Shown piece by piece: positions 1 through 64,000 of a stretch of 64,000 nucleotides of DNA; positions within the stretch are counted from its first letter, which is position 1, and every line of letters starts with the position of its first letter. Below the pieces are notes generated by a model that was not told the origin of the DNA, did not search any database, and saw only the letters and a list, made by a program, of their open reading frames with translations. This DNA is from Patellaria atrata CBS 101060 (lineage: Eukaryota), in assembly GCA_010093705.1 (NCBI GenBank), contig MU006093.1:765301-829300 (forward strand), given 5' to 3'. The position numbers and the translations under genes were made by a program.

Positions 1-450
1 AGCACGCTCGAGGGCCACACGGGCTGGGTCAGCGCCGTAGCGTTCTCGCCGGACGGCCAGGTCGTGGCATCGGCATCATACGACCGCACCGTCAGGCTCT
101 GGGACTCGAAGACGGGTACTAACCAAAATGTTATTAATGTAGGTGAGGATATTGGGTACCTTAAGTTCTCCTTAGGGGGATATCACCTAGATACGAATAA
201 AGGAAGGATTAATATTTATCCTTCTACTAACTCAAATTTTTTACCACAGCAGAGGTGTTTATTTGGTCTCTTCGTTCAACAAGACTGGGTGTGTAATGAT
301 AAGATGGAGAAGCTTATTTGGCTTCCGCCGGATTTTCGAGTATCTACAGCGGAGTTTCGGGATCGTCTCCTTATACTGGGTCATGAATCAGGCTTTATTA
401 CTTTTCTTGAGATTATAGCTCTTACCTCCGCCCCACCCACCTCCTCTTAA
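1..450 (+). CDS. 3' end of NACHT-WD40 (HET-E/HNWD-like) NLR protein; 5'-truncated by window edge
   Basis: Frame 1 from base 1 reads [35 protein letters not shown], a canonical HET-E-type WD40 repeat. It is followed by the typical fungal NLR-WD tail (LDTNKGRI...WV...LIWLPPDFR...LILGHESG). Stop at 448-450. The NACHT domain itself is outside the window and is inferred. Confidence 0.85.
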
Positions 451-1339
451 GTTGACCCTGTATTTATATTGAATTACAAAGGTTCAATTAAAAATTATAA
501 TGTTGTTCTAATTCTGGTGCCGGCTCGCCTAGACTGTCACTCACTAACCAGCTCAGATGGTCAGTCACAAAGCCAGATGGACTAGACAAGTACTGTCCGC
601 AAACGGTTAACCGGTTACGGCAGGAAAAGATGGTTGCAGCAACTGAATAAACTATAGTGACAAGACATGATAGTATACGGTATAGAATAGGACAAAGGTG
701 ATCTTATGTCAAAGGGAGGTGGTCTCGTGGACGAGGCTTTGATAGAGTCTATACTAGTAGATACGGAACTTTGCAAGTCCAGGTCGTGCGGCTTCTTCAC
801 TAACGTAAAACTCCTTTACTGGGGGGTTGGCTAATGATAGGGGACAATATAACGGGTGCACTTCGCGTCAACAAGATTAACATGCAAGATTCTCTCTCTT
901 TCAACCGATTAGTGTCAGACTGAAGATCTTGGTGGGAAGGATAATCAAGTATATCTCCTACTACACACGCGCTTACATATACCATCCTATCTCTAATTTA
1001 CTATAAATTTTAAGAGCATAAATTATCTAACTATATAAGCTTTCATGTAGTAATCGAATTCTAGAAATATATCTATTAATTTATTTGCATAAATCTAGCC
1101 GCTACGGTAAACTATTATACCGCGTGGGCTATCTACACCCCGGTTCCCTATCTTTCGCTCACACGTGTCTTCATTTATACGGACAGTAATACATCCCTAT
1201 CCCTATCATCAATAGATTTCTATTATCTTATTTTAGAATAGAAGTAGAAGAAATTTCCCTAATTACGTCTTACGATTAAACATACCTTCTTCTATATCCA
1301 ACTTCTATATCCTATACTACAGTCCCCCCTAAGCCCTTT

Positions 1340-3850
1340 TCTAAGGCTCTATCGGCTATACTCTATAGGTATCGAATAAATATTCCCAGAAATCCTCTCT
1401 AGAAGGAAATAAGACAGCCGAACCTAAGTTATAAAAGTAGTAAGGATAAGGACAAGGAAAGGATAATACACGCCTCCGTAGTTTTCCATCAATATGAGCG
1501 TCGATGTGCGTATAAAGAGTATACACATCAGGAAACTAATGATATCGCTTCGCATCTACTCCTTTAGTCCCTAAACAGAACGGATAGGTGCCGGCCTAAA
1601 TAACTATACTATAAATTGTTATTACTCCGCAGAATAGTCTAAGGTTTTCCAGGTGAGTAACTATACGCCTCCTAGACTATTTTATTATCAATTTATTATA
1701 CGCAACTGTAGCAGAAGTACTGTCGATCCGGTATTATCAAATCGTTCGGAACATAGTGCTCATTTGCTAAGTGGGCAGCCAATTCATACCCGATAAACCC
1801 TTTTTCTTGACAGTTTTCCTAAAGATATACGTCCAACAGGAATTCTTTAAGTGACCTATTATATATATCGCGACCTCTTTTCCCGAACATGCTTTGAGAT
1901 TCTTGTCGCATTTCTTTCCGTCTCCCTCCCTACACCGGGACACGCGAGCTCGTGTGATAAGGTCTAGTGCCTCTACCTTTTGGGCAATACGCTTTTACCG
2001 AGCATATAAGAGTAAGTGCTTACTCTTTCGCGCTTTTCCGGGGCTATTATGAATTGATTAGTTCGCGTGCTATTGGCGTGTAGGAGAGAAATTTCACCTT
2101 GCTAAATCCGTATCGCAGTTCGGACAATTACCTTCTTGTTAGGCTTCGCCTCAGGGTACTATATACTTCCGTTTGAGGGAGAAGACACCAGTATCATTGG
2201 TTCGAGCATAGAGCTCTCAGTAATAAGAGGATCCCCTTTTAAGTTATATAAGGTATCGATGAGCTTAGCCCGTTGAGGCTCGTATTTCAAAACTGTCTGT
2301 ATAAGTATATGCTCCGTTCGTGAAGGGAGAAGTATATCCGAAGCTTCAATATCGCCATCAAACTGGTGGTCATCTTGAACCATATCCGACTGAGGGATGC
2401 AATTGAAATGGGCTGAACGAGCGTCACGGAATTGGTCTCGGCGCATGCGACTAATATCTTCACGCCTCCTTTCGGCGGTGGTCACGGTAGATATCGCGTT
2501 AGGTCTACGTCCCGGGACCGTCAGGTCGGCGCCGTGGGGTGGCGGTGCGTTAACATCCCTCTCCAGAAGCATTGTTCTTGAGAAATCGAAAAGTTTTGCA
2601 CGCTGAGGTAAACCACGCATGATCTATTGGCCATCCACTACCGACTTTCGGGAAATATAGGCCTGAAAAGTGATATCATTTGTATATCCCATGCGCTGTC
2701 TGCTTTGGGCTGTAGTTGCGTCTTGATCAAGCTTATTTGCGAAACCACGTCTAAAGCAGTATGCGAATATGGGGCCTTTATATCCTACTCTCTCCCTAAG
2801 GGCTCGGAGTCGCCCTCAATAGCCTTTGTGTTTCAAAATCTGCGTCTCTGATATGAGGCCGGACGGTGTGACAGCTCGTACAATAAGAATATCCCTCATT
2901 TCAGGTTTAGCTTCTAAGGTAATTGCGGCTCGGGAGGCCGGAACCTGGATCGTATTGAAGGCTGCCAGATCAGGAAGCGCAGTATAAGCTTGATCCGCAA
3001 TCGCTAGAGCTAAGAAATGTGTGAATACGCAAGTCGCTTTGTCGGCCATTGGAGTTAGAGTAATCTCTAGGCTACTAAAGTTATTAGCTTATGGGCAATT
3101 ACAAACTATGTTTAGAATCTGGCAAGATTACCTATCTAGTTTGAACCTACGACCCTTCTGATTGTGAACTGCCACACTCATAGTCCAAATTGCTCCTTTA
3201 AACGCAATCATAGACTTAGTGAGAGTGATGTCCTTGTAATATACACCCTCATTGCTCTCTAGCCAGCATCTCGACTCGATTAGTTCGCCAGGCCGGAGGA
3301 TCAAATCACTGAGTAGAAGAATTACAAAGTGAAGCCAGAGCCGCCAGCGAGGGTGTGCGTACTCGAAGGTATCGAATTTCCATGAATACTTGAGTAGATC
3401 CTTCGTGACGGGATACGATGCCACAGGTTTTGGTTGACATTTACTTAATGCCCCTGATCTTTCTCGAATATCTGTGTGAATATAGTCGGTGATTAAGTCA
3501 AATTCTTTCCGTCCAAATTTATAGTTATGCTCAAGGAAAAGGAGTAGTTATATCTCTCTCGATAGCTTTTCTAAAGGACGGATGGTGACTTTCTGTTCGA
3601 TTTTGCCCTGGGTATTTCCAATCCAGAAATGTAGAAAAGCCTTCATTTGTGAAAGTCCAGGAACTTCCAAGAGAGGTACATATACATGGCGCGTGTTCGG
3701 TAGATATTGAACAGCACATCTATTCTATATATTAGCTATAGAAACTATAACTCAGAATAAGAATGTACTGTTTGAATCGACTGCGAAGAAGGTCAAACTT
3801 CTCCTTTAAATAAGGACGAATAACGGGCCGTACGTTATCGTCGATTTGCG
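1340..3850 (-). pseudogene. DUF3435 tyrosine recombinase (Starship captain), inactivated by RIP-like mutations
   Basis: Joining minus-strand fragments gives MKAFLHFW...KPVASYPVTKDLLKYSWKFD..Y.HPRWRL...LRPGELIES...NEGVYYKDITL, then an intron (~3074-3131), then CVFTHFLALAIADQAY...AYCFRRGFAN...RQRMG(Y)..DITFQAYISRKSVVDGQ*IMRGLP, and C-terminal YFCYSC...HLENL..FCG...(Y)PFCLG...RYH*F...HID...CPYP. These match the DUF3435 architecture and the tyrosine-recombinase R / HxxR-like / H / Y motifs. In-frame TAA/TGA/TAG stops. Ends approximate. Confidence 0.88.
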
Positions 3851-3872
3851 AAGGGGGGTTGCAAAGACTTAC

Positions 3873-6546
3873 CACCATAAACAAATCTTTGAGCATGAAT
3901 ATTCGCAACAACCATTACGACTTGTGCGGTGATGGATCGAGCAACTTCAAGCTGAAATAGGTTTCTCCATGTCACCAGTATCTCTATGTCGTGAAGTAGT
4001 TACCCAAATGTCTTTGGCGTCTCCTAAGAGTCGGACATACCCTGACTGTCCAGAGTCAGACAACTGATTTGAGATTACAAGTATCGTACGCAGCCAGAGA
4101 GATATCACAGCAAGAAGCGCATTCCTATCAATTGTCCACTGAGGGGCTTCAAGAGTTTCAGGATCAACGATTCCGGTGTCTACGTTAAATGTGTATTGAC
4201 CGGTATTGGACGGCTTACTTTCCGCTATCCGATAACTAACATCGCTCTGCCACTTGAATACCATTCGATCCGGATTCTGTGTGATTTCAAAGGTTGATTG
4301 TTTATCCGGGATGGGCTCAAGTAATACCACGTTTTTGCCGAGTTTCTTCGCAACGTAACGACGCCCTGTGCTAGGTCCTTCAGGTATTTAGAATGAATCA
4401 TGTGATCTATCTTGTATTGACCGCAAACTAGAACGCTCGTTCTTGGGACTGCCATCTTTAATAACCCCTACCTCACCTGATGCAGTGCTTTCAGATGTCA
4501 TACTATTTTGATAGATTCGACGGGGGGAAGGAAGGTCTCGCCAGGGGTGGTGAAAAGACTTTACTAAGTTTTGGATTGTTGGTCTATACGTCGAGTGCTC
4601 TCTTTCTTTTGGTGATATGTACAAATTGCTGGAACTTGTCGTGGAGTGATGGAGTTCCTCGATGTATGTCGCTCGTTCGGCCTGTTCGGGCTGTAATGAG
4701 TCCAACATTGCATTACTGTCCGTTAAAACTATGCGTATTACCTGCGTTATAGCAGTGGCAAGTTGATTAGAGATAACATGCAACTCATCGTTCCACATCA
4801 CAAGATCCTGGATATGGGCCTGTATCTCGACAATTTTTTGAAATGGTAAACGATGGTATTTGTCATTCCCTGCATTGGGAAGTCGCAAAGTTGTTGAAGG
4901 TCGTACGGGCGTAAAGTCTCGATCGTAAACTGATGAGAACGATCCACAACGGAGCTCCCAGCGGGAAAGATCCATAATTTTGTAGGTAAGCCATCCTAAC
5001 TCCAGGCCTTCGGGGAGATCTTCTCCAGTTGGATCCCTTGCAAGACCTCGACGTACGTATGACCGCAATGTAGTCATCACGAGAGTACCAGCTAGAACGG
5101 AGACCGCTGAACTCCAATGCAGAGCTCTCACTAATATGCGAGTTAGATTCTGATTGATAAGCACGTTATTGCAAGAACGCTACAACTCACAGTCAATAAA
5201 CTAGATAACATAACCAATGAGGGAAAACCCTATAGCAGTTGCTGCAGTAAAGCTATAGTCCTTTTCTTCGTTGACTCTAGAGGTACGAATCCTTTTATCT
5301 TTAGCCGCATTAGAAATCGCAAATGATGAAAACTTTTGTTCGCTAACTGTGCATGTTCTCTGAATTCGCACCACATGGAAATCATCCGGTGACTCAACTG
5401 GGAAAAATTCTAGCTCATCCGTACTACCTTTAATGATATCTAGACACACGTTAGAAGTCAAAAACTATTTAGATGCACTGGTGGTATGACTTACGGGAAC
5501 ACAATATGATACCAATGTTCAAAATTAGAGTCCCTTATGAATCATGACTTTAGCCAGTAACACGTCTTTAAGGAAGGGGACAGTAATTACCTAGAAGCAT
5601 GCACAGATATCCATAGCCCGCAATATTAGATCCGGAATTTTTTAGACTCCAGTGGTATGTTGTAACTCCCGATATTATAAGTATCAGCAGCTGTACAATT
5701 ATGCCGGTGATAGCAAAAGCCCACACCTCCCGTCGCCGCGGGAGAGCATCTGCAACATTCAAGGTAATGTTAGGAGCTTGGGTCGTCAACCTAGTCTAGC
5801 AATTTTGCTAACATCCGAAAAGTCGGTGGGTCCTTTGACACCATATACGCGTTCGTTATATGCAGTTGTTAAGTCGTATACCATATTATTGACGTCAACT
5901 TCGGCATCAGTCTCATGGTACTTCCTATAAATGAACTCCTTGATCGGAGCATCTCCACGATCGCGAACTACATACATCAGTTGGAACCTGATTGATGGAC
6001 ATCATTTGACTAACTTATTTCTCTACCACTCCACAATTCACAAACCGATTCACTTATGCTCGATAGTAGTTCTACCTCGGCAGTTGGTCTACTTTCACGG
6101 GCTCTAGTTTGAGTGTCAACGTATGTAATCAGAAGTAGAGACGGACCATTCACCTCCTAATGATTGCTTTTAGCCATCTTCTACTACCTATACGAATTGC
6201 ACTGACCACACTAGTGAGTATTCCAATTGGAGCCATTGCAAGAAGGATATTGTCGGCCCATCCCATCTACAAGACATTCAGCATCGGTCAATTTGAGCTA
6301 CAGGAGAATACTTACCGCCTGGGACATGAATTGTTTTGTGACGTGTTCACCAAAAAGGGTGAGAAGTGGAGCAAGGTCTGTGAACAAATTGTTACTGAAA
6401 TCTTCCCCTTGGAAACCGCTGAAAGTCAAATTGCCGGCCATGTTAGTGAGGAACAATAACGTGGATATAGCTAATGATATATAAGCTGAACCCTCTTGTT
6501 GAGCTGATGCGTTATCCCCGGTCATGCCATTCCTATTAGGATGCAT
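3873..6546 (-). pseudogene. Frameshifted/truncated multi-TM protein of the fungal 'DFSNNLFxDLAPLL' family (members usually annotated as ankyrin-repeat proteins)
   Basis: Spliced fragments read EDFSNNLFTDLAPLLTLFGEHVTKQFMSQA/MGWADNILLAMAPIGILTSVVSAIRIG...ARES..AEVELLSS.SESVCELW...APNITLNV...VLAGTLVMTTLRSYVRRGL...W..D..ALLAVISLWL...RLLG. The reading frame is broken across several ORFs. No ankyrin repeats are present before the captain begins. Confidence 0.75.
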
Positions 6547-7788
6547 TGCAGATTTACAGGGAATCTGCTTTTCGCTCGGTATCGGCAGGGTTCAACCAAT
6601 GGCGAGCTTCCTTATTATGTACTCCCCAGATTGTGGCTGGCTGAGGTTGTAAAATAGCTGCTGTATGCTAACCCCCTAACTTCAGGACGACTACTCATAT
6701 TATATTCTAGTATTTTCTATTGATCAGACTTCTAGAATCACTGTTCGTAAGATAATACCCCTTTTGAAAACTAGTCTGTTATAGATTCGAGCTCCTCAAT
6801 ATGAATGAAAGCCCCGATACTGAAGGTAGAAAAGGAGCTGAAAGAAGACAAAAAGGTATTTGTACGACTTATCTGAAACATATTTAAATAGAAGAATATG
6901 AGCGTAATTAATCATACTTCCATCCAGCGTTCAAACCTTCGTTACCCCTCTACTATTGATATTTTCAGCTGTGTTTGTGATAATTGATTGCACATTCTTC
7001 TAGATATGTTCTCCATAACAGCTGATGACAATATAAGTAATAAACGACTTGGACTGTACTACTCTCCGCTGATGGATATACCTTAAAATGCCATTGACAA
7101 CCAGTAGAAGAGAACGCAACTATTCATGCAATGTCACCTTGTTGGAATTGAGGGTCACGCAAGGTAGCTGGATATCTGAAACTGCTGGAGGCCATGGCAA
7201 TTGAGATGGCTGAACAGGCAATGCTTTAAGATGGCAATGCCACCCACATGATAGTCGACAATCAAAAAAAACACTTTACACCCTCCTATCTACTATCTCA
7301 GCTCATACCAGTGTGTATTCAAACACACCTAGAGACAGGATTATGGTGTTCGAGTAGTTCTATGGTAACTCTGTACAGTAGAAGTTCCCATTGGGAATTC
7401 CGTAACCTACTCGTGGGTTCAGGCATATCCCAAACGATAATTTCTAAACGATACTCTTGTCATTTTCCTGGGAATTTCAGCCTTGACGTACGGAGAAGAT
7501 ATCTCGGTAAAACTAAAATCCATTGCCGAAAAGGCTAACCCGGCAACTTCGGCAAAGCTGCAAACACAACAAACGCGTGCGAAGTGACACCTCAGCCACA
7601 GCAACCGAAACTTGAGCTATCGGTTTTCTCTTTCCACCTTTCCATCCTTCCTCATCGCAATTCATTCTAATACTTTCTCATCGTTAATGTCTTAATATCG
7701 ATCACCCAATTCTCTTCATTTCGTTCGGCTTGGCGTTCTTTTCGTTTGTATACCACGCGCAGACTTGCGATCGGTCAAGAACGCAACC

Positions 7789-10700
7789 ATGGCCGACTTA
7801 CAAGAGCTGTTCGCCCGACTGAAAAGCACGAATAATCCAGCGACGACTTCGAATCAACAACCTAGCAGCACTATTGACCAGTCCACCAGGTCGCAAAGTG
7901 GATTGGACCAGAATCACAATTACCGTCCTCCCAGTGTCTCATCCCCTCTCTTCTCGCCCTCTCCAGGTGGCCCCCAACCGCACCACGCATCCGCCATTAT
8001 GAGCCCCAACACATCTGCTCTTCCGACACCATTACCGGAGCAGAATGTTGCTACTCCTGCTGGTGATCGCACTGCTAACCTTCTCAATCTGCTCAAATTC
8101 TCTCAGAACAACCAAGGCCCTGCCCCTTCACAGTCACCTTTCCCTTCTGTCGAGCGTCGAGCCTCGCACAACCTCAGTCAAGCTTCGCAAGCAGACAACA
8201 ATGTTATTCAAGGTCGAACTACATCAGCGTCTGACCTTGTTGCCTCTATTATGCGTAAAACATCGTCTACAACTTCTTTCCAGTCTCCTCCCTCAGCCTC
8301 GCCTGTACCCAGCAGACCTGAGATGCGCGGTGAACGATCGACGTTAGCGATGGAAAATCCTCAGGACTTTCTCTTGAAACTGCTCAATCAACCCAAACCA
8401 ACGCAAGGAGATCCGTTAACGCGACGGCATACGGACAAATCCCATCAGTCAGTTGAGCCGCAATTGCCTGAAGTGGAGGTTGACGACCTGGCGCAAGACC
8501 TTGCTGATGCTAAACTTGAAAATGTTGATTCCAATCCGGCTACAACTCAACAGAAACAGCGTTCTCATCCCACAATCTTTGGAGTTGATGAACCCCACGC
8601 ATTCGAGCCTCCATCCACCAACAAGAGTTCGATTTTCACCTATGTGAACCCTTTCGAACAACTTTCTGCGTCATCGCCTCGCAACCGCACCCCAAAACCC
8701 GAAGCAAAGTCTGGTAGTACGACCCCAAAGATTGACATTCTCAAGAATAGTGGCAATATCGCGGCTGCTGATGCTTCGCTCCCAACTCAGACAGCCCATA
8801 AACACTCTGCATCAGATACTCTGTCTTCTCCTATTAACTTACCACCTTCGATGCCTAATCATCCTCATCGCGATAATGCTGAGATGCTCGAGCGAGAGAG
8901 CGTTGTTCAGGCCGTTAGCGAGGTTGGTAAGCAGGTTGATAAACAGATCGAGGAAGCCTTAGCCGCAGCCGATGTTGGCGCAGCCGAAAGCAATACACTT
9001 GAAGCTGCTGTCCCTAAAGATGACGTTTCTATTGACGAGCTGGAACAAGCCGTCCATGAGGTCGCCGTTGAAGCCAAGGAGGAATTGAAGAATGAAGATA
9101 GTCGTCGCGAATTCAAATCTAGCTTGCCAAAGCCACTAGCTGACGCAGTTGAAGAAGTCATTAATGAAGCGGCGCAAGAGAATGTTGCCGACGATTGGGA
9201 AAGTGCTGATGCCGAGGATAATGCAACCAAGAATGGAGAGTACTTAGTGAGGGTTTACAACTTTCCGATTAGACCATTCGTTGCTATCGACATTAACCGG
9301 TTACAAGAGCCTCCATTGTCACTGCGTCCGGACAACATCCTTGATGTCGCTCGACTCAAAAAGCCGTTCGAACAGATTGATCGCACCCTTGTCGTGGCAA
9401 CGAAGAACTTCATAGTATATGCATTACCCAAGAGCGGACCAAAGAGTGGTGGCTTTCGTTTAATACAACAAGATACTGGCCAGTATAAGCAAGTTTTCGC
9501 GAATACGAATGAGCGTATCTTCAACCTTTCTATTTGTGCCCCTGCTATAGGAGGACCTGCTGCTGCTTCCATTTTACAGGATGCCGAAACTATCCTCGCC
9601 ACTGGCATTGACGGGACAGTCTATTGGGCAATGAGCTCTACTAAGGACCCGGATCTATTCACGGAGAAGCGTCTGGAGGACACTGGTCTAATCTTTCCCC
9701 CAAGCCAGGCCCATGACGATAACACTTCTGGAGGTCAGCTCAAGACAAGGGCTAAGAAGAGTAACCGCCATCCCGAATTTTTTGGTCTCGGGAGGGGTAG
9801 ATGTATTTATATAATCTGGCCCCAAATGGCTCGTGACAGGCGCTACATGGATACCAAGACACGAGTGTGCGACACCGTCAAATATCTTGCTGAGCGTCAG
9901 CTTCAGATTACTATTGGAAAAGCTGGTAAAGATTTTGCATTTAGTGAGGATGATACTACAATAGTCTCTTTGGACAAGGCTGGTAAAATGAAGTTCTGGG
10001 ATATCCGCGAGCTTACCAATTCTGCATTCAACAGTACTCCTGGCTCATTCCCCAGTTACGATATCCGCACTCCGCTCTTAACCCTCTCAACTTGTTCTCC
10101 AAGCGATAAATCCTGGCCTACCTCTGTTTTCTTCGTCGATAAGGAACGCCCTTGCGTCAAGGGTATTGCCTGTCGATATCTCATCGTAGGCATGAAGCAG
10201 AATCATACACTTCAACTTTGGGACCTTTGTCTTTTGAAACCTGTGCAGGAAATAAACTTTCCTCACGAGAATGAGTCAGACCCGATCTGCAGTATTGGCT
10301 ATCATCCAAGAACAGGAGTCATCGTTGTGGGCCATCCAACTCGTAACTCTATCTATTTCATCCACCTGTCTGCTCCTGTCTATAACCTTTCTCCTATGCG
10401 ACAGGCTAGGTTCATCGAATATGTAGCAACCAAGTCTAACAAGATCCCCAAGCCGGAGTCCACAGCAATCATGAGCGGAGTTCGAGAGTTTTCCTTCGCA
10501 TCCAAAGGCCAGCTTCGCAGCGTTGAAATCCTCAACGATCCCATCAACGCAAATACTGGACCAGAAGAGTCCCCAGCTCTCTTCGAGTTGTATGTAATGC
10601 ATTCCAAAGGTGTTACTTGCATGTCTATCAAGCGAGAAGACTTAGGTTGGAGTCAAAACAACAGGGTCCTTCATCCCGTTGATGCTCAAAGCGAAGGCGC

Positions 10701-12448
10701 AATAACTGTCTCTGAATTACGATCTTTCAGTGTGTCTACAGCAGACTCTTCTACAACTGGGGAGACACCTGAGCAGCCGGAACCAGCTACTCCTTCTAGA
10801 ACTACTCGCGAATCTTCAAAGAAGGAAACAGCAGCGAGCAGTCGGGTAACACAGACCCAAAACCCGGAACAGTCAATCCGAGCTTCTACTCTAGCGAAGG
10901 TCGAAAGTAAGCAGGATGCGGCCCGTGCTGCAATTCTGAACGGCGCCGACAAGACTGAGAAGATTGAAAAGTTTGAAAAGTCTGAAAAGAAGAAGAAGAA
11001 GCGTGGTGCAGGCGCGGAGACCACTTCACAGCCGCCAATCGCTCCTTCTCTGGTAAATCCAAGCCTAGCGACACCATCATCCTACGCCATGGCTGCTCAA
11101 CGTACTGCATCACCAGCTATGCAGTCTACTGCCGCTCCGGAAGTTGGACTTACTTCCCAGCCCGCCGAATCTAGCAAGCAGCCAGAATTCTCTTTCAAGG
11201 ATCTGAAGAAGCTCGAGTCCGGCATCTCTACAGAGATCACTAAAGCTTTGAACGGAGAATTTGAGTCACTTTACCGACGCATTGACGAAGATAAACGTGT
11301 TCAAGATGCCGCTAGTGCTGCTAAACAAGACGCAGTCCTCCGTCTGGTGTCCAGTACTCTAACAGATAACGTGGAGAAGAGCTTATCAAGAATTATATCG
11401 GAGAACCTCAGATCTGGTCTCCTCCCACCTCTTTCAGAAGTTGTTGTCGGTGCTATTGAACGAGGTCTGAAGGAAGCCCTTAGTCAAGCCGTTCACAGTG
11501 TCGTACCCCGTGAGATCAGGTCGTCTCTACCCATTGCTATCAGTCGAGCCTTGCAAGAACCTGATGTACTACAAATTATCTCTGACCTTGTTTCCACTAA
11601 AGTGGCTTCCATTGTCGATTCTCATCTTGCCACCGCCCTCTCTACGACCATTGTTCCTACTTTCACCAGTAACGCCATCTCTGCTGCGCAAAATATTGCC
11701 ACTGAAGTGGAGCGTCGTGTAGGAGAGCAGCTACGCGAGGCCGAAGTTCAACGTCAAACCGATTCGACCAAGATCGAGCAACTTACAAGCCTTGTCCATC
11801 GTCTATCGGAGACCATTCAATCCATGGCTGCTTCACAAGCAGATTTCCAAGGCGAAATTCTCAAGCTGCAGAGCCAAGTGGGCTCCAGTGCCAGTCGTGA
11901 TGCTCCTGCTATTTCTTCCGCAGCTGCTACCCCAACTCGCGCTGCGACACCACCGCCCGAGAAGACTGATGAGGACCGTGAGAGGGATGAGATTACTGCG
12001 ATGTTACGCAACGGTCAATACGAGGAGGGAACTATCAGGGTAAGTATAATTCACGTGTTCTGAAGTCATCAAATACTAATCAAACCTTCAGTGGCTCCAA
12101 TGTGGCTACCAGGGATCGCTTTTCGACACTCTCTTCATCCGTGTCAACCCGAACTATATCAAGTCGCTCTCTCCGCTCGTCGCGCTATCCATCTCTGCAG
12201 CCGTGACCGCATCGCTCGAGACAAACATCTCCGAACGCCTTCAGTGGCTCGAGATGGTGTTTAACAGCATCGATCCCCGGGATCCGGAGCTCGAAGAGGT
12301 CACGCCGAAGATCATGGACGTGCTGAGCCAGAGGCTTCAAGGCGCTTACATGCAGGTTGCCGAGGGAAGTCCCCAGAACCCGATTTTGAGGAAGATCAGC
12401 CAGCTCGCGAGGAGGGCGATCGACCTCAAGGCTCTCGCGCTGAGTTAG
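7789..12448 (+). CDS. EDC4/Ge-1/Pdc1-like mRNA-decapping scaffold (disordered N-terminus, WD40-like propeller, helical C-terminus)
   Basis: ATG at 7789 in ACCATGG context; 1.4-kaa ORF with a beta-propeller-like core (AGKDFAFSEDD...KFWDI, NHTLQLWDL). Intron 12040-12091; last exon WLQ...LEMVFNSIDPRDPEL resembles the EDC4 C-terminus. Confidence 0.75.
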
Positions 12449-13237
12449 AACCGCCATCCATCCTAATTGCATTGTACGAGGTTTCTTGACGACACAAACG
12501 CTTTGGACATAGATCTTGGTCGCGGGTTCTGAAATAACGTCCCGCTTTAATCCCTCTTTGCTTCTTCTCGTCTGCGCTCTCAGAACTTCTTCACCACTAC
12601 TCGTCGCCATAACGCTTCATGCGCTTCTCCACGTCAGCAGCTGGATATAATCCTCGTGTATAATTACCCCTATCCTACACCAAAACTACAACCCCTTCAA
12701 ACAAACTCCCAAAAAAAAAATACACCGTAATCTCGCAGTCCCACCACACTCTTTCCGGATCCCGGACGAGATCCACTACTGTCTTTACCCTTAGAGCATA
12801 GTCAGGCTGGAAATGCCCAGCTGTCCTCGTTTCCACTCCTTGAACTGTGGGTTTGGTTTAGTTAGGCTACATTGATGCCGGTGGAAGTCTGTAATAATGT
12901 GGGCAATGCTCATGAGGGATGATTGTACGCTCTAACTAGTTGGAGGAGGAACTGAGATGGAAAGAGTTCACAGTGGAAAATAGCTACATAGTCAACCTAC
13001 CCTTCTGACGGCCTCACTGATCGTGCGGACGCGAGGTCTGGATGGGGAAATGGGATCAATGTTGTTCAAGAGTGTATAGTGCACGTGCGTGAGAACTTGT
13101 GTGAATCGTGATAATTCGTGTTGATTGAAATTCGTTTAACCTTCCTTCGTTCCCTTCATTTCAGATGATAACGTAAACCTTGAAATATCCCGTTGTGAAA
13201 AGATTGAGACACCTACATTCATCCCTCAGACCCTTAC

Positions 13238-14957
13238 TTACCCAACCCAGGACTTAACGATCTTCTCGACGCCCTCGAGGAGCAGATCGGCTAGAAAGAG
13301 ACGTCAGCATTTCATTCCCCAAATGACATATAACAATAGAAGAATAAACGACTCACCATGATGCCTCTGAAAAACTAACATAGGCCTCAACCTAACGGCC
13401 TTCTCCCCGGACCCACCAATATTAATCCCAACCTCCTTCGCCTTCTTGAGCACCTCATCCCTCCTCGGACTATCCCACGCGATAAACGTGCCCTTGCCCT
13501 TACCTCTCAAATTTCTAAACTCCTCCGGATACGCCTTAGCAAGCTGCTCAAGGCCATCGAACAAATAATCGCCCGTGACCCTCGTATTCTCGACCAAATC
13601 CAGTCTCCCGATCTCGTCGATGATGGCGCGGAACAGCAAAGCGCGGGCGGGATCACCCATCCAAGTGTTAAATTGGCGATACGGCTTGTTAGGCCTGAGG
13701 TCGTCACGGCCGAAGTAGTACCCCGCGGTCTGGGCCTTCTTGCTGAAGGTCACCATGTCGGGCGGGTCCTGGAGGTTCCAGTGCTCGTGGGCCCAGAACT
13801 TGCCGGTGGCACCGACGCCGGTTTGGACCTCGTCAACGATCATGAGGATGTTGTGTTTACGCGTGAGGGCGCGGATGCCGCGGAAGAAGGAGGCCGAGGC
13901 GTGGTTGTCGCCGCCTTCGGACTGGACGGGTTCGATGATGGCGGCGGCGGGCGGCTTGGGCCAGGTGAGGATGAGCTTCTCGGCTTCTTCGAGGCAGCGC
14001 TTTTCTTCGGCAGCGTTTTCTTCGGCGTGCTCTTCGAGGGGGTATTTGAGGGCGGGGAAGGGCGCTTGCGGCCAGTCGAAGGCGGGGATGTCGAGTTTGT
14101 GGATGGGTTTGCTGCGGGTCGTGCTGAGGGAGCCAAAGAGACGGCCGTGGAAGCCGGATTTGAAGGACATGATGGAGAGCTCGGGGGAGCCGGGGGATTG
14201 GTTGTGCATGGCGGAATGAGTCTCCTCGGCGGTAAAGTCGACATGGTGACCACCACGCTCATGGCTACGTTTCCAGATAAATGCGGCTTTATATGCGAGT
14301 TCGTTTGCGTCGGAGCCGGCGAGCGCAGTGAAAACTTGATTGAGTCCCTTTGGTGCCACTTTCAGGATACCAGTCTCTAGGATGTCGACCCAGTCATGTT
14401 GAGGGAAGTTTCCCAGGGCTGGACGGTTGATGATGGCGCCAACCATCTCAGGAGAGCTTGCTGCTTCAATGAGATTGTGGTTGCTGTATCCTACGGGAAT
14501 CGAAGCAATTTGGGCATAGCTATTGAGCATCGTTAGTTAACTATCCTAACTCGATTACTTTACATAGAAGTCCACTTACACATCTAACAAAACATTTCCG
14601 TCTAGGTCTGCGATACTATGCACTGTTAATGTTAATTGACCACAAAGGATTCTACAGAACTTACTAGTTGCCGATGCTCTTACGGTAGTCTGCCATCATG
14701 TTCAAGCTCCGTGTATCGAACACCTTGGAGAGACGTTGGATTGCTTCCTGACTCTTAGGTCCAGGGATCTGAGTTTTCATGATGGGTCCTTTAGGTTCAT
14801 CTGGAAAGTATGGCTCCTCTCCGCCATTGGCAGTGCTGGTGGCTGCGGCAGCCGTAGCATACTTTCTGCTCACAGGCACTGAAGTCCTCGAAGAACACAG
14901 AGTTGCCTGCCTAATAGCTGGCCGGACAATGCTTACACTTCTCATCATAGAAGCCAT
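13238..14957 (-). CDS. gatA: 4-aminobutyrate (GABA) aminotransferase with N-terminal mitochondrial-type presequence
   Basis: Class III PLP aminotransferase motifs FHGRLFGSLSTTRSK, IVDEVQTGVGATG, TFSKKAQ, FNTWMGDP. Three short introns; last exon ADLLLEGVEKIVKSWVG*. Confidence 0.96.
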
Positions 14958-14983
14958 GGCGAGAGGGAAAGAATAGGAAGCAA

Positions 14984-15145
14984 ATTGGTACTTATGGAGG
15001 ACGTCACCTCTCTCCCCCGGAGATTGGTATTAGCTTCCTAATAAGATTAATTGGCTATTACAACATAATGAGTAACGGTATACCTTGGTCCAATTAGTAA
15101 TTGCAAGGTCCGCTACTAGAAATAACCCCTCTGGGAATGGATTGG
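14984..15145 (-). promoter_or_regulatory. Cluster of CCAAT boxes upstream of GABA transaminase
   Basis: ATTGG at 14984, 15023, 15050 and 15141, plus CCAAT at 15090, all within ~190 bp of the start codon. Confidence 0.45.
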
Positions 15146-15891
15146 AGAATAATTGTATGGTTAGAAAGGAGAGAGGGAATTGTGTTGTGGAAGGGCGAAG
15201 TGATGTTTTGCGGAAAGCCATCACCATGTCCGGCGTGAACCCCTCGGTGTCGTGACCCCTGCCATAGCTAAAGACGGTGAAAGCTCGGTGATGCTTGTTC
15301 GTGACCCCACAGTAACCTGAAGGTATGGAAAGCATTCAACACCTTCAATGGCCGCGGAGAACCGCTGCTAGACCAGATCAAGCAACCCTTTGCGATCCCA
15401 TATCTGCACCATCCAGATCACAAACACTCATCTTTGGTTCTAGGCATTTCTAGGCATTCCTCAATACAGCACCAAGAACACCACGATGCAGCTCAAATGC
15501 AGAAGAAGGATCAAGGGATCATCAACGGACTTCCGACTTGTCCAATTGTCGACCATCCACCGTACCGTTCAATTCCACTAGAGAACTAATTATGAGCACC
15601 CGCCGGGCAGAACATCTCTGAGCTAAATGTTGATAGGAAGAGGACGAAACAGTGCCTTGAAAATGAGGTACTAATACAAACCACCCTTTCCCATCAAAGA
15701 CCACCAATGGACTGAGATTCAGGAAACCACCCACTCTGTCACACCGAACCCCACAAATGCATAAGAGAAAACGCCCGCCCTAAGATTTTCCAGACGCTGT
15801 TGACGTCGGCTGCAGTTCAAGAAAATGAGGCCAGAGAGATGCAACTATGTATGACCGGTTCATAGTGAGGAAGACACCGACACCAACAACA

Positions 15892-18800
15892 CTACTGCCC
15901 CGAGATTTCCTGGACGCTCTTTTGCTCCATCCTCAAGCGCTCGAGTTCCTTGTCTTTACGCCGTAGAGCTTCATCATGCTCAGAGGATCCGTTAGTAGGA
16001 GGTGTTGCGAGTTGCATAGGACTTGGATGCTCGCTCAACTCCGCATTGTTCCGCGATAGGTCAACAACATACTTCGACCCATCCGTACCATGCTCGTTAT
16101 AACTTTCTGTCATTCCGTCGTCCACCGTCATCTCGTCCGTATCGAATGTGTTCATATCACCGTCTTCAGGCCTGCCTTCTGTAGGCGGAGGGGGCGGTGG
16201 TGGAGGTGGGGGTGTGTCCATCCTCGACTTCTTTGGTGAGCTCATATCTTCATCCCCAAGAGAGCTTTCACCGTTTGCGTCTTCGTATTCACGCTTACGT
16301 TTGAGATCCGGGGATCCCGTTGGCGATGTTCCGTTCTTGGTCGGAGATTCCTCATCGTCGGAAATCTCGTTCATCATGTCGTCATCAGAGTCGGCCTTGG
16401 CCTTCTCATCATCTTCCTCAGGAGCCTTTACCACCTCTGATGCTTTAGGTGTAGAACTACTGATTTCTCCTTTGGCCTTTTCTGCCGCCTTCTTCTTCTC
16501 TGCTTCCTTGCGTAGTCCTTTCAGACATTCATCAAAATAGCCTCTGACGTATTTCTTGAGGGCTTTAAGACCCTTCTCGTGCATCTTAGTAGGATCATCC
16601 ACACGTTTGTTCTTGTAATCAGACTCAACCATCTTTTTAGTGATCTAGAAGAAAGAGACTTTAGCATCTGACAATGCCGCCAATGGGGTATTCACTTACC
16701 TTCTTCGCAAACTTCTTGAGATCGTCTTTGGGCATCTTGTTGTTGTATTTGTCCATTATGGGTTTGATATGGGTGAAAAGCTACATATCACATATCAGAA
16801 TAGTGATATCAAATAATATGGATCAAACATACCGTATTCTCGTACAGCTTCTTTTGCTTCTCTTCGGGGAATGACCGCCATTTCTCCTTACCCTGTTTCT
16901 TTTCTAGTTTAGGTTCTGTTGACTGCGGTGTTGCTGAAGCCGATGGTTTATCCTTAGGCGTCTGAGACTCCGTAATGCTCTTGATGATGTCTTGGAGTTT
17001 CTGCTCGTTAGTTTTGGCCTTTGGCGGAGGCGGGGGAGGTTGGCTGGCTGGCATTGTCGGACGGGTCCAGGTTACCTGGTTGTTTCCGCTATAATAGTAG
17101 GTTTGTCCATTGGATTGAGCTGCAAACCAACCCGGAGGTAGTGGTTGTTGAAAAGGCGGCCGTCGGAAGGGAGGTCGAGGGCCATTGAAGAAATTTGGGT
17201 TCCGTTGTGGCATACTACTCCGTGGTCCAGCTGGCGCTGCAGGTCCTCGGGGTGCATCAACGGATCGTGAACGGGAACGTGTTCTAGATTTTGAACGATC
17301 CCTGGGGCGAACTTCACGGCGTTCAAACCGGTCTGTCGCAGCTGCTACGTTGGGATCCCGTTTGACACGAGGAATTCGATAACCAATTTCAAGTTTACTC
17401 CAAATCTCTAACAACGTAGATGCCTTTCCTTCGACCTTTTCATCGCCACAGGTCTTGAGTTTCTCTACGGTTTCTTCAATCTTGGAATCTTGAATCTTGT
17501 TCCGAGTAATCCTTGGTAAGCTGTCCAGGATATCCAAAACCTGCGAGACAACATTGTAGTCCTCAATCCACGTATTTAGAGTTGTCTTTAAGATCTGGTA
17601 GCCGTGCATCTTCACTACCCGGTTGCGCACCCGTTCATCGTCTGCACGCTGTATCCGATTGAGCAGTTTGACTGCAATCCATTTCTCCCTGCATTGCATA
17701 AGGGTTGCCATAACTTTAGTGACACTACCCTCATCCAAGGACTTGGGCTGCACATTGTTGACATACTCCTCATCATCTTCACCTGTCTTCCTCTTACGGG
17801 GTTTCTTGGCAACAGCAATGTCCCAACCATCACCATCGTCAATACCCAGAGCTTCGATAGTTGCATGCGAAAGTTTAGTGGCACGATCAGTCTGTGTCTT
17901 TCCACCAATGAATCCAGTGCAGTTTGGTTCGCCGCAATAACATGGCTGTGGGTCTGCACCGTATCGATCGACGTTGTAGTTGAAAACGAGCTCCTCTCCA
18001 GCTTTGACGTTCCGCTCGGCAAAGATGCCCATCCGCAGTTTGTCCCCTACCACCCACTTGTCCACATAACAATTGGGATTGCATGAGTGATTGCAGAAGC
18101 GTCCTAGGTTGCCCTTCTTAGTTGCATCAACAAACTCGCCTTTACTGAGCGACATGAAATAAAAGTGCTTGATCCCCTCCTCATCATACTGGCGCATTCG
18201 TCGGTGGAACGTGTTCTCGTTGATCACCTCGCCAATATACTCAAAGATAAAATCATTCGCGCGTAGAGGAGTGTTAGCTCGTAGACCATAACCTTTCTTT
18301 TCAGTTTTGATGACCGTGACATCTGCGTATTGCTTGCGTTGGAATCGCTGGTTGAGACAGTCCGTACCACAAGTGCAATCCCCGATACACTCCATTTTGG
18401 TCGCTCGATTGATACAATCGGAATCTTCGCCGCACGCATTGTTGCTCTTCGTGATTGGATCTAAAAGGTATCAGTAAGAGATGGATCAATTTACGTCGTT
18501 GCAAAAACTTACCCCATTCCTCAGCACAGTCACATTCGAGAGCATGGTCGGTAGTCCCTAAATACTTAGCTGCATAACTACAATCGTCAATGACCTGAAA
18601 GCTCCTTGTTGCCTCAGGAGTGCTATCCGGAAGATCAAGAAACAAAGGCGGAGTCCTAGACATGACCTTATGAGAAGACGCGCGCGATAATTTTGGCGCT
18701 TTTCCAGGCTCCAATTTCACCATTATGTCTCCACCGATGACCTCTTCCGTGTTGTCGATCGGGGACGGTGTAGCACATTCTAACTTGATCGGAGAGTGAG

Positions 18801-18990
18801 ATGAAGATTTTACTTTCAACTTCGACGGTGAGGTTACGTTGTTGGGAGCGTTGGAGCGCGCTTTCTCAAGTTGCGAACGCTGGGTGGTGACCGCACCTGC
18901 CCCATCTTCCGATGTATCCGCCTCAATCTTCATTTCGCGAACCTCTATTTCAAGTTGCGCGGACTTCTCCTCCCGCTCATTATCGGACAT
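15892..18990 (-). CDS. SET2: Histone H3K36 methyltransferase Set2
   Basis: AWS (CLNQRFQ), SET ([26 protein letters not shown]), post-SET (CYCGEPNC), WW domain (LPPGW...YYY...TWTRP) and SRI-like C-terminus; three short introns. Confidence 0.97.
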
Positions 18991-21900
18991 AGCGATGTAT
19001 TGTTGCTCTACGATATGCCTAGTACGGTGATTGAGCCTTGCGGAGGGAGTTGTAGAAGAGAAGCGTGAGAAACTAAGCGACTGAGGTTATGTGTTTGCAC
19101 CCAGACAGCATGACCTTTACAGAGTAAGCACAGGTTTCGCCGCTCGACCTCGGGCGCGCAGAAAATATCGTAATCGCAATAAAAATGTCTTCAACGGCTG
19201 TAGACTCTAGATCTTGCTAATATGGTGAGCTACGTGTGTTGTCGTCGGCTGAGATTTGCAGGATTCGGTCGACGTTGTTCAGTAGGTCGTGTCCCTCTGC
19301 TCGGTGCGCAAGAAGAGACAGAGTACTGCTGTAGAAGGACTTGGAGTATGGCCGCTTTGGCAATCGAGTTTGAGCTGTCTCACTCCGCGAGGAAAGGGTG
19401 GATGTTGGAAGGGAGGTAATGGGAGTAGAAGGTATGTGGATCATAAAGGGTTCGCGTCTAGGTACAAGCCCGTCATTGCTTCACCAGTCCAGCTAGATTA
19501 TTCAAGAAAACCCCGTACTATAACCGATCTAAAGAGAATCGCAAAGTTGAAGGTGAATTAGGTTAAGAGAATGTGCATACCAAAAGGTGACAAAAGATGA
19601 GGCTCTTTGACCCGGTCCGAATCTTGAGATACAAGCCGACATCCATGCTTACCTTAAGTTCGCTTCGCCTGACAAGAAAGATCTACCTGTCAAAGACCTT
19701 GGACCTCCCCTCTCACCTTTTAAACTTTACAATCGCAACAATGCAGCCTACTTGTGCAGCAATTCAGTACAACAATTTCCCGAAGCATAATTGAGTCCAT
19801 TGCTCCATCCTCTATTTGGGTATAAGAAGGCAAGGGAGGACTTTTTGGCTTAAGACCCGAAGAGGCACGAAAGGCCCCTATCCTAACAGAGCCTCGGTTA
19901 GCCCTATTCCAGATCAGACCAATCTCGGTCGGGTATCCGTATAAAAGAAAGAAGAGCCACGAAGTACTTGAACAGGTCATGAATACAATGTTTCAACACA
20001 AGATAAGGAAAAGCTGTAGCAATAGTTACCGTAAAGTCACGATGGGGATATTATCCCACTTTTTAGGTGGAGTCCTTCACTCTCTCCTTTCTGGCCGGAT
20101 GCACTATCTAAGATAGTGAATGCGTAGGTTCTTCATTCACGATGTCCATTGTAGTTTTGGAGCCTGGCGATTGAAGCGAGTATGAGTAGACAAAACTACT
20201 TTTGGAGAAAAATCAGTCAGCAAGCATCCATATCCCCCCAACACCAAGATCCGGTACGTCTTGTAGTTTCCGCGTTCAACGACTTAGGATGCCCGCAGGA
20301 ACGAAACGGTAGGTGGGCAATCGTACCAAAGTATTATCATAATCAAGATCCGGCAAAGAATCAAAATATGATAAAGGAATGAAGCCCAGATTTCTCGACA
20401 GGTAATTCAATTACTATCTAATGCAATTCTGGCACAACACTAGGGAGACGTAGGATAACTCATGCATTTGAAACACTTTTCGATTCGCTGGAGTGGCCAC
20501 AAATCTGTTAGGCGTACCCTTAAGCCCGTACATGCATACAGCTGCGGGGGCTGGAAAGTCAGCGGTCTTCTTGGTCCTACTGACCAGTTAACTGGGTCAT
20601 TATTTGCTATATGTTTTGAGAAACTGGGAGCATGAAAGACCCACTGCGGCAACATTGACTGTAAGATATAGAAATGCTCACCTGACATAAATCGAGGTAA
20701 TAGTTGTGGCGCCAGAAATACTGATGCATCAATGCGCTAACTTAAAGCAATCAGATTCCCCGAAGACGAGCTTTCGATATCCATTCAAGCTGATGTCTCA
20801 ATCAATGTATGGGATAAGTCCTCTATACTTGATAAGGTCAGGTGGAAAGACTTTGGATGTTTTTCATGAACGTGAAAAATTCACCAGATCCCTGGCCATA
20901 TGGTAACTGGATTAAGCCGTTAATCGTATTGTATATGAGAAGTAGTGTAAACAGTCGTGGGTCTAAAATCGGTGAGCTAATTGATGAGAACATTCTTAAG
21001 CGCGCTGTATATTAGAACGGGATTGTTAGGAGAAGAACCAAGGATTTAGATATTGCACCAATGTAGCTGTCTTAGAAAAAGTCCGGTGAGAGCTTGAGCC
21101 TTGAGCCGTTCGTAGTTGGATGAGGTGATGCAGGTTAATCTGGAAAATGTTCGGTATATAGCGTTCTGCATCTTATTTTCGATACATTTCAACCAAGCGC
21201 CGACTGTACTTTTACCATAGTTTTCTTCCCGCAGCGCCATAAAGATCAACGTAAAGCGTGGAGCCATGAACAATATACGTAGAATTGAGGGACGTCAACC
21301 GGGTTGAAGGGTAGAGTGGCATAAAGACTTCCATGGCAATTGCAGAAAATGTCAAAGGGTTATTCAGTCGCCGAAGAAGCGCCTTTGAAGCCCAATAGAC
21401 CAAGTTGACCAACAGGCGTGATGCTGACCAGGCGCGTAGACGCTGCAGTCGGACAAATCCTACAAGACTAGTCCAAACGGAAAATACGATGACCAAATGT
21501 ACTTTTTCTAGTTTTCTGATTTCCAAGAGAAATAGTTGGACTTGCTCGAATTATTGTCGAGGTTAAGGTTAAGAGAGGCGATGCCATTGGTGCCACGTCG
21601 ATTTCTGAGGGAAAAATCCCACGAAGTTGAAAAATCGGTCTTCAAACACGTCGTCTCTCGGACAGATGGCCGTTTTACTCGATGTATATAAAGCTGTAAA
21701 GGATTAGACTTTGGCAGGAAACATTTTGAAATCGAAAATCCGTTGGGCACGAAGCATTGAGATTCTTCGAGACGGATCGCCCATGCAGGGCCTTGTACAG
21801 TACATTGTGTCTGCGACGAACCCGAAGGAAGAAGCTGGTGCTAAACCGTGCAGCAGCTCGAACGCGATGTTGTGAAAAGTGAATGCGCGCAACCAATGGT

Positions 21901-22481
21901 TATGGATCAGATGACAGTTAACAGCCTATGTTGGTTGTATCCATTCTAAGCATGAAAATATAGCGAATGTAAGCATTAGGCGGGTCGGACGAAGGCTTGG
22001 TGGTAAAAAGACACAAAGATAGGCTAGACATGGTGTGTTTAGGTTTTTGGTACTGCACAGTTACAGTAACCTGTACGTAGACGCTGCTGATGCTGCAGAA
22101 CAGCCAGGTCTGCGACAACTCAAAAACGAAAGCGCCAGAGCGCGTGAAAAGAGCAGGGCAGCGACAAGACCGGCAAAAGCTGGAGCCAGCTGGACAGGGA
22201 ACCCCAAGGCGTCAACAGATCAAACGTGCCGAGCTCCTTGCGAATTGTTTCTGATGAACTCTGAAGCCTTTTTTTGATGCTCTTCGTTTTCTCGAAAATC
22301 AGATCTCTCCGGGGAGGGCGCTTGTGCTTATTGGGCGGAAGCGTTTTATTTTCGCCTTGCGCCATCCCGCGCCTGCCAAACCTGGGCCGTTGCGGGAAAA
22401 GAAAAACAAGCCCGACAAGCCCGACAAATGGAAGCCGCAACCTAAGACCCAAATACGCAAAGAAAAGCAAAAGTACGCACC

Positions 22482-22585
22482 TTCCCTACCCCCCCTACCC
22501 CCCCTTATATCCCCCCATAAGTTTTTCTTTCACTTCCCCTCTCCATCTACCCACCCCCCTGAATACCCCCCCTCCCCTTGTCCCT
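22482..22585 (-). other. Poly-C tract cluster (G-quadruplex-capable on the minus strand)
   Basis: Many C4-C8 runs separated by short spacers (ccctaccccccctacccccccttatatcccccc...cccccctgaataccccccctcccc). Confidence 0.5.
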
Positions 22586-23266
22586 TGGATTTTCCGATGA
22601 CCCAGTCGGGTTGTCCCACGAAACTTCAACACCAAGAAAATACTTTGGACTACTGAAAGCGGTTCTGTATAAAGAATAAAATGTCTGCAGATGATGCAGG
22701 GGTATTAAAGAGTATCTTGATAGGTTGATCCGTCAGGAATAATAGGACCAGGCGACACCCAGGTGCCCATGGTCCTTTCGTAGCCGCCATAGTTGTTTAT
22801 CTTCCTTTTCTCTCATTAAAACGCGACAAGAGACTAGTATCTGCACGACATCGGACGTGCAGCTTCTTCTCCCTTAAGGTTGCATGTCCATGTAATTTCC
22901 AGCTCCCAATTGTTCCAAAGGACCCAAAACTCTTTGTACCTCTTGTCTCTTTTCCTCTCACCAGCCTCATGTAACTCGCCTCCAGCTACGAACCTCTGCC
23001 CGTCGGCATGAGCACGCGCGCTGACCTGGTCTTCTTTTTTGTTAACCACATTCGTTTATAACTTTTCATCTCGCACCCACTTTCTTTTCGAATCTCTTTC
23101 TCTGTCACCGGTTCCCGCGCGTCGGGCGTATCGCGCGCATATGCTTCTCGGAATCCCTTGTGACCAGTTCCCTTACTTGTTACGTCTGGCTGCATTTGCC
23201 CTATATTGAAATTCGTTGAGACCTTCGCTTTATCGTTTTCTTTCTGTGCAACAATCTTGTGATAAG

Positions 23267-24384
23267 ATGGACTCTCCCCGGGAGCCACCTTGGTTGGAGC
23301 ATGAAAAGGTACGTAGCTATTTCGCCTCACGGCTTTCTTCCCAGATCGGACCGCACTCTGATATCAACATAGGTCTATTTGTTCGCAGAAATAATAAAGG
23401 CCGCCGGCGTTCCATCACATACACTATATCAAATCATACGGGACGCCGGTATCCAACCCAGGTGGGTGGATATTCCTCTCCCACACGGTACGTCCTCTTT
23501 CCGAGTTTATTTTCAACTTACTACGGTGGACATTTCACTTACACCATCGCCTTGTTATCTCTCCCTTAAGGATACGAAAGGAGAGCTGATTATGTTATAC
23601 AGGGCGATCATTAAGATCCAGCCAGACCTTTTACGAGAATTATGGTACCCCTCCAAGTATACCCGTTTCTTATCCTCCTTCCGGCCCGGCTTCCCAAATC
23701 TATCACTACCCACCGCCCGAAATTCCGAGGAAACGACCTTTGACTCAGGAAACCACTCTCACACCTGCTGGGCGTATGCTCCAGCCTCGACCACCTCACA
23801 CATACCCAACAGATCCATCCGGTGGACCAACTTTTCTCGCTAGTCCGACAGGTGAACCTTCAAATAAAAAGAAACGAGGGCGTCCAACGAAAGTGGAACT
23901 GCAGAAACGAATTGACGAGGCAGCACGCCGGGGAGAAGTCTATCCACCTCCAAAAACACAAAAAGCACGCCCCTCGAGCATACATCTTCCCTCGACCGCT
24001 GAAAGCTTAACACCTACAACACCTGGATTTGCACCTGTAGCGATGATGGCACCACCACCTCAATCACATCCAGGGACTCCATTAAGTCCGGCAGCTCCCT
24101 CGCGGACTCACTCGATTGGGCAGCGATCAGAAATGGGAGAATCCAGATGGGAACACGAACAAGGCCGTCAATTACAGGAACCTTTACCTAGGCCGCCATC
24201 GATATTAGAGGATCCACAAAAGCAACCTACCAACCAAAATCCCGCTGAAGCATCTCGGACAGCTGCAGAACCAACCAGAAGACCACCGCAAGAAGTACCG
24301 AGGCCACCGAATGAAGAGCAGAGGCAGCAAAGAACTACACCACACTCGTTTAAAGAGACAGTTGGCATTCAAGGCGTTCCTTAA
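23267..24384 (+). CDS. AT-hook, proline-rich nuclear protein (conserved fungal hypothetical)
   Basis: Exons 23267-23308, 23373-23487 and 23603-24384 splice in frame: MDSPREPPWLEHEK/VYLFAEIIKAAG...PRWVDIPLPHG/RSL... AT-hook KKKRGRPTK. Confidence 0.8.
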
Positions 24385-25718
24385 CAATACACGAATTTAA
24401 AAAACGGCACGAAGGGCGGCAACTTGTGATTTTCCAAGCATTACGACGACCTTATGATGATACATGGCATGTTACCACGCGGAAGTGCATCTACGACCGT
24501 ACTCCAACATATCACTTCATATTTTTATGTCTATTTCGCTTTTTTTTTTCCCTTCTCATTTAATGGCGGAGGTAATATTCTTTTACACGCTTAGTTCCAG
24601 ACAAATGACTCTCACCGAATCTAATGTCTTAACCCATTTATGATGACCTTCAAAAATTTCAGTCTCTACTCTCCTACCATGTCCTCTTCTCATATGTATT
24701 ATATAACGCCTTTGACGTTTACGACGCGCCCCATCCGACGCATCTTTACAGACACGCTTTTTTTTTTCCTTCTGCTCATATCCATTCCTTAGATTTTCGT
24801 CTGTAGAGATTTTATCTCTTTCACTGCTTGCAAAAGCGCATGTACTTTGATAAAATGTTGGATTCCATACGTACGTCGTTACGGTATTGTCCTCGTTCCA
24901 GAGAGGATCTGCGTTTGGCTTGATCTTGGCTATTGTTTTTTCGATCTGCTATAGATAACAGCCGTGTTAAGTCTAGGTTGATCGACGAATATTGGTCAAT
25001 CGATCGAACATCGAAACCTTATATCAACGGCACTTCTTCTGGTCAACATTGACTGCGGCAAACAATCGACTGTTAGGTAGAGGAATGCATGATTTACATT
25101 TGATATGGTGTTATTTTATGGTGTTACACTCTTGCGAGAACATGTAACTGAGCTGCAGGTTCAACCATCGTTTATGTCAGCGTCCAACAACTTTCTATCT
25201 CAATTGAAAGTTGCTATGCAATGCACGATAAGGCTATTAGTTACAGGTCATCGCCACATGATACTTCTGACTTATTGTTTACCAGTCTCCACCTCCCTCC
25301 CGCGACCTTCGCAAGTAATACTCATTGGAACAAGAACGGTTTTCATATGGAACAGTTTCACATTCTAGAATATTTCTCGTGGATTTGTCTTACTAGAGTG
25401 TTCGTTCAAACACTGCATGGTGTATGTTTGTTTGAAGAGGAAGAGAGCCTTTACTTAGACGGAAGGAATCATTATCTCAGGGAACGTCGACGCTTAGATT
25501 AAGGAAGACTTTTGCTTTTCCCAAAGTGAGGTATTCTCACTAATACTAACACAATATTGCTGATACAGGTACAGCACATACAGTTAAGAAACCAAGTGCA
25601 AACGATCAATCCGAACCAACCTCCTTACACGAATATTTTTTTTTATCAAAGGAACACAGATCAATTGGACCTCATTTCAAACCGTTCCCCTCCGCGATAA
25701 TTCGTAGACTTCAATAAT

Positions 25719-26806
25719 CTAAACAACCTCTGGGGGTGGTGAAGGCCGAGTCGGTGGTCTTATATAAGGCCAGCCCTCTGGTTCGCCAGGTTTTCCCGCT
25801 ACTTCACTATCACGGGCCTTTAGAGGAGTGTAGCAACTCCCTCCTGCCGGTATGCCGTGATTCTTGCAATCAACGGACCCAGATAGACCACGTTTGACGG
25901 CTCCTGGAGGCGTAGGATAAGCCGGGTTTGGCGCCCCGGGAATATACACAGGAGTTGGCGGCCTGGGAGGTCGAGAAAGCACTTGCGGTTCACGCTTGTT
26001 GAGAGGTGGATTCGGTTCTTTAATCTCCTCTAGTTTCTTTTTCTTCATTTCAGCCAGAGTGTGGCGTTGGTACTCAGTTAACCCCCCGAACTGTTCAACG
26101 TCAGTTGCAATGTCGACGGACCTCTTAGGACGGCTGTGTACACTCACCCTGTTATCGATATAAGGGAAATTTATACCTGGGCTGAAAATTCCGTAGTTCA
26201 AGGGAGCAGCGAGACTGCGAAATTTATGTGTTAGCTTCAGAGTCATCGACAAGACTGTACGCATCCACTGCTTGAGTAACAATAAGGATATTTCGATAAC
26301 AGGGAAACTTGGTCGAGGCTTCGGTGGTATCAGGAACAGCGATCTTGTCGGAGGCCCAGCTACGCGCTTGCACGACCCTAAATGTGCTACAGAGATGGTA
26401 CACCGAGCGTTGCGTCTCGTGTATGCTGCTGTACGTCGTGTACTGCAGCGGAGGAAATCTGGTGTCGCTTCGCGTTCCCAGAATCGAAATTTCAGTACCG
26501 TATAGTGCTGCTGCAGCGCCTCGTCTCTTTTATTTGGATACAGAAATACCCCGATATACGAACAAACGATACGGAGTACCTTTGCCGCACTGGTACAGCA
26601 GCCTGTCACCTGTTCACCAAGCACCAGACTGATATGGGCTTGCACTGCAGACCGGGGCCAAAGTGTATTGTGAAAGCAGATACACAATCCGGAACGACAG
26701 CATATGAAAGCGTAGACGACCAAGAAGGAAAAGAAAAGTACACTCACGTGCTCCAAACGCCCCAAAGGGCCACGATGAGCATAATGCTCAATCCGCTAAT
26801 TCTCAT
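25719..26806 (-). CDS. Small secreted proline-rich precursor (184 aa) with dibasic Kex2-type sites
   Basis: Exon 1 (26806-26748) MRISGLSIMLIVALWGVWS + GTGAGT donor; 533-nt intron ending GCTAAC...CGCAG; exon 2 (26214-25719) restores the frame as TLA/APLNY. KR sites at RPKR, LNKR and AVKR. Confidence 0.7.
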
Positions 26807-27439
26807 TTTGTTAGTACTGTTGATTGAATATCGCGAGCGAGAGAAAGGAAGACTAAAGTAATCTGCAGGGACAGCTCGCAATACTTATAGGTGCTCTAGT
26901 CAACGTTGATCCGACTTTCTCGCGTTGTTGTTATTACCGACACGATTCGTGGTTCGGCTTCGTCATGGATTCACTAGTACCGGTCTACTAATCGACGGAA
27001 GGCCGTTTTGCCAACATTCATTTGTGCATATGAGATTTCGTGGGGCGTGGCGATACTTTGTACGGTAAAATCATATTCACTAAGATGGTGGACTGCTATC
27101 ATATATGTTATGGAGTGGTGGACTACAATCCATAATGGGAACTACGTGGTCTCGTTCCTGGATATCGCACGCGTCGAACTCGTGTTACCACCATCGTACC
27201 TGAGATCGCGGCATAACATTGATATCAGCTTCTGCACCTCGTCGGACTCTCAAACCAGTAAAAGTAGGATGCCCGCGTATCACATGCGCCAAACCTGCTA
27301 CCGTGGTGCGCGAGCTCTCAGCAAACCATTTAACTCCTCATCAGACACCACGATCAGACCCTCAAAACACCAATTACTAAACGCCAGAGACTCCTCCGCC
27401 AATCTCATACCTCTACTCCATTTTCACTACGGCTTTTGT

Positions 27440-28847
27440 CTAGAAATAAGCCAAAGCATTTGTACTCTCCGTCAACGGCCACAGCGCAAACCAGAATCCC
27501 CAAGCTCCCGCCACGAGCAATGCATAATACGTCATAGTCCAGCCCACGCCCAAGCCCTCATCTTCGATCCTCTCCCTCCCACTCCTTCTATCATCCCTCT
27601 TCCCTTCTCCCCTCACGTCCGGCGGTCCTAACGGTACACCCGCTTCCACGCCTACGCGCCCCCACATCCTAGGCAGACCCATCCAGTTACAGAAAGTGTG
27701 CGCGAGGATACAGGGCCAGAGGCTACCGGTGCGGATGAACAGGAAGGCGGCGAAGACACCGAAGAGGGAGGTGTAGGCGAACTGGAAGAGAGAGCGGGCG
27801 AGGGCTTTCAAAGCGGGCGTGTGCGGGTGCGTCAGGCGAAACTCGTAGAAGTGGTGGATGTGGGCGATGCCGAAGTAGAGCGGGGTCAGGAGGGTGGTGC
27901 GCAAGGGGGAGTGGTGGGAGAGTAGGTGGAGTGGGATGAGGAGGGAGCGGAAGAGGAGTTCTTCCGTTATGGGACCCTGTGATTTAAGGGTAAGTAGGGT
28001 GTATTTAAAATTGGACTATTTGGGGAAAGGAGAGGACACGTACGGCGACGAAGTTTCGCCAGCCGATCCATGCGCCCAGCACTTCGGATATGTAATGGCC
28101 CTTGAGCCAGTGTCGCCATTCGCCTTCCGCGATACCACGTTCGAAGAGCGGGCCGATGAAGAGGATGGAGACGAGTAAGAGTGCCTTTCCGATTTCGAGC
28201 GGGGCGATGGGCCACCAGCCCAGCAGCTTCAGGGCATCGAGCGGCTCTGCGTGGCCGTGTTGGATGATGACGTAGAGGGTTAGTATGGAAGTCAGTATGC
28301 AGGAGGTCCAGACGGCGCGTATTCGTGCGCGTATGACAGAGGGAGCATCGCGATGGAGTTGCGGCGAGGGTCGGGTCGCTTTGGAGAGGTAGAAGGGGAG
28401 GACGTAGATGATCGTGAAGAGGATCTGGTAGAGATGAGCGAGCGTTGAGGGAGATAAAGATGTTTTGCTATAGATCAGATGAATATATTATGACCCTTTA
28501 ATTACCAACTACTTTTCTAGAATGAATGTGAGGGGAGGGGAGGGGTAACCGGGTAACTTAGAGCATGGTGGTGTGGGAGGGACGTTCAACTCACCGATAG
28601 GACGGCAGCCAACCGGGGTGCAATTGCGGGTTCATGTTTAGCTGGTAAACGTGTTGATCAGTGAGAAGGTCCTCATGAATGTAAGAGAAGCATGCAGGGA
28701 GACATTTGGGAGGGTATTGGTGCAAAGCGGTTGCGAAGCGTTTCATGTCGCAAACCCCCTCAACCAGTGAAATAGCGACGTACGGGACTCTTTGGAATAG
28801 AGGCTCTTCAGAGACTTGAGCCGGTGGAGCAGGTCGATAGGCGCCAT
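27440..28847 (-). CDS. RCE1: CAAX prenyl protease 2 (Rce1/Abi family)
   Basis: Motifs GPITEELLFR, FGIAHIHH, QFAYTSLFG, HTFCNWMGLP. Start MAPIDLLHRLK; several introns. Confidence 0.93.
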
Positions 28848-30039
28848 ATTGACGATCGGTAACGGGAGGGAAATGGTTTTATCAAGGGTATGGGAGGATA
28901 TATTATTTATGGGAAACGCGTTTTTTGTCCTCCTCCCTCTGCTTTTCGTTGTGAATTCTACAATCTTCGTCACGTCACGTCCTTGTTGCGAGCAAGGCGA
29001 CCCTTCTCTCTCCCGGAGCCGCACTACTTGATCCCTTACACGAGGCTTAGGCTGCCGTTCCGACCAGGGCGCCAAAAACGGGGATCAGGCCGATCGAAAA
29101 AACCCGAAAAGAAAAATAAAAAATATCCGAGAGCCGAAGAGACGGTTAGAGCTAGTTGCCGGATTCAAAAAGACCAGGCCAAGTTTGGTTAGAAGCTGGA
29201 GTTTTTATTCTTAGGATATCCTCGGAGAAAGAAAAGGGCCGAGGAACGAACCATCGAAGGAGGAAAGACGAACCCCTGGACCCCTCGACCCCTGAAGGCT
29301 TGCTTGACAGCTGGCACATCTTGGCGTGCCACACGATCTCGTGCTACGCTAGAAAGAGAAACCCATCTGACTGGTCAATTCCCCGAATTTCTCATTTACA
29401 CCTCGACGCGACTCAACGCGTTCAGATTCATTTTCGCCATCGACAGAGCGGACCGTTACGACTTATCGATTGTAGATATACGTACGATAACGATTTTAGG
29501 GGGAACTTCTCCTCTGCGGGACTGAACTGTTCATTCCATTTTTACTTTATTTTTCGAAGCTTAGACCTGTTCGAACCGTCAGAAAAGAAACTTGTTCTTC
29601 AACACTTTTTGCGACATCTTTTGTCTCCAGAATAATTCTTCAAGATTCGGTTATTGATTGGACGAAGAGCTGCGACAACTCTCGGGTACCTGGGGTTAAG
29701 CTGCAGCGCACTGACGTCTCGACGACCATTCGGAAATCTTGTGCATACCGCCATATGGCCTCCTGAGTTTTAACCTCCACACCTCCGCCCAACCTCTTTT
29801 TTTCGAAAGAACATATTCCTCATCTTATGACCTTACTGTCAATTTGTCACTCTTTTGACTTATCATGTTGTACTAATTCTTCCTGTCGCTCATTAAGACT
29901 CAGACCATTTTTTGGACCGCTCTTTCCTGTCTCTCTTTGACTAGATATTTCTCTCTTTTTTTTTTAATGTCTTTTACGATTTCTCCTTCCCTTTTTACCT
30001 TATATTACCTCGATTTATATTTCCTACAAGTTCAACAAC

Positions 30040-32239
30040 ATGTCTTCGACCCCGCCAATCCATTTTACACCGCGTTCACAATCACCAAAGCGCTCGCCGA
30101 AACCCTCTCCGATACGGAGGCCTTTGCACGAACGGTCACCCTCTCAGTCCAATGAGCGACTTGGTCCGACGATACGCATAGTTCAGGACGAGGACGCTGA
30201 GATATACTCAAAGAATCCGTTTCCGAGTCATCCGTCGCATATACTGAGTCCGCATAAGAATGGCCCGTTCGTGTTCGAGGACAGGGGTCTCAGCGTTTCA
30301 GATCCGCCAACCACCAGCAATGCCTTGTCAAAGGCTGAACCCAGCGAAAACCTGATACCGAAACCATTACAGTTACGCAAGGTCAATCGAGCATCGACCT
30401 CGACCACCACATCGGATCCCGAAACGCTGACGAATTATGGCTCACCGTTTTCTCCCTCCTCCAGCCGCTTTTCACATGGGACAAGTCCCCCGTCCTCCCC
30501 CCCTCCACTTCCAGATGATCGGATAGGTGGATTAGGTTTACATGATGATGTCTACAGTGGCAAGAGACCTACGATAAGAGCTATTATACCGTCTAGTTCT
30601 ACGTTTGGAGGGGACACTCTGATTTCATCAAAACGGTCAACACTCGATAACCAGCCAAATTTAATAAAGAAGATATCTGAAGCATCTCTTGCATCATCAG
30701 CTTCTTCGGACACCTTTAGTTTGCGTAAACATGATGACCGGAGGAACTCGTCAAATATCAGCGTAATCACCTCCCCTCGAAACTCCAATCGTCATTCCAC
30801 ACCAGAATCTCGCCGTACCTCGAAGCAGGCTTCTTCCGCATCTCGGGCTGCGCCCAAACCTGTTCTTAAGAAATCGGAAGAGTCTTTTTCTACAGCTAGT
30901 ACAACACCTAATTGGACGATTGATCGTCCCAGATCTGCTTCCAGCCCGACAACTCCTTCACATGCAGTCCAAACCTCTGTCACTAGCGGGGCTAAGATCC
31001 AATATCCGGTCATCAGACAGCCCTCTGCGAGTGGCTCGTGGGCAGAAACATCGAGTACAACCCTAAAGAAACGATCACCCCGGATGAATGAGCCGCCGGA
31101 TCGAGCGCTACAGCGGAATTCCAAACTTTCGACTATCCCATCTGAATCTGAGCCTCGGAGTTCGCAGTCAATAGCTGAACCGTCACATAGTTCGAATAAT
31201 AGGAGAAGACAGACAATTGCTAGTATAGCTTCTTCGAATGAGGTAACTCTACCCAGCTCTCCTAGCGAAACTTCGATACCTGTGCCGCAACCTCTCTTTT
31301 CGCCACGGCAGGAATATCTTTCAGAACCTGGTCGGGATTCAGATGAGCGCGATGATATCGTTTCGGAATTGCGGTCTCCTCCACCGCTACGTCAGCAAAG
31401 ATCTGGATATCTCAGTCAATACTCGGCCGATTCACGACCGAGCTCCCAGAATTCCCAACGCTCCGCCTATACCACTTTCCTGTCGCAAACCCTACCAGAT
31501 TGGGCTCGGACGTACTATCAAAAAGGCGATAGAAATTCGCTTGGTGCTCCAGACTCGTCAACTGAGTCATCGGATAGTCGAGTCAATACAGCACAAAGCG
31601 GACCATCCATATCCCCTTCCGAAGCTAACTTTCCCCTGAGTATCTTTCGGCCGCGAAACAGACCCCACGCTGGACATGCTCTAAGTTCAAATCCGGTCGG
31701 ATCTCTTCGTAACTCCATGATCATTTCTGAAGCTCCATTAGACGACGAATCATACGTAATAGCTCCTCCGATACGGCACATCTCTGAATCATTCACCCCC
31801 AGACTACAGCGGGATAGACGGAGCACAGCAGTATTGAGCGCGTGGCGAGCGCCAAGTTTCGACGAATCGTTTACATCCCTCTTCTTCAGCCGTGGAAATC
31901 GCCAGATTCTGTTATTCTGCATAGGCTTCGTGTTTCCTCCCGCTTGGTGGATAGCCAGTTTCATGCCGCTACCGGCAAACCCAGGGTTGGATCTGTCGAA
32001 AGAAGCGACCGCCAGCCAGTTGGATATCGAGAGGGCCATGGCGAGAGAGTTGGGTCCGCTGGATGAGAGACGGTATCTCAAGGCATTGTGGTGGCGGAAT
32101 TTAAATCGAATCATGAGCTTTGTTGGTGCGGCGCTCGTTGCTGCAGTGGTGAGTTTTGAGTTTACGAGGATTGTTTGATAGGATGGTGAAGCTGATGATT
32201 GTGCAGATTACCCTTGCTATCATTGCGTCGCGGATGTGA
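30040..32239 (+). CDS. Serine-rich protein with C-terminal transmembrane segments (conserved fungal hypothetical)
   Basis: 712-aa S/P-rich ORF beginning with an RRPLHERS motif; C-terminal ILLFCIGFVFPPAWWIASF and WWRNLNRIMS; intron 32149-32206; short last exon ITLAIIASRM*. Confidence 0.8.
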
Positions 32240-33258
32240 TACCCCTCGTTCGACTTTTTGCATGGATTTATTGAACCTTTTTTGAGAGATCCCGCTCTCA
32301 CACTATCAATATCATTCCCATATTTCTCTACCCCCCACACCATCTTACTCAACGTATTTCTTATCTTAAACCCCCCCGCACCCCCCCGGATCTTACGACA
32401 TCTAAAAATCATCTACACTATTTACAACTTCCATATGTCTAATGTCTTTATGCTGCATGTCCACGTCTTTTTGATGGATAGATGCTTTTTCTTATGTACC
32501 TTGCACACCTTTGTAGTTGCTGTACACCTCATTCATCACTCATCAATTACTACCGACCTATACGATCTGTTACTATGATTCTCATCACGACCACCATATC
32601 TGATGTATCACTTACTCCGACCCATCACCCTCTCTCACGGTTCAAAGACCGTATATCATCATCTTATCTTATGCTATGAACACCACCTTAACCCCTCCCT
32701 TTCCCGTGTTCAGTTCTGTAAATCAGCGTTCCAGCGAACTTGCATTTTGCAGCGCCCCCTCATCCTTATCATCTGTTCTCCATAATCTGTACGAAAACCT
32801 CAAATTGGCAGCGGGGCGGTGGAGATGAGGCTATCGATCCGAAGAGGTCATTTTATGCACTGTAGTATTTGTAATGGCATTTATGATTCTTGTTTCTTTG
32901 ACCCCTTGAGAAAGGGGAATTGTATGTAGAGAATCGAAAACTTTTATCTATGCCTAATTAAGGCTAGATTGATATATTCGAGTCTTGCTCGCGGATTGTT
33001 ATATGTGGTGCGTGAGGATGCTATATAACGTCTCCGGCAATTGGACGAGACGGGGGGGAATCGAAAGTCTACTTCCACTGTCTGGGAGGGTTTATGTCGT
33101 AGGGCTAGTGCTGAGAGTGTCTGTTATGATCATTGCTACGTTCGATGATGTTTGGAGGGAGGTTCTGGATTCGGTTAGTGCGGTTTGTCTGTTATAAGTC
33201 CCCTGACGTTCGACGATGTTTTAAGATCCGGATATGTATTCGGATAGTATGGGGTTGG

Positions 33259-33281
33259 TCTCTCTCTCTCTCTCTCTCTCT
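33259..33281. repeat. (TC)n microsatellite
   Basis: About 11 perfect TC units. Confidence 0.9.
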
Positions 33282-33383
33282 TGTCAATCTCTTACTGTTC
33301 GGTGAGGTTTGAGACAGATTGTGTGATCTGCTTCGTTACTTGTTAGGCTGATTTCATATGGTCAAGGGGACTTTTTCGCGTGG

Positions 33384-33570
33384 TTGATGAACTTCTCACG
33401 GTGATGAACTTCCTTTGATTGATGAATTTCTCTGGTCGGTGAACTTCCCTTAATCCATAAAATTCCTTCTGACGATGATCTTTCCTCGGTCAACGACCTT
33501 TCTCTTAATAAACTTCCTTTAGTTGATTAACTTCCCCTAGTCGACGAACTTTCCCAATGAACTTCTTCCC
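33384..33570. repeat. Degenerate ~18-bp minisatellite (consensus ~TGATGAACTTCCYTTRRT)
   Basis: Recurrent gatgaacttc / ggtgaacttc / gacgaacttt / attaacttcc cores at ~17-19 bp spacing, about 10 units. Confidence 0.75.
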
Positions 33571-33572
33571 TA

Positions 33573-33695
33573 CCAAGACTTTCAACGAATATTGTGCCTC
33601 TATTACCCAATCCGGTAATACCATAATATCATGATATTGATGGTAGAGCTAACCGGATGAAGTAATAAGAGAGGTAATATTCGTTGAACGTCTGG
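33573..33695. repeat. Imperfect long inverted repeat (hairpin)
   Basis: ttcaacgaatatt...cctctattac...atccggt...taccat aatatca | tgatatt g atggta...accggat...gtaataagagagg...aatattcgttgaa; nested complementary blocks around a central palindrome. Confidence 0.8.
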
Positions 33696-33780
33696 CCAAC
33701 TTGGTCTAACAAGTTGAGCTTGCCTCAACTCTCCCATGTCGGACCAGTTGCGTTCTTAGGACAGAGAGTTGGCCTTATTA

Positions 33781-33913
33781 GATAGTGGACTTCTTGAGAT
33801 GGTGAACTTCTAACGATGGTGAATTTCTTACGATGGTGAACTTCTTACGGTAGTGAACTCGTCAGTTGTTAAACTCACCAGTTAGTAAAGTCATCAGTTG
33901 GTAAACTCATCAG
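33781..33913. repeat. Degenerate ~17-bp minisatellite (consensus ~GATGGTGAACTTCTTAC)
   Basis: gatggtgaacttctaac / gatggtgaatttcttac / gatggtgaacttcttac, decaying into ...gtaaactcatcag units. Confidence 0.75.
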
Positions 33914-35163
33914 ACCAAGCCAATATCAAGGAACAAGGAAAAAGACTAAGAACAAGGATAACTAAGTTACCCAAATAGGAAATAACCCCACGCACGGACG
34001 ACAACCCTCCACCATTTTTATAGACACTTCACTTGGCGACGCGTTCGATCCCACTGCTTGTTAAGGTAACACGCCCAATACAGTATCGTACAGACGCTGC
34101 TTGCAGAGAGACGGGAGATGCAACCGTAATATAACGCGCGGAGACACTTATTAGTATCGGAAATAAAGTACTGTGAATCATAGAGCTCGGTCGATGTGTT
34201 TACCTAAGTTTTCCCTTTCATCATTGGTGTTTTCGACGAGGAGCTTGGACGTGTGTTCGGAAGAGAATTGAAGAGTTCCTGCAGCACGGTGCTAGAAAAT
34301 ATCGTTATAGCCAGACTTTGACAGGCAAGACGTTCGACGAAAATCGGACGGGCATTGCCCTCTCGGGTAAGGCTTCTTCATCCGTCCAACGTCCCGACGA
34401 CACCTCGTGTTGAGAATTGTACGACGTTTGATTTTTATTTTTTTGGAATTGAAGAGGCGTCACGATACCTTCCTAAAGATCTAGGTAAGAGATAGAAGGA
34501 CCCTGGTTATTCGCTGGGGCTGATTTACAGAAGTCAAGGAGTGCAGAACTACCCAGACGGAAGACGGGATCCATTGACGACGAGTTAATATACACATAAT
34601 TTGAGGCTTCCTAAGCTATTATGGATGAGATTTTACTCCCTCCAGTACTGTCAATTACTGGAATGGGTTAGGTGAACTCTTTCTGCAGTACGAAGTTAGT
34701 ACACCACATGTCGCACCAGGAGGCAACATTTACAACAACTTTTTATTACGCCAACTCGAGGTTAGCTACCCAACTAACTATATGGGTACAAATCTTTTTC
34801 CGCCAATCTGAAAATGAGAGTGCAAAGGAACAGAGTTGCAGTCAAAGTCAAACCCATCGATGGAAAAACAAGTGAGCAGCTACGCACACGGGCTGCTTTA
34901 CTTAGATGATAGAAGGCCTTCAAGCTGTCAACAACATACGTGTGAATAAGGGAAATTAAGTGTTCTGAAAACAGGCACAAAGCCAAAGGTAATTATGCCA
35001 ATCTGACAGCATGAAACATAAAGATCCTTGGGGTCTTTTCTTCTTTTTTCTGGTTTGGGGTCTTTTCCTTGCGGGTGTTTTACAGAAATGCTGCATATCG
35101 AAACTGGGAATTGATGAGATTGATGTACCAAGGCACAGAAGCAGATAAAGTTGATGATCGCTT

Positions 35164-37507
35164 TCAGCGGTGGTTGACTCCGTAATGAGCTCCATAAGAG
35201 CTTCCGCGGTTTGATCCGGTGCTGTTGTAGCGGTTAAGCTGCATACCACCTGGTGGTCCTGGTCGAGTTGAAACTGCAGGATTGCAGCACAGCATAGCCA
35301 CGCGAGAGCCGTACTTGGATCCTCGAAGAGATACCATATGCTTCCTACCATGTGTAAGCTAAAAGCCGGAAAAGTGACTAATGAACACCTTACCTGACGT
35401 GTCCAGCGACTAAGTCACGGTGGTGTGGGCTTGCGTGAATCAAGATGTATTGAATGAGATAGTTGCCGAATTGGTCCCCGGCAATGTCGATGAGAGGCAT
35501 ACGGGGGCGATCAGAGCGTCCCTCGCAAACCTTTTCGAGATATTTGTCCAAGAAATCATTACCACCGATCTTTAGACATTTCTCAATCACCTTGGACGCG
35601 TATTGATCCATACTGTACTCGGTAGCAAAGCGTAGGATATGTTCAGTCGCGCGGCTACGGTCTGCTGGAGCGCCATGCTCACAGATGTGTTGAATGCACC
35701 AATTGCCGAATTGACCATGAGCGATGACATCGATACTAGCTAGCACTTCATTGATGCAGGCACGCTTAAAACAGTAAGGATAGGAAGCACTTAGCATGGA
35801 CGAAGATCACGTACCTTATCATCTTCAAGACAGTTTTCGAAAATGTTTTGAACAACCAAACTACCGGTCTCTCCAAGAGCAACTTCATGCCACATTCCAC
35901 GTAACGCTTCATTCACATACTTCATTATTTGCGGTGGCGAATCGGTCCAACGAAGTTCAAATAATTTCTGCCAGACATGACAAGCATAGCGATGAATTAC
36001 AGTCTCTGGGATGCGCCTAAGGAGCTCATGGACCATGACTGCTTTGTACTCCTCGGGAACAGAGTCCAGGGCCTTCTGAACAACATGGCAACCGAACGCA
36101 TCCATGCTGAGATTCAACGTGTTACCCCGAATGATGTTTGCTATAGCAACGATTTGCTCTGGGGTGCCATGTTCGAAACATCTTTGGACAAGGAAGTTCC
36201 CAAAACGATTGATCATTAAGGGATAAGCTTGCGCGACAATCGCTTCGACGATTTCATACTTCTGCTCAGGTGATCCAACCTTCAATTTCTGTTGTAGGAA
36301 GATAGATGCTTGTTGATCGTTACTGCAAACAATCTTATCCACGATATGCTTCCAATTAGCAGTAACATTGCGCTCAAGACGTTTGTAGTTGTCAGTTTCC
36401 AGAGGGCCCATCTGAGTAGACCGAGGGCCTGGTGGTCCATTCCAAGGATTGTTGGAAATGTCAAATTCAACTGCTTCAGGTGACAGACGTGTGCGGATTG
36501 GCATAGGTTGATATTGTGGAGGCATCTGGTAATGGCCCATTTGACCAGGAACCGACCCCGATGTTGGCCCGCCGACATCTGACAAATGTGGACTCATCGC
36601 ACCCGACATACCCCAAGCATTGTTTGCCCTTGGATCAATTGCAGAACCAGGTCTAGTTGGGGGATGGAAGCCACGGAAGGATTGGTCGGTGTTGAAATGA
36701 GTTGGTTGGCTGAGATATTGGAGACCATTGCGGAAGCTGTCGCCGCGAAAGTGTTGAACGGGCGTTGTACGTGGTTGTTGAAAGGTCGGAATATTGTATT
36801 GATTGTTTCGAGGAACCTCGTTCCATCCATTGTTTGGGAAAGATGGATATGGATCAACATTGGAACTCCAAATGGCCTTCTCCACATTTGATACACTAGC
36901 CCGAATGTCGTCGTCCATGTCTGCTTCTGAAGGAGTCTCGATTGAATGTAGAGTATGCTTTGTAATGCGCGAGACGTGGAGTTCTTGGTCCATGCGTGCA
37001 ATTGTCTCTTTAGCTGCCTCCAATTCCTTTCGGAGTTGCAGAAGTTCTGCAGCATTCTGGATATCCCCGCGTTGTGTATCCGGAGTCGTCATATACTTGC
37101 CACTATCACCGGATGATGCTGTATTGGGGGAACTGTCGGCGGTCGCAAGGGTTTCCTTCTGCCTTTGAAGCTTGACTTGTTGTTCGGATAGTCTAGCAAG
37201 GAGCTGATCCATAGGAGAAATACTGTGAATATTCTTCACGTTGGAATTTTCGACCTTTGGCTTCTAAAATGATCAGTGGAATCTTGAAGCAATTCGGCTA
37301 TACCTACCTTGAAATGTTGATTAGCAAGTTTAGACGTGGTAAGAGGTACTGATTGATCGTTTTGAGCAAAAGATTGGCTCTGACGCTTTACTCCCTGGAC
37401 GGATTGGATGATTAGCATTGCCGTATGAGGAAATGATTTGGAGTGATCCTTACTGTAGGAGATGCGTGGTCACGGTCTTGATGAACCGAGAACGAATTGT
37501 CTGTCAT
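35164..37507 (-). CDS. Pumilio-family (PUF) RNA-binding protein
   Basis: PUF repeats DQQASIFLQQKL, NRFGNFLVQRCFE, DAFGCHVVQKAL, HRYACHVWQKLF, GQFGNWCIQHI, DQYASKVIEKCL, DQFGNYLIQYIL. N-terminal coiled coil. Four introns; start MTDNSF at 37507. Confidence 0.93.
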
Positions 37508-38162
37508 AATAGAATACTCTAATCCAATCCACGTCTAAGGAACTAATTCGGATTGCGGGAAGATCTTTTGTTAGATACACGTCATGCACGCGTTGTGCGA
37601 GGTATTGAGGGGGTTTGAGGTGTAAATGGTGAATCAAATTGAAGTGGAACAGACACTGATTGTAAGGACAAATACGAGGATATAAGGCCAACTACAGACA
37701 GTCTTCAGATGGAGCAGGAGCTAATAAGTCCAAGGTAGGACATAAAAGATCCAAATTGCCCAGATGTTGCTTCCTGGTAAGTTGTGCTGCGAGGGTAGAA
37801 GGGTTAGGTCAACTCAGGAAGAGACTGGACGTTCTTGTTGTGTAAACAAGAGCTGAGACTGAATTTTTTGAAGCTAGATAGTGCAAGATCTGAGAAGTTT
37901 AGGTAGAGGAAGGGAATTGAGGAGAAGGTGCGCGCGTCGTGGTTGTTTTTTTTTTTTTTGTTGTTGTGTGAGGTGGCGATGTTGAGTGTAAAGGAAAGAG
38001 GATAGAGAGCTTTGATGACCACGAGCAACGCGACTGCCTCCGGGAAACCTAACAAACGCGACTCGCCAAGCTTAGAGGTCAAGGGACAAAGAGATCCGAG
38101 ATTATTATTTTTTGCAGTTATGATCCCCTTCTAATGAAATTTACAAAAAGTCACGCAAAATG

Positions 38163-41100
38163 CTAAGAAAAGTATGACGACTCTGTCACGTTCCACATAT
38201 GATCAAAGAAGCCCATAGCAACTGCGCCTTCTACCCCTTTGAGACCGCTACTCTTACCTAGGAGTACGAAATCAGGTTGACCTACTCCGGTAAGCATCGG
38301 AACCAACCTCGCTGCTGTCATAAGATTTTCTGAGTCCTTTCCCCATATGACCAATTCCAACCTACTATCATCGCCCACATCTTGAAGGAAGATGGCAGCG
38401 GGGACCTCTTCATCATTATATTTGTGCCATTCACCAGACCCATCACGTACAGAGAGAGTATCTCCAATCTGTTGTATCGGGTGACGGTTATCACTCCTTG
38501 GTGGGAACTGTCCCGTCGATATTGTAATGACGTTTCCAGTAGACATGTGTTTCTTTTCCAGATCCTTAGTAACTTCACTGTCTGCAGAAAAATACTGGTA
38601 CAAGTTTCGAGAGATTTGGACAGCGGTAGGATAGGCAGAATCTTCTTCATACAGGATAATAAAGGGTCCCTTAGAACGAAGAATGGCGTCCATAGCGCCA
38701 AGCTGCTTCCCAAAGCGGGAGGGGATTTGTGGTGTTGTACCAGAGAACTGTCCAATACCAGATAAGCTCTCACACCCTCCTAGTAGCTATGGGAATACTT
38801 CCTTACCTGCCATCTTTTCTCAGCTGTATTTCTGGAGAAATAGAGTGTAGAGCAGACTATACCAGCGCAGTCGGTGGTGATTTCCTCCTCATCGACTATG
38901 AAGGCAGGATTGGAGCATGCAGACCCCAAATACCGAAATTGTAGAATATTCGATGTACGGACACGATACTCACATCTTTGGAAACTAACTTGGACGTCAA
39001 TCCTGCCATATTGACCAGGATCTTCCAGATGATCCACTTGAAAACCCCCTTTCGAGCCCATGGTCCCAGGATTACTAACAACGAAGGTGAAGTTTTCAAG
39101 CTTGCTGCTTACCGTATCCAATTTTACACTAGCTCTATAGAAGGCTTTTAAAGCGTCTGTTGTCATCACCGTATCAAACCAATGGTTCCGGTTAGGAAGT
39201 TCAACATAATTCGTACTGTAGCCCGCCTGAGATATTAGTAAGCTCATCAAACGCGAATTGAAAGCCGGGACGTTGTCATCGATACTACCGTGCTGTTGGA
39301 GAATGGGAATTCCTCGACCGTTCTCAACTAGCAATTCGTGCCGATAATCGTTGCTGGCAGCTTGAAGAACAGCGTAACGGCGAGGCTCCATGGGATGCCA
39401 CAGATGGTATGGAACGTAGTCTACAAGGGTTAGGATGTCCAAATCAAGTATGTACTTCACTCTCACTTTGTATTGAAGAGTACCCAGAAACAGGAGCTGC
39501 TGCAACGATTTTGTCGGGTATATGTGTAAGAGCATACCATGTTCCCTGACCTATAGGATAATTTAGCAATTTTCATGCTTTTTAGAATGTCCTACCTACC
39601 TCCGTTAGAATGACCGCTAACAATCCAACGGTCTATGTTTACAGCTGATCCTTCCCAGTTGGTATGATTAATCCATTCTGGAATGGAGGCTACCGCAGCT
39701 TCAACATCTGCAAACCCCCATGCATCTACAACGATATAAGCACGTGCCTTGTATTCAGGACTGTCATGCACTTACGCCAATCGTCTCCACTCCAAGGAGT
39801 TATACCTGTGGGGAATAGAACCCAAGAACATAAATCCGCAACAGGATCTAAGGAATGTGCTACCATATCATTTTCAGCTTCAACGCCAGCACCATGAAAC
39901 TGCAATAGCACCGGTAAAGAATCTTGGTTAAAATCACAAGACGCATTTCGAGCGGGTGGTCGAATTATAGTATAGGATACGATACCTCCTGGATGCATAA
40001 AAGTAAATTTTTGTGGATCATAGGTAGAGCGAAGTCTGAGTTGCTGCGTGACACTCAAAGATGATTCAAAATTCTCTTCATCAACGAGATGATAGAAGAC
40101 CCGGGCATTGATGATAGTGGCATTTCTACTATTGAGCGACACGGAAAATGATATTGGACGTGTCTGGCCCGGCGCAATAATCAGGCCTTCATCATGTAGA
40201 AGTTCGGCTGTTATTTCATTCTATAAAGATCAGTAAATAATTAACCCCCTGCTATGGCATTCCTGACTATTTGCACGCTGACCAAATTGAGGCTCTAGAC
40301 TCCAGCCGTACAAGATCGGAAGATGTCATACAAAGATATTTGGACAGTATGCTATCGTGTGTACAGAAAGGGTAGAGTGGCGAAACAAAATGGGAACCGC
40401 GACGCGAGAGGAGATATAATGAAAAAAAAATACTACTTACTACCGAAGACTGAACTCTTGTGATTTTGATGGCTGATTCAGGATGTGAGTTCCGAAGGCT
40501 AAGAGAGGCGTATGGAGATACAAGCCGTCCGTTGACGTTGTCAGAGATGAGTATAGACTCTCTTGTGCGCTCTAATGCATTAGTGCAGAGTCTCATTTCC
40601 AAAACGACATTGATCGTGGGTTCGCCGATGCCACCCATAGCTCGAACATCCCGAACCAGGCGGATGTCAATTCTATGTGTTCCGGGCTCCAAATGTAGCA
40701 CGGGAGGAGCCTTTCGATAGGTGTAGAAGTCTCCACCAAAATAAGGTTCCCCGTCCAGCCAGAATTCCAGGATCTGATCGGTATAGAGAATCAGAGATGT
40801 TGTCTCCGTCCCAGACACGGTGATTTCTCCACGCGCCCAAGCCTGATATTGGAAACCTGCCCATCCATATACCGTCGAGATAAACGGCCAATCCACGCTC
40901 GGGAAGGAGAAAGATAGAGCGCATCTGGCATTGGTGATATTGTTGCTCAGCTCGGTAGCAGCTACTAATTCCCATCCAACGCTTCCATTCATGGCAATAG
41001 AGCTCCGGAAAAAAGAATTGGTATCATACTCAAGTTGACGGAATCCCCCATACTGTTCTAGAGGGTCGGCGTTCCAGGTAGCCTCTATTCATGATCAACA

Positions 41101-41319
41101 ATGACGATTCTGTCAGAAGAAATCAGAACGCTTCATGCCTCGTGTCCCAATCTGGAATGGCCCAACAGCCTGCCATTCAGATGAAAATGCAATTGTACCA
41201 GGTCCCCTCGCTCCGAGAGGCAACATTGAATCCTCATGTTGAACTACACCGAAAGCCAGTACCGAACTCAACACTGATAAGATGGCGTGGATGGATAGGC
41301 ATCTCGCACCGTACATCAT
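38163..41319 (-). CDS. Secreted alpha/beta-hydrolase (peptidase S9 / esterase-like)
   Basis: Signal-peptide-like N-terminus; WQAVGPFQIGTR; LQFHGAGVEA; nucleophile GHSNGGQG split by an intron (~39550-39600); QHGSIDDNVP; HWFD. Multi-exon. Confidence 0.85.
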
Positions 41320-41769
41320 CACTCTCTGTTGGAGCCTGATGATGGTACTATGGCGATCTGTTTTTATATAGAATATTCCTCCGTGCGAATTCGAGATAGG
41401 GAAAAGGGGTAAACTATCAGAGAAGAGACGAATTACAAGCTCGCTGGTTTGATGTGGCTTTTCGTTAGCGTTCAGCCCTACTACCCTTTCTTGCCCCCAC
41501 GCTTCTAGCGATTCCATCTCAATCTTAGCACGGGTAAAACCGTGACATCTCCTTTAAATTATGAAAAACAACCATCACACTAAATGTACTCAGTTTCTCA
41601 TATGTTACTACTTCAGATACTGCTGAGAACGACCTTTTAGCGACAACGGAATCGCGTTGAATTCGCACCTAGACTCTTAGTTCGCATTCACCTCGACCCC
41701 TACCTTAACGACGCGAGCTCAACTTCCATGGCCTGAATACTTTGAGTAGATATCTACGATCAGGAGGAA

Positions 41770-43479
41770 ATGACATCCGCACCATATTCCGGCGCGGAGG
41801 CACTATCCCCGTCGTCCCCAATAGGTCAGAATACTTACAAGTTCCCACCATTCTCTCATGACGCCCTTCCGACACACTACGAAAACCCCACGGGCTATCC
41901 TTCTTCTCGAGACACGAGTCCTAACCCAGGCACACAACTCAATGGAGGTGTCGCAAATGAGCGTTGGACACCACGAAGAAACAGCAACGTACGTTGGGGT
42001 AATGGCGCCGCGGTACACGGTGGTGGTCGCCATGGGAGACAGAAGAGTTTGAGTGAAGCGATCAGAACAATCAAAGGCAGAAGAGCAAGTGTTAGCGCAA
42101 ACGCGCATGAAATTGCAGATGCATTAAAACCCCCTATCTCGCCCAAGCTTATAGTAAGTATACAGGCGATAGTTTTAGTGTTGTATAAGCTAAAACTGTA
42201 GTTTCTCTGTGGCATTTGGTATGCAACCTCGATTCTATCAAACACATCCTCGAAGGCCATTCTTACCGCATTTCCAAAACCGATTACTTTGACACTGGTA
42301 CAATTTGCTTTCGTATCCTCCTGGTGCTTTATATTAGCTTGGTTGGCGAAATACTACCCAAGTCTAAAAGTTATGATTCCTGCTCTGAAATTTGGGATCC
42401 GTCCTCCTTCTAGGGACCTAATACTTACAACACTTCCTTTGACCGCATTTCAAATCGGGGGCCATATTCTAAGTTCAGACGCAATGGCAAGAATACCTGT
42501 ATCCTTAGTACACACTATTAAGGGTTTATCACCACTTCTCACTGTAATCGCCTATCGAGCGTTCCTGCGAGTTCGGTATTCAGTTCCTACATACCTTTCC
42601 TTGATACCTCTTACATTGGGAGTTATCATGGCATGCTCTGCGAATTTCTCGGCCAACTTTCTAGGGCTTCTATTTGCGTTCGGGAGCGCCATCCTCTTCG
42701 TTACGCAGAATATTGTCTCAAAGAAACTTTTTAACGAAGCTGCCCAAGCGGAAGCGGACGGTGTACAACACCGTTATACCAAACCGGATAAGCTGAATCT
42801 GCTTTGTTATTCCTCTGGACTAGCTTTTGTTTTTACTGCACCCTTATGGCTTTGGTCCGAAGGATTTGGCCTTATGGCGGATTTTCTCCACGATGCTTCG
42901 ATCGATCTATCAAATCGCCCTGGATCCCTAGATCATGGGAGATTGGCCCTCGAGTATGTCTTCAATGGAACATTTCACTTCGGGCAGAATCTCGTGGCCT
43001 TCATTTTACTATCCATGGTATCTCCAGTAACATATTCTGTTGCAAGTCTTATTAAAAGGGTGTTCGTGATCGCTTTTGCCATTGTGTGGTATGGGAATAA
43101 TATGACGCACATTCAAGCTGTCGGATTTGTCCTCACGTTTTTCGGTCTTTACCTCTACGACCGCACTAGCGATGCATCAAAAGCAGATCGAAAGGCAAAG
43201 GCGCTTCAAGCAAGAGAAGGTGCTGCATTGCTCCCTATTGTAACGGAGCATTCTAGCTCTCAGGGATTTACGGCATCTCCCATGAATTCAACGTCAGGAC
43301 AATACAATCCCACTAATGGATCTGTAGATTACTACAGTAGGGATGAGAAGAAGAATGACACTGAACCCGGAAAACCTAGAAGAGATAGTAGCACCGGGTG
43401 GTTAACACGCGGTACCAAGCAGGAAGATACTTGGAAACCCAGAGATATGAACGAACAACGTGGAATTACTGTATCATAG
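41770..43479 (+). CDS. Triose-phosphate/nucleotide-sugar transporter family protein, Sly41-like
   Basis: TPT motifs PVSLVHTIKGLSP, QNIVSKK, SPVTYSVASLIKRVFVI; multiple TM segments; one intron ~42154-42201. Confidence 0.9.
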
Positions 43480-44719
43480 AGGCATATGATTAGAAGTATC
43501 GCATCTATAGGCATTTTTGGACGGCGTAATATGAAAGCGTTTCCTAGATCTGTGCCCTACATCCATGTATATCCTATAACGAGATTGTCTTGGTATCCTT
43601 TCGGCTGAGACTGTATCAATGATATGAACGATCTTTCAACTTCCGAGGCGTCAATTCTAAGACTTGATATTTCTCATGGCGCGAAGTTCGGACTTGGATC
43701 TATATAAGGACTTTTGACCTAGCTGTAGCTAAAAAGGATCCTACAGGACTTACCTTACGGTATGGACGACTCGGTTAGGTCAATAATGAAATAAGAGACA
43801 TTACAAGATTTTCTAACCATTGGAGCGTATGGTACAGTACGTACTCTATGGACTTGTTCTGCAACCAATTTGGTTGATGTTCCTACGTCATGCAGTCTGA
43901 CGAAAAAGGTCAAGACTTATCATCATTAGGCAGGTCAAAGACCGGCAGAGAGACGATAAGCAAGATGACAAGAACGACAAGACGGACAGACAAGGATCAG
44001 AACGACTCTTATATGGTTACAACCTTCAAGTTCCCACCGTGTATATTAACTCTTGGCAGATTCACTTACAACGGTGATGCTACAATACTGACTTCAAGAG
44101 ATATCACTTCCACCCACTGCCTATTTGGATACAAGAAGAGCGGGGTACACAATCCCATCGGAGCATAACCCCGCAAAGAGCTTGGGATGCCGTTCTTTTA
44201 CATGCATACGCACTCTTGATATCGAACCGTCGAATGACCCGTACATGTTCTTGACTTCTTCATTGAACGTCGCTGGCTCATCGTATTACCCCATGTTGAA
44301 TAGCTAAGGTAGAAGCATTGAGACGGGTCTGCAATATGATGGAGAATACTAAGGTAGTCTCGATTCATGACTTGAGTCAATTTCAGCATACTCTGAAATT
44401 GTGTTAGACTAGCTCAACGGTTCTGATCTATTAGACTATTTTAATACGACGTCCAAGACAGTAAACACTCGTTCAGGCAGTTCGCATCCGAGATCTCTAA
44501 GATACCTGATAACCGTGGGAACTCCCATGCAATTACCAGCTATCTGTTGCGGATCGCAAGATATGCAAGGATAATTGTACAACTGGACGATAGATTCGAT
44601 TTCGTCTGCCCAGATGTAAGGCACAGAAAGGTCTAAAAAGAGCATAAAAGATGTCATACACCCCAGACCTCGTGCTACAGTCAGCTCATATTCACTTTTT
44701 CGTACAATTACTCTGAAAA

Positions 44720-46537
44720 ATGAGAAGTATATGCTATATCCTTGTTTTGCTTGTTGCCGTCGTATGTGGGACAGCTACTGTCGATTCGAAATATGGCCCA
44801 GGATTCCCCGACCTCATAGGGCGCTCGCAGAAAAAGCTCGTGGATTCAGTAAGTATTCATCTTCAAGATTCCATAAGACAGTAACTCCAAACTATATCTG
44901 TGGCCAGAATATACAATGGAACTTCATATCTCGACATTCTAATTCAGATCAACTCGACGCTCTGCTCCAAGTATCTAGAGGAACTATAAGCTGATAGTAA
45001 CTTAGAAAAAACTTCAAAAGTCGATCAAATTAAAGTCTCTCCTCAAGCATGCGCAAGTCCTAGAAGATCAAGCCTATGCCACTCCAGCTAGGAATCGTCT
45101 CACGGGTACTGCGGCCCACAATAACACCATAAAATATATCTATCGTACATTGAAAGCTTTGAACTACTATAATGTAGAGCTACAAAACTGGGGTGATACC
45201 ATTTCTGCCGGCGGAAACGGCTCATTCGTAGCAAATGGTGTTGACCAGGGAGCAACGCATATGGAATATGGCCCCAATGGGACTGTGACTGGAACTTTGG
45301 TCCTAGCGAATAATGTTGGCTGCAATATTGTGAGTCTCTCTACATTCCGGCTATTCCACTCTCAGTATTAATATAAAAGGAGAAAGAGGGACTCTTGGGG
45401 AAAGTGATCATTGGATCTACTGTGCTAACCAGTATCTCTCATGTCTAGACCGATTTTCCAGCAGAAGTTGAAGGCTCAATCGCCCTAGTTCGCCGTGGTT
45501 CCTGCGACTTCGGAATTAAAGCTGCTTATGCTCGGGCTGCGGGCGCCATCGGCGCTATAATCTTCAACAACATTCCCGGTGGTCCTATCGGCGGAGCCAC
45601 TCTCGGTGTCCCTCCTCGACCCGAGGGACCATATCCTCCGACGCTGATGATCGGTCTCGAGCAAGGTGAAGCGCTAACAGCGCTCATAAACTCTGGCACC
45701 AACGTCACCGGCACCCTCGACGTGACCTCCTACTACAGCTGGGTCGGGACGCACAACGTGATCGCCACATCAAAGGGAGGCGACCAAGATAACATAATCT
45801 TCACCGGCGCGCACACCGACAGCGTCGTCGCCGGGCCCGGCATCAACGATAACGGCTCCGGCAGCGTCGGAAATCTCGAAGTCGCAATCCAACTCGCAAA
45901 ATATAAGGTCAAAAACGCCGTGCGTTTCGGCTTCTGGAGCGGCGAGGAAGAGGGCCTGCTCGGCGCGAAATACTATATTAAGACGCTCCCCGTAGAGGAG
46001 CAAGCGAAGATACGTCTATATCTTAACTTCGATATGATCGCCTCTCCGAACTACGTGTACGGGATCTACGATGGTGACGGTTCGGCCTTTAACCTCTCCG
46101 GCCCGCCCGGCTCGGCCGAAGCCGAAGTGCTCTTCGAGAAATACTACACCGACCGCGACCTCCCCTCCGTCCCGTCCGCCTTCACCGGCCGCTCCGACTA
46201 CGGTCCCTTCCTCGACGTCGACATCGCGTCCGGCGGTCTCTTCACCGGCGCCGAAGTCGTCAAGACCCCCGAAGAAGCCGCTATGTTCGGCGGTGAAGCG
46301 GGCGTCGCGTACGATGTTAATTATCACAAGGCGGGGGATAATATGACGAATTTGAACAAGGAGGCGTTTTTGGTGAATGCGCAGGCCATTGCGCATGTGA
46401 TTGCGACGTATGCTAGGAGCTTTGAGAGTTTGCCGCCGAGGAGGAGGATGGGGAAGAGGTATGTGGAACGGGAGGTGCATGTGCATGGGGGGATTACGGA
46501 GGCTGGAGGTTGTGGCGATCATATCTTCTATGGATGA
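44720..46537 (+). CDS. Secreted M28 aminopeptidase with PA domain (aminopeptidase Y / LAP2-like)
   Basis: Signal peptide MRSICYILVLLVAVVCG; PA domain (IALVRRGSCDFG); zinc motifs GAHTDSV, GINDNGSG, GEEEGLLG, NFDMIASPN, YHKAGD; two introns. Confidence 0.93.
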
Positions 46538-46562
46538 TTAATGGGGTGTTGAAACGCATTAC

Positions 46563-46682
46563 TGAGGAGTTGTGTAGATGATTATGGGGTTGATGTTACA
46601 TAGCGGGTGGTAGAATGCATCATGAGGAGTTGTGGAAGTGATTATGGGCTTGGTGTGGCATAGTGGGTGGTTGAATGCGTCT
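46563..46682. repeat. 60-bp tandem duplication in 3' intergenic region
   Basis: tgaggagttgtgtagatgattatggggttgatgttacatagcgggtggtagaatgcatca followed by tgaggagttgtggaagtgattatgggcttggtgtggcatagtgggtggttgaatgcgtct. Confidence 0.85.
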
Positions 46683-46863
46683 TGAGAGTCCTTGAGAGAC
46701 ACGATATGAAGTGTAGCTTGATGTAGGCAAATACATATATGTACAGTACATGTTACCGGAAAAATAAGGGGTACAACATGGAAAGTTATCCATGAAAAGT
46801 CAAACGCCTTCGCTCAATGCATTTATCCAAAAGTTTACCTTATTCTGTGAACACGTAATGGTC

Positions 46864-47724
46864 TCAACAGCAGCCGCCTCCTTTACTAGCTCTTCCAGCT
46901 GCTGCATCATTCATCCCTAAGTTAACCGTCCGCGCAGTATTTACTCCTCCCGCTCCTGGACCTTTTACGCCACTTCTTCGATCATTCAGATCATACTTCC
47001 CAGCTTCTATGTTCTGGTAAATCCGCTCCGCAACTTCTAAGAAAGCCCTTTCCACACCCTCTCCACTCTTCGCAGATGTTTCAACGTATTGCATCACTTT
47101 GTTCTGCTTACACCACTCTTCCGCTTCCTGGCGAGTTACTTGTCGCTTGTTCTCGGTCTCCGTCCGCCCTGACGCCGAGGGTTCTGATGGCTCAACTGTC
47201 GATGAAGGTGCAAGATCCGCTTTATTCCCCACCAGAACGACGACGATGCCCTCCTCTGCTATCTGCCGTAAGTCATGTAACCAGCTCGTCACTGATAGGA
47301 ACGTCGACCGTCGGGTAATATCGAAGACTAGAAGCGCACCACTGGCACCGCGGAAGTAGGATCGCGTTATCGATTTATACGTTTCCTGTCCCGCCGTATC
47401 CCACAGTGACAGTTTCATGTGCTTCTGCACCTGGTTCGTCGAAGCGGCGTCCGCTTTTGGACTTTGCAAGCTTGGGTTGTTGATGTTAAGGGAGAGAGAT
47501 GCGGGAGGGCCAACGGGAACGATGCGAGAGCCGAATTCGACGCCGATGGTCACATCGTGGTGGGCAACGAAACGGCCTTCGCATAGTCGAATGGTTAACT
47601 AAATAATGGCTTAGTTTGCGGACCTGAGTAGATGGTGGCGAAGCTGGTAGCTTACGCTAGATTTACCGCAGCCTGAGTCTCCTAGGGAGACGAGCTTCGC
47701 GATGTAGTCCCATGGCTGCGACAT
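46864..47724 (-). CDS. Rab GTPase (Rab2/Rab4/Rab14 group)
   Basis: MSQPWDYIAKLVSLGDSGCGKSS, intron, TIGVEFG, WDTAGQE, YFRGA, GNKAD, ETSAK; C-terminal GGCC prenylation motif. Confidence 0.93.
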
Positions 47725-48487
47725 GGACGCTTTGATGATGCTGAATGACAGTGCTCTGATATTTGAGGGACCCTCGTCGATTAACTGTGGCTAGAGCTTT
47801 GTACAGGTGTTCAATGGCGTTATTAGACGAGGAGGTGTTTGTTCAGGAACACAAAGCGAAGACAATGGCTTTGCTGAGAGGGAAAAGTTCTGCGTTTGTA
47901 CTAGATGCTGTGTGTGTTCTTTATATCGTGTTCTGGGATATGTGGTTGTTGTAAAGTGGAAGCCTTTCCATCCCAAGTGCAAAGATCATCTTGATACTCT
48001 GATACCCTGAAGCCACGGGGGTATGACAACATCATCGGGATACAAAGGTACCTAGCTGTGGCTTCAACTAGTAGGCAGGCAGGCTACCGTAGGCTTTCGC
48101 ACGTCTTGGTCCGCCTTCGGGAAGCCCGCAGCTACATCAAGGTTATACCTACCAAACCTATAACCTTGAACATTGCCTTACCTTATCTCCTACATTTCTT
48201 TATATTCTTCTTTAACCGCTTGATTGAATTTGTTCATTGATATCGGAAAGCTTGCCGTGTAAACCATCACATGCGAAAACAGACATAGAGCCCGATTTAA
48301 GGTGCTGCCTTGGCTTGGGCGCTTCACCGTTCTCACCGACTGAGTCAACATCAACGCTCGTGACGCCTCGTTCTCTTCTTTCTCTTCCCAACCTCCTAAA
48401 TGATCACCACCTCTAGTTCTATACTGGCATCTAGAGTACGGAGGAGCACAAGACACAGGAGAATACTCCTTTTATAGATCTGTAGTC

Positions 48488-50888
48488 ATGTTTTCCGAAT
48501 GTAAGCTAAAAGTTCCCTTATCAGCTTGCCGTATTCTCGGCAGATGATCGCAAACTTGTCTTAGACAGCTTCAATCCAACTCGTGTGACTGACATCCTAT
48601 TCTTACTTCCTAAAGATGCCTCCCGTTTTCTTGCCCAGTCGCAGTCACGGCTGTCGCTCAACCAGGCGGAACACGATTCCTCGAACCGCAACCCTTCAGA
48701 TCGTCATCGAGGACGACCAGGACACCAAAGATATCCTTCGTCAAGGTCATATTTACAACGGTCCATGATGCCTAACCCGTATCAAAACGTCGGTGCATCT
48801 CAGATATCTCGTTTCCCGTTCGCTTCGAGGATATCCACAGCACAAGCACCTCTCTTCTACAGTGCAACCGATCAGTTTAGGGAAGAGGATGATGAGGAGG
48901 AACATGAAAGAGAAGCAGCAGATTATTATGCTCTACGGAAATCACGGAAAGATTTTGGAGATAGTCATATGACAGAATCTTCCGAAATGGAGGACAACAT
49001 GCCCTCAATAGAGCGAAGTGGGGAGGCGGAGGACGCTGAGAATGATGCTTCTGGATTTGGCATGGGAAGAGGAATCAGGAGTTCGTGGCGCGGTGGAAGA
49101 ATAGGGACAAGAGGTAGACCTGAAGCTGTAGAAACAGTCGAAGAAAGAGAAGAAAGGGATCCTAGCGTAGCCACATCGGAAATGAGCGCTCCGAGCAGTA
49201 AAGGGAAAGGAAAATTGGTTGATGTTGAGCTTGCATCCACTATCCACGAAAACATTGACCTAGAAAGAGGAGATGGTGTTGGAGACTTCGACGATTATCT
49301 GGACGATGACCAGCCGCCTGCTTTCCAGCAATTCCGGAGACCACTATCCAAATCGCCTAAGAGTCCGTTACTAGCCCACATTATGCCGCAGGAAACAGAT
49401 CCAGAGATTGTAAGAGAAAATCGAGCGATAAGTGAAGATAGAGACAGTGTACCTCCGATAGTGGCATCAAACGCTCCCGATCCTCCGCGCCACGATACAT
49501 TTTGGTCAACCGTTTTCGCAATATGTCTCGCATCATTGTTTGCCACATGGTTCCTCGTCTATCTACATACCTCAACTCCTACTAAGAAAAAGCCACTTCC
49601 TGATACTATATACTCAACCCTACACGCTTCGTTCCATCTCCTCGCAGCGTATACTCTAGTATCCATCGTGGTCGCATTGCTTTGGTTTGCCGTTCTCAGA
49701 AACTACGCAAGGAGACTGATCTTGATCATGCTAATAGCAGTTCCAATCATTTCCTTTTCGTTCTCGTTATATCCGCTAATTTCAAGTTACAAGGGAAGGT
49801 GGCACGGGAATAGCTTTCAAGACAAAGTTATGCGATGGCTCTCATTCTTTCCGAGCATTTTTGCGGTTATCTGGGTCTATACCGTATATCGGGGAAGGTA
49901 CGCTCTCGGTACGGCGATTGAAATTCTCGAATTCTCGTGTAGGATACTCGCGGCCAATTCACCTTTGGTACTAGTAGGCGGAGGGACACTCACAACCGTC
50001 GTACTGTGGACTTGGACCTGGATGGGAATGTTTTCACGGGTATTCCTCCAAGGCCACTGGACAAAGAAAAATTTCATCATCGACAGTACTACCTGGTGGC
50101 TGGGCGTATTCTTCATTCTCGTATATCTCTGGTCCCTGGCAGTAATCTCTGGCATCCAACGCGCTACGACCGCCGCAACCGTAAGCCAATGGTACTTCCA
50201 CCGCAACACACTTCCCCAACCCTCTTCCCGCGTCATCGTTCAAGCTTCCCTTGGGCACGCAACAAGCACCATGTTCGGCACCATCTGTCTCTCCACCTTT
50301 CTCTCCCTCGCCATCCGCCTCCCGCTCCTTGTCCTCCCCCGCCGTCTCGCTGGTTTCCTAACCGTGCTCGCTTACTCTCTTGTCCCATCCCCCATCGCAA
50401 CTCTCACGAATCCACTCACCCTCACCAACGCCGCCATCTTCTCCCAAGACCTCGGAACCGCGGCCCGCCAACTATCCCATATGTCCTTTGTCTCGAAAAC
50501 ATCACCCACCACAACCCTCTCTCCGCGCTCCTTCTCCAAGAACTCAGTCAGCGGATCCACACTCGTACCCTATCGGCTCGCCAAGCTCCTCCTCCACGCG
50601 ACCCGCTTCATCACATCCCTTGCGCTCGGATACGGTGGATGGGTCTCCACTGCGCGCTCGCTCGAAGTTGTAGGATCTGGGCTGAGAGGGAGTTTGTACG
50701 CATACGTAGTCGGGCTGTGCGCTGCAGCGATTGGGTGGGGGATTCTAGGAGCTATGGAGGGGGTGCTCGGAGGCATTGTAGACGCGTTGGTCGTGTGTTG
50801 GGGAAGTGAGGTTGGTGCAAGAGCATTAGGGGAAGTGAGGTATTGTAGGGAGGCCGGGGAGTTGTTTGGAGAGAGAGGTGTTTATTAG
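48488..50888 (+). CDS. Choline transporter-like (CTL/Pns1, SLC44) protein
   Basis: Micro-exon MFSE + intron 48501-48615; acidic N-terminus; ~10 TM segments; RATTAATVSQWYF and FGTICLS CTL motifs. Confidence 0.85.
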
Positions 50889-51542
50889 CTTACAGATGAT
50901 GATCGACATATATCGGAAAGATAGATGGGAATAGAGATTGTGAGATTTTGTGGCTGTTTCTTACTTTGATTTTGAGTTTCTGGAGTTACAAGGAGAGGGG
51001 TTCAGGGCAGCATAACATGCGGTGTCCGGTTTTCTTTTGGATATTATTATTCTCGTCTTTTTGAGTCTTTGGGATCTGCATTAGCGGCATACCCCCGGGG
51101 GTGTTTCTTACCTTGTTGTGTTCCTCAGTCATAGTGTTACCTTGCTCGTCTCACGGCTTGGGCGTTTTCATTGTCACACTGTCTGTTTTTAATCATGTTT
51201 GACGGTAGAGAGGAGTAAGATGTTAGATGGGCTATATTATACAGAACTTTGTAAGAGAGTATCATTCATGAATTGAACAGTCTCAACTTGAACAGTTCGT
51301 TTTGAGATATGGTGTAACTTGATTGATTGGGTAGCTGGGTGTATGTGCTATTCTACAGTATCTGATGTGAGCTTTCATGAAATCGGATTCTTTGTAGCGG
51401 AATCGGAGAAAGTCACCCAGTCGCCTGCAAAGTCAGGACTGTCTTGAGAAAGCCGTTGATAATATACAAGTAATATTCCTTCATGCGTCTGCATGAACTC
51501 ATGGAGAAGTATCTCCATACGCTCAAGCAAAACTAAAAGGAC

Positions 51543-53177
51543 TTATCCACATTGGTCAAACGCAGCAGGTCCGTACAGCTGCATATCGGGGGTATCATTC
51601 TCCATCTGTTCCGTTGGAAACGACCACTCATGACTCCATCCAGCATCGACCTGGAAAGGAGCCTTGTTGACAAAGGCCGAGACATCGGTATGCATGCTAG
51701 CTTCCTCCAGGTATGCGACTACCTGGCTCAATGCATCCGTACTCAATTGATCCGGGCGGTTCTCAAACTCTGGAATCTCGACCAAATTGTATGGTTCCGC
51801 GCTGGCTTTCAGGACCGAATCATCCAGCAACAGAGTGTTGTGTTGACTCCAAAATTGTCCCTTACCACCTTCTGGATACTCTTTTTGAATTTTCTTATCA
51901 CCCCATACCTTAGTTAATTCCTTATAGACCTGAATCTTCTGGTTATATTGTGCCAGAGTGAGTCCGAATTTATTACGAGCCCATACAGCGACGAGATCTT
52001 TCCGTTGCTCGATGCTGAATAGTTGGTCAACCATAGATTGGACATTTTCCGGCTTCGCGCTGGACCAGATCATGACTTTGAAATTTTGCATGATATGCTC
52101 GATGAACTTCTCGACGTGAGGCCGGTGGATGAAGAATGTGGAGCGTTTGCGAGAAGGTCGAAAGAGAAGAGTGCCATTGAGGTCGATGACCAAAAGGATT
52201 GGCTGCTTTTCGCCAAAATTGACTGGTTCCGTGGTAGCTTGCAGAAGGTAATTAGGATTTGGCGTTGGAACTGCGAGCGGTTTGACAACCTTTTCACGGG
52301 GCAGGCCCTGGGCCAAGAGACTAGCGATTCCAGCCTGGTCAGGCTCAATTTCGAATTCGAAGTTTTTGTCATTCTGCACCGGGGGACTGGGTCCCCTCTT
52401 CGACCTACTCTTCTTCTTCTTGGTCTTCTTACTAGGTCCGGTTGGTACTTGTCCAGAAGCTAAAAATTGGTCGTACCTATCGTCTTTATCAAGACGGGAG
52501 TTGTAAACAGCATGGTGACTATGTACTGACGGAACCGGGGTATGTTGCTGAGAGTAGGGAGCAGAACTGTGGGGGAGCCATACTCCACCGCCTCGGGGTT
52601 GCTGATAAGCAGTTTGTTGATACACCGGTTGTTGATACGCTGGTTGCCGATACGGCGGCTGCGAATATGCTGATTGTTGATATGCTGGTTGTTGATACGC
52701 CGGTTGCGAATATGCCGATTGTTGATACGCTGGTTGCTGATATACTGGATGATGCTGTGGTTGGTACGGTAATTGATAAGGCGGGAATGGAGCGGCGTGC
52801 GGGAAGGTATTATTGCGCCATGACTGAATTTTCTGCTGAAACGGTACAAACTGAGGCACAAATGACGGATTAATGTGGTTGATAGCTGCCCATCCTTGCG
52901 CATTCTCTTCGCGACATTGATGTGTTTGCTGGCGTAGAGGAGCACCGAGCTGCTGATCGAACCTTTCGCTTTGTTGCACGGGATGGTTTGAGTGGCGACG
53001 TTGAGAAGTCCACTCAGAGTTAGCCTGGGTGCCAGGATTTCCTTGAAATGTGTCCATATTAGGTGCTGAATTAGGTTGTTGTTCCTGAGCCTGTTGTGGT
53101 TGGAGATATTTCTCGAGCTCGTCCAGCAATGCTTGGCCAACCCAATATGAAGAATGTGTTTTCGGACTGTCCTTCAT
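51543..53177 (-). CDS. FCP1/NIF-family HAD phosphatase-like protein with Q/Y/P-rich N-terminus (start uncertain, possible upstream exon)
   Basis: LLVIDLNGTLL, RPHV, IWSSA, KEL..VW, NTLLLDDS...P.N motifs of the FCP1-homology domain. Confidence 0.85.
   Translation of the reverse strand: MKDSPKTHSSYWVGQALLDELEKYLQPQQAQEQQPNSAPNMDTFQGNPGTQANSEWTSQRRHSNHPVQQSERFDQQLGAPLRQQTHQCREENAQGWAAINHINPSFVPQFVPFQQKIQSWRNNTFPHAAPFPPYQLPYQPQHHPVYQQPAYQQSAYSQPAYQQPAYQQSAYSQPPYRQPAYQQPVYQQTAYQQPRGGGVWLPHSSAPYSQQHTPVPSVHSHHAVYNSRLDKDDRYDQFLASGQVPTGPSKKTKKKKSRSKRGPSPPVQNDKNFEFEIEPDQAGIASLLAQGLPREKVVKPLAVPTPNPNYLLQATTEPVNFGEKQPILLVIDLNGTLLFRPSRKRSTFFIHRPHVEKFIEHIMQNFKVMIWSSAKPENVQSMVDQLFSIEQRKDLVAVWARNKFGLTLAQYNQKIQVYKELTKVWGDKKIQKEYPEGGKGQFWSQHNTLLLDDSVLKASAEPYNLVEIPEFENRPDQLSTDALSQVVAYLEEASMHTDVSAFVNKAPFQVDAGWSHEWSFPTEQMENDTPDMQLYGPAAFDQCG
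52596..52742 (-). repeat. Coding 15-bp tandem repeat (10 x YQQPA-like pentapeptide)
   Basis: YQQPA YQQSA YSQPA YQQPA YQQSA YSQPP YRQPA YQQPV YQQTA YQQP. Confidence 0.9.
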
Positions 53178-53362
53178 TTCTTTGGGTAACTCTGTTTTCT
53201 CCGCAGGTCCTTCTTTATGTCTGACACGTCTGTCAGGGTTGGTAACCCTCTTGATACTATTAGTTTGACATTAAGAAAGTAGGGTGGGAGAGAGAGGAAT
53301 ACCGTGGGGTAAGAATATTGGAAGACATGAAGCGGGGTGTGCTTTCTTATACTGCGAGGAAT

Positions 53363-53487
53363 ACGCGTAAGTTGTGAAGAACAGTAGTACCTGTTCATGC
53401 GCTTTTCAGGCTGCACCAATTCGGATATAATATAGACGAAGTCACGAATCTGCCAAGAAACCCCAGTCACTGCACGTGATGACGCGT
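53363..53487. promoter_or_regulatory. Putative MCB (ACGCGT x2) and CACGTG E-box in the divergent promoter of CENP-I / FCP1-like gene
   Basis: ACGCGT at 53363 and 53482; CACGTG at 53473 (ATCACGTG on the minus strand). Confidence 0.45.
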
Positions 53488-53593
53488 GTGCTTACTGCAG
53501 ACACACGGCAGGGCAGCTGTCCTGGGCAGCCACACTCCAACAGTTCAAAACAGTATCAAGAGCATCCATTACTCCTTGCAATGCCCTTTGATC

Positions 53594-56050
53594 ATGGTTA
53601 GGCGGTTAAGCGTAAGTATATTTGACGCCGTTGAGGCACTTAAAACAGGTATGTATCTTTATCTTTGTAATACAAACGTACTTGGCTCAAATCTCATGTA
53701 GCATCCAAAGTGCCAGCGAAACAAAGAAGGGAGAAAATAAGTGTCACGGTCGACAAAATCTCCAACCATGCATATGAGCATGGCTTGGACCAAAATGCTC
53801 TCGAAAATATCATTCAAATCGTGACAGTAAAGACAGAGCTCGACCAAACTAGCAATACTCAACTCATCAAGAATCTGTATCCTTCTGGAAGTATTCCTCC
53901 TAATGTTGTCATTTCGATCGTAGGATGTTTGGGTCATGGACAGGGCAAACCTTCTCTATCCACTCAAGGTTCTTTATTAAGATGGCTTGTCGCTGTATAC
54001 GAGGTTCTACAAGAATCTCTCATTCTGTCTAAGCTTTATGGTGTTCTCTTTGGAATGCTTGATATGATTTCTCTCCGGTACGAGTGTACTAATGTATGTC
54101 TTAATATTTGCTTATTGCATTAGAACACCCTTGTGCCATCTCCTCGCGCTCTCGACACGGCGAAGACACGTTCGTCCGTTCAGGATCCAATATCTGTATG
54201 TTCAACCTATGTCCGGGATAAGAGTAATACTGAACTATACAGGCTCGAGTTATCTAGAACAGTTGGGAATGAACCTGCCCTCATAGGGCTTTTGCGTGTA
54301 TATAAGGACTACTATCCAGATATCATCATTTCTAATGTCACTTCCGGTAGGGTGTCCTTGCCTATAGTGCGTATTATACTTTGAAATGAAACGCTTCACT
54401 GCTGATATGATGGTTCAGCAATCTAACGCACAATGGCGGCAGAGGATGCGTGAGATTCAGGAGAATGCGTCATCTCAGACTGTCTCCACAACCGTGGGCA
54501 AGAGTGGTTTCAAAGTATTTAGAGATGGGTCGAAACGTACAGATTCATCTATTATTCCGGAAGTGCACACTTCTCTTGCTTCTGAGGTACATAGTCCTTC
54601 TTCAGAGTATCCAGAGTATCTCTAATTGAATTCCAGTCGTCGGTTACTCTGGAGGAGATTGACACCGCGGACGATCTTGCCGAGAAGCTAGAGAGTATTG
54701 AATTACCAAGTCAGATAGTGTCGTCGTTGAAGGACCCATTGTTACAGAAGTTTCTACTCCTTAGATCTTCTGATCATGGTCGTAAACGATTGGAGCTTTG
54801 GACCTCGGCATACTTTGCAGAAGAATTAGAGACTTTACGCTATGGAGATACTCCTTCACCTGCTCTACATGATGTCTTAGAGGGAATCTTGAGCCAGAGT
54901 AGATTTAACAAGGTAGTGAAATAAATCATCTCAAATGCAAGTAGCTACTAATTAAGATGGCTAGACAATCCCTAGATATGCAGATCAGTTTCTCTCCCAG
55001 TATTTAGACTTGTGGGACGGAGTTACCGATGCAAACATTCTCCTGGAGATATTAGCGTTCGCTCGGGTAGAATCTTTCCAGAGTAAGTTGCCAACTTTTT
55101 CTTTTCCCAAAGTGTTGCTGACAAAACTAGATTATCAACAAACATATCTAAATCGCATTGAGCGAGTCGTCCTATCAAATAACGATACAGCATATCAGAT
55201 TTTAGTATCGTTTTATACTAAAATTGCTACTCATTGGGCGACAGTAATCATACGAGCTCGAGAGCAATCCCTACCACTGAGAATTTCACCAGACGATTTA
55301 AGTCAATTTATCGAACACGTGAATGGAGTTGTTTTATCAGCTTTTGCATCCATTGGCACACATTATAGTCCTACATCTAATGCTCTCCTATTCTATGAAA
55401 GAATAGCGCAATCATTCCGCAAATCAGTGAACTCTCGTTCACAAGCTCTTCGTATCATCATTCCATCGTCCCAGATTGTTTATCTACTTTTACTAAGCTC
55501 ATCACTCACCGACGTCTCACAGCTCTGTTCTGCCTTAACTTTGTACAAACAAGCTTTCGAAGTGAGCGTAGAGTCGTCAATCAGTTATTCTCGGGAATAC
55601 ACAGGGTTATTTAATGGGTATCTCATGGATACTTGCAACCTCCTCTGGCGGTCGCGAGCTTTTGTTACTACAGATCAGAATTCCCTGGGTTGCCAGTTTC
55701 CGGAACACTTGGTACCGGTCCTTGGGGCCTATATCTCTGACATTGACAATGAATACGCTATAGGATCCATTTTTGGGCTCTCTAACAATTTTCTCATATG
55801 TGCCCTTTCCGCGGCGACCATCAGAAGTCAAGAAGATCAAGTGGAAGCATCCGAATCCGAATTGGTCATCCATCATACCGGACCTGTAACCCAAAAGTCG
55901 CTCCTTGCACTTGGAGGTGCAGGAGGTCTTCAAATTACTTGGAAACAATATAGGATCCATGTTTTGCATTGGTTGGTAGGAAGAGGGATACCTGGAATAA
56001 AGAATTTAATGTACGCTACGATGAAAGACCTGATGAACTCAGGTCAATGA
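53594..56050 (+). CDS. mis6: Inner kinetochore protein CENP-I (Mis6/Ctf3)
   Basis: Multi-exon; LDQTS...LIKNLYP, LLRWLVAVY, LCHLLAL.TRRRHVRPFRIQ, LLRVYKDYYPDII, LWDG and FNGYLMDTCNLLWRSRAF are typical of fungal Mis6. Confidence 0.88.
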
Positions 56051-56421
56051 GAAATGAATAGAGTAAGAGCTCCTTAACCGTTTACAATGGATGTTACTGG
56101 TACCATAGGAGTTAAGTTAGACCTTGTGGTTGACAGGATTGTGTCACAAGCTTCGTCCCCGAATAATTTAAGGTTACCTTACCCCAGTATCTACCCCACA
56201 TACCAGAACCGAAGTCGGGTTAAGGTAAGGCACCTTGCAGCTCGTACGAGAAACATACCGAGGCGAGATCTGATCTTACAATATTCGCGACTCTTACTTT
56301 AACTACCGTAACTGTCTTACTCAAGCAAAGTTCTCAACGACACCATAAACAGAGCATAATCCTAACTTTTAAAACTCCATATATTCGGAAGCACTTCATC
56401 TTCAATTAGCTACATAAGGAG

Positions 56422-58252
56422 ATGACGATAATTGTGGAGAAGGGCACGGAAGGAACGGTGTATCGTGCTGCCAAACTTCTCGACATCCCAAATATTGATC
56501 TGCTCACATTTTTATTTGGCGAGTATCCACTATACAAATTTAATGGATTATCTACTAATGTTCAGTAGATTCAGATAAATCTGACGCGAGAGAAGACTCA
56601 ATCCTCCACGCCGATGCTGCAAATCCTCACAACTGTATAACCAAAGCGCAAGCTCGTGAACTCACAAAACAGACAGCTTTTACTCTTCGTAACTCATTCG
56701 GGATTGGTACTTTCGGTCCAAACAAAGATGTCGTCTCCGCTATATGTACCGGCCATTATCTTTCCCCGATCCTGTTCTGGGGAACAGTTGCGGCGGGTGG
56801 AGTTTACTCTGCTGCAAGTACGGCCTCGACACCTTCAGAGTTAGCGAGACTAATACGGCTTGGTGAGAGCAAATTGTTAGTATGCACGCCAGATACAAAG
56901 GATGTAGCTGTTGCTGCTGCAAAGGAATGTCAATTTCCAATGGACCGACTGGTTGTCATTGACTCAATGAGTGAATGGAGATTGACAAGTATCGTCTCTG
57001 GCATAAATTCGCTGCTGGACGGCAAAATGGAGTGGACACGAATCACCGATAAGCTTGAATTGGAGAATAGTTTAGTCTGCCTGATTTATTCATCAGGGAC
57101 GACAGGTCTTCCCAAAGGTTCGTCAGTGCAATTGAATTCCACTATTTGATCCTAATAAATTGACAGGCGTCAAAATATCACATTTGAATTTTGTTGCAGA
57201 GTGCTGCATAATTGTGGATGAATATAAGGAATATAATCGGAAATATAACCCCAATTACAAGTACAGAACCGTTGCACACCTTCCCACGGCCCACATCGCT
57301 GGAATACAGGTGCGTCGGACTCCTCAGAATTCACCCTCAATAAATGCACTGACAATTGTAGGGCTATTTCATCAACCCATTCTACTATGGAGGAACCGTA
57401 TACTGGATGCCCAAGTTCGACTTCCTCAAGTTCCTTGAGTATTGCAAAAAGTTCAAAGTGACCTCTTTCTTCACCGTTCCACCAATTTACCTCCTCATCG
57501 CCAAGTCACCTCTTGTAACGGACCAATTCGACACTCTGGAAACGGCCATTAGCGGAGCCGCGCCCCTTGGAAAAGACCTGCAGCACGCGGCTAGCAAGAA
57601 GCTGGGGAAAGGGAAGTGCTCAATCAGCCAAACATGGGGTCTCAGCGAATCCACAGGCAGCGCAACATTCATGCCTCATGGCGAGAGCGATGATACCGGC
57701 AGCGTCAGCAAGCTGATTCCGAATACCCAAGCGAGGATCGTCGACGAAAACGACAATGATGTCACGCCCGGGGAACCAGGTGAGATATGGCTCAAATCCC
57801 CCGTTGTTACGAACGGCTATTACAACAATCCTGCCGCGAACGCCGAGGCTTTCAGTCGAGATGGCTGGTTCAAAACAGGTGACATCGGCGCTTTCCGTAA
57901 CGGCCTGTTTTACATCCTCGACCGCAAGAAGGAACTCATCAAGTACAAGGGCACGCAAGTCGCTCCCGCCGAACTCGAAGCCGTCCTCTTATCTCACCCT
58001 GACATCATGGATGCCGCAGTCATCGGGGTTGAGGGTGAGGGCACCGAGGTGCCTAGGGCGTACGTGGTTGCGGATCGGAAGAAAGTGAACGAGAAGAAGG
58101 TGCAAGAGTGGGTCAAGGGCAGGACGGCGAGGAATAAGCGGCTCAGAGGCGGTGTTGTCTTCGTAGACGCTATCCCGAAGAGCCCCTCGGGGAAGATTTT
58201 GAGAAAGGATCTAAGGGAGTTGGCGAGGAGAGAGGGGAGAGCGAGGTTATAG
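56422..58252 (+). CDS. 4-coumarate-CoA-ligase-like acyl-CoA synthetase, peroxisomal (PTS1 -ARL)
   Basis: AMP-binding motif YSSGTTGLPKG; QTWGLSE, GWFKTGDIG, DRKKELIKYKG, PKSPSGKILRK; C-terminal ARL*; three introns. Confidence 0.92.
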
Positions 58253-58953
58253 TTTCGGGTTGAAGAGTTTCAAACTGGTTTTGAGGCATGTGCTTCGCAT
58301 ATGCAAAGATTTAGACGTTCGATGAGAATTACTCCCAATTGCCTAATCCGGCCTCTTCCCCGATTCGGTCGCGGAGACGCGTGATATGCACGGTGGAACA
58401 AAGTTCAGTTTTGGCGATAGACGTTCGATGAAAGTTTGGGCTTGGCGATTTCCTATTCGGAACCAGCGTCTAGCGGAACCTGACCAACCATGTACGACCC
58501 CTTCCCCATAGACATCCGCGAACATAGTCAACTAAGGTACGTTCATCCGCTTATATCTCAGCACCGACGATTCTTGTAAATAAGGAAAATAGTATCATAA
58601 AAAAGAACATATTGCGGATAGTAGGGAAGTGTTTCAGAATTGATGTCTGACCTTGACATTCCGCTGATTCTTAAGTTTAACTCAGCCTGTTTTGATAGCT
58701 AAAGCAAGCATTCCCCCCCCCCCCCCTGTCTTGCACAGCAGATTAGGATTTGAGCAGATGTAATACAAGGTCTGAGTTGCTGCAGACCTGCGGTAGGGCT
58801 AATGAATTAAAATTCTGCAAAATACTGCCCTAAATCCCCATTATTGTGCAGAGGATTCTCACGAAAACTAATTATGAAACCGGACTAAACTAACTCCAAA
58901 CAAATGCACCACAAGCTTCGCAAAATGCATCAAAAAAGGGGTCAAAACCAACC

Positions 58954-61900
58954 TCATATACACCCCTCCCTTTCTGGAAACTCATCGCTCATCTTCGCCA
59001 CCATCTTAATATTCATACTCCCCAACTCCTGAATGAGCAATTTGGCCGCATACGGCAACTCGACTCTATTGACCCTCCCTTTGCCCTTACAGCTCTGACA
59101 CCAGCCTTTATACCCCATGCGGCCGCACACGTCGCAGATATCGCACTCGAAGACATCACTGCTGAGCATGAGGCGCTCGAGTAACAATTGCGCGGCACCG
59201 TACGCGATCAGGCAGTCGCGCTCCATTTCTCCCAAGCGCAAACCACCATCGCGCGATCGACCCTCGGTAGGTTGACGCGTGAGGATAGCACGCGGCCCGC
59301 GGGCCCGAGAGTGCATTTTGTCTTGGACCATGTGTTTGAGTTTCTGGTAGTATATCGGGCCCATGAAGACATACGCCGGTAGTGGCTCTCCAGTGATTCC
59401 GGAGGTCAGGTAGTCCTTCCCGTGGTAGCTGAACCCGTGACGGAGTAGGATGTCGCCCATATCCTCGACCTTCGATCCTCCGAACGCGGTGCCGTACTGG
59501 AACTCCGTGGTCATGAGGCCCGCTTTGCCGGCGACGAGCTCGATCATTTTCCCGACCGTCATGCGCGAGGGGAAACCGTGTGGATTCATGATGATGTCCG
59601 GGCAGATGCCGAGGTCGGAGAAGGGCATATCGGCCTGTTCGGCGATGATACCGACAACACCCTTCTGCCCGTGGCGGGAGGAGAACTTATCACCCAACTC
59701 CGGACGCCGCGTTTGCCGTGTCTGCACTTTTAGTACCGTGGTGTCGGCTTCGTTGGCGGTGACGCAGATCTTGTCGACGTAGGCCGGGTCTGGGAGTTTA
59801 TAGGACATGCTGACGTCGCGCCACTGGTTTTGGTGTGCGGCGGTAGGCGTGCTGGCGATGCCGAGGTTGTTCGAGGTGTTCACGGGTGATTGCTTGAGGA
59901 TGTAGACGTCATTTTGCTCGAGACGCATGCCGACTTCGGCGAGCCCGTCGATACCGAGTTTGGTGTGCCGGGTGTTGTTCGGATCGGTGCCGCCTACTCG
60001 GTCCATCAGGCCGTTCGCATAGGATTTCAGTATCGTGGTGGCTTTCCTGAAGACTTGGCATCGCCCGAACCCTCGATCGCATGAAGCTTTGTTGAGTACC
60101 AAGGCATCTTCGATGTCGTACCCAGAGTATGACATGACGGCTACGGTAGCAGCTTGACCGGCTGGTAACTTGTCGTACTTGATAAGCTCGATCGTTCGTG
60201 TCTTGACGAGAGGTTTCTGTGGGTAAACCATCAAGTAAAGTAGGGTGTCGATACGAGTGAATTGGTTATAGGCAATTGCTCCGATAGCTTGTTTACCCAT
60301 AGCACATTGGTACGTATTTCTAGGTGACTGGTTGTGATGAGGATATGGAATTAGCCCAGCAACTGCACCAAGAATCGTGAACGGCTCAATTTCGAGATGC
60401 GTTGTAGACTCGTTAATATCTGATTCGTACACAGCAATGTTCGCGTCGTTCTCTTCATTCACATCCAGGTACTCAACTATGCCACGAGACAAGAAGTCAT
60501 CAAAATCTAGTGTTCCAGCTCTAAGAGACTTAAGATAGCGGGCTGTGACTTTCGATCGACCTTTTTCCACGATAATGAGTGGACGGCATATACGTCCTTC
60601 ATCTGTAGCTATATGTACGGCGTTGTGATGGTGATTTATATAGACCGAAACGAACTCCGAAACACGACCTATCCTTCTAAGCTTACGGAAGCCGTTGAGA
60701 AATTTCTTAGGCTGACGCGTTAATGCCAGCGGAGTTCCGTTGACGAATATGATATATGCTCCGTCTTTATAAACTTCCAAACCACTTTCAGATGTCACCT
60801 CTTCTGCTCCCAAGATAAACACTAGCTTCTTAACGGGTTCTTCCTCGTCATCTGTCGTAATATGTGTCATGAGGGCAAGATTCTTCACAAGACCGCACGC
60901 TTCACCTTCAGGCGTGTCTGCAGGGCAGAGCATACCAAATTGAGAAGCTTGAAGAGCTCGAGGTCCACTGACTTTTCGCGTTTTCTCAAACTGACTGGAG
61001 ATTCTAGTCATCATTCCGAGAGCACTAATATAGCTAAGACGGCTTAGTACGTGTGTTACCCCAGCTCGCTCCATCTTAAACCGCCGGAGACTCCAGTTTC
61101 CAGTAGATATGGCGCGTTCTAGACCGTTCGTGATGGAATTAACATGAGACTGTAAGTGATTAAATGCATCAAATTCAGAAGTGCGTTGGGGTTTTCTGAG
61201 AACCTTGTCTATCGTCATCTTGAAATCGTGGTTAAAACGTTTAAAATGATCTTCGAAAAGTAGAGAAAGCATCTGACCTGCAAGTTCTAGACGCTTGTTG
61301 CCCACATAATCCCTGTCATCGACAAGTTTAGGATCTTGCATGGCCATTAGTACTCTTCGGACCATGAACGCAATGTATAATGCTTTAGGCCTAAAGTTCA
61401 TGCCCTCGACCCCAACATGGGTAATGATAATGGATGCAAGTGCCTGAAGCGCCTCTTGCTGGTGATTCCGGCGCATCGGTTGTCCAATTGGTCTACGCAT
61501 GATTTTGACTCTACTTCCAATGTACTCTAGAGCTTGTTGCTGTGTATAAACATTCTCAATCGTACAAGCCTCAAAATTTACGGAAAACTCGTCTTGATAT
61601 GTGTTATCAGAACCGGCCACGAGCAGCAGGATTTCTTGATCCGACTGGATACCCATCGCTTTCAGAATGAAGACTATCGGGATATCATCGTTCAAAATGT
61701 TATGTTTGAGGTATATCCTTCCCTTCTTGGTGAGCACGTAGGTTTTCGATTTGCGTTCATGCGTTGAACTTGTGACCGAGGCTTGAACAATGCCTTTCAT
61801 AGATTCTACGATGACACGGTTCTTGCTGAGTTGCTCTTGAACTAGGATGACCTTTTCCTGGCCCTTCACGATGAAATAACCCCCAGGATCTATAGCACAT

Positions 61901-62697
61901 TCGCTCAACAAACCCATGTCTTTCTCCGTTTTACCGTTCAGAACGCATTTGTTGCTTCGCAACATGATCGGCATACGCCCAATGCTGACGTTCCTCCTCT
62001 TAATCTTGTGTTCGCCTCTGCGGTATTCGACGTCCACATATATAGGCGCCGCATAGGTCATATCTCGAAGTCGGCATTCATTTGGAGTAATCGAGGACTT
62101 GTAATTCTTTAAATCGTCTTCCACCATTCGGTTCGGAGAGAGCACCCGGATGTCAGTATACTTCCACCAGAATTTATTGTCCACATCACTTCGGACATAT
62201 TGATTGGCCTTGACAATATTCTTAAGCTCAACATCAACAAAGTAGTTGAATGAGTCAATGTGCTGCTTCACCAGTCCCTTGACTTTTAGGAAAGCTGGAA
62301 GAAGGTTCCATTTGTCTCTAGCTGTGTCAATGGGATCGGTAAGGCTTTTACCATAGTAAAAAGGCTCCAGAAGCGCGTCGAAAGCGTCATCACGCCCTAT
62401 GCTTGTATGTGGCCTATTCTGTCGCTGAACTGCAGATCTTGGTAGTTCGGGGGCTTGATTTGGAGGTAATGAAGGTTGGGAGGTAGATGATTCTGGTTCA
62501 CGGAGGGTTCCAGCTGTAGCTGATAGAGCAGGATCTTTGAGTCTGCGTGGTGCCCGCGGCTTTTTCACTTTGGTGGGGTCCTACGAGAGCGTCATTCAAA
62601 TGTTCGACGAGATATGGCACACAAATCATACCTTTGCAGTGATTTCAGAGGTCTCTGGGGCTTCCAGATGCGTAGGTTTCCTTGCTTTCGGTGGCAT
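58954..62697 (-). CDS. RET1: DNA-directed RNA polymerase III second-largest subunit (RPC2/C128)
   Basis: [77 protein letters not shown]; short first exon MPPKARK... plus intron. Confidence 0.97.
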
Positions 62698-63750
62698 ATT
62701 GTACGTGCGCGTATAACTAGGTAAGGTAACCTTTATGAATGATCCTCCAGAAATCTTTTGGTTGGTATGCCGAGGAAGAGATCTTAGATTCTTGGCAAGT
62801 CAGATAAGATAGGCGAAATGATATTCCGAATAGTCCGAGCGGCTCCCACTAGTCAGGGACCATGCGGTGGTTGTGGTGTTGCGGGGGGAGATCATGGTGA
62901 AGGCATGCCGATGTTGACCTAAGCTGCTGTACATCTCACAAAAGCGGTGAGAGACTTTGAACCGGTGAACATATTTTGCAAGGTTTAAGGATAGATAACA
63001 GCTAGAAAAACATGAAGATATAGATACAGCTTGACAAAATGAACATCCTTCTGTTCATCTTGCATATGCGTGGCTTTATTCAACGTACTTTGCAGCTTGG
63101 ACCTTGCTGCAAAGGCTCTTCAAACATCCCACATACGGAATACATTGCCCCACCAGTCATGTTCAACTCTACAGATCAGTAGTGGCGCATATTTGCCCAA
63201 ATACTGCATCACTAAACGATCGAGTTCGAAATAGTAAGGTAGTATGAGAACTCGACTTTCGCCGGTATCCATAATCATCCATTTAGTTTGTATTTCTAAG
63301 TTTCCACAAGCAAATCGAGGGCTGGCAGCTCGGTGCTATAACCTTACCTTACCTGATTGCCCCTCACTCTCATTACCTCTCTCCTCTTTACTCCATGTTG
63401 TAATCCGGAATTCTGGAAAGACTTGTTACCCGCGCAAAGAAATGATCCTCATACAAAAATGCCAAAGAAGTCAACTGGAGAGATAGCCGCCAAGGTGGCC
63501 AGAAGTTGCAGATCATTTACTAACTTGCAGAACCTACTGTATGTCGTGACCTGAATTGCGCCCACAAACTCCCTTTAGCTTCCGCTTGAAATCGCCGAGT
63601 GCGTGCGGTTCTGTTCAAAACCAAAGGCACTTTCCTCCTGCAATCTAGAGAGTCTGTACGTTTTGTTCCATAAGGTACTTACGGCTCCTTGTCTAAACCA
63701 AAATAGGGGACCAAAGTACAGTCCTTTTTTTTTTTTTGATCATATCTGCG

Positions 63751-63808
63751 CTGTAAGTTGTACTTGTACTTGTACATGTACTTTGTACATGCAACATCGT
63801 ACTGTACC
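63751..63808. repeat. (TGTACW)n simple repeat
   Basis: ttgtacttgtacttgtacatgtactttgtacatg...cgtactgtac. Confidence 0.7.
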
Positions 63809-64000
63809 ACTTGACTCGCGGAGGGGGGAGTTATGTATGTAGAGTGCGAACCGGGGGGCAAGGTGTTTCTCACTTGCTCTCCTAGATTGTCGTTTACCAA
63901 TTCGTAATAAGATAGACAACGTGCAGTAGTCCTCTTGAAGTCGATCGAATAGAAGTTGTACAGGATGGCAATCGATATGAATACTCTTCCGGCCAGAAGT

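Follow-up and report, generated by a model that had tools for sequence, protein, structure and literature searches.

Near its left end the window (the whole stretch of 64,000 nucleotides analysed here) carries on the minus strand what is, with a probability of roughly 85%, a pseudogene of a Starship-superfamily (DUF3435) tyrosine recombinase, of the YXXR type and extending over the family's full length. The locus as a whole spans 1344..3896 (minus strand), some 830 codons with one intron counted in; between 3682 and 1344 the homology is confident, and the start of the pseudogene near 3896 is tentative. It is a relic with no active element: the gene is dead, so no active Starship head is present here and nothing is mobile now.

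The identification starts from a read-through of window positions 1340-3850, translated from the minus strand in one frame with an X at each stop (837 codons, 28 stops). This read-through matches PF11917 (DUF3435) with an E-value of 1.7e-23 and 83.7 bits against a cut-off of 25.8, residues 152-437 aligning with positions 7-274 of the 418 in the profile; the gathering score of PF11917 is exceeded, which places the read-through within the family. When the ORF fragments were scanned one by one, a PF11917 match was found in two of the eight. All nine intact relatives scanned carry PF11917, and tblastn of these proteins covers 3682-1344, each of the nine matching the core in one frame (3682-2135). 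In the alignment with the nine intact relatives (alignment A1), the core-binding and catalytic domains occupy a single frame at 2135..3682 (minus strand). They are followed by a decayed, Cys/His-rich, C2H2-zinc-finger-like C-terminal region at 1344..2134 (minus strand), in which stops are numerous. The frame of 1343-2135 accounts for most of this region, with 1815-1702 lying in a different frame; six of the seven relatives that have a C-terminal domain match 1655-1344 by tblastn (E≤7e-4), in a frame different from that of the core. Overall, homology by tblastn and alignment covers residues ~55 to ~785 of an 824-aa relative. At the N-terminal end, the ATG near 3896 is in a separate frame and the first ~55 codons align weakly; one further frame change near 3730-3760 is probable if this likely ATG is to be reached. 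No second copy of the recombinase was found elsewhere in the 64 kb by tblastn with the nine intact relatives.

A preliminary description of this DNA had placed a recombinase at 1340-3850 on the minus strand, and both the coordinates and the strand were correct; its assignment to DUF3435 is borne out by the PF11917 score given above. All eight of the motifs it named are present, in three frames. The core frame carries RPGE, FLALAIADQAY, YCFRRGFAN, RQRMGY and FQAYIS, while FCYSC is in a second frame (1815-1702) and PFCLG and CPYP are in a third (1655-1344). The statement that the fragments join into one reading frame therefore does not hold, as reaching the Cys/His tail from the core frame takes three or more changes of frame. 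Its description of the gene as a DUF3435 tyrosine recombinase of the Starship-captain type agrees with the PF11917 match, with the full-length extent and with the 5' end being directed toward the core genes.

The catalytic pentad of the recombinase is still legible, as R-K-Y-R-Y. Its residues correspond to R186, K232, Y364, R367 and Y398 of P0001, at invariant columns of alignment A1, and are encoded on the minus strand at 3295-3293 (R), 3157-3155 (K), 2761-2759 (Y of the YxxR motif), 2752-2750 (R) and 2659-2657 (the nucleophile Y). A sixth active-site residue in the same alignment, the near-invariant His of the 'MGH' box, is replaced by Tyr at 2686-2684 (minus strand). The published pentad is R-K-H-R-Y, and HhpA of Hephaestus has a Tyr at the His position (PMC10104507), as does the window copy; the starfish paper describes YXXR in Starship clades 1 and 3, with HXXR kept in clade 2 (PMC11162782). 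The YCFR of the window points to Starship clade 1 or 3, which is a lead from the motif and not an assignment. A count of YxxR against HxxR among the database matches gave 46 Y and 4 H, a rough figure, the pattern being mis-anchored in part of the 74 of 150 matches.

The fold was considered through the intact relatives. The AlphaFold model of P0002 (448 aa, pLDDT 89.5) has Cre as its top PDB match with a target-normalised TM-score of 0.52, and that of P0007 (824 aa, pLDDT 83.1) likewise has Cre as its top PDB match, with a target-normalised TM-score of 0.65; the Foldseek matches of the two models to Cre reach E-values down to 3.9e-7. A Cre-like two-domain fold is thus predicted for P0002 and P0007, the modelled proteins being these relatives and not the window copy. 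At the sequence level, a profile of 42 relatives matches XerA at E=5e-5.

The pseudogene lies in a small accessory patch beside a long block of core genes. To its left, on the plus strand, is the 3' end of a WD40-repeat gene (1..450; PF00400, E=3.2e-14), of which 149 codons fall within the window. The frame is open at the window edge, the N-terminal domains are outside the window, and the gene, which converges on the recombinase, ends at 450. We take its repeats and C-terminal tail to resemble those of fungal NACHT-WD40 NLRs, and it may itself be an NLR. To the right, and adjoining the recombinase upstream, is a multi-exon gene on the same minus strand (3947..6441), which belongs to a family of the Ascomycota (Pezizomycotina) that has no Pfam model. 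It ends 50-490 bp before the likely ATG of the recombinase. It shares well-conserved N-terminal exons with P0153, and an in-frame TAA at 4387 is followed by a further 146-codon open frame; judged from these features, the gene may itself have been recently inactivated. A protein-atlas query with P0153 returned 'hypothetical protein' clusters only. The accessory patch is bounded on the right by a core housekeeping block at 7696..64000. This block contains EDC4-like, class-III aminotransferase, SET/Set2-type, PUF and TPT genes, together with genes for an M28 peptidase, a Ras-family GTPase, an Rce1-like protein, CENP-I and the second-largest subunit of RNA polymerase. The recombinase points away from these housekeeping genes, as is expected of a captain. 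Because core genes fill the right side, an element could not extend rightward, and any element would run leftward.

It may be proposed that what integrated at the edge of this accessory patch was either a Starship-type element or a recombinase gene on its own (solo). Nonsense mutations and frameshifts would then have disabled the recombinase, and its 3' third would have been hit by C-to-T/G-to-A mutation of the repeat-induced point mutation (RIP) kind. The locus is an ordinary transposon relic, marking a place where such an element presumably once landed. By itself it is of little importance: pseudogenised Starship-type recombinases are common and expected (PMC11162782). It does mark the border between the core block and the accessory patch, a possible entry point for genes carried by a giant element, and it is a clean example of relics that are hidden from ORF tracks.

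About an even chance can be given to the insertion of a solo recombinase, that is, of a cargo-free unit of about 3 kb between the WD40 gene and the upstream gene that later decayed. The interval 451-3946 consists of the recombinase and some 900 bp in which a six-frame scan of the spacer (451-1343) for a transposon relic found no Pfam family, and the two flanking genes look like ordinary fungal genes with frames that are intact or nearly so, although they are accessory-looking and not core. Solo recombinases are also by far the commonest class in print: the starfish paper gives 559 bounded elements against 10,212 'solo' recombinases, many of the latter being possibly pseudogenes (PMC11162782). 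Against such an insertion, the surroundings of 451-3946 contain no terminal repeats or target duplication; within 1-12000 the pairs of terminal or direct repeats detected were of 14-28 nt, of low identity and at chance level. In addition, whether solo captains transpose is left open by the starfish authors and is not established (PMC11162782).

A second possibility, which we regard as doubtful, is that the gene forms the 5' head of a Starship that can still be recognised, although it no longer moves, with cargo extending to the left beyond the window; this is the interpretation of the preliminary description, modified for a dead captain. A Starship is defined by a DUF3435 gene placed first at the 5' end, by flanking direct repeats, sometimes by inverted repeats, and by insertion polymorphism, while a Starship-like region has been described as a DUF3435 gene co-located with DUF3723, ferric reductase, patatin-like or NLR genes (Gluck-Thaler 2022, PMC9156397). 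According to the literature, captains nearly always start no more than 7 kb from the 5' boundary of the element, and usually no more than 2 kb from it. The orientation and distance observed here suit a captain: transcription runs away from the core genes, which start at 7.7 kb, and the start of the recombinase is 2.6-3.8 kb from the core block, inside this rule. The end of the downstream WD40 gene could be that of an NLR, one of the four Starship-associated kinds of gene. The RIP-like tract described below reaches the left edge of the window, and a 91%-identical fragment in a named genome indicates that the recombinase family is at least duplicated or shared.

However, the recombinase cannot clearly be called the first gene, since the same-strand gene running from 6441 to 3947, 2.5 kb in length, separates it from the core genes. 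No 5S rDNA or tRNA target site was found by Rfam and tRNA scans of the window, in which one snoRNA match was at chance level (E=3.2), and no convincing repeat marks a boundary. None of the 67 ORFs scanned, out of 79 of at least 120 aa, contains DUF3723, ferric reductase, patatin, NACHT or HET. The sequence available downstream of the recombinase within the window amounts to 1.3 kb. The published ratio of bounded to solo recombinases also weighs against a Starship head. The starfish tables list for Patellaria atrata CBS 101060 a filtered recombinase count of 2, with 0 elements and one genome for the species, and a single genome could not have yielded any element (PMC11162782). A hidden Starship is, on balance, improbable here, and we give roughly one chance in three to the persistence of decayed ('derelict') Starship cargo to the left. 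The fullest version of this reading seems unlikely: the dead recombinase would mark the right-hand (5') end of a decayed Starship with NLR-type and other cargo leftward, and the element would also have had a zinc-finger reader of its target site. If true, it would be the first Starship delimited in the lineage, the closest named relative being in the Patellariales, with starfish calls but no element.

Comparison with characterized systems places the window gene closest to the captains themselves. HhpA of Hephaestus and Kirc of Enterprise belong to the same PF11917 family and have the same Cre-like layout of core-binding and catalytic domains. Their length, of ~800 aa, is similar (the median length reported in the literature for starfish-predicted recombinases is 812 aa), and the window gene likewise points into the non-core side. 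It differs from the captains in being broken by stops and frameshifts, in having a nearest intact relative that is 38% identical, and in not being placed as the first gene of a bounded element. It resembles the solo or pseudogenised recombinases of Gluck-Thaler et al. 2022 and Gluck-Thaler & Vogan 2024, which are likewise undelimited, are represented by fragmentary gene models and have a RIP-type pattern. Derelict regions, as described there, are surviving cargo without a recombinase; here a relic of the recombinase survives and the cargo, if any, would be outside the view.

Crypton DNA transposons (CryptonF), of conventional size, also use a eukaryotic tyrosine recombinase; they form a separate superfamily, which serves as an outgroup in published work, and were compared here by description only. 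That the locus derives from a Crypton-type or domesticated tyrosine recombinase, and not from a Starship-type one, is very improbable. Among the other eukaryotic transposons with a tyrosine recombinase, Cryptons come closest, and DUF3435 repeats were first annotated as such (PMC9156397), but the match here is to PF11917 itself, the family that defines captains; a length of ~830 codons fits that of captains; YXXR is the motif described for Starship clades 1 and 3 (PMC11162782); and a domesticated gene would not be so broken. A position inside the Starship clade, rather than beside it, is suggested by the Pfam match together with the YXXR motif.

Six stops interrupt the core frame of the recombinase. 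Two of them, at 3130 and 3091, are intronic, falling inside a 60-nt GT..AG intron at 3072..3131 (minus strand) that separates the two segments joined in P0004 (3211-3132 and 3071-2819). The other four, all on the minus strand, lie in gap-free, conserved alignment to the relatives. A TAA at 3548..3550 occupies a column at which the seven relatives covering it have K, R or T. A TGA at 2816..2818 falls within contiguous alignment, a TAG at 2624..2626 is situated between the catalytic Tyr box and a conserved IM/IV motif, and a TAG at 2159..2161 is found directly ahead of a conserved YP motif. Since their alignment is free of gaps, these four stops cannot be spliced out. In the tail there are additional stops in every frame, and the last third requires at least three frame changes. 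On this evidence from sequence and alignment, the recombinase gene is a pseudogene through which no open, translatable frame runs. That all residues of the pentad are kept despite the lesions is unexpected for very old decay and is compatible with recent inactivation. A working gene, in which the apparent stops are spliced out or read through, can practically be dismissed: the intron does account for two of the six core-frame stops, and the catalytic residues have been preserved, but the alignment with relatives already contradicts it, in that splicing out the other four core stops would remove conserved residues, the tail would need its frame changes, and the neighbouring genes use ordinary stops.

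The left end of the window has a composition of the RIP type. The composite RIP index is above zero, at 0.05 to 0.64, without a break from base 1 to ~2300, and GC is 0.34-0.47; this continuous tract (1..2300) covers the end of the WD40 gene, crosses the 900-bp spacer and reaches through the 3' third of the pseudogene. The index averages -0.37 across the remaining part of the window, where 37 of 278 windows of 400 bp exceed zero. The 5' two-thirds of the recombinase gene are without the signature (index -0.6 to 0), and RIP alone therefore does not explain the core stops. The RIP-like composition ends abruptly within the recombinase gene at ~2300, sparing the catalytic core. The tract is consistent with RIP that targeted a repeated sequence lying further left, or that spread from it. 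Alternatively, the border at ~2300 may have arisen because only the 3' part of the gene was ever duplicated.

The C-terminal tail is the most damaged part of the window copy. A Cys/His-rich C-terminal region of ~230 aa is common to window positions 1344-2134 (minus strand) and to P0005, P0006, P0007, P0010, P0025 and P0037. The profile of 42 relatives matches C2H2 zinc-finger proteins at profile positions ~550-650 (GLI, 5e-6; Aart, 7e-6), and weak Pfam zinc-finger matches were obtained in three relatives. The AlphaFold model of P0007 contains confident repeated strand-strand-helix units from ~596 to 780; among the Foldseek matches listed for this full-length model there were Cre-type folds alone, and none to the C-terminal domain. 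In the window copy, Tyr replaces conserved ligand His or Cys residues, CPHPxC having become CPYPYY and FWxHxxxxH having become FWEYLFDTY. In all, five conserved His/Cys positions are now Tyr, each of them separated from the family residue by a single CpA-to-TpA or TpG-to-TpA step; the comparison is with the protein sequences of relatives. From its sequence, the conserved C2H2-like zinc-finger array of this subfamily could be a reader of the target site. Full-text literature searches found no description of a C-terminal zinc-finger-like domain in captains, and the tail that is common to the subfamily may merit attention as a DNA-targeting module.

A phmmer search of 1.84 billion cluster representatives with the window copy yielded 331 proteins at E≤0.001, of which 21 reached E≤1e-30; P0002 was the best match (1.3e-72, 38% identity). 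Unlike this exhaustive HMMER search, a word-index homologue search with the read-through core gave no match. In a tree of 89 rows, which were database matches without names and did not include captain or Crypton references, the window copy clusters with P0002 and P0080 with a local support of 93 and sits on a long terminal branch (1.09; the median is 0.67).

The locus had been described as previously unannotated, which is correct in so far as the public models are only fragments. One fragment is already modelled, however: P0004, a protein of 111 aa in the public collection, is the exact spliced translation of window positions 3211-2819. Two further proteins are close to the pseudogene, P0003 with 91% identity over 115 aa and P0019 with 86% identity over 72 aa of a different part; P0003 is a hypothetical protein of Patellaria atrata CBS 101060, the only named genome with a fragment this close. 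From P0003 and P0019 it is concluded that at least one further broken copy, as far as these protein fragments tell, exists in a public genome. P0019 retains the family-consensus RIQL at a position where the window reads RLWL. The starfish supplement lists three recombinase calls for Patellaria atrata CBS 101060, two of which combine short gene models that lie side by side (PMC11162782). In the supplement of the 2022 paper, mention of the species is limited to a tree label and the genome list (PMC9156397).

Contigs related to the window also occur in run X1, which is mainly from another organism and shares 5% of words. Some of these contigs are diverged, come from another organism and lie on conserved genes, and no contig bridges 1-7700. 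Four short contigs of low depth are identical to the window (for example at 3178-3422), which suggests a trace of the window's organism, or of a very close strain, in the sample.
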